Assembly: GCF_000737315.1 (NCBI RefSeq)
Contig: NZ_JMCB01000001.1
Coordinates: forward strand, 248,001 to 312,000
DNA length: 64,000 bases
Direction of reading: 5' to 3'
Source: Hyalangium minutum
GTDB taxonomy: Bacteria > Myxococcota > Myxococcia > Myxococcales > Myxococcaceae
Numbering within the stretch: the stretch's first letter is position 1; the number at the start of each line of letters is the position of its first letter. This document shows positions 1 to 64,000 of this stretch, piece after piece. Below the pieces are notes generated by a model that saw nothing but the letters and a program-made list of their open reading frames with translations, made no database searches and was not told where the DNA came from. The translations under genes were made by a program, and so were the position numbers.

Positions 1-2430
1 ATGGACCTGCTGGACGCCATCGGTCAGCCCTGTGGCAGGGGTGAAACTCCAAGCTCCTCTGACATTGGCTGTGGCTGTGCCTGCCTCCGTGCCATCCAGG
101 AATACCGTCACCGTGCTGTCGGCCTCCGCCGTCCCTCCAAGAATGGGCGTCGGCGTGTTGACGAATGCCGGAGGCGCGCTCATCAAGGGAGCACCTGGCG
201 GCCTGGTGTCCACCGTGAACCTGTTGGTGTTGGAGCCGAAGCTGGTGTTGCCCGCCGCATCCCGTGCCGTGGCGCTCACCGGGTGTGCGCCATCAGCCAA
301 CGGCGTGGTCGGCGTGAAGTTCCAGTTGCCGCTGGCATTGGCCGTGGTGGTGCCCACCGGCGTGCCGTCCACGATGACCGTCACCGTGCTGCCTGGCTCG
401 GCGGTGCCCGTGTAGTCCGGGGTGTTGTCGTTGGTGCGCGAGCCATTGGCCGGTGTCACCACCACCGGAGCCGCCGGAGGCGTGGCGTCCACGATGAACG
501 TGTTGGTGTTGGAGCCGGGGCTGGTGTTGCCCGCCGCATCCCGTGCCGTGGCGCTCACCGGGTGTGCGCCATCGGCCAGCGATATGGTCGGCGTGAAGTT
601 CCAGTTGCCGCTGGCATTGGCCGTGGTGGTGCCCACCAGCGTGCCGTCCACGATGACCGTCACCGTGCTGCCCGGCTCGGCAGCGGTGCCCGTGTAGTCC
701 GGGGTGTTGTCGTTGGTGAGCGAGCCGTTGGCCGGCGTCACCACCACCGGAGCCGCCGGAGGCGTGGTGTCCACGATGAACATGTTGGTGTTGCTCGACA
801 CGCTCTGCACACCCTCGGTCGTGTTGACAGCCACGGCGCTCACCGTGTGCGAGTCGGGCGCCAGGGGCGTCGTGGGGGTGAAGCTCCAGTTGCCAGCGGC
901 ATCCGGCGTCGCCGAGCCCACTGTCACCCCGTCCACGATGACGGACACCGTGGTCCCCGTGGGGAACGGCTGGGCGAGCGTGCCCATGTAGGTGAGCGTC
1001 GTGTTGTTGGTCGAGGAGCCGTTGGCCGGCGTGACTACCACCGGCGCGGGCAGCACGGGGAAGCCACCGGTCAGCGTGGCCGTGGCGCCTGCGGTTCCGG
1101 GCTGCGCGCCGTAAAAGGCGCCCAGCGGAGACGAGGAGTTCGCCTGCACGCCGGCGTTCCCGGTGTTGACGGCAAAGGTCGGCAGGGCGCAGGTGCCACT
1201 CCCCTTCTGGAAGATGATACGGCCACCGCCGCCCGCGCCACCCGGACCGACGTCGAAGCCCGAGTTGGAGCTGCCGCCGTTGCCTCCAATGGCCGTGATG
1301 TTTCCGCATGTCGCAGCTGCGGCGACGCGCAGGTAGATGGTGCCGCCGCCGCCACCGCCGCTCGAACCATCCTGACCGCTGGCGTTGCCGCCCGGATCGC
1401 CGTTGGCCGACATCGACCCGGCACCCGAGATCGCTCCGACGCGGGCGAAGATGATGCCACCGCCCCGGCCACCGGCTGCGGTGCCACCCGAGGAGTGACC
1501 CGCACCGCCGCCCCCGCCCATGAGCAGGTGGTTGAACTTGCTGGAGGACGTATAGGTCAGCCCCAAGCCTCCAGTTCCTCCCACGGCCCGGCTGCCATCA
1601 TTGCTGTTACCGCCCAGGCCGCCGCCACCGACGTGAGCGCCACCACCGCCGCCCGAGCTGTCACACACGCCACCGCCACCACCGGTGGTCACATGCCCGC
1701 GCCCCGTAACCGAGGAGCCGTACCGGGTGAAGGCGATGCCCTCACCCTTCTGCGCTCCCTTCGGAGGAGCCTCATCCAGCCCCGTGCAGCCCACGTCGCC
1801 GCTGGCGTCCTCCACCGGCTGCCCACTGCGGAAGCCACGGCCCGCGGCGTTGAGAGCGGGAATGCCCCCGCTGGTCATCAAGGTCCCCGAGACCAGGAAG
1901 GCCAGCACGCCGCCGGTGCTACCATCCCACATAGAGGGGGCAAGGCTGCGGGCAGCCGGGATGGTGAGGTTGAGGTACTCGGGCACCCGGACGACCTGGG
2001 TGACGTTGGCCGCGTAGCTGTAGAGCAGCGGTGCCGTCAGGTTCACCGTGGAGCCCGCCACGGTGGTCACCCGCACGAACTCCCAGCGGCCCACAGGCTG
2101 GTTGGTGTCGATGGTGATGGCGGTCGTATCTCCTCTGGGAGGCTCCGGGACGATGCCCGTCATCTGGATCACCACCAGCAGATCGCCCGCCGCGATCGGA
2201 TCAGCAGCCCCAGTGGAGGCCCCGATCTGGATGGCGGTGTCGCCCGGCGCCAGAGGCGCCGTCACCCGGGCGTAGGTGTTGATGATCTGGTTGGCAGTGC
2301 TGATCGTGGGTGGGGTGTCATCGCCACGGCCCAGGCCCACGTTGTCCGGGCCGGCCAGCGCGGGCAGCGCGCACAGGGTGAGCGCCAGCAGCGCGGTGTG
2401 GAGGATGTATTTCCAAGACATGCCCTTCAT
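1..2430 (-). CDS. Large secreted AgmC-like protein: Gly-rich N-terminal region followed by tandem bacterial Ig-like (Big_13/Big_3-type) repeats; 3' end lies outside the window
   Basis: My translation from ATG 2430 (MKGMSWKYILHTALLALTLCALPALAGPDNVGLG...INTYARVT...GDLLVVIQMTG...GRWEFVRV...QVVRVPEY...WDGSTGGVLAF...GGGGG) is open to base 1. It has a signal peptide and repeated PAAPVVVTPANGS.TNDNTPDYTGTAEPGSTVTVIVDG...GNW.FTP...DAAGN units. The ORF track misses it because no stop lies in the window. Confidence 0.9.
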   Translation of the reverse strand, partial: MKGMSWKYILHTALLALTLCALPALAGPDNVGLGRGDDTPPTISTANQIINTYARVTAPLAPGDTAIQIGASTGAADPIAAGDLLVVIQMTGIVPEPPRGDTTAITIDTNQPVGRWEFVRVTTVAGSTVNLTAPLLYSYAANVTQVVRVPEYLNLTIPAARSLAPSMWDGSTGGVLAFLVSGTLMTSGGIPALNAAGRGFRSGQPVEDASGDVGCTGLDEAPPKGAQKGEGIAFTRYGSSVTGRGHVTTGGGGGVCDSSGGGGGAHVGGGGLGGNSNDGSRAVGGTGGLGLTYTSSSKFNHLLMGGGGGAGHSSGGTAAGGRGGGIIFARVGAISGAGSMSANGDPGGNASGQDGSSGGGGGGTIYLRVAAAATCGNITAIGGNGGSSNSGFDVGPGGAGGGGRIIFQKGSGTCALPTFAVNTGNAGVQANSSSPLGAFYGAQPGTAGATATLTGGFPVLPAPVVVTPANGSSTNNTTLTYMGTLAQPFPTGTTVSVIVDGVTVGSATPDAAGNWSFTPTTPLAPDSHTVSAVAVNTTEGVQSVSSNTNMFIVDTTPPAAPVVVTPANGSLTNDNTPDYTGTAAEPGSTVTVIVDGTLVGTTTANASGNWNFTPTISLADGAHPVSATARDAAGNTSPGSNTNTFIVDATPPAAPVVVTPANGSRTNDNTPDYTGTAEPGSTVTVIVDGTPVGTTTANASGNWNFTPTTPLADGAHPVSATARDAAGNTSFGSNTNRFTVDTRPPGAPLMSAPPAFVNTPTPILGGTAEADSTVTVFLDGTEAGTATANVRGAWSFTPATGLTDGVQQVH
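165..1050 (-). repeat. Tandem ~282-294 bp coding repeats (Ig-like domains)
   Basis: Near-identical blocks, e.g. GTAGTCCGGGGTGTTGTCGTTGGTG at 412 and 694 (period 282); TTGGCCGG.GT.AC.ACCACCGG at about 446, 728 and 1022. Confidence 0.9.
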
Positions 2431-3275
2431 GTATCGCTTCCCTCACACCCGCCAGAGATTCACGGAACGGCGGGTGTGCAGACAAGCAATGCAAGAGTCG
2501 GACCTGAACATGCTGGTGCGCGTTCGGGCGAGCTGGGCACTCGCCGAACACGTGAACGGAAGCTGGACGTCGGCTGTCGCGGCCTGTCGTCAATTGACGC
2601 GCAAGCGCTCGCGGCTGACGCGTCAATTGCGGCGGCGCCGCAATCACCTGAGCAGCACCAGACTCCCGGCCCAGAAAGCCCAGAGCGTGTGGCGCCAAGC
2701 CAGCAGCAGGGATTGTCAAAAACACCAGCAACCCGCCTTGCCTTGAGCAGACGTTGGGCAAAACTTCGGTGTGCCCCACGCCGACTGCGCGGTTCGGAGG
2801 CCCCCTTCAGCCGCTCTCCGCTGCCACTCTATGCCCCTCCCTCACATGCAACAGTGCCCCCCTTCCTCAGACCGAGAGCGCTTGAAAGCGGCGGAGTGCC
2901 CTGCTTGGGAGCGTCGGCAATCGAACCCGCCGCTCGGAGCTTCTGACGAGTCGCCAGCGACGACAGTGGCGAGCGCGGGCTCTTCGTTTCTCGCTGCTCT
3001 CGATCTGTTCGGTTTCGTGTTGGGGGAACACCGGTCGGTTGCAAGGAGCGTCGCGTAGACGAAGACGCGCGCGGACGCGCCACGCTGGCTCCTGGGCGTT
3101 CATGGCTGCCCCCCGCTGCCATCGACAGGCCAGCAGAAGCCCATGCGCGCGCAAGACGATCTCGAATGTTATTTGGACTCCGCGTTATGGATCGTCCAGT
3201 TGTGCGGCGATACAAGAGGAGGGCGAACCAACACGCCGGGCTCAACGCCAGACGACTTCACCCAGGAGAGATGCC

Positions 3276-3596
3276 ATGTCCCAACTGAGGATCCATGCGA
3301 CCCACGGCTTCCACGCCACGATGACGGCCCGTCCAGGGAAGGCCGATGAGCTGATTGACCTCTTGCTCAGCGGAGCGCCGACGGGCAACGCGAACTGCCT
3401 CCTCTACCTCGTCGGGCGCTCGGCCAGCGATCCCAACGCCGTTCACGTCACCGAAGGCTGGACCACCCAAGAGGCCCACGCCGAGAACTTCGCGCGCGCG
3501 CAGTCGCAGTCGCTGGTCGCCAAGATCGCGCCGCTCGTGACTGGCGGCGCCCACTATCAGGACGTCATCACGATGGGAGGCACGCTCCGCAGATGA
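3276..3596 (+). CDS. Antibiotic biosynthesis monooxygenase (ABM) domain protein
   Basis: MSQLRIHATHGFHATMTARPGKADELIDLL...CLLYLVGRSASDPNAVHVTEGWTTQEAH; GGAG upstream of ATG 3276. Confidence 0.85.
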   Translation: MSQLRIHATHGFHATMTARPGKADELIDLLLSGAPTGNANCLLYLVGRSASDPNAVHVTEGWTTQEAHAENFARAQSQSLVAKIAPLVTGGAHYQDVITMGGTLRR

Positions 3597-3712
3597 CCAG
3601 GGGGCGGCGACGCTCCACGAGCGACGACGTCTCCGCGAGGAGCACGGTCGTCAAATCATCCATCGCGCGCTGCAACAGCTACGGCGCCCAGCTCTGAACT
3701 CTGAAACGGAGA

Positions 3713-4462
3713 ATGTCTATGAAGAATGTCCTCATTACGGGTTGCTCTTCCGGGTACGGCCTCGAAACGGCGCGCTACTTCCACGAACGAGGCTGGCGCG
3801 TCGTTGCCACCATGCGAAAGCCGCGTGAAGACGTGCTGCCGCGCTCGGAGCGCCTTCGAATCGTTGCTCTCGACGTGACAAACGCCGCGAGCATCCAGGC
3901 GGCGATCGAAGCGAGCGGACCGATCGACGTCCTCGTCAACAACGCGGGCATCGGCGCCATCGGCGCGTTCGAGGCGATGCCGATGTCGATCGTGCGCGAG
4001 ATGTTCGAGACCAACACCCTCGGGGTCATTGCGATGACACAGGCCGTGGTGCCTCAGTTTCGACAGCGGCAATCGGGTGTGGTGGTGAACGTCACGTCGA
4101 GCGTGACGCTTGCGCCGATGCCGCTGGCCGCCGTCTACACCGCGACCAAGATGGCCATCGAAGGCTTCACCGCGTCGCTCGCACTGGAGCTCGAGTCCTT
4201 CAATGTCCGCGCCAAGCTCGTCGAGCCTGGCTACTGCCCGACGACCGCTTTCACTCGGAACTCTGGGCCACGAATGGAAGGGAACATTCCGGACGCGTAC
4301 GCGGCCTTCGCTCAGCGGGTTCTCGGTGACTTCACCCAGCAGCCGGTCGTGACGAAGGAGTCCGATGTCGCCGAGGTCGTCTATCGCGCTGCGAACGACG
4401 CCTCCGCACAGCTCCGCTTTCCCGCCGGGTCCGACGCGGTGGCTCTGGCTCAGGCGAAGTGA
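3713..4462 (+). CDS. SDR family oxidoreductase
   Basis: TGCSSGYG, LVNNAG, NVTS and YTATK motifs. Confidence 0.95.
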   Translation: MSMKNVLITGCSSGYGLETARYFHERGWRVVATMRKPREDVLPRSERLRIVALDVTNAASIQAAIEASGPIDVLVNNAGIGAIGAFEAMPMSIVREMFETNTLGVIAMTQAVVPQFRQRQSGVVVNVTSSVTLAPMPLAAVYTATKMAIEGFTASLALELESFNVRAKLVEPGYCPTTAFTRNSGPRMEGNIPDAYAAFAQRVLGDFTQQPVVTKESDVAEVVYRAANDASAQLRFPAGSDAVALAQAK

Positions 4463-4474
4463 CGGAGTGCATCC

Positions 4475-5413
4475 ATGAACACCCTCCATCTCGTTGATCC
4501 CGCCGTCCGCGACTTCGTCGCCTCCGCAGGCCTCTTCGATCCCGAGCGCGACCCGCTCGAGCTCTTCCGCAAGCAGTTGCTTGCGTCGTACGCGCAGATG
4601 GCACCAGCGATGCCGGATGCACGAGAAGAGCGCTGGGTCCCCGGACTGCGTGAGGTTCGCGTGCTGATGTACCGTCCGAATGCCGGGCCCCCGCCGTCAC
4701 GAGCCATCGTCTACGTGCATGGCGGCGGCTTCATCGCGGGCGCCGCAGAAATGACAGACGCCATGTGCGTCCAACTCGCGAACGAGCACCGCGCGCTCAT
4801 CGTGAGCGTGGACTATCGCCTCGCGCCGGAGAGTCCGTTCCCCGGTCCCGTCGAGGAGTGCTACGCCGCCCTCTCATGGGTCCTGAAGGAGTCTCCCTCT
4901 CTTGGGATCAATCCCGCACGGGTCATCCTGCTGGGACACAGTGCGGGCGGAGGTCTCGCGGCGGCGACGGCGCTCCTGCATCGAGATCGTGGAGGCGCGC
5001 TTCTCGCTGGGCAGGTGCTCGTCTACCCCATGCTCGACGCGCGGACGGGAACGCCGGAGGCGCCCGTCGACAATCCGACCACTGGCGAGTTCGGATGGAC
5101 GCGAGCGATCAACCGCTTCGCTTGGCAGGCAATGCGAGGCGGCGCATCCATCCCGAGCGAGCGCCAAGGTCACTACTCGCCGTCTCTCGCGAGCGACCTC
5201 ACCCACCTGCCTCCGACGTTCCTGGCCGTCGGGTCCGTCGACCTCTTCTTCGAAGAGGATATTGCATACGGGATGCGCCTCTCGCGTGCAGGCGTGCCGG
5301 TCGAGCTCCACGTGTACCAGGGCGGTATCCACGGCTTCGACTTCTTCCCCGGGAGCACGACGGACCGCTTCTCCGCGGAGCTGCGCGCGGCGATTGCGCG
5401 CCTGCTCGGGTGA
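4475..5413 (+). CDS. Alpha/beta hydrolase (HSL-type esterase/lipase)
   Basis: HGGGF oxyanion motif, DYRLAPE, GHSAGG nucleophile, HGFD catalytic His. Confidence 0.95.
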   Translation: MNTLHLVDPAVRDFVASAGLFDPERDPLELFRKQLLASYAQMAPAMPDAREERWVPGLREVRVLMYRPNAGPPPSRAIVYVHGGGFIAGAAEMTDAMCVQLANEHRALIVSVDYRLAPESPFPGPVEECYAALSWVLKESPSLGINPARVILLGHSAGGGLAAATALLHRDRGGALLAGQVLVYPMLDARTGTPEAPVDNPTTGEFGWTRAINRFAWQAMRGGASIPSERQGHYSPSLASDLTHLPPTFLAVGSVDLFFEEDIAYGMRLSRAGVPVELHVYQGGIHGFDFFPGSTTDRFSAELRAAIARLLG

Positions 5414-5453
5414 TTCCGAAACACGGGAGACGCGCTATGATATCGGGCCTATC

Positions 5454-6479
5454 ATGCATTCGCGAGCGTCTGAGTCCCCCCTCCCGGAGCCCGCCCACGA
5501 CACGTCCGACCCTCTCGCTGCCGTCATTTCGCTCCTCCGCCCTCAGACGGTGCTCTCGAAGGTCATCAGCGGCGCCGGACGATGGAGCGTGCGATACGAT
5601 GCGCATGAGGATCCCGGGTTTTGCCTCATGCTGGAGGGCTCCTGCTTCCTCGACCTCGACGGCATCGGCTCGATCAAGCTCGAAGAGGGTGACTTCATCC
5701 TCCTGCCCGCCACTCCCGGCTTCACCATGGCGAGTGATCTCGGGATCAAACCCAAGCTCATCAAGCCGACGCATACGAACGAGCTCCGACACGGAACGCA
5801 GTCTGGCCCCCCGACGATGCGACAGCTCGGCGGGTACTTCCGCTTTGATCGCACGAACGCCCAGCTCGTCGTCAGCTTCCTACCGTCAATGATTCATATT
5901 CGGCGAGATGAGCCGGGAGCCACGCGGCTGCGCAGGGTCGTCGAGCTTATCAGCGAGGAGACGGCGGCACGTCGTCCGGGGCGTGATTTGATCCTTGGGC
6001 GACTCGTCGAGGTGCTCCTTGTCGAGGCCCTGCGCTTTCGACCCGCAGAAGCCGCGGGTCAGGAGAAAGGGCTGCTCGCAGGCCTCACCGATTCCGCGCT
6101 TGCCCGCGCTCTTCGGCGGATGCACGACGACGTTGCGCACCGATGGACGGTCGCCGACTTGGCGCGGACGGCAGGCATGTCTCGCGCGTCCTTTGCAGAA
6201 CGGTTCATGCGAACGGTGGGGGTGCCTCCCATGGAGTACCTTCTCGAATGGCGCATCGCGATCGCGAAAGACCTCCTTCGGCGAGAGCGCGTCTCACTCT
6301 CGGAGGTGGCTGAGATGATCGGGTACCAGTCCGCGAGCGCGTTCAGTACGGCGTTTTCGCGCCATGCCGGCTGCTCGCCAAGCGAGTTTGCTCGCTCGAT
6401 GCGCATAGGCTCACAGCCACATTCGAGGGGCCACCCCGAGCGGAGAGGGGTTTATCGTCCGTTTAAAAACGGGGCGTAG
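5454..6479 (+). CDS. AraC family transcriptional regulator (cupin + HTH)
   Basis: DPLAAVISLLRP N-terminus; WTVADLARTAGMSRASFAERF...VAEMIGYQSASAFSTAFSR. Start inferred at ATG 5454. Confidence 0.92.
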   Translation: MHSRASESPLPEPAHDTSDPLAAVISLLRPQTVLSKVISGAGRWSVRYDAHEDPGFCLMLEGSCFLDLDGIGSIKLEEGDFILLPATPGFTMASDLGIKPKLIKPTHTNELRHGTQSGPPTMRQLGGYFRFDRTNAQLVVSFLPSMIHIRRDEPGATRLRRVVELISEETAARRPGRDLILGRLVEVLLVEALRFRPAEAAGQEKGLLAGLTDSALARALRRMHDDVAHRWTVADLARTAGMSRASFAERFMRTVGVPPMEYLLEWRIAIAKDLLRRERVSLSEVAEMIGYQSASAFSTAFSRHAGCSPSEFARSMRIGSQPHSRGHPERRGVYRPFKNGA

Positions 6480-6482
6480 GTT
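6450..6482 (+). promoter_or_regulatory. Candidate OmpR-family tandem box (GTTTA-N6-GTTTA) and -10-like TAGGTT ahead of the ABC exporter
   Basis: GTTTA at 6450 and 6461 (11-bp period) in an AT-rich patch; TAGGTT at 6477-6482; ATG at 6489. Confidence 0.4.
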
Positions 6483-6488
6483 GCCAGC

Positions 6489-8264
6489 ATGGAACCACGA
6501 ACCTTCAAGACCGCGAGCCTCAAGAGCTTTCTAAACCTGGTCCTGGCCACACGGCCATCGCTGCCGCTGCTCCTCACAGCCCTGGGGCTGAGCCTGGGCT
6601 CGACGGCGGTGAGCCTGGTCGTCCCCCTCTTCACCAAGAGTATGGTGGACGGCTTCTCACTGTCGTCCCTCAACTTCACCCAGTTGGCGCTGATCGGCGC
6701 TGCCTTCGCACTGCAGGCCGGCGCGGGCAGCCTCTCGCTCTACCTGCTGACACTCATCGGCCAGCGGATCGTCGTCGGCATCCGAGACAGGCTCTGGAAA
6801 AAGCAACTGGCACTGCCCGTCCGCTACTTCGACTCGCACGGAAGCGGGGACCTCATCTCCCGCATGGTCAACGACACCGCCGCAGTGAAGGCCCTCATCA
6901 CCGAGAACCTCTCCGGATTTGTCTCGGGGATCATCGCCTTCGTCGGAGCCAGCTGCCTGCTCCTCTTCCTGAACTGGAAGATGACCCTGGTGATGCTCGT
7001 GGCCCTTCCCATCGGCATCAGCGCGCTCGTGCCGCTGGGCCGCACCATGCGCCGGGTGGCCATGGGCACCATGAACGAGAACGCAAAGTTCACGGCCATC
7101 CTGGCCCAGGTCCTCTCCGAGATCCGCCTGGTGAAGGCCTCCAACGCCGAGCCCCGGGAGTACCGCAAGGGACACGCGACCGTGGAGCGGCTCTACGAGC
7201 TCGGCCTCAAGGATGGGCGCATCCAGGCGCTGGTTGGACCGCTGATGTCCCTCGTGCTCATGGCTCTGCTCGTGCTCGTCGTCGGCTACGGCGGCTTCCT
7301 GGTCTCCTCGGGACAGCTCACTGCGGGCGCACTGGTCGCCTTCATCCTCTATCTGATCCAGGCCATCATCCCCATCGCGCAGATCACCGGCTTCATCACC
7401 CAGCTCCAGAAGGCTCGAGGGGCCACGCAGAGCATCATCGAGCTGTTGGAGCTCCCCGAGGAGAAGCCAGAGGAGGGCCTCCCTCTCGACTCGGCTCGCC
7501 AGCCGATCCGCTTCGAGCAGGTGAGCTTCAGCTACGTGCCCGGCGAGCCGGTGTGCCGGGACATGAGCTTCACCCTGGAGCCGGACACCGTGACGGCCAT
7601 CGTCGGCCCCAGCGGCGGCGGGAAGACCACCCTCTTCAACCTCTTGGAGCGCTTCTATGAGCCCGACTCCGGGAGCATCCGCATCGGCTCCGGGTCCCTC
7701 GATGCATTCTCCCTGGCCTCGTGGCGGAGCCGCCTGGGGTACGTGCCCCAGGACTGTCCCATCATGGCCGGGACGATCCGCGAGAACATCATCTACGGCC
7801 TGGACCGGGAACCCAGCGAAGAAGAGGTGATCGAGGCCGCTCGCATGGCCTACGCCGACGGGTTCATCCGCGAACTCCCCCGCGGCTACGACACCGAGGT
7901 GGGCGAGCGAGGCGTCAAGCTCTCCGGCGGGCAGCGGCAGCGAATCGCCATCGCTCGGGCGCTCCTGCGCGACCCCGACGTCCTCATGCTGGATGAGGCC
8001 ACCTCGAGCCTCGACAGCGCCTCGGAGCACTCCGTGAGGCTGGCCCTGCAGAATCTGATGCGAGGCCGGACGACGCTGGTGATCGCGCACCGCCTCTCGA
8101 CGGTGGTGGACGCGGATCGCATCCTCTTCATCGAGAAAGGACGGCTGACGGGGAGCGGCACCCACTCCGAGCTCTTGGCGAGCCATGAGCTGTACCGGAC
8201 CTTCGCTGAGAGGCAGTTGAGCCTGACCGACCGGGCCGAGGCGCTCGCATCCCCAGCGGCGTAA
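6489..8264 (+). CDS. bmrA: Multidrug ABC exporter, fused TMD-NBD, BmrA/YvcC-like
   Basis: GPSGGGKT, LSGGQRQR, LDEATSSLD, IAHRLST. The TMD (SLVVPLFTKSMVDGFS...EIRLVKASNAE...LTAGALVAFILYL) matches my recollection of B. subtilis BmrA along its length. Confidence 0.9.
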   Translation: MEPRTFKTASLKSFLNLVLATRPSLPLLLTALGLSLGSTAVSLVVPLFTKSMVDGFSLSSLNFTQLALIGAAFALQAGAGSLSLYLLTLIGQRIVVGIRDRLWKKQLALPVRYFDSHGSGDLISRMVNDTAAVKALITENLSGFVSGIIAFVGASCLLLFLNWKMTLVMLVALPIGISALVPLGRTMRRVAMGTMNENAKFTAILAQVLSEIRLVKASNAEPREYRKGHATVERLYELGLKDGRIQALVGPLMSLVLMALLVLVVGYGGFLVSSGQLTAGALVAFILYLIQAIIPIAQITGFITQLQKARGATQSIIELLELPEEKPEEGLPLDSARQPIRFEQVSFSYVPGEPVCRDMSFTLEPDTVTAIVGPSGGGKTTLFNLLERFYEPDSGSIRIGSGSLDAFSLASWRSRLGYVPQDCPIMAGTIRENIIYGLDREPSEEEVIEAARMAYADGFIRELPRGYDTEVGERGVKLSGGQRQRIAIARALLRDPDVLMLDEATSSLDSASEHSVRLALQNLMRGRTTLVIAHRLSTVVDADRILFIEKGRLTGSGTHSELLASHELYRTFAERQLSLTDRAEALASPAA

Positions 8265-8282
8265 GCTGGGCCTGGAGAACCC

Positions 8283-8957
8283 ATGGCCAAGATCATGATC
8301 GTCGATGACGATCCCCACATTCGCGAGCTGGTGCGGCACTTCCTGAGCACCGTGGGCTTCGATGTGGTCGAGGCCCCGGACGGCCGCGAGGCCCTGCGCC
8401 TGCTGGAGTCCGTCCGAGCCGATCTGATCGTCCTCGACGTGATGATGCCGCACCTGGACGGCTGGGATTTCTGCCGCGAGTTCAAGCGCCGCAGGGACCT
8501 CCCCATCCTCATGCTCACAGCCAAGGGAGAGACCTCGCAGAAGCTCAAGGGCTTCGAGCTCGGAGCCGATGACTACCTGGTGAAACCCTTCGAGCCGGCG
8601 GAGCTCGCCGCCCGAGTCAAGGCGCTGCTCAAGCGCTACCGCATCGAGGCCTCGCAGACCGTCCAGATCGGAAGGCTGTTGCTGAGCCGCAAGAGCTATC
8701 AAGTTCAGGCCGGGGACGAGAGCCTGACCATTCCGCCAAAGGAGTTCGAGCTGCTCTTCAAGCTGGGCGGCTCGCCGGGCAAGACCTTCAGCCGGGAGCA
8801 GCTGATCCAGGCCATCTGGGGGCCTGACTTCGAGGGGACGGACCGCACCGTGGACGTCCACATCAACCGGCTCCGCGAACGCTTCCCTGAGGAGCGCTTC
8901 GGCTACCGCATCACCGCCATCCGGGGGCTGGGCTATCGGCTGGAGCCCACCCCATGA
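8283..8957 (+). CDS. OmpR-family response regulator (HssR-like)
   Basis: IMIVDDD, VLDVMMP, GADDYLVKPF, winged HTH (RTVDVHINRLRE...IRGLGY). Confidence 0.95.
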   Translation: MAKIMIVDDDPHIRELVRHFLSTVGFDVVEAPDGREALRLLESVRADLIVLDVMMPHLDGWDFCREFKRRRDLPILMLTAKGETSQKLKGFELGADDYLVKPFEPAELAARVKALLKRYRIEASQTVQIGRLLLSRKSYQVQAGDESLTIPPKEFELLFKLGGSPGKTFSREQLIQAIWGPDFEGTDRTVDVHINRLRERFPEERFGYRITAIRGLGYRLEPTP

Positions 8958-10030
8958 AGCCTCTGACCGTGCGAAGTCGATATCGCCTCAAGTTCATGCT
9001 GACCACGTTGGCATTCCTGACGGGGCTGGTGCTCGAATGGACACTCGTGTCGTGGCTGAAGGAGCTCGCACTGGTGGCGCTCGGCGTGCAGCTGAGCTCC
9101 TACGTCAGCCGGCTCATCGACCTGGTGGTCTCGCTCTTTCTCTTTGGCTTCCTCATGTCCTTCATCGGCCAGGCAGTCCGGCGGCAGCCGATGGAACTGC
9201 TCGCGATGCTGAGCGACGCCCTGAGCCGCATTGCCCGCGGGGACTTCTCCGTCAGCTTGCCGGTCGAGAAAGCAGGTGAGGCCATTCCAGAGAACAAGTT
9301 CCACCAACTCGCCACCAACCTCAACCAGATGGCCGAGTCCCTCAAGCGGATGGAAGAGATGCGCCAGGAGTTCATCTCGAACGTCTCCCACGAGATTCAG
9401 TCGCCCCTCACCTCCATCCAGGGGTTTGCCCAGGCCCTCAAGGGCGGCGGGCTGTCGGAGGAGGTTCGTCAGCAGTACCTCTCCACCATCGAGACCGAGA
9501 GCCGGCGGCTCTCGCGCTTGAGCGAGAACCTGCTGAGGCTGAGCTCCTTGGACTCCAAGGCCCACGCTCCCGCGCCGAAGCCCTACCGGCTGGACAGCCA
9601 GATCCGCCACGTCGTCCTCGCGGCCGAGCCCCAGTGGATGGCCAAGGGCCTCGACGTCGCCGCCGAGCTCGATGAGCTGGTCGTGTCCGCAGACGAGGAC
9701 ATGCTGAACCAAGTCTGGACCAATCTGGCCCACAACGCCGTCAAGTTCACTCCACCGGGCGGGCAGATCCGGATCGAGCTTCGGCGCACGGAGGGGCGAT
9801 TGCTCGTGCGGTTCTCCGACTCGGGGATTGGAATCTCGGCGGAGGACCTGCCCTTCGTCTTCGATCGCTTCTACAAGGCGGACAGGTCTCGCAGCCACAG
9901 CGATGCCTCCACGGGCAGCGGACTCGGGCTCGCCATCACCCAGAAGATCGTCGAGCTCCACGGTGGGCAAATCGAAGTCCGGAGCGAGGGCCTGGGCAGA
10001 GGCTCATGCTTTACGGTGACCCTCCCGTGA
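8954..10030 (+). CDS. HAMP-HisKA-HATPase sensor kinase (HssS-like)
   Basis: Two TM segments, HAMP, NVSHEIQSPLTSI, NAVKF, DSGIG, GSGLGL; ATGA overlap with the regulator. Confidence 0.95.
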   Translation: MKPLTVRSRYRLKFMLTTLAFLTGLVLEWTLVSWLKELALVALGVQLSSYVSRLIDLVVSLFLFGFLMSFIGQAVRRQPMELLAMLSDALSRIARGDFSVSLPVEKAGEAIPENKFHQLATNLNQMAESLKRMEEMRQEFISNVSHEIQSPLTSIQGFAQALKGGGLSEEVRQQYLSTIETESRRLSRLSENLLRLSSLDSKAHAPAPKPYRLDSQIRHVVLAAEPQWMAKGLDVAAELDELVVSADEDMLNQVWTNLAHNAVKFTPPGGQIRIELRRTEGRLLVRFSDSGIGISAEDLPFVFDRFYKADRSRSHSDASTGSGLGLAITQKIVELHGGQIEVRSEGLGRGSCFTVTLP

Positions 10031-10073
10031 CAGGCGGTGGGTCACCTTGTCTTCACGTAGACACAGCCATCCG

Positions 10074-11332
<1,259 letters not shown>

Positions 11333-11569
11333 CGTAGACAACCCACGGCAGCGGCGAATGCGGAAGCGACGAAGGAGCGCACGCCGCGACTGGATGGGGC
11401 TGGGCTGCTGCGCCGGACTTTCGCGCTGGGAGCGGTGCAGGGGATCCTCGCCAAGCAGGACAGTCCCCTGCTCGCCCCTGAGCTGAGCCGCTCTGACGCG
11501 GCGCAGCAAGCCCGAACGCGCCGCCGCGAACCGAAGCAACTCCCGCTCTCGGCTGGCGAGAATTGGAAT

Positions 11570-12604
11570 ATGAGAACCCAGTCCCACCGCCCCCTCCTCC
11601 ACGTCGGCTCCACCGGCAGCCGCGTTCAGAAGGTCGAAGAGCGCTTGGAGTCGCTCGGCTACCTCAAGAAGGGTGCCGCCGACGACCGCTTCGACGCCGG
11701 CACCGCCAAGGCGGTGGTCAATTACAAGCGCGACCACGGCTGGACCGGGCAGCCGCAGGGGGTCGTCGGCGAGCGGATGGCTCGCTCGCTGAAGCACACC
11801 GACGCCGCCCCCACCGCCAACACCCCCACCGCCAATACCAGCGCTGCCACCACCGCCGGCGGCAAGGGCAAGACCCCATCGACGCTCAAGGGCGCGACCT
11901 ACAACGTCGAGCGCGACCGCAACCCCCAGCAGGTGCAGAAGTGGCTGGGCGACTTCGCCAAGAAGAACAAGCTCGACTTCGTCCAGGTCCAGGAGATCAA
12001 CGGCTACCACAAGGCCCTGGAGAAGATCCCCGGCTACCACCTGGTGACCTTCCCCAAGGCCAAGGACCACGGCGAGTCGGGCATCCTCGTCAAGGACAGC
12101 CTTCTCGCCAAGCACGCCGCGTCCATCCAGGGCGAGGGCGGCGGTTGGACCACCGTGCGCGGCGGCCACGCCCCGCCGCGGGCGGCCGTTGCCGTCCAGC
12201 TCGCAGGCTGGCTGAAGGTGGTCTCGGCCCACCAGCCGCCCTCGGTCGACTGGAAGAACGGGCACCCCGTCGGGCCGGAGAACCGGGTGAAGACCTACGC
12301 GTCGCTCTCCGAGAAGCTGCTCGCCTTCGCGAAGCGGCAGATCAAGAACAACCCTGATCAGGCCCTGCTCATCGGCGGCGACTGGAACGAGCCGGCGTCG
12401 ACCCGGGGGAAGTGGTCGCCGAACTGGATCGCCCAGCAGGCCGGCATGACCACCCACGGCGGCGCGAAGACCCATGGCAACGCCAGCATCGACTGGGAGA
12501 TGTCCCACGGGTGCCGGGTCTCGAACATCAAGGCCGGCCCGACCGGCGGCTCGGATCACAACATCGTCACCTTCTCCGTGAGCCGCCCGAAGGGCAAGCG
12601 CTGA
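11570..12604 (+). CDS. Peptidoglycan-binding domain fused to an endonuclease/exonuclease/phosphatase (EEP) domain
   Basis: LLHVGSTGSRVQKVEERLESLGY...FDAGTAKAVVNYKRDHG (PG_binding_1-like); a Thr/Ala linker; then TYNV, VQE, SAH, GGDWN, SID, GSDH. Confidence 0.85.
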   Translation: MRTQSHRPLLHVGSTGSRVQKVEERLESLGYLKKGAADDRFDAGTAKAVVNYKRDHGWTGQPQGVVGERMARSLKHTDAAPTANTPTANTSAATTAGGKGKTPSTLKGATYNVERDRNPQQVQKWLGDFAKKNKLDFVQVQEINGYHKALEKIPGYHLVTFPKAKDHGESGILVKDSLLAKHAASIQGEGGGWTTVRGGHAPPRAAVAVQLAGWLKVVSAHQPPSVDWKNGHPVGPENRVKTYASLSEKLLAFAKRQIKNNPDQALLIGGDWNEPASTRGKWSPNWIAQQAGMTTHGGAKTHGNASIDWEMSHGCRVSNIKAGPTGGSDHNIVTFSVSRPKGKR

Positions 12605-12613
12605 ACCCGCTTC

Positions 12614-13450
12614 TCAGGCCTTCGCATCGAACCCGTCGGTCGAGACCGCGAGCGCACGCCATGCGGCGACCTCCTCAGCGACCTGCCGGTTTTTGGCCTC
12701 GATGCGCGCCAGCGTGTCACTGCCCAGGGGCAGCCTCAGGGGCGGGTTGGCGGCATCCGCCAGCGCCAGGAAGGCCTTGGCCAGCTTGGCCGGATTGCCA
12801 GGCTGCGCGTGGTTCAGCTCCCCTGCCACCGTTCGCGTGACTCCGGACGTGGCGGCGTAGTCGGCGATCGGCTGGGCCACCGAGAGCGACTGCCCGTCCA
12901 GGAAGTCCGTGCGGAAGAAACCGGGCTCCACGACGGTCGCCTTGATACCCAGGGGGGCCAGCTCGACGGCCAGGGCTTCCGTGAGGCCCTCCACCGCGAA
13001 CTTGGTGGCGCAGTAGACGCCCCAGCCGGCGTAAGCGCCGTAGCCTCCCACCGAGGAGACGTTGATCACGTGCCCCGAGCGCTGGCGGCGCATGTGCGGG
13101 AGCACCGCGCGGGTGACAGCCAGCAGTCCGAACACGTTGGTGGAGAACACGCTCTCGACCTCCTTCGCGCTGGCCTCCTCCACGGCGCTGAGCAGGCCGT
13201 AGCCCGCGTTGTTGACCAGGATGTCGATGCGGCCGAAGCGCTGGATGGCTGCCTCGACGGCCGCCTGGATCTGCTCCTCGCGGGTGACATCGAGCCGGAC
13301 GGCGAGCAGCCGCGGGTGGTCTCCGAACTTCGCCTGGAGGCCCTGCGGATCGCGGGCCGTGGCCACCACGGCGTCGCCCGCAGCGAGGACCTCGGCAGTA
13401 ATGAGGGCGCCAAAACCACGAGAAGCTCCAGTAATGAACCAGGTACGCAT
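12614..13450 (-). CDS. SDR family oxidoreductase
   Basis: MRTWFITGASRGFG, LVNNAGY, YCATKF; divergent from LysR. Confidence 0.95.
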   Translation of the reverse strand: MRTWFITGASRGFGALITAEVLAAGDAVVATARDPQGLQAKFGDHPRLLAVRLDVTREEQIQAAVEAAIQRFGRIDILVNNAGYGLLSAVEEASAKEVESVFSTNVFGLLAVTRAVLPHMRRQRSGHVINVSSVGGYGAYAGWGVYCATKFAVEGLTEALAVELAPLGIKATVVEPGFFRTDFLDGQSLSVAQPIADYAATSGVTRTVAGELNHAQPGNPAKLAKAFLALADAANPPLRLPLGSDTLARIEAKNRQVAEEVAAWRALAVSTDGFDAKA

Positions 13451-13573
13451 GATGAGACTTCCTTTCCAGAAGGCCGCCGGACGGGTTCGTCGGCTGGCAA
13501 AGGAAAGGTAGCGGGAGGCATCTGGTGAGTGAATCTCTTGAATCCTCAATGAGCTGATGAGTTCATCTCAGCA

Positions 13574-14479
13574 ATGAAGCGAATCGATCCCGCTGCCCTC
13601 TCCCCCTTCCTCGCCATCGCGACCCACCGCAGCTTCCGCAAGGCGGCGGTGGAACTGGGGGTATCGCCCTCCGCCCTGAGCCACTCGCTGCAGAGCATCG
13701 AGGAGCGCCTCGGGGTGCGACTGGTGAATCGCACCACCCGCAGCGTCGCCCTGACGGAGGCGGGCGAGCGCCTCTTCGCGCGCATCCGCCCGGCCTTTCG
13801 AGACATCAGCGATGCGCTCGAGGATCTGAACGTCTTCCGAGGCCAGCCGATGGGGACGTTGCGCATCAACGCGTCCCGGCAGTCGTCGCAGCTGGCGCTC
13901 ATGCCCGTCGTCACGCGATTTCTCCGGGCTTATCCGGACGTGCGAGTCGAGATGAGAGTGGACGACGCCCTGAGCGACATCGTCTCGGAGGGGTTCGATG
14001 CCGGAGTGCGCTTCGGCGAGAGCATCGCTGCGGACATGCTCGCGGTTCCGATTGGCCCGCGGCAGAGGTCCGCCGTCGTCGGGGCGCCGGAATACTTCTC
14101 GCGCCATGCCATGCCCAGGACGCCGCATGAACTGCGCGAGCTGCCCTGCATCCGCTTCCGCTTTCTCAGCGGAGTCCTCTACCGCTGGGAGTTCGAGCGG
14201 GACAGCGAAGAGGTGGTGATCGAAGTCGATGGTCCCCTGACCCTCAGTGAGCAGGGGCTCATGGTGGATGCTGCGCTGGCGGGGGTCGGCCTGGCGTATG
14301 TCTTCGAGGCGCAGGTGAGCACGCTGCTCGCACAGGGCCACCTGGTGAGGGCTCTCGAGGACTGGTGCCCCTCTTATCCCGGCTTCTTCCTCTACTACCC
14401 CAGTCGCCGTCAGATCCCGACGGCGCTGCGAGCCTTCGTTGATTTCGTGAAGGCCTCGGCATCATCGGGAGACAGTTGA
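13574..14479 (+). CDS. LysR family regulator (CrgA/PgrR-like)
   Basis: SFRKAAVELGVSPSALSHSLQSIEERLGVRLVNRTTRSVALTEAG; FDAGVRFG; LYYPSRRQ. Confidence 0.95.
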   Translation: MKRIDPAALSPFLAIATHRSFRKAAVELGVSPSALSHSLQSIEERLGVRLVNRTTRSVALTEAGERLFARIRPAFRDISDALEDLNVFRGQPMGTLRINASRQSSQLALMPVVTRFLRAYPDVRVEMRVDDALSDIVSEGFDAGVRFGESIAADMLAVPIGPRQRSAVVGAPEYFSRHAMPRTPHELRELPCIRFRFLSGVLYRWEFERDSEEVVIEVDGPLTLSEQGLMVDAALAGVGLAYVFEAQVSTLLAQGHLVRALEDWCPSYPGFFLYYPSRRQIPTALRAFVDFVKASASSGDS

Positions 14480-14499
14480 GCGGCAGTGCCTCCGTGTGG

Positions 14500-14925
14500 C
14501 TACCCCGCCTCCCCGTCGCGGCTGGCCAGGACCACGTAGTACCCGTCTGGATCCCGGAGCCACATCTCCCGGTGCTGGGGCGCCGGGTTCACGTGCGGCT
14601 CCTCGACCACCGTCGCTCGCAGCTTCCGCGCCCGCTCCACGGCCGCATCGAAGTCGTCCACCTCGAACCACAACAGGACGCCATGTCCAACAGGTGCTTT
14701 GTCCCTCCCCTTGAGGTTGGGGTGATCCTCGTCCTCCCAGCTATGGAGCTGGAGGATCAGCGTGTCCCCGCTCATCAGCCGGTCATAGAAGAGCCGGTGC
14801 GGATGATCTGGGTCCCCGGAGGACTCCACTCCCAGCAGGGCCTTGTACCAGGTGCTGCTGGCCTTCACGTCTCTCACCGCGATCAGCGGTTGAGCGCGCA
14901 CGGGTCCTTGTTTGGATTCAGCCAT
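14500..14925 (-). CDS. VOC/glyoxalase family protein
   Basis: IAVRDVKASSTWY...LWFEVDDFDAA...EMWLRDPDGY. Confidence 0.9.
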   Translation of the reverse strand: MAESKQGPVRAQPLIAVRDVKASSTWYKALLGVESSGDPDHPHRLFYDRLMSGDTLILQLHSWEDEDHPNLKGRDKAPVGHGVLLWFEVDDFDAAVERARKLRATVVEEPHVNPAPQHREMWLRDPDGYYVVLASRDGEAG

Positions 14926-15112
14926 ACACTCCTCGCTTGATGCCGCTCATCATGCGAGGACCGACGCGCCGCCGTCTTGAACGAAATTGACCCTTGAGGG
15001 GAACCGGCTCGCGTCCACTTCTGACGCCGTCAGAAGTCTGCAGCGGCTGCTTCCGCTTGGCCACCCAGCTTGGCCACCCAGCATGGCCGCGCCACCTTCG
15101 GGGCCCAAGGGG

Positions 15113-15200
15113 CTCGCCAACGACAGGCAGGGTCTGGAGCGGCTATGCCGCTACGGAGCACGCGGGGAGTTGGCGCTGGAGCGCTTGTCACGAGCGATCG
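15113..15200 (+). mobile_element. Short IS91-family transposase remnant
   Basis: In-frame peptide LANDRQGLERLCRYGARGELALERLSRA resembles the C-terminal part of IS91/ISCR-type transposases; no complete ORF surrounds it. Confidence 0.65.
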
Positions 15201-15283
15201 ATTCTCGAGCACCTCAGCTCTTCCATCCTTCCTATGCGCCTCACACACGTTCGGACGGACGGAACGTTCGTCGAGCCGGTCCC

Positions 15284-17245
15284 CTACTCCTCCGGGAAGC
15301 CGCTGCCGTCCACGGCCGGGGGGACGACATCCACGTCACTCGCCAGCACGTAGGCGAAGCGGTGGTTGAAGTTGACCTGGTAGTAGAGGAGCTGCCCGGG
15401 GACATCCCGCTTGTTGGAGCCCTCGACCTGGGGCGCGTAGGTGGGCGAGTAGTAGTAGTCGCCCTTGAGCGGCCCGATCGCCACGTAGCGCTGGCCGGCG
15501 GGGATGCTGTACGGAGTGAGCGGGATGAGCGCCTGGGGAGTGATGCCCGCCGGGTACGCCCCCGCCTCCGGGTACGCCCGGCCGTAGAGCGGGATGGACG
15601 TCTTGCCCGCCTTGGGCGTCACGAGCATGCCGAACCCTCTGCGCGTGTTGACGTGGCCCGGGCTGTAGAACCAGGCCTTCTGGCCGCTGAACCAGATTGC
15701 GTCCCAGTCGCCCTGGTGGCCGGCCAGGGCGTACTGCTGGCCGGCCGCCGCCTTGTTGGCCCAGTTGCTCGCCCGCGAGGGAGTGTCCGTGATGAAGGGA
15801 TTGGTGATCAGCGACGCGCTCGTGCTGGGCGCCGTGTACAGGTACACGAAGTTGGCCGACTGGGTGGGCACCGCCCGGCAGTCGGTCGAGGAGTAGCAGT
15901 ACGTCATCGCCGGGGTGTTGGTCTGAAAGTCCGGGGCGATCTTCACGATGCCGGGGTTCAGGGGCTCGCGCTGCTCCAGCTCCGCGCCGACCAGCTCCAT
16001 GTAGTGGTCCCAGTCCCAGAAGGGGCCCGGATCCCAGTGCTGCGAGGCCTGGTTGGTGGTCGACGTGCCCGGCACGTTGTCGTGGCCGACGATGTGCTCG
16101 CGATCGAGCGGCACGTTGAACCGCAGCGCCAGGTAGCGTGTCAGCCGAGCCGAGGAGATGTACAGCTGCTCGCTGTACCAAGCGGCTCCTTCGATAGCGA
16201 CGCCCTCATGCTCGATACCCACCGAGTGCGCGTTGACGTACCAGTTGCCGGCATGCCAGGCGACGTGCGCGTTGGGGATCATCTGCGCGACATGCCCGTC
16301 CGAGGCGCGCACCACATAGTGGGCACTGGCCTTGTACGTGGGGCTCTGGAAGACCGAGAGCGTGGAGGCGTAGCTGCCCTCGGTGTCGTGGATGACGATG
16401 TAGCGAATGTCGACCCCACCCTCCGGGCGCTTCGCCAGGTCATAGTTGCCGTAGTTCGAGGGGCTGGAGGAGTTCTGCGCGTACGCGGCGGGGATGAACT
16501 CGCAGGAGGCCCACAAGGGGCACTCGGTGGAGGGGTTCGAGGTGACGCGCAGCGCCAGCGTGGCAGCGGTGAGGGGGTTGGGGGTGATGCTGTCGGACCT
16601 GAGCGTCACCTGCTGCCCGTCGGACGTGGTGCGCACGGCTCCCTGCCGGACGGTGTCGTACACCGCGTCCGCGAACCCGAGCGCCGTGGATTGATCCGAG
16701 GAGCCGCTGTACAGGACGACGGCGCCGTACCAGTCCGCCGTGTTCCCAGGCACCCGGCCCAAGGTGTAGCGCGCGTACTGGGTCAAGAGAGCAGCGCCGC
16801 CGCGGATGTTCTGCGCGGGATCGCGCTTGAGCACCTCGGGCTCCACGCCCAGCAGCTGCGCCGCGGTGTCCAGGGTGTGGAAGCCCGGATCGTTCTCGTC
16901 GACCATGCTGTACCGATCGACGTCATCCCCCTTGAGCGAGCCAGGTTGGGGGCCGTCCACGTGCGTCAGGTGCATCGGTCCGTACCCACCTGACGTGCTG
17001 GGCGCTCCGGCGTGGTGCTCCCAGCGCGACACGTTGTACGAGACGGAGAGCAGCAGGCTCTCGGGCACACCGAACTCGCGGGAGGCGGCGGAGAAGGCCG
17101 TTTGGAGCGACGTGGGACCGGCCTCGGGAGCGAAGCCCTCGGCCCCGAGCGCTGGAAGCGAGAGCAGGGAGAGCGCAACGCCCGCCCATACCCCCGCGAG
17201 GGACCACCGCTGAGCACCACTCGGTTCGACTCGATTCGTGTTCAC
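15284..17245 (-). CDS. Secreted N-acetylmuramoyl-L-alanine amidase (Amidase_2) with N-terminal lysozyme-like domain
   Basis: Signal peptide; AASREFGVPESLLLSVSYNVSRW...GGYGPMHL...QNIRGGAALL (SLT-like); IVIHDTEG, AHYVV, AWHAGNW, IGIEHEG-like VGIEHEG, GHDNVP, HWDPGP. Confidence 0.92.
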   Translation of the reverse strand: MNTNRVEPSGAQRWSLAGVWAGVALSLLSLPALGAEGFAPEAGPTSLQTAFSAASREFGVPESLLLSVSYNVSRWEHHAGAPSTSGGYGPMHLTHVDGPQPGSLKGDDVDRYSMVDENDPGFHTLDTAAQLLGVEPEVLKRDPAQNIRGGAALLTQYARYTLGRVPGNTADWYGAVVLYSGSSDQSTALGFADAVYDTVRQGAVRTTSDGQQVTLRSDSITPNPLTAATLALRVTSNPSTECPLWASCEFIPAAYAQNSSSPSNYGNYDLAKRPEGGVDIRYIVIHDTEGSYASTLSVFQSPTYKASAHYVVRASDGHVAQMIPNAHVAWHAGNWYVNAHSVGIEHEGVAIEGAAWYSEQLYISSARLTRYLALRFNVPLDREHIVGHDNVPGTSTTNQASQHWDPGPFWDWDHYMELVGAELEQREPLNPGIVKIAPDFQTNTPAMTYCYSSTDCRAVPTQSANFVYLYTAPSTSASLITNPFITDTPSRASNWANKAAAGQQYALAGHQGDWDAIWFSGQKAWFYSPGHVNTRRGFGMLVTPKAGKTSIPLYGRAYPEAGAYPAGITPQALIPLTPYSIPAGQRYVAIGPLKGDYYYSPTYAPQVEGSNKRDVPGQLLYYQVNFNHRFAYVLASDVDVVPPAVDGSGFPEE

Positions 17246-17376
17246 GCCAGATTCCTTTGAGACGGCACGCGACGGCTCTTGCGCTATCGGCCCGCGTCCA
17301 CTTTCTACGAAAAACAGGAATCACTGGCAATTCGTGCGACTCGGGCACCGCAGCGCCCGAGCACTGACGCTTCACA

Positions 17377-18213
17377 TCAAGTGGGCGTGGTCGCCGTCAC
17401 CTGACGCATGCCCCACCGCAGGGGAATGCTCCCGCCCGCGCGGCGCAGCGGCTCCACGGCCCGGAGGAACGAAGCCTCCAGGGACGCCAGCGCCGCCGGA
17501 GACAGCCGGTCCACGTCATACGTCATGCGCAGCGCATCCCAGACGGCGCGCGGCTCACCGTCGCCCTGGATCGCGAGCGGATGCGTCCGAAGGTCCTCGA
17601 ACCCCGCGCCGCCCAGCAGCGCCTGGAGCCCCTCCACGGTGCGGACGCGCGCATCCCCCAGGGGCGCCGGGGGCACGGCCTCCGATGCCAGCAGCGGACG
17701 CAGCAGCCCCACGAACACCTCCATGGCATCGCCGCGCACCATGTCCCCATTGACGACGAAGGACACCGTGCCGCCGGGCCTCAACACGCGTCGCAGCTCC
17801 GCGAGGACGCGCTCCACGTCATCCATCAACATGAGCGCCAGGTGGCTCAGCACCACGTCCACGCTGCCGTCCGCGAGCGGCAGTTCCTGCGCCCGTCCCT
17901 GATGCAGCGTCGCCGCTCCCCTCAGCCGGACGCGCGCCGCATCGAGCTCATGCGCGCTCATGTCCAGCCCCACCAGCGACAGTCCCGGCTGTTGGCGTGC
18001 CGCGAGCAGCTCCAGCAGGTAGCCATCTCCGCACGCCACATCCAGCACGGTCAGCGGCCGGGCCTCGCGGGGCACCGCCGCTTCCAACAGCGCGTACGTC
18101 GAGGGAAACGTCCGCCCGTCCCGGAGCACGGGCGTGCGCGCGAAGCAGCGGGCGGTCACTCCCACGAGGCGCTGGTGGTAGTCGAGCAGGTACGACTCGG
18201 CGGAGGAGGGCAT
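17377..18213 (-). CDS. Class I SAM-dependent methyltransferase
   Basis: VLDVACGDG, GLDMS, LPLADGSVDVV, RVLRPGG. Confidence 0.92.
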   Translation of the reverse strand: MPSSAESYLLDYHQRLVGVTARCFARTPVLRDGRTFPSTYALLEAAVPREARPLTVLDVACGDGYLLELLAARQQPGLSLVGLDMSAHELDAARVRLRGAATLHQGRAQELPLADGSVDVVLSHLALMLMDDVERVLAELRRVLRPGGTVSFVVNGDMVRGDAMEVFVGLLRPLLASEAVPPAPLGDARVRTVEGLQALLGGAGFEDLRTHPLAIQGDGEPRAVWDALRMTYDVDRLSPAALASLEASFLRAVEPLRRAGGSIPLRWGMRQVTATTPT

Positions 18214-18297
18214 GGGAACCGTCAGCGTTTGGCCTTCTTCTGGCCCGCGTTGGTGGCCTTGGCGGTAAGGGCCAGCACGGAGTACAGGTTCATCGTC

Positions 18298-18738
18298 ATG
18301 ATGACCTCATCGAAGATCCTAGCGCTGATTTCCACTTTGGCTGCAAGCCGCCCCTTCGTGCTCGAAGAGGTGAACCGGCTCATGGCGACCTCTCTCAAGC
18401 CCGAGGTCTCTGTCTCCAATGAATACTTCACGGTCTACCGGGCGAGGGACACGGCGCAAGCGCCCCTCCAGAACGTCGAACTGCGCATGCCGACCTCCCG
18501 GTCCCACCGCAAGGATGGCTTGCTTCTGTTCGAGATCGCCCCATCCACGTGCGTGACCCAGGAGGAAGCACGGCACTCCTTTGGGCCTTCCCCTGCGCTC
18601 TCCTTTCCCACGCCTCACCAGCCCCCGGACTCCCCTATCTATCTGAACTACTCCCAGCCCTGGGGCAGCCTCCGTCTGGGCTTCTCGCGCAACGACAAGG
18701 CCTGCCTTGTCTCGGTGGTCCTCGACGCTGACAAGTAG
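18298..18738 (+). CDS. Hypothetical protein, possibly an orphan immunity-like protein
   Basis: 146-aa ORF with less GC-biased codons; C-terminus PIYLNYSQPWGSLRLGFSRNDKACLVSVVLD. Start uncertain; a hydrophobic stretch lies just upstream. Confidence 0.55.
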   Translation: MMTSSKILALISTLAASRPFVLEEVNRLMATSLKPEVSVSNEYFTVYRARDTAQAPLQNVELRMPTSRSHRKDGLLLFEIAPSTCVTQEEARHSFGPSPALSFPTPHQPPDSPIYLNYSQPWGSLRLGFSRNDKACLVSVVLDADK

Positions 18739-18767
18739 GGACTCCGTCTGCGTTGACCGTAGTGGCC

Positions 18768-19176
18768 TCACTTTGGCGGGGGCGTGTTGAGCAGTTGCTG
18801 CTCCCACGCGTAGCTGGTGCCCACCGAGCCCATGTGGTCGATGACCAGCTCGGCCAGCCCTTCCACCGTCACCGTCCGCGCCCAGTCGCGCTGCAGTTCC
18901 GAGGCGAAAACCCCCGTCGTCAGCGGCACCGCCCCCACATGCACCATCCGCTGAATCGCCACCTCGTGCGCTTCCACCGACACTCCTCCCGACGAGTCGG
19001 TGACGATGTAGACCGAGCGCCACCACGTTGTTGATGATGCTCTGTGTGTCGTGGCTGCGCAGGCCGGCAAACTGGAACGGCTGGTGGTCGATCAGGATCA
19101 GCACGCAGTTGTCCGGCGTCAGCAGCGCATCCAGGCCGGTCATCGGGTTGCGGGGAGGGCTCCTGGTGTTCTCCAA
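18768..19176 (-). pseudogene. YcaC/isochorismatase-like hydrolase with internal deletion and frameshift
   Basis: The N-terminus LLTPDNCVLILIDHQPFQFAGLRSHDTQSIINNVVAL is joined out of frame at 19013/19014 to the C-terminus VYIVTDSSGGVSVEAHEVAIQRMVHVGA...SELQRDWAR; the middle of the domain is missing. Confidence 0.85.
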
Positions 19177-19289
19177 GGACAGCAGGAAAGGGCACGGACA
19201 CCGCGGTCCGCGCCCGCGGGCTGTTGGAGACGATGATGGATGCCCGACGCTCCTCGCAGTAGAGGGCCTTCTCCAGCATCACTTTCAGC

Positions 19290-20066
19290 TTCCTGCGTGA
19301 GGTCCATGGCAGTCTCGACACCCTCCAAGCCGCCATCGCCAACGCTTCACACGCCGCCGAGAAACCGGCCGGAGTGCTGAAGGTCAGCATGGCGCCCGTC
19401 CTCGGCAGCGGCTACCTCCTGCCTCTGCTCCACGACTTCCTCGCCCGCTATCCCGGCATCGTCCCGGACTGGGACTTCAACAACCAGCCGGTGGATCTCA
19501 TCCAGGGAGGCTTCGACGCCGCGATTGGCGGCGGCTTCGACCTTGCCTCGGGACTCGCCGCGCGCGAGCTCGCCCGGGTGCACATCATTGCCGTGGCCTC
19601 GCCCTCCTATCTGGCGCGAATCACTCCCCCTCAGGAGCCCGCCGACCTCCAGCGCCTCGAGGGCATCCTGCTGCGCTCTCCGCTGACGGGACGCCTCCAT
19701 TCCAGGACGCTGCGCAACCGCGCCGGAGAGCAGGTCGCCGTCGAGATGCAGCCACGCATGATCCTCAATGACCCCGGCTCCCTCTGTCACTGCGCCCTGA
19801 TGGGCCTGGGCATCACCCTCGTCTCGACGCTCAGTGCGCTGCCCCACCTGCGCGAGGGAACGCTGGTGCGGCTCCTGCCGGACTGGTACGCCGATGCCGG
19901 TCCGATCTCGCTCTACTACCCAGGGCACCGGCAGTTGCCCGCGAAGACTCGCGTGTTCGTGGATTACGTCGTACGCGAGTTCAAGCGCCAGGACCTGGCC
20001 GGCCTGTTCGACGCAACCCGAGCCGTCGGTGGCCGGGGACGCAAGGCCGCCAGAGCCGGGCGTTAG
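19290..20066 (+). pseudogene. LysR regulator lacking the N-terminal HTH
   Basis: FLREVHGSLDTLQAAI...PAGVLKVS...FDAAIGGG...LYYPGHRQLPAKTRVFVD. An in-frame TAG at 19260 lies shortly upstream and no HTH sequence precedes the ORF. Confidence 0.85.
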
Positions 20067-20111
20067 AGGATACGCACTCATGGATGGCCGGTCCTTGACA
20101 GGCTCGGGAAC

Positions 20112-21041
20112 GTGTATTCCAAGGCGTCCATGCGCTCAGCTCTTCGTGGGTGGTGTTTGGCCGTGGGGTTCGCGTTGTGGTTTCCCGTCCGCGTCCTGGC
20201 CGCGGAGCCGCCCATGGCCGGCCAGAGCGAATTCCCTCTCCAGCCAGCTCCCGTGGCGATGCCCGGGGCGCAGAGAGTGCCCGAAGGAGCTTCCGGGCCT
20301 TCTGCGTGGAGCCTGTTGGCCGCAGGGCTCATGGGGGAAGCCGTGCTCGTGTTCCCCCTGAGCCTGACCGGGGCCTTCGTCGGAGCATTGAGCAAGGAAC
20401 CGTGTGACGAGCATTGCGATGGCGTCACCTACTGGCGATACGGGGCCGCCGTGGGCGGGGCGCTTGGAGTGGCGCTGGGGGCGAGCGGTGGGATGATGCT
20501 GATGGGGGCTGCCCAGGGAGGTCACGCCCGCTGGCCGGCGACGCTCGGTGGAGCCACCCTGGGGTCTGCTCTGGGGCTGGGGGTGCTGCTGTCCACCGGC
20601 CGCCTGATGGACCCCATCGTAGATGCGCCAGTGCGGTTCTTCATTCCGCCCGCTGGAGCCCTCGTGGGTGCGCTGGTGGGCTACCAGCTCAGTCGAGTGG
20701 AGGCAGATTCCGCCGCCCCAAGCTTCGGGCTGAATGGGACCCAGGTGTCGCTGATTCTGGGTGGAGCGACCCTCGGGAGTGCTGCAGGCATCGCAGGGAT
20801 GCTGCTGATCAACGATTCTTTCTATTACCCCACGCCATTTCGTTTGGAGGACAAGCCCTATCGCTTCCTCCTTCCACTGGCAGGAGCCGCCCTCGGAGCC
20901 CTGGTGGGCTATCAAGGCAGCAAGGCTGTGGCAGGGCATTCCTCGGGCAGCGCCGCTTCAGAGGGGACTCCCGTGAGCCTCCTCTCGGGAGTCGCTCCCA
21001 TGCCCGGTGGCGGGATGGTCAGCGTGGGAGGCCGCTTCTAA
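20112..21041 (+). CDS. Hypothetical membrane protein with Gly-zipper helices and an internal duplication
   Basis: Signal-like N-terminus; two copies of LGGATLGSA...RF..P.AGA..GALVGYQ.S; ends VSVGGRF. Confidence 0.7.
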   Translation: MYSKASMRSALRGWCLAVGFALWFPVRVLAAEPPMAGQSEFPLQPAPVAMPGAQRVPEGASGPSAWSLLAAGLMGEAVLVFPLSLTGAFVGALSKEPCDEHCDGVTYWRYGAAVGGALGVALGASGGMMLMGAAQGGHARWPATLGGATLGSALGLGVLLSTGRLMDPIVDAPVRFFIPPAGALVGALVGYQLSRVEADSAAPSFGLNGTQVSLILGGATLGSAAGIAGMLLINDSFYYPTPFRLEDKPYRFLLPLAGAALGALVGYQGSKAVAGHSSGSAASEGTPVSLLSGVAPMPGGGMVSVGGRF

Positions 21042-21052
21042 TTTAGACGCGG

Positions 21053-21715
21053 CTAGCGCGCGCTGCCCGCCGGGGCCCCAAGGCGCTGCTCATAGGCCTC
21101 CAGCGTCCGCCGCCAGGCGGGCCGGGCCTCACAGCGCTCGCGGTAGGCGGAGACCCGGGGGAAGCCGTCGAGCACGCCCGCATTGCGCACCTCGCGCAGC
21201 ACCGTCGTCATCAGAATGTCCGCCACGGTGAACGCCTCGCCGGTGAGATACGGTCGCTCCCGAAGCCAGTCCTCGAGCGCTGTCAGCACGCGCTCGGCAT
21301 ACTTCACCAGCTCGGGACGCCTCTGCGCACCAGTGGGATCGGCGGCGCCGAGCAGATCGATCATCACGATCTGGAACAGCGGGGGCTCCAGGGTGTTGAG
21401 CGCGGCGAAGCACCAGCGCGTCACCTGGGCGCGGCCCTGCAGATCCGCGGGCATCAATCTGCCCGTCTTCTCCGCCAGGTACAGCAGGATCGCGCCCGTC
21501 TCGGTGAGCACGAAGCCGTCGTCCTCGAGCACCGGCACCTGAGTGAAGGGGTTCAGCCGCCGGTACTCCTCGCTGCTGAGTTCCCCCGCCGGATGATCCA
21601 GGCCGTGCACCCGGTAGGGCACGCCCAGCTCCTCGAGCGTCCACAGGGCGCGCAAATCGCGCGTGAGTCCCACTACCTTCGAGTTGACGCGGCCGAAGCC
21701 GTAGAGCGTAAGCAT
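21053..21715 (-). CDS. Glutathione S-transferase family protein
   Basis: RDLRALWTLEELG...NPFTQVPVLEDDGFVLTETGAILLYL...FTVADIL. Confidence 0.93.
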   Translation of the reverse strand: MLTLYGFGRVNSKVVGLTRDLRALWTLEELGVPYRVHGLDHPAGELSSEEYRRLNPFTQVPVLEDDGFVLTETGAILLYLAEKTGRLMPADLQGRAQVTRWCFAALNTLEPPLFQIVMIDLLGAADPTGAQRRPELVKYAERVLTALEDWLRERPYLTGEAFTVADILMTTVLREVRNAGVLDGFPRVSAYRERCEARPAWRRTLEAYEQRLGAPAGSAR

Positions 21716-21769
21716 TGCAGCATTGTTGAGGCCGTGCCCGCCCGCTGTCGAGGAGCTTGCGGACACGTC

Positions 21770-22135
21770 CTAGTGTGCGGACGGGGGGCAGCACTCATGC
21801 TCCTTCATCAATTCTTCCGGCAAGGGGCTCCGGAGAAACCTCCATCCGCCTCCCTTTCGCGCTGGAATGACCTGGAAGCCTTGGCCAGCGATTTTGACGC
21901 GCTCGTTCTCCTTGGCATCACCATGAGCAAGCCACGCGTCTGCCTCTTCCCTCGTCTCGAACGTTCGAGAGACAGCGACATCATCAACGGCCGAGGTGTA
22001 AAACGAACGGAAGAACTCGCGGTAGTCGTCTAGCTTCTGGCTCTCGCGGATATAGAAAAGCGCCGCCGCCGCGATATGGGAGCAGCTCGCGCTGAGCCTG
22101 GGGAGCGTCTTCACGGGACATCGGGTGAAGACCAT
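21770..22135 (-). CDS. Myxobacterial hypothetical family member, probably 5'-degenerate
   Basis: IAAAALFYIRESQKLDDYREFF...FETREEADAWL recalls a small paralogous myxobacterial family; the N-terminus looks unrelated to it. Confidence 0.4.
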   Translation of the reverse strand: MVFTRCPVKTLPRLSASCSHIAAAALFYIRESQKLDDYREFFRSFYTSAVDDVAVSRTFETREEADAWLAHGDAKENERVKIAGQGFQVIPARKGGGWRFLRSPLPEELMKEHECCPPSAH

Positions 22136-22224
22136 CCTACCTCAAAGGTAGGACCTGGGCCGCATCATACCGTCCCCCCCAACCGTCCTGTGGTATTGGA
22201 TGCGGACGCCCCCAGGAGCCCCTC

Positions 22225-22926
22225 ATGGCCTTTGCCGATGACCCCCTCGTGAAGTCGCTGAAGGGCCTGGAGGCCCACAATCTGGAAGAGCTGCTCTCGC
22301 GGCTGGCCGAGTTCGACAAGCTCCGCGAGAAGGGAGAATCCGTCCGGCAGCCCACGGTGACGCTCCACCTGCGCAGCGGCCGCGAGGTCCAGGGAGTCCT
22401 CCTGGAGCTGCGCTCGGAGCACCGCGGAAGCAAGACCGTGGTCCTCCATCCCCTGAGCGGAGACCGGCGCTCGGCACCAGACGCCACCTTCGTCCGGCTG
22501 GAGTCCGTGGACGCCATCACCGTTCACGAGTTCCCTGCCCTCTTCAAGCCGCCCCCGGACGCGCCACCGCCTCCCACGAAGCTCGAGCTGAAGCGGAAGC
22601 TCGCCGAGCGTCAGGCCGCCCTGGCCGCCGCCCTGGGCACTCCGCTGGAGCTCGAGGTGGTCTGGGACTCGCTCCCCCCGGAGCCCGAGGCCCTGAGCGC
22701 CCTGAACACGCTCGGCACACGGGCGTTCGGAGTGCTGGAGGAGCTGACGCGCGAGCTGCTCGGCCTGGAGGCCCTGCGGAATCAGATCCGCAAGGTGCGC
22801 CTCTTTGTCGGCGCGTCCTCGCAGGTCAGCCGCGAAGGGCAGACACTCGTGTTGGTGACGGCCGTGCCCGTAACCACCTGGATGTCCAAGGACGACCTGC
22901 TCCGAGAGATCGAAAAGGTGCTCTGA
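22225..22926 (+). CDS. Hypothetical protein
   Basis: 233-aa ORF with strong GC3 bias and GGAG RBS; no recognised motif. Confidence 0.8.
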   Translation: MAFADDPLVKSLKGLEAHNLEELLSRLAEFDKLREKGESVRQPTVTLHLRSGREVQGVLLELRSEHRGSKTVVLHPLSGDRRSAPDATFVRLESVDAITVHEFPALFKPPPDAPPPPTKLELKRKLAERQAALAAALGTPLELEVVWDSLPPEPEALSALNTLGTRAFGVLEELTRELLGLEALRNQIRKVRLFVGASSQVSREGQTLVLVTAVPVTTWMSKDDLLREIEKVL

Positions 22927-22930
22927 GCAC

Positions 22931-23569
22931 TCAGAGCCCCGGGCCCTCGTCCCACGTCAGCACGTACTCGGTGTCCAGCGCGCTGGTGTCTCGGCCGCGC
23001 ACCTGGACGTTGCGCGCGGTGGCCTTCTCCACCGCCTTGGCGATGACGCCCTCGTGGTACGCGGGCGGCATGAAGTCGCGCTTGAAGATGAACACCCCGC
23101 TGCGCTCGCCTGTCCACGTCACCGTCCGCTCGCCATAGCTCAGCGAGGCCTTGTAGCTGGTGGGCAGGTGGCTGATGAGCTTCTTCACGTTGGTGCCCGC
23201 CAGCGCGAGCGCCGTCTTGCCGGCCACCGTGTTCACGAAGCTCTCGGTGGACTGCTCGCCCATCCACCGCAGCACCTGCCAGCTCCCCCCAAGCCGAGGG
23301 GTCAGCAGCTCCACCACGGTCAGCGACATCTTGATGAAGCCCGACACCGGGTAGCTGAAGAAGTCGATGAACCTCCGCTGGCCCGCGGCCTCGCGGCAGC
23401 GCGCCTCGATCTCCGCTCCCGCCAGCGCTCTCACCGCGTCCAACACGCCGTTGAAGAAAATGCCACGGCAGGTGTCTTGCGGTCCGGCCAGCGCCAGCCG
23501 CTGCTCGAGTTGCTTCCGGGGGTCCTGGATGGTGCTCAGGGGTGGGGGCGTCGCGGTAGGACCACTCAT
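22931..23569 (-). CDS. DUF2378 / TIGR02265 myxobacterial paralog
   Basis: DTCRGIFFNGVL...FFSYPVSGF...YGER...FMPPAYHEGV. Confidence 0.9.
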   Translation of the reverse strand: MSGPTATPPPLSTIQDPRKQLEQRLALAGPQDTCRGIFFNGVLDAVRALAGAEIEARCREAAGQRRFIDFFSYPVSGFIKMSLTVVELLTPRLGGSWQVLRWMGEQSTESFVNTVAGKTALALAGTNVKKLISHLPTSYKASLSYGERTVTWTGERSGVFIFKRDFMPPAYHEGVIAKAVEKATARNVQVRGRDTSALDTEYVLTWDEGPGL

Positions 23570-23651
23570 GCTGAGCCAAAACTAGGCATGCCTGGGCGGG
23601 GCAAGGCAAATGCTGCAGAATCCCTCCCCGTCAGTTTCTTCCTCCCCGCCG

Positions 23652-24980
23652 ATGCGCCCAACCCAAGGCCTCCCCTTCCCCCTCCTCCCCCTGGTGACGC
23701 TCTGGGCGTGGGGGCTCGTGTGGGCGCCGCTCGCATTCGCGGAGACTCCCGCCCCGGAGCGCCCGCTCCACGTCCTCTTCATCGGCAACAGCTACACCTA
23801 CAACAACAACCTCCCCGCTTTGCTGGAGGGCCTGGCCGCCTCGGCTACCCCGCCCCGGCGCATCAAGACGCGCGCCGTCACCCAGCCGGGCGTCCGGCTC
23901 CAGCAGCACTGGGATCGCGGAGATGCGCTCGCCGCACTGCGGCAAGGCCACTGGGACTATGTGGTGCTCCAAGAACAGAGCACGCTGGGCCTGCTGCTCA
24001 TCGAGGGCCGCCACGAGGTGAACGACCCGGAACTGGCCTTCCACCCGTATGCGCGGCGCTTCGCCGAGGAGGCTCGCAAGGTGGGCGCCCAGCCGCTCTT
24101 CCTGCTCACCTGGGCCCGGCGAGACACCCCGGAGTCCCAGGCCCGCCTCACGCAGGCCTACATGTCCGTGGCCCGAGAGCTGGAAGCCCCCATCATCCCC
24201 GCCGGACAGGCCTGGGCCCGGGCGCGGCAGGAGGACCCCTCGGCCGTGCTGTACCACCAGGACGGCAGCCACCCCTCGCCGATGGGCAGCTACCTCACGG
24301 CCTCCACGCTCTACACCACCCTGACGGGGCGCTCGCCGGTGGGGCTGGCCTCCACCCTCACCGGTCACCCGATGCCCGAGGGCGTGCTCAACCCCGCGAA
24401 GACAGTGACGCTCGTCTCGCTCACGCCCGAGCAGGCCGAGCCGCTCCAGCGCATTGCCTGGGAGACCTATGAAGAGCTGCGCCAGAGCGGCGGCTACGTG
24501 GAGGTGCAGCCCCCGAGCCCCACCCTGCCCACGCTCCCGGAGGGACTGCCCCTGGAGCTGCCGGTGCTGCTGGGCTCGTGGCAAGGTGAGATGCGCTTCT
24601 ATTCCCAGGAGGCCGGCCAGTCCCCGGCCACGCTCCACCTCCTGCTGAAACAGGCGGGCGCGCAGCTGGGAGGCACCGTGCGCATCGTCTTCGCCAACGG
24701 AAAGGCGGAGGGGCCCTTCCCGCTCGAGGCGCTCGCAATGGAGCCCACCCGGGTGCGCTTCTCCACACCGCTGCTGAGCAAAGGTCGCGGCAAGGTGGAG
24801 CACGAGGCAGTGCTCACCCCCGAGGGACTGGTGGGGCTGGCCCGCTACGAAGACCCGCGGACCCACGACCGATACGTGGGGACGTGGAAGCTCCAGCGGC
24901 CAGAGCTTCCGGCGGCGCCTCGGGAGCCACAGGCCGTCTCGCCTGAGCCAGCCCCCGCCGCGCCGCCTGCGGGCCCCTGA
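23652..24980 (+). CDS. Secreted SGNH/GDSL-type hydrolase with C-terminal beta-rich domain
   Basis: Signal peptide ending AFA; LFIGNSYT, VVLQEQS, DGSHPS. Confidence 0.85.
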   Translation: MRPTQGLPFPLLPLVTLWAWGLVWAPLAFAETPAPERPLHVLFIGNSYTYNNNLPALLEGLAASATPPRRIKTRAVTQPGVRLQQHWDRGDALAALRQGHWDYVVLQEQSTLGLLLIEGRHEVNDPELAFHPYARRFAEEARKVGAQPLFLLTWARRDTPESQARLTQAYMSVARELEAPIIPAGQAWARARQEDPSAVLYHQDGSHPSPMGSYLTASTLYTTLTGRSPVGLASTLTGHPMPEGVLNPAKTVTLVSLTPEQAEPLQRIAWETYEELRQSGGYVEVQPPSPTLPTLPEGLPLELPVLLGSWQGEMRFYSQEAGQSPATLHLLLKQAGAQLGGTVRIVFANGKAEGPFPLEALAMEPTRVRFSTPLLSKGRGKVEHEAVLTPEGLVGLARYEDPRTHDRYVGTWKLQRPELPAAPREPQAVSPEPAPAAPPAGP

Positions 24981-24995
24981 CTCCAGGGCGAAAGG

Positions 24996-25937
24996 TCAGG
25001 CCAGGCGCACGGGCTGGACCTGGGAGAACAGCCGCTCCACATGCTCCCGCGCGCACAGATCCGTGCCCGAGCTCAGGAGCGCCGCGGTACCAGAGGCGAT
25101 GCCCCACCGGAACGCCTCCTCCACGGGCAGGCCGCGCGAGAGGCCGAACGTCATCCCCCCCACGAAGCTGTCCCCCGCGCCCACCGAGCTGTGCGTCTCC
25201 ACCGGCGGGGGCGTGGCCCGGTACTGACCCGTGCGCGTCGTCAGCAGGGCGCCATCGGCTCCCATGGACACGACGAGCAGCTCGGCGCGCCCCTTCTCCA
25301 GGAAGTTCCGGGCGGCCTCGGCCATGGCGGCGGGGTCATCCACCCGGGTGCCCATCATGTCCCGGAACTCCTTGCGGTTGGGCTTGGCGAAGAAGACGCC
25401 CTCCTCCAATGCGGCGCGCAACGGCTCGCCCGAGGTGTCCAGCACCAGCCGTGCGTTCTGCTTGCGCGCCACCTGGGCCACGCGGGCGTAGAAATCCACG
25501 GGGACGCCGGGGGCCAGGCTGCCGCTGGCGACGATGTACTCGGCGTCCGCCGCCACGGTGGACAGCGTCTGCAGGCACTCCTGCCACTCTGCCTGGGTGA
25601 GGGTGGGCCCGGGCATGACGAAGCGGAACTCGCGATCGCTCTTCTTCTCCGCCACCGTGAAGTTCTCCCGGGTGTGGCCCGAAATGTTGATGCCCCAGCG
25701 CCGCAGCCCCTTCTGCTCCAATAGGTGCTCCAGCAGTGCGCCGGTCGGCCCTCCTCTCGGATAGATGGCGAGCGACGCACCGCCCAGCTCCTGGATGACC
25801 CGCGCCACGTTGAGCCCGCCTCCACCGGGATCCCGGCGCTCGGGCTCACAGCGAAGCTTGTGCTCGGGCGTTACTTCCTCCACGGTGGTTGCCAGATCGA
25901 TCGTCGGGTTGATGGTCAGTGTGACAATGGGCTTCAT
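24996..25937 (-). CDS. pfkB: 1-phosphofructokinase-family hexose kinase (PfkB family)
   Basis: TLTINPTID, GGGGLNVAR, KPNRKE, SVGAGDSFVGG. Confidence 0.92.
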   Translation of the reverse strand: MKPIVTLTINPTIDLATTVEEVTPEHKLRCEPERRDPGGGGLNVARVIQELGGASLAIYPRGGPTGALLEHLLEQKGLRRWGINISGHTRENFTVAEKKSDREFRFVMPGPTLTQAEWQECLQTLSTVAADAEYIVASGSLAPGVPVDFYARVAQVARKQNARLVLDTSGEPLRAALEEGVFFAKPNRKEFRDMMGTRVDDPAAMAEAARNFLEKGRAELLVVSMGADGALLTTRTGQYRATPPPVETHSSVGAGDSFVGGMTFGLSRGLPVEEAFRWGIASGTAALLSSGTDLCAREHVERLFSQVQPVRLA

Positions 25938-26051
25938 GGCAGAGGCTCCCTCCCTGGGCAGGCAAGGGTGTACCCGGATGCGGCCCGGCGTTCCACCCTG
26001 ACCTCACGGCTCGTTGACGCGCGTGTGTGAGACGACTACACGAGGACCCAA

Positions 26052-27626
26052 GTGTCTCTCTTCACTCCCTCTGGCCCCTCCCTGAACCTGCCACCCGTCG
26101 TCTGGGTCGTGGACGACAGTCCCTTGGAGGTCGAGGCCATCCGCCGGGAGCTGGCCAGCGCCAACCGGGTAGAGGTGTTCTCGAACGGCGAGGCGCTCAT
26201 CGAGGCGCTCCACCAGCGAGAGTTGCCGGATGTGATCGTCTTGGACTGGTACATGCCCGGCATGTCCGGCATCGAGGTGTGCCGCTACCTGCGGGGCAAC
26301 CCGACGACGGCGATGCTCCCCATCCTCCTCATCACCGGGAACGCTCGCCCGGAGGACGTGGAGGAGGGACTGCTGGCGGGCGCCAATGACTACGTGCTCA
26401 AGCCGTTCCGCGCATCGGAGCTGCTGGCCCGAGTACACGCGCTCTCACGCTGGGAGTTGCAGCGCAAGCGGGCCATCGCGGACGAGCGGGCCCGGCGCCT
26501 GCGCGCGGAGGGGACGCTCTCCGAAGTCCAAGCCGCCGAGGAGCGAGCGCGCCGGAGCGAGCTGCGGTACCAGCTCGCCGCCCAGGCGACGCGGGACGTC
26601 ATCTGGGAGTGGAACCCCTCCACGGGAGAGGTGCTCCACAGCCCCAGCTTCCGCACCTACTTCGGCTACAAGGCCGAGGAAGTCGGCAGCCACATCGAAT
26701 GGTGGTGGGAGCGGATCCATCCCGAGGAGCGGGAGCGGATGATGACGACGATCCAAGAGGGCATCACGGGCACGGCCCAGGACTGGCTAGGGGAGTACCG
26801 CCTGCAGCACGCGAACGGCACCTGGGTCCACGTGGTGAACCGCTGCCAGATCGTCCGGGACGCGGAAGGACATGCCATCCAGGTGGTGGGGGCGCTCCAG
26901 GACGTCACCGAGCGCAAGCGGATGGAGGCGGAGGCCCAGGAGCGCGCCGACTTCGAGCGCCAGCTCATCGGCATGGTCAGCCACGATCTGCGCAACCCCT
27001 TGAACGCCATCCTCCTGGCGGCCACGGCGATCCTGAAGAGCGAGGAGCTCCAGGAGCGGCAGCGGCGCAACGTCGTCCGCGTCCTCACCTCCACGGAGCG
27101 CGCCACGCGGCTGATCCGGGATCTGCTGGACTTCACCCGGGCTCGCCAGGGCGGGGGGATTCCGCTGAACCGGCGGGAGACGAACCTGCACGAGGTGGTG
27201 AACACGGTGATGGAGGAGATGCAGGCCACCCACGTGGAACGGACCCTTCAGGTGGAGCACTCCGGGAATGGGACGGGCGAGTGGGATCCGGACCGGCTGG
27301 CCCAGGTCATCACCAACCTGGCGGGGAACGCGCTCCAGTACAGCGCTCCGGAGACACCCATCCGGGTGGCGACGCGGGGCGAGGTGGATGCGGTGGTGCT
27401 GGAGGTGCACAACCTGGGGGCGCCCATCGCTCCCGAGGTGCTGTCGCGAATCTTCGAGCCGATGGAGCGCGGCACCTCCACGCATACGGGCCAGTTGGGG
27501 CGGAGCATCGGCCTGGGGCTCTTCATCGTCCGGCACCTGGTGATGGCGCATGGGGGGCGGGTGAGCGTCCGCTCCGTGGTGGATGAGGGCACCACCTTCA
27601 CCGTCCTGCTGCCTCGGAAGCCCTGA
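26052..27626 (+). CDS. Hybrid REC-PAS-HisKA-HATPase kinase
   Basis: VVDDS/VLDWYMP receiver; PAS (IWEWN...WWERIHPEER); VSHDLRNPL; GLGLFIV. Confidence 0.95.
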   Translation: MSLFTPSGPSLNLPPVVWVVDDSPLEVEAIRRELASANRVEVFSNGEALIEALHQRELPDVIVLDWYMPGMSGIEVCRYLRGNPTTAMLPILLITGNARPEDVEEGLLAGANDYVLKPFRASELLARVHALSRWELQRKRAIADERARRLRAEGTLSEVQAAEERARRSELRYQLAAQATRDVIWEWNPSTGEVLHSPSFRTYFGYKAEEVGSHIEWWWERIHPEERERMMTTIQEGITGTAQDWLGEYRLQHANGTWVHVVNRCQIVRDAEGHAIQVVGALQDVTERKRMEAEAQERADFERQLIGMVSHDLRNPLNAILLAATAILKSEELQERQRRNVVRVLTSTERATRLIRDLLDFTRARQGGGIPLNRRETNLHEVVNTVMEEMQATHVERTLQVEHSGNGTGEWDPDRLAQVITNLAGNALQYSAPETPIRVATRGEVDAVVLEVHNLGAPIAPEVLSRIFEPMERGTSTHTGQLGRSIGLGLFIVRHLVMAHGGRVSVRSVVDEGTTFTVLLPRKP

Positions 27627-27659
27627 GCCGGAGCCGGGTGGGCTACGATCCGCCCGGTC

Positions 27660-29195
27660 ATGCTCCGCTCTCCCTATCGCCCCAGGCCCCTCCACCTTGC
27701 CGCCCTGCTCGTCCCGCTGAGCCTGCTGCCGCTCGCCTGCAAACCCGAGCCTGAGCCCATTCCCATCCCGGATCCAGGGGAAGAGGACCCGGACGCCGTC
27801 TACGGACAGCGCCTCATCCACCGCCGCAAGGACACGGGGGACGAGGTGGTGCAGGACGCCACGGGGGTGCGCAGCACGCTGGCGGTGCTCATCCCCAGGG
27901 GAGAGAGCGTCGAGACGCAACCGTCCGTCCCCCGGCAGGACGAGGTTATCCAGTTCAACGATGTCCCCTTGGGGCCCTACTTCCTGAAGCGGGGCACGGA
28001 CTGGTACATCCTCACCGAGCACCGCCAGCTCAACCTGGATGAGTACCTCCTGGGCCGCGCGGGTGTCGTCACCGTGCCTGAAGCCATTCCCCTCACCTTG
28101 AGCGTGGAGGGCCTGGCGCCCATGGACCCCTACCAGGACTTCGACCTCGTGGTCCCCAATGCGGGCGCCGCGGGGGTGATCCGCCTGAGCTCCACGCCGA
28201 CGCCGGGCGGCACCTCGCTCACCGGCCAGGGGGCGGAGTACCGCTCGGCCTTCGGGCGTCAGGAGGTCATCGACAGCGCGCTCGGGGACCGCCTCTACAT
28301 GCTGCAGAAGCTCCGGCGGTCGTCGGGGGACTTCAACTACTTCGCGGCGGCGCGGGCCCTGACGCTGACCGACGTGACCTTCCGCCCGGGTGACCCGAGC
28401 GCCCCGGTGAGCGGAACCTTCAGCGAGTTCCCCGCGCGGCAGCTCACCGTGGACTGGCGGCGCTCGAGCTTCGAGGCGCACCGGGCGGCGGTGCACCCAC
28501 AAGCCGTGTCCCTGCCCGAGACCTCGGTGCGCCACAGCCTCATCGTGTCCCCGGCGGCGGGGGGGCTGTCGGAGGGCGTGGTGGGCTACGCCGGAGAGCT
28601 GATCTCTGGAAACATCCCAGCGTCCAGCCAGGACGTGACGCTCTCGCTCGAGTACATCAACCCCTACCCCTCCTCATGGGGAACGGTGGCGAGCGTGGTC
28701 CACCGCTACCAGGTTCCGGTGCGGGTGCCGCCGCAAGGGCCCTCGGGCACGCTGGGGGTGTCGCTGAAGGAGCAGGCTGAGCTGAGTGCGTTCACCTCGG
28801 GGCCCGTGCAGGCCCGCCTGTCGCCGCCCACCCAGCTCCAGGTGGATGGGGCCCATGCGCAGGAAGAGCGCGCGCTCACCTCGCTCACGCCCGTGTTCAC
28901 CTGGGGGCCTCCTGCGCTCGGGACGGCGGACCTCTACGAGCTGCGCATCTTCCGGGTCTACGCCTCGCCGTCGTCGCCCGATGTGGCGCGCACGGAGACC
29001 GTGGCCACCTTCCTCACGGCACAGCGGCAGCTGCGTGTTCCTCCCGACGTGCTGCAGCCGCAGCAGGCCTACGCGGTGCGGATCGCCGCGATCCGGACGC
29101 CAGGACGGGATCTCACGCAGACGCCGTTCCGGGCGGACTCCCTGGTAGACACCTCGCTGGCGGAGGCGCTCACCAGCGTGCTCACCACGCCTTGA
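27660..29195 (+). CDS. Myxobacterial lipoprotein of unknown function (beta-rich, FN3-like C-terminus)
   Basis: Lipobox PLAC followed by a Pro/Glu linker; C-terminus LTPVFTWGPP...YELRI...LRVPPDVL...YAVRIAA. Confidence 0.8.
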   Translation: MLRSPYRPRPLHLAALLVPLSLLPLACKPEPEPIPIPDPGEEDPDAVYGQRLIHRRKDTGDEVVQDATGVRSTLAVLIPRGESVETQPSVPRQDEVIQFNDVPLGPYFLKRGTDWYILTEHRQLNLDEYLLGRAGVVTVPEAIPLTLSVEGLAPMDPYQDFDLVVPNAGAAGVIRLSSTPTPGGTSLTGQGAEYRSAFGRQEVIDSALGDRLYMLQKLRRSSGDFNYFAAARALTLTDVTFRPGDPSAPVSGTFSEFPARQLTVDWRRSSFEAHRAAVHPQAVSLPETSVRHSLIVSPAAGGLSEGVVGYAGELISGNIPASSQDVTLSLEYINPYPSSWGTVASVVHRYQVPVRVPPQGPSGTLGVSLKEQAELSAFTSGPVQARLSPPTQLQVDGAHAQEERALTSLTPVFTWGPPALGTADLYELRIFRVYASPSSPDVARTETVATFLTAQRQLRVPPDVLQPQQAYAVRIAAIRTPGRDLTQTPFRADSLVDTSLAEALTSVLTTP

Positions 29196-29289
29196 GGGAA
29201 CGCATGCGCCTGCGTGGCTCCCGCGCGCTCCTCCTCTGAGGACGGGAGGTTGCTAGGTAGGTCCTGCTCGGTGGAGTAACCTGGGCCCC

Positions 29290-30024
29290 ATGGCCATCGA
29301 GAAAGCGCTGCTGCTGATCGCGGATATCGGCGGCTACACCCGCTTCATGAAACAGCACCGCTTCAGCCTGGCGCACGCGCAGGACACCATCGCCCAGCTG
29401 CTCGAAGCGGTCATCGACGCTGCCAGCGGCCTCAAGCTCGCCAAGATCGAGGGAGACGCCGCCTTCTTCTATCTCGTGGGCGAGGACTTCAAGGCCATCC
29501 CCCGCAAGGTGTCGAACATCCGCCGCGCCTTCCTCTTGCGGAAGCAGCGGCTCGAGCTGGACCGGATGTGCAACTGTGACGGCTGCCTGCAGGTCCAAGG
29601 GTTGACGCTCAAGTTCGTCACCCACGCGGGAGAGATCGCCTTCCAGAGGGTGAAGCACCTCACCGAGCTGGCGGGCGTCGACGTCATCCTCGTGCACCGG
29701 ATGCTGAAGAATGACGTCCCCGTCCGCGAGTACGTCTTGATGACCGACTCCGTGATCGAACAGCTCGAGCCAGAGCTGCGCCAGCGCAGCCGAGCCCTCG
29801 AGCATGACTTCGAGGGCATCGGCCGCACGGCGACGCACTACTTCGAGATGGATGACTTCGCCGCCTCCCCGCCGGTGTCTCTGGCTCCCAGCCTGCCGCG
29901 CAAGCTGTGGAACAAGGTGACGCTGGAGCTGCGCTCGCTGCCGTACCTGCTCGGGTTCAAGGAGCCCTGTCAGGACTTCCGCAATGTGGAGATCGTCGAC
30001 GGGGCGGACGCCGCGAAGACGTGA
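29290..30024 (+). CDS. DUF2652 domain protein (class III nucleotidyl-cyclase-like fold)
   Basis: LLIADIGGYTRF, KIEGDAAFFY, CNCDGC, LKFVTHAGE, LAGVDVILVHRMLKN. Confidence 0.85.
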   Translation: MAIEKALLLIADIGGYTRFMKQHRFSLAHAQDTIAQLLEAVIDAASGLKLAKIEGDAAFFYLVGEDFKAIPRKVSNIRRAFLLRKQRLELDRMCNCDGCLQVQGLTLKFVTHAGEIAFQRVKHLTELAGVDVILVHRMLKNDVPVREYVLMTDSVIEQLEPELRQRSRALEHDFEGIGRTATHYFEMDDFAASPPVSLAPSLPRKLWNKVTLELRSLPYLLGFKEPCQDFRNVEIVDGADAAKT

Positions 30025-30123
30025 CCCCAGAAGCGGCCACCAGCGAACTCACCCCTCCCACGGGCTCGAACCTGGGCTGCTCGTGGTGGACCCGAGCGTA
30101 TGACGTGTCATGCTGCGGCCGCG

Positions 30124-30909
30124 ATGAGCGATACGAGCGGTCAGCCGGCCCGCAAGCTGATGATTGAGGTGCAAGACCTCCACAAGTCCTTCGGCGATCA
30201 CCCCGTGCTGCGGGGCGTGAACCTCGAGGTGACCGAGGGCACCACCTGTGTGCTGATGGGCGTGTCGGGCTCGGGCAAGACGGTGCTGATGAAGCACCTG
30301 GTGGGCCTGCTGCAACCCGACCGCGGCTCGGTGCGCGTGGACGGCGAGGACCTGTCGAAACTGGGTGAGGCGGGAATGGATGCGCTGCGCCGCAAGCTGG
30401 GCATCCTGTTCCAGGCCAATGCCCTCTTCGACTCGCTCACCGTCTACGACAACGTGGCCTTCCCGCTGCGGGAGCGCACCCGGATGTCGGAGGACGAGAT
30501 CCGCGAGGCCGTGAACAAGGCGCTGGCCGTGGTGAGCCTGTCGCACGCGTCCCAGAAGTTTCCGGGCGAGCTGTCGGGCGGCATGCAGAAGCGCGTGGGC
30601 TTCGCGCGGGCCGCCATCCTCCAGCCGAAGCTCCTCCTCTATGACGACCCGACGGCCGGCCTGGACCCGCTCACCACCGCCTCCGTCAACGAGGTCATCT
30701 TCACCGGCAAGCAGCAGCTGGGCGCCACCTCGCTCGTCATCACGCCGGACGTGGCCTCCGCGTTCCGCGTGGGCGACGTCCTCGCCCTCATGCATGAGGG
30801 CCGCGTGGTGGAAATGGGCCCGCCCGATCAATTCCGCCGCTCGGAGCACCCGGCGGTGAAGGCGTTCCTCCACACCTGGCTGCAGCGCCAAGCTCAGCGT
30901 GCCCGCTGA
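30124..30909 (+). CDS. MlaF/Ttg2A-like ABC ATP-binding protein with degenerate catalytic residues
   Basis: GVSGSGKT and LSGGMQKR are intact; Walker B reads LLLYDDP (not DEP) and the H-loop reads VITPD (not THD). Confidence 0.85.
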   Translation: MSDTSGQPARKLMIEVQDLHKSFGDHPVLRGVNLEVTEGTTCVLMGVSGSGKTVLMKHLVGLLQPDRGSVRVDGEDLSKLGEAGMDALRRKLGILFQANALFDSLTVYDNVAFPLRERTRMSEDEIREAVNKALAVVSLSHASQKFPGELSGGMQKRVGFARAAILQPKLLLYDDPTAGLDPLTTASVNEVIFTGKQQLGATSLVITPDVASAFRVGDVLALMHEGRVVEMGPPDQFRRSEHPAVKAFLHTWLQRQAQRAR

Positions 30910-30959
30910 GACACAGTCCCGGGAGTGGATCGCCTGGCTCCCCGAGTGACTGCCTGGAT

Positions 30960-32066
30960 TTGGATGCTCAGCCGAGGCAAGCTCACGCTGTGTTGAGACG
31001 ATCCCGGCTCCCTCTCCCGCTGTTGGCCTCGGTGCTCCTGCACGCCGTGGCCCTGCTGGTGCTGTCGCGGGTCTGGTCCACCGAGAATGAGCCGCGAGTG
31101 CCAGCTCCGCAGCCCTTGGAGTTGGAGATCGTCTACGCACCCCAGGCGCAGCCGCCCGCCCAGGCAAGTGCCCCGCCCGCTCGCAAGGTGCCTCGCTCGC
31201 GGCAGCCAGCCCCCGTGGCTCCCATCCAGAAGGAGCCAGACTCTCCCGCGAGCAGCAGCGCCCCTGAACAGGTGGCGCAGAAGCCCGAGGCGCCGCCCCC
31301 TGCCGAGCAAGCTCCTTCCTTGGCAACGGACGCGCCCCGAGCCCCGCCCCGGCTGACGCTCCTCCCGCAGCACCTGCCGGGCGGCGTGCCCGTGGTGGAG
31401 GAGCCGCCCTCGCGAGGCCGGACCCTCCAGAACCGGCCAGAAGAGGTTCCGGATCCGCAGGTACTGGCGGAGTATCAGGCGGAGGAGGCCCGGGCCCGGA
31501 TTCAAGGCATGGCCGAGGACACGCTCGCGACAGCGCGGGCGAATCGTGGGGTGACCCCTCCTTATTTCCGGCAGCTGCAGCGCTCCTTCGCGGAGCAGCT
31601 GGTGGACCCGCCGTCGCCCGATGTGGACGTGCTCGCCAAGCGGATGGTGCGCGACCAGATCGATGCCATCCAGCGCTTCGGCAAGACGGGCAGCCCCGTG
31701 GTCGCACCCGAGCAGCGGGATCACCGCCTCGAGCAGCAGAACCGGATCCAGGCAGCGGCCGAGGCAGGCCGCGCCACCAACATGTACATGGTGGACGTCA
31801 CCGCTCCCGTGCTCGCGCTCGCTGCCGTGGTCGAGGTCTGGCAGGAACCCGACGGCAAGCTCCGCGGCCTCAAGTTGCTGATGAGCTCAGGCGACCCGAC
31901 CTTCGACTCCTGGGCCGTCTCCCGGCTGCGCCATGCGTTCGCCACCGTGAGCGCCCCGCCGGACGCCGGGGTCGGTATCCACGACAGCGGCCTCCGGACC
32001 CGCTGGCGGCTGGAGGAGTACCTCGGCAACCCCCGGGTGCAGATCCACCTGATCGGCATCTACTGA
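30960..32066 (+). CDS. TonB-like energy-transducer family protein (myxobacterial)
   Basis: N-terminal anchor LLASVLLHAVALLVL, long Pro-rich linker, C-terminal SSGDPTFDSWAV TonB_C-like segment. Start uncertain. Confidence 0.65.
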   Translation: MDAQPRQAHAVLRRSRLPLPLLASVLLHAVALLVLSRVWSTENEPRVPAPQPLELEIVYAPQAQPPAQASAPPARKVPRSRQPAPVAPIQKEPDSPASSSAPEQVAQKPEAPPPAEQAPSLATDAPRAPPRLTLLPQHLPGGVPVVEEPPSRGRTLQNRPEEVPDPQVLAEYQAEEARARIQGMAEDTLATARANRGVTPPYFRQLQRSFAEQLVDPPSPDVDVLAKRMVRDQIDAIQRFGKTGSPVVAPEQRDHRLEQQNRIQAAAEAGRATNMYMVDVTAPVLALAAVVEVWQEPDGKLRGLKLLMSSGDPTFDSWAVSRLRHAFATVSAPPDAGVGIHDSGLRTRWRLEEYLGNPRVQIHLIGIY

Positions 32067-32126
32067 GCCGCTGCTTCCGGATCGAACGCAGCTGCTTCCC
32101 TTCCGAACACGGCCTCTCGTGGCGCT

Positions 32127-32231
32127 CTCGCGCCGCTGCTGCAAATTCCGCAGTTCGTGCTGCGGCTCCCGCACTTCGAAATGCAGTCCCCGCAGTCCGC
32201 GCTGCGACTCCCGCATCTGCAGGGCGTGACG
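32127..32231. repeat. Tandem 21-bp imperfect palindromic units (CCGCA-N8-TGC.G)
   Basis: CCGCA at 32148, 32169, 32190 and 32211 (exact 21-bp period); unit 1 is CCGCAG-N6-CTGCGG. Confidence 0.75.
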
Positions 32232-32236
32232 AAGAG

Positions 32237-32253
32237 TTGGACCGCGCCTTGCT
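32237..32253 (+). promoter_or_regulatory. Candidate sigma54 promoter of the S8 peptidase
   Basis: TTGGACCGCGCCTTGCT: GG-N10-GC with TTGC at -12. Confidence 0.45.
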
Positions 32254-32318
32254 CTAAGGGCTGGCATCCCGGCTTCGAGAGGAACCGGGTTCAACCCCTC
32301 CCTGAAAGAAGGCACGTC

Positions 32319-34019
32319 ATGAAGAAGCATGCAGCGTCGACCCTCCGCGTCTCCTCTTCGCTCCTCGGCAATGGACTGCAGAAGTTCGGGCGAGGCCTCC
32401 TCGCGCTCGGCCTGCTCACGGCGGGGGCCTGCGCGCCCGAGTCCGAGGAAGCACTCCCAGAGAGCACGCTGGTGACGGGAACCCAGGCGCGCTTCCTGCG
32501 CTCGGAGAAAGCCGTGCCGGGTCAGTACATCGTCGTGCTGAAGAAGGCGGAGAAGAACTCTGAAGCACTGAGCGTCTCGAAGTCGACACGCTCGCTCGAG
32601 GCGCGCCACGGCGTGCGCGCGGAGAAGCTGTACGAGCACGCGCTGCACGGCTTCGTGATGCGCGGGAGCGAGAAGCAGGCCCTCGCGCTGGCCGAGGATC
32701 CGGACGTCGCCTACGTCGTCGAGGACAGCTGGGTGGAGGCCTCCACGACCCAGTCGAACGCCACCTGGGGACTGGATCGCATCAACCAGCGCTACCGTCC
32801 GCTGGACTCCACGTACACGTATACGGCCACCGGTAGCGGCGTGCATGCCTACGTCCTCGACACGGGCATCCGCTCCACGCACTCCCAGTTCGGAGGGCGC
32901 GTCTCGCTGGACTACACGTCCGTCAGCGACGGCAACGGGGCCAGTGACTGCCACGGCCACGGCACGCACGTGGCAGGCACCATCGGCGGCGCCACCTACG
33001 GCGTGGCCAAGAACGTGAGCCTGCACTCGGTGCGCGTGCTGGACTGCGACGGCTCGGGGACCTCGTCCGGCGTCATCGCGGGCGTGGACTGGGTGACGGC
33101 CAACCACATCAAGCCCGCCGTCGCCAACATGAGCCTGGGGGGCGGCGGGAACCAGGCGCTGGATGACGCGATCAACACCTCCATCAACGCGGGCGTCGTC
33201 TACGTGGTCGCCGCGGGCAACAACAACGCGGATGCGTGCAGCTACTCGCCCGCGCGAGTGGCCAACGCCCTCACGGTGGGCGCCAGCACCAGCAGCGACG
33301 TGCGGGCCTCCTACTCCAACTACGGCTCATGCCTGGATCTCTTCGCGCCCGGCTCGGACATCACCTCGGCGTACAAGAACAGCGACACGTCCACCGCGGT
33401 GATGAGCGGCACCTCCATGGCCAGCCCGCACGTGGCAGGCGCTGCGGCCCTGTACCTGCAGTTCAACCCCTCCTCCACCCCGAGCGCGGTGATGACCGCG
33501 CTCAAGAACTCCGCCTCCTCCGGCGGCGAGGTGACGGGGGTGGGCACGAACTCGCCCGCGCTGCTGCTCTTCACCGGCTGGACGGCAGCCAGTTCCAGCC
33601 TCGTCTCCATCCGCACCGGCGCGGGCTACTACTTCATCGCGAGCGGCGGTGGCGGGAGTGATGTGAACGCCGCATTCCAGGCCATTGGCACGCACGAGAA
33701 GTTCAACCTGATCGACGTGAACGGCGGCACGCTGGAGAACGGCGACACCGTGAACCTCCAGGCCTACCAGGGCCAGTACTTCGCCGCCGAGGGCAACGGT
33801 GGCAGCACGACGAAGGCCACGGTGTGGCAGGCTGGAGCCTGGGAGACGTTCCGCATGTGGAAGATCGGCGGCACGGGCACGACGATCAACAACGGGGACT
33901 CGTTCGCGCTGCAGTCCGGCAATGGCAACTACGTGGTGGCGGAGGGCAACGGCGGTGGCGACGTGAACTGCAACCGCACGGCCATCGGCCCCTGGGAGAC
34001 GTTCACCCTGGTGAAGTAG
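32319..34019 (+). CDS. S8 subtilase (aqualysin/proteinase K type) lipoprotein with I9 prodomain and C-terminal fascin-like beta-trefoil
   Basis: Lipobox TAGAC; [25 protein letters not shown] triad; three G.WE.F-like repeats at the C-terminus. Confidence 0.95.
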
Positions 34020-34051
34020 TCCCCTGAACGCACAGCCTTGCGGAGAACGGC

Positions 34052-34079
34052 CGCGGGCCCGGCTCACACCGGGTCCGCG
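34052..34079. terminator. GC-rich hairpin between convergent protease genes
   Basis: CGCGGGCCCGG-CTCACA-CCGGGTCCGCG, 11-bp stem with one G-T pair; no U-tract. Confidence 0.55.
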
Positions 34080-34095
34080 CGCCTGCGGCTTCCGC

Positions 34096-35361
34096 TCAGC
34101 AGCCCACGAAACCCTGGCAGTAGGGGACAACCCCCAACTCGTTCTGGATGGAGCCCAACGGGGCGAAGGCGAAGTTCCATGGGTCGGAGCCCGCGCCCCA
34201 CATGAGACCCGTTAGCTGGGCGGTGTTTCCAGACAAGAAGTACACTGGCGAGCCGCTGTCTCCAGGCGCGCCATTCTGCTGCGAACTGGTCGCAATGTAG
34301 TTGCAAAAATAGGTGTGCGGGGTGCTCCCCGAGTTGACGGTGGCGCACGCCCACTGGATGGAGCCGCTCGTGGTGCCGCTCGTGCGGCCCGTCTTGTAGA
34401 CAATCTGTCCCTGCGAGGGGTACAGCACCTTGCCAGGTACCTCTAGCCAGCTGGAGATGCCCAGGTTGAAAGCTCCGGGAGTCATCGCCACCAGTGGGCT
34501 GACGCTGGTGCTGGCACTGAAGAAGGCGCTGTCGCTGTAGCGGCAGATGCGCCCCGCTGGGCAGCTGCCGCCACTGGTATAGGAGGGATCGGTGATCTCC
34601 GTTCCGGCGTGGTTTGGGTAGACCGCCTGATAGGCGGGCGTGTACTCGACACCGCCCTGGGTCTGGGTGCAGTGCGAGTTGGTCACGAAGCCGAGCGTGC
34701 CGCCCTGGAGCGCGGCGAAGCCCAGCGTGCAGTAGCTGCCCGGTGTCTCGATCTGGAGCCCTCCGGTGATGGGCCGCCAGCCACCCTGCACGTTGGTGGG
34801 GAAGATCGGGCCCACCTCGACGATGTCGATGGCGTCACGCGCCACCCCCAGCCGCTCGATGGCCTTCTCGAGGCTCGGCTTCACCTCCGCGCGCTCGACG
34901 CCGATGGCGACGCGGTTCGACTTCTCATCTACGTCCGTGAGCACGACGCCCGCCTGGGACAGAACGTCAGGAGTGATGCGCTCCTGCAGCGCCTTGAGCT
35001 GGGCGAAGCTGCGCGCAGCTGGCTCCGTCACCATGCCTTCCGCCGGCAGCTTCTCTGGCCCGAACACTGCGGCGATGGCGCGCTGGGCTGCTGGCGCCGC
35101 GGAAGCGTGGACGAGGCGCACGACGAGGCGGCCCTTCTCGTCGTAGTACATCCCCCCGAAGCCGGGAACCGAGGCCTCGACCTGGAGCAGCGCGTCGTCC
35201 AGCGTCCGCTGCCGCAGCGGGCTGAAAGGCACATCCGTCCGCAGGTCCGCCGCACGGGAGACTGATACGACCGCTTCCTCCTGCTCGGGGGCTCCTTCAC
35301 AGCCCACCAGCCACAGTGTGGCCCCGGCCGCCGCCACGCGCAGGATGCTCTGCTTCGACAT
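34096..35361 (-). CDS. S1 (alpha-lytic/streptogrisin-like) serine protease lipoprotein with prodomain
   Basis: Lipobox LVGC; YCTLGF, VTNSHC, SDSAF, PGDSGSP. Confidence 0.9.
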   Translation of the reverse strand: MSKQSILRVAAAGATLWLVGCEGAPEQEEAVVSVSRAADLRTDVPFSPLRQRTLDDALLQVEASVPGFGGMYYDEKGRLVVRLVHASAAPAAQRAIAAVFGPEKLPAEGMVTEPAARSFAQLKALQERITPDVLSQAGVVLTDVDEKSNRVAIGVERAEVKPSLEKAIERLGVARDAIDIVEVGPIFPTNVQGGWRPITGGLQIETPGSYCTLGFAALQGGTLGFVTNSHCTQTQGGVEYTPAYQAVYPNHAGTEITDPSYTSGGSCPAGRICRYSDSAFFSASTSVSPLVAMTPGAFNLGISSWLEVPGKVLYPSQGQIVYKTGRTSGTTSGSIQWACATVNSGSTPHTYFCNYIATSSQQNGAPGDSGSPVYFLSGNTAQLTGLMWGAGSDPWNFAFAPLGSIQNELGVVPYCQGFVGC

Positions 35362-35564
35362 AGGTGCTCTCTCCTGGAGAAACGAGTGATGCCCACAGCG
35401 CCAGCATTCAGAGGCTGAGCGGGGGGAGCACTTTACCACCCGTGTTGGCTCTTCCTGCCTGGGAGTACGCCAGCGCGAGCACTTGGTTGGATAGACGTCT
35501 ATCGCGCGCAGCCACCCCGCAGCGCTCCATCGCGTGGGCCCTCTCCACGCAGTGGAGGACGTTC

Positions 35565-37115
35565 TCACGCCGTGGACTCGAACCACGGAACTTCCTGTGA
35601 GGAGCCCACGGCTGGCAGCAGCTCCAGCATGGAGAGCAGCCGCTGGATGTCGAGGGGCTTGTCCATGCAGGGGTTGCGCGCCGTGCTCAAGAAAGCGCGC
35701 GTCTCCTCCGTGAAGGCCCCGCCCGTCATGAAGATGACCCGCTGGGCCTGCTCCGGAGCCAGCCGCTCCAGTTCCTGGTGAAACTGGGAGCCGCTCATCT
35801 CCGGCATCATCAGATCGCAGAGGATGGCGTCAAAGCGATGGCCCGAGGTGACATGCGCCAGGGCATCCTGGGCCCGCTCGAACGTGATGACCTGGTGCCG
35901 AGTCCCCAGCAACCGCCCCAGGGCCTTGCCCACGGCCGCCTCGTCGTCGAGCACGAGCACTCCCAGCTTCTTGCGGGGCTCCCTCGGCTTCGACTCCTGC
36001 ACGAGGTCCTGCTCCTGGGCCACGCGAAGCTGGATCCAGAACGTGCTGCCCTGGCCAGGCTCGCTGTCCACGCCGATGCCGCCGCTCATCTCGGTGACGA
36101 GGCGGCGGCAGATGGACAGCCCCAGCCCAGTGCCCACCCCCACCGGCTTCGTGGTGAAGAAGGGCTCGAAGATCCGCTCGCGCAGCTCCGGCGGAACGCC
36201 CGCCCCGGTGTCGTGGATCTCCACCCGCACCCACTCACCGACCCGCCGGGTCACCACCCGAATCTCATGCGCGTCCCTGTAGCCCTCGGGGATGGCGTGG
36301 GCCGCGTTGATGATGAGGTTGAGGAGGACCTGCCCCAGCCGCGCCTCGCTGCCGTGCGCGGAGGGAATCTCCCCGTAGTCCTTCACGAGCTGGGCCCGGT
36401 GGAAGAGCTGGTTGTGCGCCATGCGCAGCGCCGAGTCCAGCACCCGGTGCACATCCGTCGGGCCGAAGTTCTGCCCCTCGGGGCGGGAGAAGATCTTGAT
36501 GTCCCGGATGATGTCCCGGATGAGCCCGGCGCACGAGAACGCCTCGCGCAGCGCCTGCTGCGTCTCCTGAGAGCCCCCCTCCGCCTCGACGTTGGACAGG
36601 CCGAACTCCAGGTTCATCATCACCGAGGCGAGCGGGTTGTTGAGCTCATGCGCCACGCTGGCGGCGAGCATGCCCAGCGAGGCCAGCCGATCCGACAGCA
36701 TCAGCTGCTCCTGCATCGTGCGGCGCTCGGCGCGCAGCTCCGCCTCGCGAAGCTCGCGGGCCACGGCCGGGCCCAGCCGCCCCAGCCGATCCTTGAGCAC
36801 GAAGTCATGGACGCCCGCCTTCATCGCGGCCACCGCCACGTCCTCGCCGATCTTCCCTGACACGATGAGGAACGGCACATCCAGCCCTCGCTGCCGCACC
36901 AGGGCGAACGCGCTCAGTCCGTCGAACTGCGGCAGCGCATAGTCCGCGATCACCGCGTCCCAGGTCCCAGCGCTCAGCGCGCGCTCCAGCCCCTCACGCG
37001 TCTCGACGCGGGAGTGCGAGACGTCGTAGCCGCTGCGCCGCAGCTCCCGCAGCAACAGGGTGGCATCGTCATCGGAGTCCTCCACGAGGAGCAACCGCAG
37101 AGGCTGAGCGCTCAT
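35565..37115 (-). CDS. Hybrid REC-HisKA-HATPase-REC kinase
   Basis: LVEDSDDD/IADYALP; VAHELNNPL; GTGLGL; C-terminal VLDDE/ILCDLMMP. Confidence 0.95.
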   Translation of the reverse strand: MSAQPLRLLLVEDSDDDATLLLRELRRSGYDVSHSRVETREGLERALSAGTWDAVIADYALPQFDGLSAFALVRQRGLDVPFLIVSGKIGEDVAVAAMKAGVHDFVLKDRLGRLGPAVARELREAELRAERRTMQEQLMLSDRLASLGMLAASVAHELNNPLASVMMNLEFGLSNVEAEGGSQETQQALREAFSCAGLIRDIIRDIKIFSRPEGQNFGPTDVHRVLDSALRMAHNQLFHRAQLVKDYGEIPSAHGSEARLGQVLLNLIINAAHAIPEGYRDAHEIRVVTRRVGEWVRVEIHDTGAGVPPELRERIFEPFFTTKPVGVGTGLGLSICRRLVTEMSGGIGVDSEPGQGSTFWIQLRVAQEQDLVQESKPREPRKKLGVLVLDDEAAVGKALGRLLGTRHQVITFERAQDALAHVTSGHRFDAILCDLMMPEMSGSQFHQELERLAPEQAQRVIFMTGGAFTEETRAFLSTARNPCMDKPLDIQRLLSMLELLPAVGSSQEVPWFESTA

Positions 37116-37157
37116 CTCACACCTCGCATGGCTCGAGGGCTGACGCGAAGCGGAGCC

Positions 37158-38312
37158 TCAGTCATGGTTGGGCTCCCGGGGAGCTCGGGGGGCTGAGAGG
37201 TGAGGGAGCTCGTTCAGGGTGAAGAAGAAGCAGGCGCCCTGGCCCGGCTGGCCCTCGCCCCAGATGTGCCCGCTATGGCGGCGGATGATGCGCTGCACGG
37301 TCGCCAGCCCTACGCCGTTGCCCTCGAACTCCGCCTGCGAGTGCAGCCGCTGGAAGACTCCAAACAGCTTGTGCTGATAGGCCATGTCGAAGCCGGCGCC
37401 ATTGTCCTTCACGAAGTAGGTGCGGCGCCCTTGCTCCTGCGTCACGCCGAACTCGATCTCTGCCACGGGGCGCTCGCGCGTGAACTTCCAGGCGTTGCCC
37501 AGCAGGTTCTCCAGCACGGAGCGCAGCAGCTGCGAGTCGCCCCGGTCCACCAGCCCCTCCTGCAGCGTGAGGTGCACGGTGCGCCCGGGGTACTGGACCT
37601 GGAGCTGCTCGGAGACGGCCTTCGCCAGGGCCGTCAGGTCGCACCGGGTGGAGACCAGCGGCGTGCGGTGGACCCGCGAGAGCGCCAGGATGCCGTCAAT
37701 GAGCTCGGACATGCGCTGGGTCGAGCCGAGGATGCGCCGCAGATAGTCCTGGCCTGTCGCGTCCAGCTGGGCAGCGCAGTCGTCTGTCAGCGCTTCACTG
37801 AAGCTGGTGATGGCGCGCAGCGGAGCGCGCAGATCATGCGCCACGGAATAGGCAAAGGACTCCATCTCCCGGTTGGCGAACTCGAGCTGAGCGGTGCGCT
37901 CGGCGATGCGACGCTCGAACTCTTCGTTCGGATGGCTTGGCTTCTCGTCTTCGCTCCGGCCGGCCTCGTCCAGGCCCTTCACGAGCGACATGCCGCCAAT
38001 GACCTGCCCCTGCTCATCACGCAGGGGGATGCCATTGCAGCGCACGCGCCTGCCCTCCGGCATGTTCCCGTTGCGGATGAACAGCTCCAGTTCCTGGACT
38101 TCCTCTCCCTTCAACGCTTGCCAGAGGGGCAGCTGTTCCATGCCGCTGGGGCCTACCAGTTGCTCGGCATCAGGACTGGAGTAGACGAGGGTACCCCTGG
38201 CATCGGCGATGACGAGCCCCTCGGAGAGGGCGGCCAGAGCCGAGTGAAGGAGCTGCCGGTGCCCGAGCTGGAGGAGCGCTCCTTCGAGTGGGTTGTGTTC
38301 GGGGTGTGGCAT
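37158..38312 (-). CDS. PAS sensor histidine kinase
   Basis: PAS region, SVAHDLRAPLR, NAWKF, DNGAGF, GVGLAT; start inferred at ATG 38312. Confidence 0.93.
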   Translation of the reverse strand: MPHPEHNPLEGALLQLGHRQLLHSALAALSEGLVIADARGTLVYSSPDAEQLVGPSGMEQLPLWQALKGEEVQELELFIRNGNMPEGRRVRCNGIPLRDEQGQVIGGMSLVKGLDEAGRSEDEKPSHPNEEFERRIAERTAQLEFANREMESFAYSVAHDLRAPLRAITSFSEALTDDCAAQLDATGQDYLRRILGSTQRMSELIDGILALSRVHRTPLVSTRCDLTALAKAVSEQLQVQYPGRTVHLTLQEGLVDRGDSQLLRSVLENLLGNAWKFTRERPVAEIEFGVTQEQGRRTYFVKDNGAGFDMAYQHKLFGVFQRLHSQAEFEGNGVGLATVQRIIRRHSGHIWGEGQPGQGACFFFTLNELPHLSAPRAPREPNHD

Positions 38313-38495
38313 GACATTCCAAGGTGCAAAGTCGGTCCCCCAACATACGCGAGTCCTCGTACAACTGTCATGTGGTAGACGCTCCAGGCCCACCGGGACA
38401 GCGCGTCCGGCTCCGGGTGACTGCGCGTCATTCGCACGTGTCCGCCGCTGGAGCACCTCCTGCGCAAGAGGACTTTCATTTCTTGTCTGCTTCTT

Positions 38496-38612
38496 CTTTC
38501 GCATCAGCGCTGCACAGGAAATGAACTCCTGACGCTCTTTTCACACTCGCGCTGCACAGCCATGGAAATTGATTGGGCGTGATAGCAATTTGAATTCTTC
38601 ACTTGTTATAAT
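38496..38612 (+). promoter_or_regulatory. Promoter region of the NRPS-PKS: GCGCTGCACAG direct repeat and extended -10
   Basis: GCGCTGCACAG at 38507 and 38549 (42 bp apart); TGTTATAAT at 38604-38612 in an AT-rich tract. Confidence 0.55.
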
Positions 38613-38645
38613 CCTGATATCACCTCTGACTTCTCATCCTCGGCC

Positions 38646-41600
38646 ATGAAACATCCCTCTCATTATCCGCTCTCGTTCGAGCAGGAACGCATGTGGTTCC
38701 TGTCCAAGCTTCACGGTGCCGCTCCGGCCTTCCATGAACGTGCGGGGGCCTGGCTCCAGGGGCCGCTCGACGTATCCTTGTTAAAACAAACAATCGCGGA
38801 AATCACGCGGCGGCATGAGATCCTCCGTACAAGCCTTGTCGAGGTGGGTGAGCAGCCCTCACAGCGAATTGCTCTCGAATGCGACATCCCCTGGCGAGAA
38901 GAAGACGCAAGGACGGCCAGAGAAGAGGGAGCACAAGGGCTCGAGGAGAAGGCACTGACCCTCGCTCGCGAGGAAGTGTCACGCCCGTTGGATCTGGAGC
39001 ACGGCCCTCTCTGGCGGGTCTGCCTGGTGCGGCTGAATCACACACGGCACCTGCTCGTGGTGACAATGCATCACCTCATCTCGGATGGAGACTGGACCCT
39101 GGGCCTGTTCTTCTCCGAGCTCTTCTCCCTGTACACGGCACGCCGTGAGGGTCAATCAGCGGACGTTCCTGCAATCCATCGGCAATACAGGGATCATGCG
39201 CTCTGGCAGCGCGAGCAACTGAGCAAGCAGACAACCGCTCGGCAGCTTGCCTGGTGGCAAGAACAGCTCCAAGGGCTGCCCCCGGCCCTGGACCTGCCGG
39301 TGGATCGGCCTCGCCCCTCCATCCAATCCTTTGCAGGAGGAACAGCGGAACGGCTTGTCTCTCCAGAGCTTACACAGGCCGCGCGAGCCCTGGCGGAGAG
39401 GGAGGGTGTCACGCTCTTCGCGGTGCTGCTCTCGGGCCTGCAGGCCGTGCTCTACCGCTACACCCACCAGGAGGATGTCCCCGTGGGGACGCCCCTGGCT
39501 GGGCGGCACTCTCCAGACGTGAAACATCTCCTGGGCTATTTTGGCAATCCTGTCGTACTGCGTGGGCGGGTAGGAGATGACCCCTCTTTCCGTCAGTTCG
39601 TCCTCCGGACTCAGCAAGACTTCACCCAAGCGCAGGCCCATGGAGATCTGTCTTTCAAGGATCTCGTTGAGGCGCTGTCACCCGCGAGAGACCTGAGCCG
39701 GCCTCCGCTCTTCCAGGTGCTCTTTGCCCTGAGAGACCCATGGCCCTCCACCCTCACGAGCCCGGCCCTCACCCTCACTCCCGTCGATATCGAGCTGCCA
39801 TTCGTCGCCTATGAGCTCATGTCGTCCGCCCGAGACCTGGGGACCGGCCTGAGCCTGAAGCTCGAATACAACCGCGAGCTGTTCCTGCCCGAGTCCGCCG
39901 CACAGCTCCTGGGGCACTGGGAGGCGTTGCTGCGCGGAGCCCTCGCGGCGCCGGAACAGCGGCTGTCCGAGATCCCGCTGCTGTCCGCCGAGCAAACGCA
40001 CCAGCTCTTGTATGGGTGGAACCAGACGCAGGCGGATTATCCGAAGGATGTCTCCATCCATGAGGCGTTCCAAGCCCAGGTCCGCTGCACTCCAGAGGCC
40101 GTGGCTTTGGTGTTTGGCGACCGAAAGCTCACGTACCGGGAGCTGGACCGACGAGCCCATCGGCTCGCCTGCGCTCTCCGCCAGCGGGGAGTGAAGGCCG
40201 AGAACCGGGTGGCCCTCTTCACCCAGCGCTCGCCCGAGACGATCATCGCCATGCTCGCCATTCTGGAGGCAGGGGGGGCCTATGTGCCTCTCGACCCAGA
40301 GCTTCCCGCCGAGCGCCTGGCCTGGATGATCGAGGATGCCCAGGCCAAGGTGGTGGTGGCAGTGGGCTCGTCCCCGCTCCCTCTTCCTGTCGAGGGCCTC
40401 GAGCTCCTCCGCGTCGACACAGTGGGAGAGCCTCCCGCCGACGAAGAGCTGCCCCCACTGCCGAGCGGGGTCCGTAGCAGCCACCTCGCGTACGTGCTCT
40501 ACACCTCGGGCTCGACGGGCACTCCGAAAGGTGTCGCCATTACCCACCGCTCCGTCGTCCAGCTTGCCTTCCACGCCGACCTGAGCCCCGACGACCACGT
40601 CCTGCAGAGCACGACCTACTCCTTCGACGTGTCTGTGTATGAGATTTGGGGCGCGCTCCTCAATGGCGCCCGCGTCGTCATGGGTGCGAGAGATCTCACC
40701 CTGTCTGCCCGGGCACTCCAGGAGGAGCTGCGGCGTCAGGCCATTACCGTGTGCTGCCTGACCCCTGCGGTGTTCAACAACCTGGTCCGGGAGACACCGT
40801 CTCTCTTCCGGCCCGTCCGGGCTGTGATCATCGCGGGCGAGGCCCTGGATCCCCACTGGGTCCGAGTGGCGATCGAGGAGGGGCACGCGCAGCTCTTCAA
40901 CGGGTACGGTCCCACCGAGGCCACGGTCTTCACCCACCTCCACCCCATCACCGAGGTGCCGGAGGGTGCCACCTCCATCCCGATCGGACGGCCCCTGCCG
41001 AATGTGCAGGCCTACGTGCTCGATCGGCACCTGCAGCCCGTTCCTCGTGGCGTGCCGGGAGAGCTCTATCTCGGCGGAGAAGGTCTGGCCCGAGGGTACT
41101 GGCGTCAGCCTGAGCTCACGGTGGAGCGATTCATCCCCCACCCCTTCTCTCGAGAGCCCGGGGCACGGCTCTACAAGACCGGGGACCTCGTCCGATATCT
41201 CCCAGGAGGGCTCCTCGACTTCCTGGGGCGCATCGATCATCAGGTCAAGGTTCGCGGCTTCCGCATCGAGCTGGGAGAGATCGAAGCCGTGCTCGACGAT
41301 CACCCGGCGGTGAGGCAGGCCGTCGTCGCGGCACGAGTCCTCGGCTCGAATGACAAGCAGCTCGTGGCCTACGTCGTCCCGCAGACGAGCCCGCCCCCCT
41401 CCATCACGGAGCTGCGCGAGTATCTGGCGCGGAAGCTGCCGTCCTACATGGTGCCGGCCTTCTTCGTCATGCTGGAGGCCCTGCCTTTGAACCCCAATGG
41501 CAAGGTGGACCGCCGGGCCCTGCCCGTCCCCGATGGGACACGCCCCGAGTTGGCGCAGGAGTTCGTCGCCCCTCGCACCGCCACGGAGCAGGCGCTGGCG

Positions 41601-44600
41601 GCCATCTGGCGGGAGTGCCTCTCCCTGGACCGTGTCGGGCTCGAGGATGACTTCTTCGCGCTGGGAGGACACTCGCTGCGCGCCCTGCAAGTGATGGCGC
41701 GCATCCGCCAGCACTTCCAGGTGGAGATTCCCCTCCGCGCCTTCTTCTCCCATCCCACGCTGGCCGGGCTGGCGGGCCTGCTGAGCCAAGCTCGAAGCAA
41801 GGAGCAGATCGCTGCATCGATCCCCTCCGCCCCCCGGGGCGCCGTCGTGCCCCTCTCGTTCGCCCAGGAGCGGCTCTGGTTCCTTCACCAGCTTGCCCCG
41901 GAGAGCGCCGCATACAACTACCCGGCGTTCTTCCGGGTGCGCGGGCCGCTCGACGCCGCCGTCCTGGAGAAGAGCCTCCAGGCGCTCGTCTCCCGTCACG
42001 AGTCCCTGCGAACCCGCTTCTCCGAGGTCGATGGGCAGCCCGTGCAAGTGATTGCGGCGCACCTGCCGCTGCACCTCGAGCGTGTCGACCTGCGGGAGCT
42101 GCCGCGCGAAGAGCAGCAGCGGGAAGTTCATCGGCGCGCGGAGGCCAGCGCGAGACAGCCCTTCGATCTCCACCGGGCCCCCCTCCTGCGAGCGAGCCTG
42201 CTGACGCTGGGTGATGACGAGCACGTGCTGCTGCTCAACCTCCACCACTCGGTCACGGACGGCTGGTCCATGGACGTGCTCTACAGCGAGCTCGAAGCCC
42301 TCTACGGCGCATGGGCCAGGGGTCAGCCTCCCGCCCTGCCGGCTCTCGCGCTGCAGTATGCCGACCATGCAGTCTGGCAAAGGCAGTGGGCCGAGACGCC
42401 AGCGATGGAGGAGCAGCTCACGTGGTGGAAGCAGCAGCTCGCAGGGGCCCCTCCGGTTCTGGAGCTGCCTACGGATCGGCCTCGGCCTCCTGTCCAGGAC
42501 TTCCGCGGCGCGCTCGTGCCCTTCCGGATCGGCAAGGAGACCACCGCGGCGCTGCGGGCCCTGGCAACCCAGGAGCGAGTCACCCCCACGATGGTGTTGC
42601 TCGCCGCGTTCCAGGCGCTGCTCCACCGCTACACCGGCCAGGAGGAGTTCCTCGTCGGCATGCCTCACGCCAGCCGGGAGCGGCCGGAGACGGAAGGGGT
42701 GGTGGGCTTCTTCGTGAACACCCTGCCCATTCGGGCCGATCTCTCAGGAGCGCCGTCCTTCCGGACACTGCTGGCGCGCGTCCGAGAGACGAGCCTGGGC
42801 GCTCTCGAGCACGCGGAGGTCCCCTTCGAGCAGCTGGTGAAGGCGCTGCGGCCCGAGCGAGATCTCAGCACGCTCCCGCTGGTCCAGGTGATGTTCGCGC
42901 CTCAGGTCTCTCAGCTGGGGCGGCTGAAGCTGCCCGGGCTGGACATGGAGCCGCTCGCGCTGGATCCCGGCCGCGCTACCTTCGACCTCACCCTGCTGTC
43001 CTGGGAGGATCACGACGCGCTGGCGGGCCAGTGGGAGTACTCCACGGCCCTCTTCGACCCGAGCACCCTCGAGCGCATGGCGGGGCACCTGTGCAGGCTC
43101 CTGGAGGGAGCTGTCCGGCAGCCGGATGCGCGACTCTCGGGACTGCCGATGCTGGGTGAAGAAGAGCGGCAGCGCCTGCTGGTGCAGTGGAATGACACCG
43201 CCGCCGTCTACCCCCGCGACTCCACGATTCCTGAAGCCTTCGCCGAGCAGGTCCTCCGCGCTCCGGAGGCCGTAGCCGTGCAGTTCGGCTCGCGGCAGCT
43301 CACCTACCGGCAGCTGGACCTGCGCGCCAACCAGCTCGCGTGGCGGTTGCGCCGCATGGGCGTGGGCCCGGACTCGCGCGTGGCGATCGCCATGGAGCGC
43401 TCCCTGGAGCTCGTCGTCGCCCTGGTGGGCATCCTCAAGGCGGGCGGCGCCTATGTCCCTCTCGACACCGACTACCCTCGCGAGCGACTGGCCCTCATGC
43501 TCGAGGCCGCTCAGCCCGACGCCCTCGTCACCACCAAGGCCCTGTTGCCGAAGCTCCCCGCGCAGGGGCTGCGTCACCTGCTCCTGGACGAGGCCCGGCT
43601 GGAAGAGGAGCCAGCCTCCGCCCCGGACTCGGGAGTGACGGCTCGAAACCTCGCGTACATCGACTTCACCTCCGGCTCCACCGGCCGGCCCAAGGGGGTC
43701 TGCATCGAGCACCGCTCGGTGCTGCGGCTGGTCAAGAACATCCGCTACGCCGAGCTGGGACCGGGCGAGACGCTCCTGCTGGCCTCGCCTCTCTCCTTTG
43801 ACGCCTCCACCTTCGAGCTCTGGGGCAGCCTGCTCACTGGTGCCCGCCTCGCCGTCTTCCCGCCCCACCCGCCCGCGGATCCGCTGGAGCTGACCGAGGT
43901 GATCGCTCGCCATGGCGTCACCTGCCTCTGGCTGTCATCCGGCCTCTTCAACCAGGTGGTGGACGTGGCCGCACAGCGGCTGGCGGGCGTGCGCCGCATC
44001 CTCGTCGGCGGGGATGTGCTGTCCGCGCCCCACGTTCGCCGCATGGTGGACCTGGGAGTGGCCGTGACGAACGGCTACGGCCCCACGGAGTGCACCACCT
44101 TCGCGGTGACCTACTCCATGGAGCCACACTCCCGCGTGGAGGATCCGGTGCCGCTGGGACGGCCCATCTCCAACACCACCGTCTATGTCCTGGATGGGCA
44201 CCTGCAGCCAGTGCCGATCGGCGTGGCGGGCGAGCTTTACCTCGGCGGGGATGGACTGGCGCGCGGCTACGTGGGCCAGCCCGAGCTCACCGCGGAGCGC
44301 TTCGTGCCGGACCCGTTCGGCCTCGAGCCCGAGGGCCGCCTCTACAAGACCGGAGATCGGGTCCGCTGGCGGGGCGATGGCACGCTCGAGTTCCTCGGCC
44401 GCCTGGACACCCAGGTGAAGGTGAGAGGCCACCGGATCGAGCTGGCAGAGGTGGAGGCCGCCCTGCTCGCCTTCCCCTCCGTGTCCAAGACGGTGGCGGT
44501 GGCACGCGAAGACGCCCCCGGTCAAAAGCGCCTGGTGGGCTACGTCGTCGCCCCGCCGGAGCTGGACATGGCCGCGCTGCGCGCCCACCTCGCGGAGCGC

Positions 44601-47600
44601 CTGCCCCGGTACATGCAGCCCTCGGCGCTCGTGCGGATCGAGGAGCTCCCCCTCACACTCACCGGAAAGATCGATCGCCGGGCGCTGCCCGCCCCCAGCA
44701 CGTCCCGGCCCGGAGCCGAGCAGGGCTTCGTGGCGCCGCGCTCGGAGCTCGAGCAGGCGCTGGGCGCCATCTGGCAAGAGGTGTTGGGCCTGGAGCGCGT
44801 GGGCGTCGATGATCCGTTCTTCGAGCTCGGCGGCCACTCGCTGCTGCTGGCCCAGGTCCGGGCCCGGATCCGCGAGCGGCTGGAGCGAGACGTCGGGATG
44901 GTGACGCTCTTCCAGTACCCCACGATCCGCCAGCTGGCCGCCCACCTGAGTCCCGGCGAGAGCCCGGCGCAGAGGGTCTCGGCCCCTCAGGAGGAAACGA
45001 GCTCCGTGCTCGCGCGCCAGGATCACGCCATCGCCATCATCGGCATGGCCGGCCGCTTCCCGGGGGCCCGGAGCCCACGAGAGCTGTGGGAGCTGTTGAG
45101 GGAGGGCCGCGAAGGGCTGAGCCGCTTCACCCCAGAGGAGCTCCAGGCCTCTGGTCTGCCGCCAGAGCTGCTGCGCGACCCCTCTTTCGTTCCGGCCCTG
45201 GGCATGGTCGAGGAGGCCGCTCACTTCGACGCGGCCTTCTTCGGGTACTCGCCGCAGGAGGCGCAGCTCACCGATCCTCAGCAGCGCCTCTTCCTCGAGT
45301 GTGCCTGGGAGGCCCTGGAGGACAGCGGCTACGATCCCCACCGCTACCCGAGCGGCATTGGCGTGTTCGGCGGCGCGGGGGTACCCCGCTACTGGTTGCA
45401 GCGGGTGGCCTCACTGGGCTCTCCGCGAGGGAGCTCGGGCGACTATCGGGCGATCGTCGGCAATGGCAACGACTTCCTTGCGACGCGCGTGGCGTACAAG
45501 CTGGGCCTGCGAGGCCCCGCGCTGAGCTTGCAGACGGCCTGCTCGACCTCGCTCGTGGCCATCCACCTGGCCTGCCAGAGCCTCCTGTCCGGCCAGTGCG
45601 ACATGGCCCTCGCCGGGGGCGTGTCCCTGTTCTCCATGGACCCCTCCGGCTATCCCTACGAGGAGGGTGGGATCCTCTCTCCCGATGGCTATTGCCGGCC
45701 CTTCGATGCGCAGGCCCGAGGGACCGTTCCCGGCAGCGGAGTGGCCGTGGTGGTGCTCAAGCGGCTGGAGAAGGCACTCGCGGATGGAGACACCGTGCAT
45801 GCCGTCATCCTCGGCTCGGCCATCAACAACGACGGCGCCCAGAAGATCGGCTACACCGCCCCGAGCGTCGAGGGCCAGATCGAGGCCATCGTCATGGCCC
45901 AGACTGCGGCGGGAGTGAGCCCGGAGACCCTGAGCTATGTCGAGGCTCACGGGACGGCCACCCCGCTGGGAGACCCCATCGAGGTCGCGGCCCTCACCCA
46001 AGCATTCCGCCGAGCCACGGCTGCGAAGCAGTCCTGCGCCCTCGGCTCGCTCAAGAGCAACCTGGGACACCTGGACGCCGCGGCCGGAGTGACCGGCCTG
46101 CTCAAGGTGGCCCTCTCGCTCGAGCATGAGCTCATCCCCGCCACCCTGCACTTCCAACGGCCCAACCCGGAGCTTGCGCTCGAGGACAGCCCCTTCTTCG
46201 TGAATGCCGAGCCGCACCCGTGGCCGCGAGGAGAGTGGCCCCGCCGCGCTGCCGTGAGCGCTTTCGGCATCGGTGGAACCAACGCCCACGCCATCCTGGA
46301 AGAGGCCCCCCCACGCGCGCCGTCCGGCCCGTCGCGCCCCTGGCAACTGCTGCCCCTGTCCGGCCGCACCGCCACGGCGCTCGAGGCGATCACCGACAGG
46401 CTGGGCGAACACCTGCGGCGACAGCCAGAGCTCCCCCTGCCGGATGTGGCGTTCACCCTCCAGCAGGGACGAGGGGCCTTCGAGCACCGCCGAGGGGTGG
46501 TCTGCCAGGAGCGTGACGAAGCAGTCTCCGCGCTGGCTTCACGCGAAAACGCGAAGGTCTTCGACGGAGCCGCCCCGTCGCAGGCGTCCGAGGTGATCTT
46601 CATGTTCCCGGGCGGGGGCACCCAGCACGTGGGAATGGGGCGGGAGCTCTACCAGGGCGAGCCCGTCTACCGGGAGACGCTCGACCGGTGCGCCGGCCTC
46701 TTCGCCCAGGAGCTGGGCCGCGATCTGCGCTCGCTGCTGTTCGCACCGGAGCAGGAGCGCGCCGAGGCCACCTCCCAGCTCCTGCGCCCCTCTCTCAACA
46801 TGGCCTCCATCTTCTCCACCGAGTATGCGCTGGCGCAGCTCCTGCTCTCGTGGGGACTGCGACCCTCGGCGCTGACCGGACACAGCCTGGGAGAGTACGC
46901 AGCCGCCACGCTCGCCGGTGTGCTCTCGCTCGAAGACGCGGTGGCCCTCGTGGCCCTCCGCGGGCGGCTGTGCGACTCGATGCCCGAGTCCGCCATGTTG
47001 AGCGTGCCACTGTCAGAGCAGGCGCTCTCCGCCCGATGGGCTCAAGGGGTCTCTGTGGCGGCGATCAATGGGCCCGCGCATTGCGTGGTCGCGGGCCGCA
47101 GAGAGGCGATCGAGCAGTTGGAGGCACGGCTGCACGCCGGGGGCATCGAGGCCCAGCGTCTGTGGCTGGCGGGAGCCTCGCACTCGCCGCTGGTGGAGCC
47201 CTTCGCGGCCCGGCTGACCGAGCGCGCGGCCTCGATGAAGCTCCAGGCCCCTGTCATCCCCGTCGTCTCCAACCTCACGGGCACCTGGATGACCGACGCG
47301 GACGCGCGCGATCCCTCCTACTGGGCCCGCCACCTGCGAGGAACGGTGCGGTTCGCCGACGGGCTCTCTGCCTTGCTGGCGCGGCCCGCTCCCGTGCTCA
47401 TCGAGGTGGGGCCCGGCAGGGTGCTGGCATCCCTGGCGCGCCTCCATCCGGAAGCAGGAAAGGCCCGCCTGGTGACGAGCACCTTGTCCACCCCCGGCTC
47501 CGGCCGCAGCGACTGGGAAGCCCTGTTGGGCGCAGTGGGGAAGTTCTGGTGCGTAGGAGGCGAGCTCGACTGGGCGGCCTTCTCTCGGGACGAGCGGCGG

Positions 47601-48746
47601 CAGCGCGTGCCCCTGCCCACCTATCCCTTCGAGCGAGCGGAGCACCTCCTCGGGGCCCCCCAGAACGCCCAGCCTGCCTCCGCGCCCATCCTGAAGGCCC
47701 CCCCTGTGGGCCGGGATGCGCTCGAGCAGGGGCTGGCGGAGATCTGGAGGGAAGTGCTCGGCGTCCACTCCATCCAACCGGACGATCACTTCTTCGATGC
47801 CGGCGGCTCCTCGCTCATTGCCTTGCAGCTTCGCACTCGAGTGAGAGCACAGCTCGGCGTCATGCTGCCCGTCCACGCATTGGTCGAGAACCCCCGGTTC
47901 ACGCAGCTGCTGGACGCGGTCCGGAGAGCGAGCACGGCCGCCCCCTCGTCTCCCGAGAGGCCAGCCACGCCGCAGGGACAGCTGCGGGTCTGCCTCCAGG
48001 AGGGAGCTGCCGGGTCGCCCCCGCTCTACCTGGTCCAGCCTATCGGTGGAACGGTCTACACATATATGGGGCTGGCCCGGCAGCTCGGCCCTCAGCAGCC
48101 GGTGTATGCCTTCCGCGCTTCGGGTATCGAGCCTGGGGAGCCCATCCATCCCGACGTGCCCACCATGGCGGCGCACTACATCGCGGAGATGCTGAAGCAT
48201 CAGCCTCGAGGGCCCTTTCAGTTGGGCGGGCACTCCTCCGGAGGTGCCGTCGCCTACGAGATGGCCCGCCAGCTCGTTCAGAGAGGCCTGGAGGTGTCTC
48301 CCGTGCTGCTCGTGGACACCCCACCGCTGCCCCTGAGCCATCTCCAGGTCGGCCAGCCCGAGGATCTGCTGAAGCTGATGGCTCCCTTCCGGGAGCGAGC
48401 TCCCGCAGCCTGGGCGGGCATGGCCAAGGCGGTCGCCAAAGACTCGCCCTTCCGGGAGCTGCTCATGGTGCATGCCCACGCCCTGGCCGCCTACACCCCC
48501 AGACGCAGCCAGCTCCCCCTCCTCTACATCCGTGCCAAGGAGCGAAATGAGGTGCTGGAGCACCACGCTGAGCAATGGTGGATGGACCACACGGACGGTG
48601 CGTTCTCCATGCACACCGTTCCGGGCGATCACTTCACCCTGATGGAGTTCCCCCACATCGAGGCGGTGGCCCGCGTCGTGCGACAGCACCTCATCGGAGG
48701 GGGGGAGCGAACGGACCCTCCCAGCGAAGGCGTGCGAGGCCATTAA
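38646..48746 (+). CDS. Hybrid NRPS-PKS: C-A-T-C-A(Val)-T-KS-AT-ACP-TE
   Basis: C: MHHLISDG, LHHSVTDG. A: YTSGSTGTPKG, DFTSGSTGRPKG, YGPTE, NGKVDR/TGKIDR. T: LGGHSL twice. KS: TACSTS, EAHGT, KSNLGH. AT: GHSLG. ACP: AGGSSL. TE: GGHSSG...GDH. Confidence 0.97.
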   Translation: MKHPSHYPLSFEQERMWFLSKLHGAAPAFHERAGAWLQGPLDVSLLKQTIAEITRRHEILRTSLVEVGEQPSQRIALECDIPWREEDARTAREEGAQGLEEKALTLAREEVSRPLDLEHGPLWRVCLVRLNHTRHLLVVTMHHLISDGDWTLGLFFSELFSLYTARREGQSADVPAIHRQYRDHALWQREQLSKQTTARQLAWWQEQLQGLPPALDLPVDRPRPSIQSFAGGTAERLVSPELTQAARALAEREGVTLFAVLLSGLQAVLYRYTHQEDVPVGTPLAGRHSPDVKHLLGYFGNPVVLRGRVGDDPSFRQFVLRTQQDFTQAQAHGDLSFKDLVEALSPARDLSRPPLFQVLFALRDPWPSTLTSPALTLTPVDIELPFVAYELMSSARDLGTGLSLKLEYNRELFLPESAAQLLGHWEALLRGALAAPEQRLSEIPLLSAEQTHQLLYGWNQTQADYPKDVSIHEAFQAQVRCTPEAVALVFGDRKLTYRELDRRAHRLACALRQRGVKAENRVALFTQRSPETIIAMLAILEAGGAYVPLDPELPAERLAWMIEDAQAKVVVAVGSSPLPLPVEGLELLRVDTVGEPPADEELPPLPSGVRSSHLAYVLYTSGSTGTPKGVAITHRSVVQLAFHADLSPDDHVLQSTTYSFDVSVYEIWGALLNGARVVMGARDLTLSARALQEELRRQAITVCCLTPAVFNNLVRETPSLFRPVRAVIIAGEALDPHWVRVAIEEGHAQLFNGYGPTEATVFTHLHPITEVPEGATSIPIGRPLPNVQAYVLDRHLQPVPRGVPGELYLGGEGLARGYWRQPELTVERFIPHPFSREPGARLYKTGDLVRYLPGGLLDFLGRIDHQVKVRGFRIELGEIEAVLDDHPAVRQAVVAARVLGSNDKQLVAYVVPQTSPPPSITELREYLARKLPSYMVPAFFVMLEALPLNPNGKVDRRALPVPDGTRPELAQEFVAPRTATEQALAAIWRECLSLDRVGLEDDFFALGGHSLRALQVMARIRQHFQVEIPLRAFFSHPTLAGLAGLLSQARSKEQIAASIPSAPRGAVVPLSFAQERLWFLHQLAPESAAYNYPAFFRVRGPLDAAVLEKSLQALVSRHESLRTRFSEVDGQPVQVIAAHLPLHLERVDLRELPREEQQREVHRRAEASARQPFDLHRAPLLRASLLTLGDDEHVLLLNLHHSVTDGWSMDVLYSELEALYGAWARGQPPALPALALQYADHAVWQRQWAETPAMEEQLTWWKQQLAGAPPVLELPTDRPRPPVQDFRGALVPFRIGKETTAALRALATQERVTPTMVLLAAFQALLHRYTGQEEFLVGMPHASRERPETEGVVGFFVNTLPIRADLSGAPSFRTLLARVRETSLGALEHAEVPFEQLVKALRPERDLSTLPLVQVMFAPQVSQLGRLKLPGLDMEPLALDPGRATFDLTLLSWEDHDALAGQWEYSTALFDPSTLERMAGHLCRLLEGAVRQPDARLSGLPMLGEEERQRLLVQWNDTAAVYPRDSTIPEAFAEQVLRAPEAVAVQFGSRQLTYRQLDLRANQLAWRLRRMGVGPDSRVAIAMERSLELVVALVGILKAGGAYVPLDTDYPRERLALMLEAAQPDALVTTKALLPKLPAQGLRHLLLDEARLEEEPASAPDSGVTARNLAYIDFTSGSTGRPKGVCIEHRSVLRLVKNIRYAELGPGETLLLASPLSFDASTFELWGSLLTGARLAVFPPHPPADPLELTEVIARHGVTCLWLSSGLFNQVVDVAAQRLAGVRRILVGGDVLSAPHVRRMVDLGVAVTNGYGPTECTTFAVTYSMEPHSRVEDPVPLGRPISNTTVYVLDGHLQPVPIGVAGELYLGGDGLARGYVGQPELTAERFVPDPFGLEPEGRLYKTGDRVRWRGDGTLEFLGRLDTQVKVRGHRIELAEVEAALLAFPSVSKTVAVAREDAPGQKRLVGYVVAPPELDMAALRAHLAERLPRYMQPSALVRIEELPLTLTGKIDRRALPAPSTSRPGAEQGFVAPRSELEQALGAIWQEVLGLERVGVDDPFFELGGHSLLLAQVRARIRERLERDVGMVTLFQYPTIRQLAAHLSPGESPAQRVSAPQEETSSVLARQDHAIAIIGMAGRFPGARSPRELWELLREGREGLSRFTPEELQASGLPPELLRDPSFVPALGMVEEAAHFDAAFFGYSPQEAQLTDPQQRLFLECAWEALEDSGYDPHRYPSGIGVFGGAGVPRYWLQRVASLGSPRGSSGDYRAIVGNGNDFLATRVAYKLGLRGPALSLQTACSTSLVAIHLACQSLLSGQCDMALAGGVSLFSMDPSGYPYEEGGILSPDGYCRPFDAQARGTVPGSGVAVVVLKRLEKALADGDTVHAVILGSAINNDGAQKIGYTAPSVEGQIEAIVMAQTAAGVSPETLSYVEAHGTATPLGDPIEVAALTQAFRRATAAKQSCALGSLKSNLGHLDAAAGVTGLLKVALSLEHELIPATLHFQRPNPELALEDSPFFVNAEPHPWPRGEWPRRAAVSAFGIGGTNAHAILEEAPPRAPSGPSRPWQLLPLSGRTATALEAITDRLGEHLRRQPELPLPDVAFTLQQGRGAFEHRRGVVCQERDEAVSALASRENAKVFDGAAPSQASEVIFMFPGGGTQHVGMGRELYQGEPVYRETLDRCAGLFAQELGRDLRSLLFAPEQERAEATSQLLRPSLNMASIFSTEYALAQLLLSWGLRPSALTGHSLGEYAAATLAGVLSLEDAVALVALRGRLCDSMPESAMLSVPLSEQALSARWAQGVSVAAINGPAHCVVAGRREAIEQLEARLHAGGIEAQRLWLAGASHSPLVEPFAARLTERAASMKLQAPVIPVVSNLTGTWMTDADARDPSYWARHLRGTVRFADGLSALLARPAPVLIEVGPGRVLASLARLHPEAGKARLVTSTLSTPGSGRSDWEALLGAVGKFWCVGGELDWAAFSRDERRQRVPLPTYPFERAEHLLGAPQNAQPASAPILKAPPVGRDALEQGLAEIWREVLGVHSIQPDDHFFDAGGSSLIALQLRTRVRAQLGVMLPVHALVENPRFTQLLDAVRRASTAAPSSPERPATPQGQLRVCLQEGAAGSPPLYLVQPIGGTVYTYMGLARQLGPQQPVYAFRASGIEPGEPIHPDVPTMAAHYIAEMLKHQPRGPFQLGGHSSGGAVAYEMARQLVQRGLEVSPVLLVDTPPLPLSHLQVGQPEDLLKLMAPFRERAPAAWAGMAKAVAKDSPFRELLMVHAHALAAYTPRRSQLPLLYIRAKERNEVLEHHAEQWWMDHTDGAFSMHTVPGDHFTLMEFPHIEAVARVVRQHLIGGGERTDPPSEGVRGH

Positions 48747-48857
48747 TCTTTCTTGTTAGGAATTGATTGATTCACAAGTCTTTCCTGATCAACTGACCTG
48801 TCGCGTGCCAGTCCAAGAGAAGGCGCGCGGGACCTGGCTGTAATAAGGTGCCCGCGC

Positions 48858-50711
48858 ATGACACTTCCGGCAGCCCTCTCGCCCCCCTCTGGCCTGCCTG
48901 CTCAAGAGGGAATGGCAATCTTTGACGCCTCCGGCCGGCTCACGGAGTGCAGCGCTGAGTTCGCTCAGTTGCTCGGAGAGAATCCTCAGAAGCTCCTCGG
49001 CCGCGCGTATGAGGAGCTCCCTCTCTCCTCGGGCTCCCCCGCCCCGGCGCTGATCCGGCAGGCACGAGAGACGGGGAGAGCCGCCTCCCAGAACCTCGTG
49101 GTGCGTGACACCCTCCTGCGCGTCAGCGCCCAGCCGCTCCTGGCTCGGGAGGGCGGCGCGCCCCAGGTGGCCGTGACCCTCCTGGCGCTCGCACAAGAGC
49201 AGGCACCGCGGGAGCGCATGCAGCAGCTCGAGACGGATCTCGCCCGGTTCCGCTCGCTGTTCGAGAACCTGCCGCTGATCTTCTGGACCGTCCAGCAGGA
49301 CGGCACGCCTGACTACATCAACTGGTTCTGGTTCGCGTTCACGGGCCTCTCTCCGGGCCAGGCGGATGGCGAGGCGTGGAAGAAAGTCACCCATCCCGAG
49401 GATCTCCCCGAGTTCGTCCGCCGATGGGGTCACAGCCTGGCCACCGGCGAACCCTGCGAGCTGGAGTGCCGCTTCCGCCGTCACGATGGAGCCTGGATCT
49501 GGCACCGTGTTCGCGCCTTCCCGCTGCGCGATGCCGAGGGCCGCATCCTCTCGTGGATTGGCTGCAGCACGGACATCCAGGAGAGCCGGAACGCCGTCGA
49601 GCGGGCGGAGGAGGAGCGGCGCAAGGCGGAGCAGGTGCGCGCGGCACTCGACACCTTCTTCGATGCCGTCCCAGCGGGCATGGCGCTCTTCGACGAGAAC
49701 CTGCGCTACACGCGCATCAACCGCCCCCTGGCGGAGATGAACGGCCTGTCCGTCGAGGCCCACATCGGGCACACGCCGCGCGAGCTGTTCCCGAACCTGT
49801 CCCCCCACCCGGAGGACCTCTTCCGACAGGTCCTCACCACGGGGGAGACGGTCACCTTCGAGAGCACCGGCAACTCGCAGGCCAGCGGCGAGGAGGGCAC
49901 CTGGCTGGCGTGCACGGCACCGGTGTGTGCACCCGATGGCCACCGACTGGGCGTGGTCATCGTGATCCTGGATATCTCGCACCGCAAGCGCGCCGAGGCC
50001 GAGCGCGATCGGCTCATTGCCGCGCTCGAGCGCAGCAACAAGGAGCTCGATCAGTTCGCCTATGTGGCGAGCCACGATCTCAAGGCCCCTCTGCGGGGCA
50101 TCACCAACCTGGCGCAATGGATTGGAGATGACCTGAAGGACATCATGCCCGACGAGACACGCGGGCAGATGCGGCTGCTGACGGGGCGGGTCCACCGGAT
50201 GGAGGCGCTCATCAACGGCATCCTCGACTACAGCCGCGCCGGCCGGGTGCGCGACAAGCCCGAGAGCGTCGACGTGGGCGCGCTGCTGAACGAGACCATC
50301 GAGCTGCTCTCGCCAGCGCCTCCCGCCTCCATCCAGGTGGAGACCCGCATGCCCGTGCTGCACTGCGAGCGGGTGCCGTTCCAGCAGATCTTCCTCAACC
50401 TCATCAGCAACGCGCTCAAGCACGCCATGCGCCCGGATGCGCTCGTGCGAGTGCGTTGCTCCGAGACGGCCAACGGCTGGGAGTTCGCCGTCGCCGACAA
50501 CGGACCTGGCATTGCTCCCGAGTACCACGAGCGGATCTGGGGAATCTTCCAGACGCTGCGGGCGAGGGATCAGGTCGAGGGGACAGGCATCGGCCTGTCG
50601 GTGGTCAAGAAGATCGTGGAGGCCCGCGGAGGCTCCGTCCGGGTGGAGTCCGCCGAGGGCCAGGGCGCCACCTTCTTCTTCACCTGGCCCACATCCACCC
50701 CCAAGAAGTGA
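48858..50711 (+). CDS. Multi-PAS sensor histidine kinase
   Basis: PAS domains (YINWFW...HPEDL; INRPLAEMNG), VASHDLKAPLRGI, NALKH, DNGPGI, GTGIGL. Confidence 0.95.
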   Translation: MTLPAALSPPSGLPAQEGMAIFDASGRLTECSAEFAQLLGENPQKLLGRAYEELPLSSGSPAPALIRQARETGRAASQNLVVRDTLLRVSAQPLLAREGGAPQVAVTLLALAQEQAPRERMQQLETDLARFRSLFENLPLIFWTVQQDGTPDYINWFWFAFTGLSPGQADGEAWKKVTHPEDLPEFVRRWGHSLATGEPCELECRFRRHDGAWIWHRVRAFPLRDAEGRILSWIGCSTDIQESRNAVERAEEERRKAEQVRAALDTFFDAVPAGMALFDENLRYTRINRPLAEMNGLSVEAHIGHTPRELFPNLSPHPEDLFRQVLTTGETVTFESTGNSQASGEEGTWLACTAPVCAPDGHRLGVVIVILDISHRKRAEAERDRLIAALERSNKELDQFAYVASHDLKAPLRGITNLAQWIGDDLKDIMPDETRGQMRLLTGRVHRMEALINGILDYSRAGRVRDKPESVDVGALLNETIELLSPAPPASIQVETRMPVLHCERVPFQQIFLNLISNALKHAMRPDALVRVRCSETANGWEFAVADNGPGIAPEYHERIWGIFQTLRARDQVEGTGIGLSVVKKIVEARGGSVRVESAEGQGATFFFTWPTSTPKK

Positions 50712-50726
50712 ACCGGAGTCCCTCTC

Positions 50727-51137
50727 ATGCGAACCCTGAATATTCTGCTCGTTGAAGACGATGAAGTGGACGTGATGAACGTCCAGCGGTCGTTCAAGAA
50801 GAACAACATCAGCAACCCCCTCTATGTCGCGGGCAATGGCGTCGAGGCGCTGGAGATGCTGAGGAGCGGCTCGGTGCCCTCTACGAATCGGCTCATCCTG
50901 CTGGACATCAACATGCCGAAGATGAACGGCATTGAGTTCCTGCGGGCCTTGCGCGCGGACCCTGCGCTCCGCACGAGCCCGGTGGTGGTGCTCACCACCT
51001 CCAACGACGACAAGGACCGGATGGAGAGCTTTCAGCTCAACGTGGCGGGCTACCTGCTCAAACCGGTGACCTTCAACTCGTTCGTGGATCTGATGCTGGC
51101 CCTCAACAAGTACTGGATGCTGGTGGAGATGCCCTGA
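50727..51137 (+). CDS. Single-domain response regulator (Rcp1-like)
   Basis: LLVEDDEVD, LLDINMPKMNG, VVLTTS, YLLKP. Confidence 0.95.
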   Translation: MRTLNILLVEDDEVDVMNVQRSFKKNNISNPLYVAGNGVEALEMLRSGSVPSTNRLILLDINMPKMNGIEFLRALRADPALRTSPVVVLTTSNDDKDRMESFQLNVAGYLLKPVTFNSFVDLMLALNKYWMLVEMP

Positions 51138-51241
51138 GACAGGGAGCCCGCGGAGGATGCTGCGCGGCACTGGTAGCCCTGCTTGTCAATTCAACAAAGA
51201 TCTCAATTCTTCACGGCGGAGGCGCTTCGCCCGGTGAGCAG

Positions 51242-51464
51242 GTGCCTCCCAACCAGTGGCATTTCAACGCGGCGGATCGCGCGTTCGAGCAGAAGGTCGT
51301 CGGGTATTGGTTTCCAGTTCGCGCGCTCTGGGGAGCCCACCGCCAACAAGAGCACGGAGTGGCCGGCGCATACGGCGGATCAAGACCAGGCCCAGAAGGA
51401 CTTCATGAAGGCTCGCCTGGACGTCTTCGCGCTCGTCGGCAACCTCGGCAACATCATCAGCTAG
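51242..51464 (+). pseudogene. Unidentified degraded gene fragment
   Basis: Two GC3-biased stretches in different frames (PPNQWHFNAADRAFEQKVVGYWF; EPTANKSTEWP...KDFMKARLDVFALVGNLGNIIS*). Confidence 0.25.
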
Positions 51465-51569
51465 CCATCGGTAAGAGCCAGCCCCCTGGAGATCTTCTCC
51501 CTGGGCTGGATCCAGGAAGCAGCGCCCCCGTTCTCGCGGGGGCTGTCCACTGTACGTTACGCTGAGAGC

Positions 51570-52568
51570 ATGCACCTGCGATGGATGACTCTCGGCCTGA
51601 TCGTGTGGGCCTGGGCCTGGCCCACCTCCTCAGAGGCTTGCAGTTGCGAGACAGGCTCACCGGACCTCCTCACGAACCTTCGAGAGGCACGTGAAGAGGC
51701 CTCCACGATCTACTACGGCCGCGTCGTGTCGATCGATGAATCCCTTGTCGCATCAGTCGAGGTGCTCGAGGTCTTCAAGGGGAATCTCGCTGTCGGAACG
51801 AAGCTCTCGGTGTCATACGAGCACCCCTGCGCCTACCCCTTCGATTCCGGGGAGACCACGCTGATCTACGCGGACGAAGACCCTTCGCAGGTGTTCTTGT
51901 GCACTCGGACCCGGCGTGCATCGAAAGACGATGTCGAACTCGAATGGCTGCGGACAGGGAAACCGCCGGCCGTCCCCGTCGCACTGCAGCGCGAGACGGT
52001 GGCCTGCCAATCTTGCAGCCTGGAGACTGTCACCGCGTCCCTTGTGGGACCTCTGTCTGGAGACTCCAGAAACTCGCCTCTACCGAGCCAGCAACCACTC
52101 GAGGCCTTCCGCGAGGTCCGCCCTTTCTGGACGGCAAGCCCTTCACGTCTGGATGACAACGGCCGACGGACAGCCGTCGGGCTCTCGTCCGATCTCCGTG
52201 CCTTCGAGCTCGTTCAGACGCCGTACCGCACCACGCGAGAAGCATGTCAGCAACGTGTGGTCAGGCGGTGGTGCGAGAAGCTGGAACCCTCCCCTGAGGA
52301 GAGCTCCGGCGCTCCAGCACTCCGGTGTCTGAACCCCGGCCCGGAAGAAGAAGTCTGCAACGAGACGCAAAGCCGCGCCGCAAGCTGGGGCTCGCTGGAG
52401 AAGATCCGCGCCGCCAAGTGCATGTGGCGCAATCCCGTGAGCCCGTATTGCGAGCTGACGAAGCGTCCTCAGCCTCTTCCAGGGAGTGCTCGAAAATCCC
52501 CGCTCCTGCGCTGCAGCCCCGGGTTTGACACGAGGACCTCCTTCTGCAGCGTCCAGGACGCCCCCTGA
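51570..52568 (+). CDS. Secreted Cys-rich protein with TIMP/NTR-like N-terminal domain
   Basis: Signal peptide ending SEA then CSC; TIYYGRVVSI...VEVLEVFKG...CAYPFDSGETTLIYA...CTRTR. Confidence 0.75.
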   Translation: MHLRWMTLGLIVWAWAWPTSSEACSCETGSPDLLTNLREAREEASTIYYGRVVSIDESLVASVEVLEVFKGNLAVGTKLSVSYEHPCAYPFDSGETTLIYADEDPSQVFLCTRTRRASKDDVELEWLRTGKPPAVPVALQRETVACQSCSLETVTASLVGPLSGDSRNSPLPSQQPLEAFREVRPFWTASPSRLDDNGRRTAVGLSSDLRAFELVQTPYRTTREACQQRVVRRWCEKLEPSPEESSGAPALRCLNPGPEEEVCNETQSRAASWGSLEKIRAAKCMWRNPVSPYCELTKRPQPLPGSARKSPLLRCSPGFDTRTSFCSVQDAP

Positions 52569-52797
52569 TTGTGCCCTTCTCTCCTCCAATCGTGAGAGGA
52601 CAGCCGCCATCATGACCGACAGGAAATCCAGCATCTCGGCCAATGCCTGGACCGCCATGGCCGCCACGCCCGGCTCTATCTCTGGCGGGAGCGCCATCGT
52701 GGAGCTTCCACCGGTCGCGCCGTAGCGAAGGGGCACTTCTTCGTCAGGAGCGAACTCGGCTCAACGCGGCGGATTGTTCTATATAGAAGCGGCGGGA

Positions 52798-54294
52798 ATG
52801 GAACCTGCCGCTTGGAACTTCTGGCGAGAGCGATCCAACCCCCAGACTGGGCATCAGTGGAGTCTCTTCATGAACGTGTGCGGTGAAATCTTGCCGGGAC
52901 AGGCCATCCTGCAGCACTTTGTCGCGGAGAGTGACCACTTGAACGGCGTGTCCGTGCTGGTGGCCACCTACGGCGACACGAAGAAGACCAGCCACCTCCG
53001 GCTGGAGGTGCTCACGGAGGATGGGCACCGACTGCTCGGCAGCAGGACCGTAGGGCTGGAGGGTGTCTACGACAACGCGTTCGTCGAGGTCTTCTTCGAC
53101 GCGCAGGAGCGATCACGCGGCAACGCGTACGTGCTGCGTGTCACCTCCGAGGATGCCTCCCACGGCAACGCGGCGACGCTCTATCTCATCGACGGCCCCG
53201 AGCGCATCCCAGGACACACCCGGTGCCGAGTGGGCGAGGACGAGCTTGGCGCAGAGGGCCTCTTCGCCAAGCTGTCGTACGCGACACCGACCGTCGAGTC
53301 GTCCGTCCCCCCGAACCTCGAAATCAGCACGGTGACGCAGTGCAACCTCAACTGCGTGCACTGCATCTCGCGTGAGACCCGCAAGCAGGTCAAGCGGCTG
53401 CCGCCCCACATGCGCGCGGAAATCTCCGGCTGGGCGCGCGAGGGGAAGCTCCGGACCACCTACGCTGACTTCAGCGGCGACGTGCTCTGGGCCGACCAGC
53501 GCTACGGCGGCGAGCTCGACTTCCTCCTCAGCCTCGACGTGCCGTTCCACCTCGACACCAACGGGGCGCTCCTGACGGCCGAGGTGGCGGACCGGCTGCT
53601 GAAGTCCCGCATCACCTCCATCAACGTGTCGCTCGACGCGGCGGAGGACGCGACGTATCGCCGCATCCGCCGGGGCGCCCCCCCGCTCGAGACCGTGCTC
53701 GGCAACATGCGCACGCTCGTCGCGCGCCGCGAGCTGCACGGACGCCGCGACGTGGCCCTCTCCACGGGGTTCGTTCTGATGCGCTCCAACATCGAGGAGC
53801 TGCCGCGCTTCGTGGAACTCACCCACGGTGCGGGCTTCGATACGGTGAGGGCCATCCATCTCCAGGCCTACACCGAGGACATGGTGCCGGAGAGCCTCTG
53901 GTTCCACCAGACGCTCTTCAACACTCAGCGGGAGCTCGCAATCGAGGCCGCGCAGCGTCTCGGCGTGACGCTCTTCATCGACCGTCCGTTCTGCGACCGC
54001 GAGCCCCAGGTGGGGACCTCGCTGTGTCGCATGCCGTGGGAGGCGGCGTACTTGCTGGGCAACGGCGACGTGCTGGCCTGCTGCGTGCCCGGGCTCAAGA
54101 TGGGCAATCTCCACGAGCAGACGATGGAGGAGATATGGAACGGCGAGCGCTACCGCGAGCTGCGCAGGACGGTGAACTCCGACCAGCGCCCGGCAGCGTG
54201 CCGGGCATGCCCCTTCCACCGGAAGACCAACAACCCGCTGAGCTACATGCCTTGCCGCTCCGCCGAGGACGCTCCTCCGGCCCCGACACAGTGA
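52798..54294 (+). CDS. Radical SAM protein with Twitch/SPASM C-terminus and a ~170-aa N-terminal beta domain
   Basis: CNLNCVHC, DTNG, INVSLDA, IRRG; CRMPW...GNGDVLACC...CRACPF. Alternative TTG start at 52774. Confidence 0.92.
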   Translation: MEPAAWNFWRERSNPQTGHQWSLFMNVCGEILPGQAILQHFVAESDHLNGVSVLVATYGDTKKTSHLRLEVLTEDGHRLLGSRTVGLEGVYDNAFVEVFFDAQERSRGNAYVLRVTSEDASHGNAATLYLIDGPERIPGHTRCRVGEDELGAEGLFAKLSYATPTVESSVPPNLEISTVTQCNLNCVHCISRETRKQVKRLPPHMRAEISGWAREGKLRTTYADFSGDVLWADQRYGGELDFLLSLDVPFHLDTNGALLTAEVADRLLKSRITSINVSLDAAEDATYRRIRRGAPPLETVLGNMRTLVARRELHGRRDVALSTGFVLMRSNIEELPRFVELTHGAGFDTVRAIHLQAYTEDMVPESLWFHQTLFNTQRELAIEAAQRLGVTLFIDRPFCDREPQVGTSLCRMPWEAAYLLGNGDVLACCVPGLKMGNLHEQTMEEIWNGERYRELRRTVNSDQRPAACRACPFHRKTNNPLSYMPCRSAEDAPPAPTQ

Positions 54295-54306
54295 GATCGA
54301 GCCGGC

Positions 54307-54951
54307 TCACGGCACCGGGTGGGGCCGCAGCACGGCCCGGGCCGGGGCTCCATCTCCGCCCGCGATGCGCAGCGGGAGGCAGATCAGCTCGTATGTCCCT
54401 TCCCTCACCTGCAAGAGGTTGAGCCCCTCGATGACCCAGATACCCGCCTGGAGCAAGGCGAGGTGGGTCTCCTCCGCGTCCTCCCGGAAGCCACCGACGG
54501 ACAGGTAGTCCACGCCCACCGTCTGCACCCGGCACTCCGCCAGGTAGGCCGCCGCCTCCCGGGAGATGAAGACGAAGTCCTCGATGAAGGCATCCGTCTG
54601 CCAGCAGCGCTCCGAGTTGCGTGTGCGAAACAGCACCCGCTCCCCCGGCTGGAGCTTCGCGGGCTCCAGCTCCGCGCGTTTGATGGACACCGGATCCCGG
54701 ATCTCGATCACCCGCGCGAGCCCCAGGGTGGCCTCGAGTGGCATCTGATCGATGCCCACGCCCCCGCGCTGGAAGTGCGCGGGCGCATCCATGTGCGTCC
54801 CGGTATGAACCCCCATCGACATGGACGAGACCGAGGCGACATCCCCGCGCTCCAGATCCATCACCCGCTCGATCTTCACCGGCGGGTTGTCCGGCCAGTG
54901 CACCATGCCGGTGCGAAGCGGGACCGACACGTCAATCCAGTCTGTGCTCAT
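54307..54951 (-). CDS. Cyclase family protein (kynurenine formamidase-like metal hydrolase)
   Basis: IDVSVPL, HTGTHMDAPAH, VGVDYLS, IEGL, DGAPARAV. Confidence 0.92.
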   Translation of the reverse strand: MSTDWIDVSVPLRTGMVHWPDNPPVKIERVMDLERGDVASVSSMSMGVHTGTHMDAPAHFQRGGVGIDQMPLEATLGLARVIEIRDPVSIKRAELEPAKLQPGERVLFRTRNSERCWQTDAFIEDFVFISREAAAYLAECRVQTVGVDYLSVGGFREDAEETHLALLQAGIWVIEGLNLLQVREGTYELICLPLRIAGGDGAPARAVLRPHPVP

Positions 54952-54971
54952 GGACGGGGTTGTAGCGGAAC

Positions 54972-57005
54972 TCAGCCGCATCCGCCCGAGACCGACGTCT
55001 CAGCCAGCTGTGGCACTGTCGCCGGGTGGGCGTAAGACAGCCCGTAGCCCAGCGGGAACAGCGGCGCGTAGTTGGCGTCGCCCACGTTTACCGGCGTCTG
55101 GCAGGCCGCCTTCGGCCATGAAAACGACAGCTTGCCCGTGAAGTCTTTGTGGATGTTGCCGCTCGCATCGCGGAACAGCACGTCGGACACGCCCTTGCCC
55201 TCCGTCCCCGGCAGCCAGGCCGCCACGAATGCATCCGAGCGGTTCAGCAGGTTGTTCACGTACAGCGGCCGGCCCGAGAGGAACACCGTGATGACCGGCT
55301 TGCCCTTGCCCGTCACCCCCTTGAGCACCGAGAGGTCCTCCGCATAGCGGCTGGAGTGCTCCAGCGTCTGCGTGGGGCCGATGTCGCCATTGCCCTCGGC
55401 ATAGGGCGTCTCTCCCACCACCGCGATGACCGCGTCGAAGTTGGCGACCTGGACGCCGCGTCCGTTCGAGCTGTACGTCACGTTGGCCGCCCCGGCCGCT
55501 TCCCGGATGCCGGCGAGGATCGTGTCGCCATTCGGGAAGTCCGCGTTGCTGTTGCCCGTGCCCTGCCACGTGAGCGTCCAGCCGCCCGTCTGGTTCGGCA
55601 TGCTGTCGGCGCTCTTGCCCACCACGAGGATCTTCTTGCCCCGCGCCAGCGGCAGCACGTTGCCATTGTTCTTCAGCAGGACCAGGGACTTCTGCACGGC
55701 CTCGCGGGCCAGGGGACGCGCCTGCAGCGCCGCCGCGTTCCCCGCATCCAGCCGCTGCGACGGCTTCCGGCCCGAGAACAGCCCGGCCCGCATCTTCACC
55801 CGTAGAATGCGCGTCACCGCGTCATCGATGCGCGACAGGGGGATCTGCCCGGACTGCACCTGCGCGAGGGTATTCGTAATGAAGGCCTTCCAGTCGGTCG
55901 GCACCATCACCATGTCGATGCCCGCGTTGATCGCCTGAGGGCAGCTCGAGTTGGTACACCCGGGCACCTGGGCGATGCCGTTCCAGTCCGAGACCACGAA
56001 CCCATCGAAGCCCAGCTTCCCCTTCAGCACCTCGGTCAGCATGTACTGGCTGCCGTGCATCTTCCCAGCGTTGATGCCCTGGCTCGGATTGCTCCAGCTG
56101 CTGAAGGAGGCCATGACCGTCTGCGCCCCCGCAGCCAGAGCGCTGTAGTACCCCTGGCCATGGATGTTGATCATGTCCGACAGGGAGCACGTGGTGACGC
56201 CCTGATCGTCGCCCTTGTCCGTGCCTCCATCGCCCATGAAGTGCTTGGCCGTCACCAGCAGGTTGGCCTCGCTGGAGAAGGTGCCCTGGAAGCCCGTCAC
56301 GATCTGCCCGGCGTACTCATTGACGATCGCAGGATCCTCGGAGAAGCCCTCGTAGCTGCGGCCCCAGCGGTCATCCCGTACCACCGCGAGGGTCGGCGCG
56401 AAGGCCCAATCGATGCCCGTGGCCCGGACCGCCCGCGCGGTCGCGATGCCGATGCGCCGCACGAGCTCCGCGTCATGGGCCGCGCCCAGACCGATGTTGT
56501 GCGGGAACACCGTCGCGCCGTACACGTTGTTGTGGCCGTGCACCGCGTCGGTGCCCCAGATGATCGGGATCTTCACCGCCATGTTCGTGGCCAGCGACGC
56601 GTCGTAGAACGCATCCGCTCGCGCCACCCAGTCCGTCACGGCGGCGCGCTTGTTGTTGCCCGGCCACGAGCCACCGCCGTTCAACACCGAGCCGATGAAG
56701 TACTGCGTGACTTCGGCCGGGGTGATGCTCTGGATCTCCGCCTGGGTCATCTGCCCGACCTTCTGCGCGAGCGTCATCCCCGCGACGATCTGGGCGATCC
56801 GCGACTCCATCACCGGATCCTTCGGGATCGCGCTCGTGATGGAAGGCCAGTCCGTGTACGTGGCCAGGGGCTTGCTCGCGGTGGCCGGCGTAACAGGCGC
56901 TGGGCTCGGGGCCACATACGCGTCAGGACCACAGCTCAGGAGCGCTGCCGCCAGGGACATGCCGACGGCCTTCTTCAAAAAAGATGCTGCTCGCGTCCTG
57001 CGCAT
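54972..57005 (-). CDS. GH3 beta-glucosidase lipoprotein
   Basis: Lipobox LLSC; KVGQMTQ, DAVHGH, WGRSYEG, AKHF, FVVSDWNG, ETPYAEG, AWLPGTEG, GYGLSY. Confidence 0.95.
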   Translation of the reverse strand: MRRTRAASFLKKAVGMSLAAALLSCGPDAYVAPSPAPVTPATASKPLATYTDWPSITSAIPKDPVMESRIAQIVAGMTLAQKVGQMTQAEIQSITPAEVTQYFIGSVLNGGGSWPGNNKRAAVTDWVARADAFYDASLATNMAVKIPIIWGTDAVHGHNNVYGATVFPHNIGLGAAHDAELVRRIGIATARAVRATGIDWAFAPTLAVVRDDRWGRSYEGFSEDPAIVNEYAGQIVTGFQGTFSSEANLLVTAKHFMGDGGTDKGDDQGVTTCSLSDMINIHGQGYYSALAAGAQTVMASFSSWSNPSQGINAGKMHGSQYMLTEVLKGKLGFDGFVVSDWNGIAQVPGCTNSSCPQAINAGIDMVMVPTDWKAFITNTLAQVQSGQIPLSRIDDAVTRILRVKMRAGLFSGRKPSQRLDAGNAAALQARPLAREAVQKSLVLLKNNGNVLPLARGKKILVVGKSADSMPNQTGGWTLTWQGTGNSNADFPNGDTILAGIREAAGAANVTYSSNGRGVQVANFDAVIAVVGETPYAEGNGDIGPTQTLEHSSRYAEDLSVLKGVTGKGKPVITVFLSGRPLYVNNLLNRSDAFVAAWLPGTEGKGVSDVLFRDASGNIHKDFTGKLSFSWPKAACQTPVNVGDANYAPLFPLGYGLSYAHPATVPQLAETSVSGGCG

Positions 57006-57136
57006 GCCCGCTCTCCTGCTTCCTGAACAACCAGCTGAAGAGCAGATTCCATTCACCGGAAACCAGTCAATCCTGAATAACAAATGAAAACGCCATCACC
57101 AGAAAAACAGGACCGACGGGCGACGAACGTCGGGAC

Positions 57137-57173
57137 TTGCGCTGACTGACTGACCGGATTACTATTTTGGTCA
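57137..57173 (+). promoter_or_regulatory. sigma70-type promoter and palindromic operator directly before the TetR start
   Basis: TTGCGC (57137) - 17 nt - TACTAT (57160); TGACC-N13-GGTCA at 57151-57173 abuts the ATG. Confidence 0.65.
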
Positions 57174-57773
57174 ATGAGTTCCGACCCACGCACGGCCATC
57201 CTCAACGCCGCCGGTGAAGTCTTCGCCCGCTTCGGGTTCAAGAAGGCCTCCATGGAGGACATTGCCCGCCGCGCCGGCGTCGGCAAGGGCAGCATCTACC
57301 TCGACTTCGAGAGCAAGGAGGAGCTGTTCGAGGCGGCCGTCCGGCTCGCAACCGGGCAGGGGCTTGCCGAGCTTGAGTCGGCCGTGCGCCGGGCGCCCAC
57401 CCCTGAAGCCCAGATACGGGCGTATCTCCAGGGCAAGCTGCAGCAGAGTGCGCGCACGGTGGATGGGCAGCGCATTCAACTGGAGACCCTCTTCGAGCTC
57501 GGCACGCAGGCCATGCGCTTCCTGCCCGAGCTCCAGGAGAAGGAGGCGGCACTTGTCGCGCGCATCCTCTCCGAGGGCAATGCACAAGGAGCGTTTGCTG
57601 TCCCAGACCCCCAGCTGGTGGCCACGGGTCTCGTGGAGACCGTCACGTCGATCACCGTCAAGCTGATGACGCAGGACTCCAAGGTCCCGCTGGGAACCGC
57701 GCTGGAGGCCTACTTCGACGTCTTCATCCGAGGCCTCGCGCCTCCCGCTGTCACACCGCCCCCCAAGAGCTGA
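57174..57773 (+). CDS. TetR/AcrR family regulator
   Basis: ILNAAGEVFARFGFKKASMEDIARRAGVGKGSIYLDFESKEELF. Confidence 0.95.
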   Translation: MSSDPRTAILNAAGEVFARFGFKKASMEDIARRAGVGKGSIYLDFESKEELFEAAVRLATGQGLAELESAVRRAPTPEAQIRAYLQGKLQQSARTVDGQRIQLETLFELGTQAMRFLPELQEKEAALVARILSEGNAQGAFAVPDPQLVATGLVETVTSITVKLMTQDSKVPLGTALEAYFDVFIRGLAPPAVTPPPKS

Positions 57774-57823
57774 CCCCCTGCACCTCCACGCGAGCAGGCG
57801 TGAGGTGTTCGTTTGCCCAGAAC

Positions 57824-57847
57824 TGACCAGAAAAACCAATCCAGTCA
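57824..57847 (+). promoter_or_regulatory. Second candidate TetR operator upstream of the RND operon
   Basis: TGACCAGAAAAACCAATCCAGTCA resembles the reverse complement of the first site (TGACCAAAATAGTAATCCGGTCA). Confidence 0.55.
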
Positions 57848-57900
57848 CCGGGTCTTTATTCCTCCCCAAGGTGCCAGACCCCAGAAGCAGGAGTCCCGCA

Positions 57901-59016
57901 ATGAAGACGTTCGCGAAGTCGGTCGTGGTGGCAGTGGCCATGGTGGCAGCCGGGTGTGGCGGCGGCAGCAAGGCCGCTCCCCCTCCCCCGGCAGCCCAAG
58001 TGGTCCAGAAGCCCATGGGCGTGCGGGCTGTCACGCCCGCTCCCCAGCTCGAGTCGAGCGTCCTGCAGGCCACCGGCGGCGTGCGCGCCAAGCAGGAGGC
58101 GACGCTGAGCGCCCAGGGGTCGGGCGCCCTTACCCGCATCAGTGTGAAGGTGGGTGAGCGCGTGAAGCGCGGCCAGGTGCTGGCGCAGCTGGACACCTCC
58201 AATGCGCGCATCGCCGCGGACCAGGCGCGGGCCGCGAAGGCGGCGGCGGACGCGGCGCGCGACGGCGCGACGGCGGAGGTGGAGCGGGCGCGGGCCCTGG
58301 CGGAGGCGGGCAGCCTCGCGCGGGCCTCGCTCGACAAGGCCGAGGTGGGCTACCGCCAGGCGCAGGCTCAGGCGGCCCAGGCAGCCGCCGCCTTCGCCAA
58401 CACGCAGGAGATCCTGCGTGACGCCACCATCACCGCTCCCTTCGACGGCGTCATCACCAGCCGCAGCCGCAACGAGGGCGACTATGTGTCGCCCGGCACG
58501 GCCATCTTCGGCCTCGTCAACACGCAGGACCTCGAGGTGCGCGTCCCGGTACCCGAGGCCTTCGTGGACCGCGTGAAGGTGGGCAGCGTCGTCCAGGGAA
58601 CGATCAATCCCTCTGGCGCTCCCTTCGAGGCGCGGGTGACGAGCTTGGGGGCCACCATTGATCCGCAGACGCGCACCGTCGAGGTGCTCGCCGACGTGCT
58701 GCCGGCCCAGGACACCCGCGGGGTGCAGCTGCGCGCGGGGGCCCTCGTGGAGCTCGACTTCTCGGCTGCGGCGTCCTCCGAGGGCAAGCCGGGCCAGGCG
58801 GGGCTCTTCCTGCCCGCGCAGGCCGTCCAGTCCCAGGGCCAGCACGGCTTCGTCTGGGTGGTGCAGGACGGCAAGGCGCAGCGCCGCGACGTCAAGGTGG
58901 AGCGCGTACTGCCCGGCTTCGTGCGCGTGGTGCAGGGCCTCAATCCCGAGGAGCGCGTCGTCGCTGACGCGAGCCTGCCGCTCCAGAACGGCACGGCCCT
59001 CCAGGTCGTCCAGTAG
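57901..59016 (+). CDS. RND efflux periplasmic adaptor (MFP) lipoprotein
   Basis: Lipobox AAGC; VKVGERVKRGQVLAQLD; ITAPFDGVI; IDPQTRT. Confidence 0.95.
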   Translation: MKTFAKSVVVAVAMVAAGCGGGSKAAPPPPAAQVVQKPMGVRAVTPAPQLESSVLQATGGVRAKQEATLSAQGSGALTRISVKVGERVKRGQVLAQLDTSNARIAADQARAAKAAADAARDGATAEVERARALAEAGSLARASLDKAEVGYRQAQAQAAQAAAAFANTQEILRDATITAPFDGVITSRSRNEGDYVSPGTAIFGLVNTQDLEVRVPVPEAFVDRVKVGSVVQGTINPSGAPFEARVTSLGATIDPQTRTVEVLADVLPAQDTRGVQLRAGALVELDFSAAASSEGKPGQAGLFLPAQAVQSQGQHGFVWVVQDGKAQRRDVKVERVLPGFVRVVQGLNPEERVVADASLPLQNGTALQVVQ

Positions 59017-59072
59017 CTCCGGTCGGCGTTCCCTCTCTCTCCCCTCTTCCTCTTTCCCGGAACACCCTTCCC

Positions 59073-62177
<3,105 letters not shown>

Positions 62178-62288
62178 CCGCCCTCACCTCTCCCGGGGCC
62201 CCCACCCCGGTCCGCGCCCGGCGTGCCGCAGCCTCTCGCCGGGCGCTCCGTTCCTCTCTCATTCCCCACACCTCAGGACTTCCCCATT

Positions 62289-63791
62289 ATGAGCACCCTC
62301 TCCCTCATCGCCGGGCTGCTGCTCTCGCAGGCCCCGGCCCAGCTCCCTCCGCGTCCTCCCACCGACGCACCCGTTGCCACCCCCGCTCCGGCCTCGGATC
62401 CCGCACCTCGGCTCCCCGTCCTCACCCTGGAGCAGGCGCTGCAGCAGGCAGACCGCCAGAGCCCCGATCTCGAGGTGGCGCGCGCGCGGCTGGCCCAGGC
62501 TGACACGTTGTCAGCTCAGGCCTGGTCCGCGTATCTGCCGCAGCTCACCGCCCAGGGCGGCTACACCCGTAACTCGGCCGAAGCGAACCTGACGCTGCCC
62601 ACGAGCTACATCGTGCGAGACGTGGGCGCGCCCACGGGCCCCGCGAATGACCCGAGCCGTCCGGTAGGCCCGGACAACCCACCCGGCAGCGCCACCCACT
62701 TCGTGGCCGTCGGGGCCGACTACCAGTCCGTCCCCATCCAGAAGAAGGATCAGCTGGGCGGCAGCCTCTCGCTGCGCCAGGGCCTCTTCATCCCCGAGGG
62801 TTACGTCGCCATCCGCAACGCCTATCTCGGGGAAAAGCAGGCCGAGCTCAGCGTGAAGGACGCGCGGCGCGCTATCCTCTTCGGCGTGACGCGCGCCTAT
62901 CTCGGAGCCGCCTCGCTGCGCGAGGTGCTGGCTGTGCAGGAGCAACTGCTGGAGGTGCGGCGGGGCTTCGAGCGCGATGCCCAGACGCGCTTCTCCGTGG
63001 GCGATGTGCCGAAGCTCGCGGTGCTGCGCGCCACGCTCGACCGCGCGCAAGCCGAGCAGGAGCTCGTGCGCAGCCGCAACGCGTACGCCAACGCGAAGAG
63101 CGCGCTCGCGGCGCTCCTGGCCCGGCCCGTGGACTTCGACGTGCAGACGCCCGAGGAACAGAAAGCAGCGGAGCAGCAGGCCACGGAGGATGCCGCTCGC
63201 GCCGAGGCGCATGCCCTGGAGGCACGGCTGGACGTGGCCGCCGCGCGCGTAGGGGTGGACCTCGCACGGGGGCAGCGCCGCTCCGTCGCCGCGCGCTACC
63301 TGCCGAACCTTGCCGCCACGGGCAACTACAACCTGAGCAACGCGGGCGGCTTCACCGGCCAGACGAGCAGCTGGAACGTGGGCCTGGGCCTGTCGTGGAC
63401 GCTCTTCGACGGCGGCCTGCGCGAGGCGCAGCTGCGTGAGGCCTCCGGGCGCATCGCCGAGGCAAATGGCTCGCTGCGCGCCGCAGAGGAGAAGGCGCGC
63501 GACGAGGTGCGCCGCGCTCGCAACGGCCTGGAGACGGCGGAGAAAAACCTCTCCACGGCCCAGGAGCAGGTGGCCGTGGCACGCGAGGGTGCGCAGCAGG
63601 TGAAGCGCAGCTTCGAGCTGGGCGCCGCGACCTACCTCGAGGTGTCGGATACCAACTCGGCCCTCTCGCAGGCAGAGCTGGCGGCCGTCGCCGAGTCACT
63701 CAACTTGCGCCTGGCCCGGCTCGAGCTGGAGCGCTCGGTGGGCGATTTCGACCCCGCCCCGGCCGCCCCTGAGACAGAATCGGTGCGCTGA
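62289..63791 (+). CDS. TolC family outer membrane efflux protein
   Basis: LTLEQALQQA...YLPQL...YLPNL...LSWTLFDGG...GAATYLEVSD. Confidence 0.93.
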   Translation: MSTLSLIAGLLLSQAPAQLPPRPPTDAPVATPAPASDPAPRLPVLTLEQALQQADRQSPDLEVARARLAQADTLSAQAWSAYLPQLTAQGGYTRNSAEANLTLPTSYIVRDVGAPTGPANDPSRPVGPDNPPGSATHFVAVGADYQSVPIQKKDQLGGSLSLRQGLFIPEGYVAIRNAYLGEKQAELSVKDARRAILFGVTRAYLGAASLREVLAVQEQLLEVRRGFERDAQTRFSVGDVPKLAVLRATLDRAQAEQELVRSRNAYANAKSALAALLARPVDFDVQTPEEQKAAEQQATEDAARAEAHALEARLDVAAARVGVDLARGQRRSVAARYLPNLAATGNYNLSNAGGFTGQTSSWNVGLGLSWTLFDGGLREAQLREASGRIAEANGSLRAAEEKARDEVRRARNGLETAEKNLSTAQEQVAVAREGAQQVKRSFELGAATYLEVSDTNSALSQAELAAVAESLNLRLARLELERSVGDFDPAPAAPETESVR

Positions 63792-64000
63792 TGCGTACGG
63801 CGAACGTCAAGAACACGCACGGTTTCGTTCGCCCCACGGAGGGTACGCTCCTCGCGCTCTTCATCGCCTCCCTCCTCTTCATGCCCCGGTCCTCCCGCGC
63901 CGAGACGCCGGAGGAGGAGACGCCAGCGGCGGAGACGAATGCGGAGGAGACACCGGCAGAGGAAACACCGGTGGCTGCAGCGCCCGCGACGCAGTCCCTC
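63791..64000 (+). CDS. 5' end of a secreted protein with acidic low-complexity repeats (partial)
   Basis: The ATG shares the final A of the TolC stop (TGATG). MRTANVKNTH...LLALFIASLLFMPRSSRA-ETPEEETPAAETNAEETPAEETP; open to the window end. Confidence 0.6.
   Translation, partial: MRTANVKNTHGFVRPTEGTLLALFIASLLFMPRSSRAETPEEETPAAETNAEETPAEETPVAAAPATQSL

Follow-up and report, generated by a model that had tools for sequence, protein, structure and literature searches.

The window, by which we mean the whole 64-kb stretch of DNA analysed here, encodes a single NRPS-PKS megasynthase with signalling genes on both sides, namely a histidine kinase (HK) and a hybrid histidine kinase-response regulator (HK-RR) upstream and a PAS domain histidine kinase (PAS-HK) with a response regulator (RR) downstream (Table 1). 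The megasynthase is identical in GCA_000737315.1 (JMCB01000001.1), the genome of H. minutum DSM 14724T. An upstream stop codon is followed by the first possible start codon, which is the start of the megasynthase, and a longer N-terminus is thus impossible. Pfam found two Condensation, two AMP-binding (each with its C-terminal part) and three PP-binding domains, followed by the N- and C-terminal KS domains, a KS-AT linker, Acyl_transf_1 and Thioesterase. Hence the domain order C-A-T-C-A-T-KS-AT-ACP-TE, the presence of signalling genes on either side and the stand-alone character of the gene, all put forward in the initial annotation, were borne out: the genes called in the 64-kb window include no PPTase, MbtH, CCR, acyl-CoA dehydrogenase, acyl-AMP ligase, free carrier protein or other helper gene. 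A literature search for this exact architecture string gave no match.

Table 1. Features of the megasynthase locus. Positions are those of the 64-kb window, residue numbers those of the megasynthase.
Feature	Position	Strand	Description	Basis
S1 protease	34096-35586		streptogrisin/alpha-lytic type; adjoined by an S8 protease	
Hybrid HK-RR	35565-37115	-	divergent from megasynthase	Pfam
HK	37158-38504	-	divergent from megasynthase	Pfam
Megasynthase	38646..48746	+	NRPS-PKS, 3366 aa, C-A-T-C-A-T-KS-AT-CP-TE	ORF call, Pfam
C1	38646..39995	+	N-terminal condensation domain, C-first clade; HHLISDG (142)	Pfam, motifs
A1	40023..41525	+	code DVYCIAGVFK; Val only via the hyalanone argument	code extraction
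T1 (PCP)	41568..41780	+	GGHS, Ser1010	Pfam, motif
C2	41838..43190	+	internal condensation domain, HHSVTDG (1200); canonical LCL-like HHSVTDGWS, FFVNTLPIR	motifs
A2	43203..44690	+	code DAFWLGGTFK, canonical Val code	code extraction
T2 (PCP)	44733..44954	+	GGHS, Ser2065	Pfam, motif
KS	45018..46325	+	full triad Cys2299 (TACSTS), His2435 (EAHGTAT), His2482 (NLGH)	translation; identity to P0358 KS (see text)
AT	46578..47525	+	GHSLG, Ser2747; Arg in LRGRL	translation; identity to P0358 AT (see text)
Third carrier	47703..47930	+	FFDAGGSSL, Ser3055 (GGSS); PCP-like, not LGxDS	motif
TE	48003..48695	+	type I thioesterase, CorA-type clade; GHSSG Ser3196, Asp3224, His3339	alignment to AB3403
Palindrome	48816..48857	+	conserved, imperfect, GCGCGGGACCT...AGGTGCCCGCGC; abuts PAS-HK start codon	alignment of five Hyalangium loci
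PAS-HK	48858-50711	+	soluble, three PAS domains; directly downstream of megasynthase	Pfam
RR	50727-51137	+	stand-alone receiver domain, 136 aa	Pfam

The catalytic motifs of all megasynthase domains are intact when read from the translation. As first proposed, the protein lacks KR, DH and MT domains, and Pfam found no ER domain in it either. Furthermore, the linkers from AT to the third carrier (~60 aa) and from this carrier to the TE (~25 aa) are too short to conceal a reductive domain. Thus the megasynthase ends in a minimal, unreduced PKS module.

The initial annotation did not recognise the gene as a characterised cluster. However, its PKS end closely resembles that of proteins of the CorA type. 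CorA of Corallococcus exiguus SDU70 is the NRPS/PKS that makes coralinone, a 5-methylpyrazinone (Zhu et al., ACS Cent Sci 2024, PMC10979478). The single gene corA yields 5-methyl-2(1H)-pyrazinones in vivo and in vitro via a dipeptidyl beta-keto acid, which is released, decarboxylated to a dipeptidyl methyl ketone and cyclised, and the second residue is Val or Ile (PMC10979478). Few small molecules have been shown to control myxobacterial aggregation and fruiting-body formation, and CorA-type pyrazinones belong to them. The window protein is alike in being one gene with two amino-acid modules, an unreduced KS-AT-carrier round and a TE, and in its branched-chain second residue. As a stand-in for CorA we used P0358 (2890 aa, Corallococcus, locus L083), which is cor-type by its architecture (A-T-C-A-T-KS-AT-ACP-TE) and by a corB-like gene of the DegP/Q type (Trypsin_2 and PDZ) 4 kb away, and which is not the SDU70 CorA sequence itself. 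To this reference, the KS is 65%, the AT 56% and the TE 50% identical; the TE is also 48% identical to a stand-alone Corallococcus TE (P0254), as against 35-38% to outgroup TEs. Both proteins share the motifs FxFPGxGTQ and xxSH/xxFH, a GG[ST]S carrier and LVQPIGGTVYTY...GGHSSGG, and the PCP-like third carrier is common to all members of the CorA family. By identity and shared motifs, the KS, AT, carrier and TE of the megasynthase belong to this family.

The likeness is not complete. For the dipeptide, there are two A domains with a single internal C domain (A1-T1-C2-A2-T2), followed by one unreduced KS-AT-carrier round, the minimal architecture of clades I and III, and Corallococcus cor-type proteins, with P0358 as the reference, have homologues of the TE, AT and carrier. 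In contrast, CorA-type proteins have a loading module that opens with an A domain and at most one C domain overall, whereas the window protein carries the extra N-terminal C1 besides C2, and the NRPS half of the window protein is only 40-46% identical. In addition, no Trypsin_2 or PDZ protein, and thus no co-clustered DegP/Q protease (corB), was found among the genes called in the window, and the locus lacks the downstream SnoaL-like gene; the PAS-HK and RR pair is linked to the megasynthase instead. Co-clustering of corB is typical mainly for Corallococcus (PMC10979478). The S1 and S8 proteases upstream were considered as its equivalent and rejected, as neither is kept beside the orthologues. 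Judged from these comparisons, the megasynthase is a homologue of CorA at family level and not an orthologue. A close match with a known product, which had been named beforehand as the outcome that would refute the initial annotation, was consequently found only by half: there is family-level homology to CorA, but no orthology, and an additional N-terminal C domain.

With respect to substrates, the canonical code of A2 upholds the earlier assignment of Val to module 2. This code varies in other Hyalangium species and reads DTFYVAATF in H. ruber; that of A1 is nearly invariant among the Hyalangium orthologues (D[VM]YC[ILM]A[GA]V). The A domain codes of P0358 are non-canonical, which makes code-based predictions weak within the CorA family, and we dropped them both as a calibration for A1 and as a check on the specificity of P0358. 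The AT motifs are atypical as well, with FMFPGGGTQ in place of GQGxQ and GASH in place of HAFH/YASH; neither these motifs nor the PCP-like type of the third carrier had been remarked on in the initial annotation. Among solved structures, PDB 5YDA comes closest to the AT, with ZmaA second. We take 5YDA to be the broad-specificity splenocin AT SpnD, and on that ground a bulky extender unit was considered. This idea was dropped, because the atypical motifs are common to CorA-type proteins that use malonyl-CoA.

The release step was originally left between cyclisation by the TE to a tetramate or pyrrolidinedione and hydrolysis with decarboxylation to a peptidyl ketone. In the former case, the amide nitrogen or an enolate would attack the thioester and deliver an N-acyl pyrrolidine-2,4-dione, i.e., a Val-derived tetramate. 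Gamma-amino-beta-ketoacyl thioesters can cyclise, and reutericyclin- and althiomycin-type pyrrolinone formation are examples; such chemistry would be feasible here, where the line ends with KS-AT-CP-TE without reduction. However, the TE groups with CorA-type TEs, and the product of the characterised member of this clade is hydrolysed and decarboxylated, which makes a tetramate unlikely. Moreover, the best solved relatives of the TE are ordinary type I thioesterases (AB3403, Vlm2 and FAS), and no O-methyltransferase or other tetramate-stabilising tailoring gene lies nearby. We thus regard a tetramate as very improbable, while release as a peptidyl ketone gains from the CorA precedent (PMC10979478). 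Antimycin-like biosynthesis (AntC/AntD), which shares the logic of C-A-T-C-A-T plus KS-AT-ACP-TE, was considered and rejected, since KR, aryl-starter genes and CCR are all missing. The epoxyketone proteasome inhibitor lines that the initial annotation brought up, such as those for epoxomicin and eponemycin (EpxD-E-F type), also combine an NRPS with a terminal PKS module and a TE, and their beta-keto acid decarboxylates. Yet their PKS module needs a C-methyltransferase, and they also depend on an enzyme similar to acyl-CoA dehydrogenases; Pfam detected no methyltransferase in the window protein, and the genes called in the 64-kb window include no acyl-CoA dehydrogenase.

The feature that sets the window protein apart is C1. 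Its HHLISDG motif is intact and followed by an unusual Asp (DGDWT), and its C5 motif reads GYFGNPV instead of FVNT. C1 is 40-48% identical to the N-terminal C domains of P0151, P0181, P0183, P0238, P0361 and P0380, and the C-first variant also occurs in Sorangium, in metagenomic contigs and in a MAG. This C-first sub-clade with its distinctive N-terminal C domain is what is new here. The published genome mining admitted at most one C domain and hence excluded C-first lines by design (PMC10979478). The locus thus extends the CorA family to Hyalangium and adds an architectural variant outside the published survey. It also raises an enzymological question, which is the role of an N-terminal C domain where the product needs a free amine.

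C1 might be an active lipo- or acyl-initiation domain. It would then take an acyl-CoA or an acyl-ACP from fatty acid synthesis, and the N-acyl-Xaa-Val-beta-keto acid would end as an N-acyl dipeptidyl methyl ketone, possibly a weak protease ligand or a lipophilic signal, instead of a pyrazinone. This ketone corresponds to the peptidyl ketone of the initial annotation. In Hyalangium the C1 motifs are invariant and its dN/dS is 0.19, compared to 0.17-0.26 for the catalytic domains, so that C1 is, by this measure, under purifying selection there. Together with the intact HHxxxDG, this argues that C1 does something. Furthermore, both histidines are kept in seven lineages of the C-first clade. The protein begins only 8 residues before the C1 core and has no N-terminal docking helix, which favours a small-molecule or ACP donor, and an N-protected dipeptidyl ketone was bioactive in its own right in the coralinone study (PMC10979478). 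However, the closest PDB matches of C1 are elongation-type C domains, namely Txo2, Txo1 and TycC6 (219-239 bits, with TycC6 at 219), and NCBIfam likewise places C1 among elongation-type domains; it matches the internal C domain of the AusA model. Against characterised starter C domains the scores are weak, with 56 bits for CDA-C1 and 37 bits for RzmA-Cs (PDB 4jn3 and 7c1h). Affiliation with lipo-initiation domains was thus not seen in the bit scores, which lowers the probability of N-acylation. Sister lineages, moreover, lost the catalytic second His of HHxxxDG at least twice while the domain was kept, as in Sorangium (HG), P0158 (HW) and P0387 (HD..DD); C1 condensation is consequently dispensable in those lineages. 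No acyl-activating enzyme (FAAL or acyl-CoA ligase) and no carrier or ACP gene was found in the window, in at least four orthologous Hyalangium loci or in two distant C-first loci, although acyl-CoAs from primary metabolism could serve as donors. Finally, C-A-T-C-A-T-R lines are cited as pyrazinone producers in the coralinone paper. On balance, N-acylation by C1 appears doubtful; if C1 acylates, the product would represent a new class, the N-acyl dipeptidyl ketones.

Two observations on C1 concern annotation. The annotated start of the H. ruber orthologue P0130 lies inside C1. The apparent truncation of P0131 was considered as a loss of C1 and rejected; it is caused by a contig end and provides no evidence for natural C1 loss within Hyalangium.

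The genomic neighbourhood of the megasynthase is partly variable. The divergent HK and hybrid HK-RR genes are present in the orthologous loci L002 and L004 and absent in L001 and L005, whereas the PAS-HK gene is kept directly downstream of the megasynthase in L001, L002, L004, L005 and L084. No terminator-like site was found between these two genes, and no transmembrane-like segment was seen in PAS-HK. The response regulator is 93-96% identical across Hyalangium; the small response regulator of the Corallococcus cor locus gave no significant match to it. In six Hyalangium loci, the window included, megasynthase, PAS-HK and RR are linked, while both flanks change. Since only these three genes stay together, the PAS-HK/RR pair is a specific candidate signal-receptor module.

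As its closest relatives are elongation C domains that take carrier-bound donors, C1 might also condense an aminoacyl-, peptidyl- or aryl-S-carrier that genes elsewhere in the genome provide in trans, so that the megasynthase would be the downstream part of a split assembly line that makes a longer peptidyl ketone. In L004, a separate C-A-T gene indeed lies ~4 kb downstream of the response regulator gene. However, neither the window nor any of the remaining four Hyalangium loci has this gene, and no such partner occurs in the two distant C-first loci either. The missing N-terminal docking sequence and the fact that the three genes change neighbourhoods as one block also speak against a split line, which we consider improbable.

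A pyrazinone as the end product finds parallels in two further systems. First, classical pyrazinone NRPSs from gut Firmicutes are described, as cited in the coralinone paper, as C-A-T-C-A-T-R (PMC10979478). Like AusA of Staphylococcus (A-T-C-A-T-R), these enzymes are dimodular and yield a dipeptidyl carbonyl that cyclises via its free amine, and they share the leading C domain with the window protein. As far as this citation goes, they set a precedent for a C-first line that gives free-amine pyrazinones. They differ in release: their R domain releases reductively, so that an aldehyde and, from it, a pyrazinone without a C-5 substituent are formed, whereas PKS and TE of the window gene would give a ketone and a 5-alkyl pyrazinone. 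Second, Hyalangium ruber s54d21 makes hyalanones A-C, which are 3-isopropyl-5-methyl-6-alkyl 2(1H)-pyrazinones (PMC10959286). Their 5-methyl group and Val-derived isopropyl group are the product class expected of a CorA-type line in the same genus. The hyalanone paper names two candidate biosynthetic regions only (PMC10959286), and we found an orthologue of the megasynthase in H. ruber s54d21 that is 85% identical (P0130). That the genus makes pyrazinones and that H. ruber carries P0130 counts in favour of a pyrazinone. However, the isopropyl group of hyalanones sits at C-3 (residue 1), with ethyl or hydroxyethyl at C-6, while the Val code of the window protein sits in module 2. Thus a hyalanone link requires that A1 activates Val too. 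As A2 of H. ruber carries another code than the Val code in the window, H. minutum would make a different congener.

Taken together, the best explanation, which we hold with modest confidence, is a CorA-family dipeptidyl-beta-keto-acid synthase, consisting of a dimodular NRPS and one minimal PKS module, that leads to a pyrazinone of the coralinone/hyalanone type. A1 would load an aliphatic amino acid, presumably Val, on T1, A2 would load Val on T2 and C2 would join both residues to a dipeptide. The KS would then extend the dipeptide by a malonyl unit delivered by the AT; methylmalonyl is possible, given that a Ser of the AT replaces the Phe of malonyl-specific ATs. The beta-keto group would stay unreduced, the TE would hydrolyse the dipeptidyl-beta-ketoacyl thioester and the free beta-keto acid would decarboxylate spontaneously to a dipeptidyl methyl (or ethyl) ketone. 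If a free N-terminal amine is present, as would be the case with a non-acylating C1, it would attack the ketone, and oxidation of the cyclic imine would yield a 3-alkyl-6-isopropyl-5-methyl(ethyl)-2(1H)-pyrazinone. Hydrolysis, decarboxylation and cyclisation are carried over from the CorA experiments, and by this analogy the product is probably a 6-isopropyl-5-alkyl pyrazinone. With Val from A1 and malonate as the extender, it would be C11H18N2O, for which we calculate an [M+H]+ of 195.149. The initial annotation had missed this end point, i.e., that a dipeptidyl methyl ketone whose N-terminus is free cyclises spontaneously to a 5-methylpyrazinone. Besides the regiochemistry of the hyalanones, two observations count against a pyrazinone: C1 is intact and under selection and, if N-acylating, would block pyrazinone formation, and the window contains no DegP/Q protease of the corB type.

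The product of such a line would be a small, diffusible molecule. A protease-inhibiting or antibacterial role, as guessed at the outset, does not fit to coralinones, which were devoid of antibiotic activity and act as morphogens in aggregation; their receptor is stated by the authors to be unknown (PMC10979478). By analogy, the Hyalangium product may have a signal role and perhaps be sensed by the adjacent PAS-HK/RR pair. One might speculate further that the three-gene block is a self-contained autoinducer synthase/receptor circuit, with PAS-HK as the first sensor identified for a pyrazinone or peptidyl-ketone morphogen of myxobacteria, and that C1 (DG[D/E], GYFGNPV) is at the same time a new kind of N-terminal C domain, which perhaps gates or edits the starter residue or decides whether the output cyclises to a pyrazinone or, as an N-acyl ketone, does not. 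This combined proposal, which we regard as unlikely in its entirety, includes a second sensor in distant C-first homologues, where a Ser/Thr-kinase-GAF-STAS protein is encoded directly upstream.

The NRPS-PKS megasynthase gene of the window is exactly the open reading frame that the initial annotation had drawn. It starts at the first start codon past the upstream stop, and its GC3 of 0.84 is in line with the coding pattern of the adjoining genes. The domain order proposed there, C-A-T-C-A-T-KS-AT-ACP-TE without KR, DH or MT, was confirmed by Pfam, which returned Condensation (twice), AMP-binding (+C) (twice), PP-binding (three times), KS (N and C), the KS-AT linker, AT and Thioesterase, but no KR, DH, ER or methyltransferase. 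All catalytic motifs, described earlier as intact, could be read in the translation: HHLISDG and HHSVTDG in the C domains, GGHS in both T1 and T2, GGSS in the third carrier, the KS triad Cys2299/His2435/His2482, the AT motif GHSLG and, located via alignment to AB3403, the TE triad GHSSG/Asp3224/His3339. A-domain codes were extracted with GrsA as guide, which recovered the control code DAWTIAAICK. Module 1 gave DVYCIAGVFK, a code without assignable substrate, and module 2 DAFWLGGTFK, the canonical code for the Val assigned earlier. In the family of the coralinone synthetase CorA, such codes are unreliable. Signalling genes flank both sides as first described: a histidine kinase and a hybrid kinase/receiver lie divergently upstream, and a three-PAS histidine kinase (PAS-HK) followed by a 136-aa receiver protein lies co-directionally downstream.

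Coordinates of the features discussed
Locus	Feature	Position	Strand	Remark
Window	NRPS-PKS megasynthase gene	38646-48746	+	3366-aa ORF
Window	Imperfect palindrome	48816-48857
Window	PAS-HK	48858-50711	+
Window	Receiver protein	50727-51137	+
Window	S8 subtilase	32157-34019
Window	S1 protease ORF	34096-35586	-
Window	Radical-SAM region	51570-54294	+	radical-SAM/SPASM gene 52774-54294
Window	TetR-RND set	57174-63791	+
L004	Stand-alone C-A-T NRPS gene	24361-27729
L005	Frame loss within TE	~19200-19620
L079	Nannocystis exedens A-T and A-T-KS-AT-CP-TE proteins	7725-15403
L079	SnoaL/NTF2-like gene	15441-15875
L081	Kinase-AAA_16-GAF-STAS gene	2484-7574
L082 (MAG)	Kinase-AAA_16-GAF-STAS gene	2938-7878
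L082 (MAG)	SnoaL/NTF2-like gene	18456-18893
L083 (Corallococcus)	SnoaL/NTF2-like gene	16549-17103

The megasynthase belongs to a kind of enzyme that is already known and was recently characterised; its architecture is new, but the system is not categorically so. Orthologues over the full length share 81-86% identity and come solely from Hyalangium genomes and Hyalangium-like MAGs, namely from H. versicolor, H. gracile, Hyalangium sp. s54d21 (H. ruber) and several metagenomic contigs. Of the 77 top-ranking genome loci, only those of this group have the complete architecture, and the others are generic multimodular lines with 40-60% identity per domain. A second search employing the PKS-TE half as query yielded, as best full-coverage relatives, A-T-KS-AT-CP-TE and A-T-C-A-T-KS-AT-CP-TE proteins from Nannocystis, Corallococcus, Streptomyces and metagenomes. 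One of these, P0358 (2890 aa; Corallococcus sp. Z5C101001 and C. silvisoli), shows the domain arrangement published for CorA; 4 kb upstream of its gene, a DegP/Q-type protease gene (Trypsin_2+PDZx2) corresponds to corB. The window protein and P0358 share 65% identity in KS, 56% in AT and 50% in TE, while outgroup NRPS-PKS TEs reach only 35-38%. Furthermore, the family has features that ordinary hybrid lines lack: FxFPGxGTQ replaces GQGxQ and xxSH or xxFH replaces HAFH/YASH in the AT, the third carrier is PCP-like with GG[ST]S, and the TE starts with LVQPIGGTVYTY and carries GGHSSGG.

According to the coralinone paper, corA alone suffices for making coralinones, both in the hosts E. coli BAP1 and M. 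xanthus and with the purified protein (PMC10979478). The route proposed there comprises release of a dipeptidyl beta-keto acid, spontaneous decarboxylation, cyclisation by the free N-terminal amine and oxidation to a 5-methyl-2(1H)-pyrazinone; the order of preference is Leu > Met > Phe for A1 and Ile > Val for A2, and the AT also takes methylmalonyl-CoA, giving a 5-ethyl analogue (PMC10979478). By analogy, the window gene would yield a 3-R-6-isopropyl-5-methyl (or ethyl) pyrazinone. The extender, and with it the choice between methyl and ethyl, is uncertain because the window AT carries GASH, with Ser where malonyl-specific ATs have Phe; the CorA-type protein carries SGFH at this motif. The tetramate or pyrrolidinedione suggested in the initial annotation is a highly improbable product, and its analogy to epoxyketones fails on cMT and ACAD. 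Look-alikes of a PPTase, MbtH, CCR, ACAD, acyl-AMP ligase or free carrier protein are absent from the called genes of the 64-kb window, which extends the first observation of no nearby MbtH or PPTase, and a partner acting in trans is very unlikely.

Unlike CorA, the window protein begins with an additional C domain (C1); Hyalangium is not mentioned in the coralinone paper (PMC10979478). Three proteins (P0151, P0181, P0183; 3413-3440 aa) share its ten-domain order, while Sorangium proteins (3856-3862 aa), P0158, P0238, P0361 and P0387 add an N-methyltransferase in A2, and P0380 starts with a C1-type domain but has another TE type. The N-terminal C domains of such C-first proteins are 40-58% identical among themselves (P0387: 33-39%) and only 29-39% to a conventional one (P0235). 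Two signatures mark them: HHxxxDG is directly followed by an acidic residue, and GYFGNPV replaces the FVNT core motif. Since evidence from C1 points both ways, we give the free-amine pyrazinone somewhat better than even chances and regard an N-acyl dipeptidyl ketone as conceivable yet doubtful. The latter would fit a C1 motif that is intact and invariant within Hyalangium, a C1 dN/dS of 0.19 there, equal in constraint to catalytic domains, and the absence of a docking sequence at the N-terminus, which makes a small acyl donor conceivable. However, C1 resembles elongation rather than starter C domains, no acyl-donor gene is linked at any locus examined, and classical pyrazinone synthetases, described as C-A-T-C-A-T-R in the coralinone paper (PMC10979478), are C-first lines whose products nevertheless require the free amine. 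Moreover, the second His of the motif is replaced, with the domain kept, in Sorangium (MHGLVCDG), P0158 (MHWMVSDG) and P0387 (LHDLVADD). A simple NJ tree does not unite these proteins, thus His was lost at least two times, which suggests that condensation by C1 is dispensable for family function. While the core chemistry is already known, the function of the C-first domain poses a clear enzymological question. In the L005 orthologue (long-read MAG CAVSWU010000002.1), the frame loss leaves an ORF of 3207 aa with unalignable TE motifs; it probably stems from an assembly indel and made the calculated TE dN/dS too high.

Hyalanones A-C from H. ruber s54d21 are 3-isopropyl-5-methyl-6-(ethyl / 1-hydroxyethyl / 1-methoxyethyl) pyrazinones, suspected to originate from an NRPS or PKS-NRPS region with a Val module (PMC10959286). 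Their 5-methyl group is the CorA signature, and this strain encodes P0130, an 85%-identical orthologue and candidate hyalanone synthase. Across Hyalangium the A1 code is near-constant (D[VM]YC[ILM]A[GA]V), whereas A2 codes vary: DAFWLGGTF in H. minutum, DTFYVAATF in H. ruber, DAFFLG-TF in H. gracile and DALYIGGTF in H. versicolor. This pattern is consistent with, but does not prove, a C-3 substituent that stays the same (residue 1 = Val) and a C-6 substituent that differs between species. If so, the H. minutum product would be the Val-Val congener, 3,6-diisopropyl-5-methylpyrazinone. The NCBI annotation of P0130 (625-kb contig) has its start inside C1, at the position matching residue ~381; either a C1 frameshift or stop codon in this strain or mere start-codon choice may be the reason.

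The coralinone paper describes coralinones as promoting aggregation and not as antibiotics, reports defective fruiting bodies in a corA knock-out, and states that the receptor is unknown (PMC10979478). The same PAS-HK and receiver protein follow the megasynthase in the window and in five further Hyalangium loci (L001, L002, L004, L005, L084), with 75-82% and 93-96% identity, respectively. Both flanks change by locus: kinases, MbnP/MauG or ABC-C39/JmjC are among the upstream neighbours, and GH18, glutamate dehydrogenase, PG-binding/C39, a surface Ig-like protein or, in the window, the radical-SAM region lie downstream. Since a morphogen-class synthase thus stays coupled to a ligand-binding-type sensor, it is reasonable to consider PAS-HK, which lacks a membrane segment, as candidate receptor for a pyrazinone-class morphogen made by the adjacent synthase. 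However, adjacency alone is weak evidence, because such genes abound in myxobacterial genomes and Hyalangium species are closely related. We judge this role unlikely; the locus offers a testable lead to a pyrazinone receptor. No terminator-like site was found between megasynthase and PAS-HK. Directly before the PAS-HK start codon lies an imperfect palindrome, GCGCGGGACCT-loop TGGCTGTAATA-AGGTGCCCGCGC, kept in five Hyalangium loci, whose loop and right arm span an SD-like AAGG. Without a T-run, the palindrome is not a terminator of the classic kind; it could serve as operator or form a hairpin that controls translation. L004 has an extra C-A-T gene ~4 kb downstream of the response regulator, which neither the window nor any other of the loci shares. 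Two distant C-first loci (L081, L082) are likewise stand-alone, with a Ser/Thr kinase-AAA_16-GAF-STAS protein (~1650-1700 aa) directly upstream on the same strand; this synteny is shared though the proteins are only ~50% identical.

The outer window genes comprise an S8 protease, a streptogrisin-like S1 protease, ABC and TonB-like genes, radical-SAM/SPASM, a cyclase, GH3 and a TetR-RND efflux set. The S1 protease ORF has no significant Pfam match; with its long pro-region, NSHC His motif and GDSGSP Ser motif it is a divergent streptogrisin/alpha-lytic-type serine protease. It adjoins the S8 subtilase, and neither is kept beside megasynthase orthologues. In the Corallococcus cor locus L083, too, a protease with an alpha-lytic prodomain is encoded 6 kb downstream. 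Ahead of the radical-SAM/SPASM gene lie a 332-aa ORF without Pfam match and a 76-aa ORF (database gene calls, L078); the region may encode a RiPP maturase system without connection to the NRPS-PKS. The TetR regulator and full RND set (MFP, AcrB-type pump, outer-membrane factor), 8 kb downstream, are probably unrelated as well, since they are not conserved beside orthologues in the flanks examined. In Nannocystis exedens, an A-T protein (765 aa) precedes A-T-KS-AT-CP-TE (1800 aa), both devoid of a condensation domain by Pfam. A small SnoaL/NTF2-like gene, absent from this position in Hyalangium and from the available part of the coralinone paper (PMC10979478), lies directly downstream of the megasynthase in L079, L082 and L083, and its product could assist pyrazinone formation as a cyclase or dehydratase.
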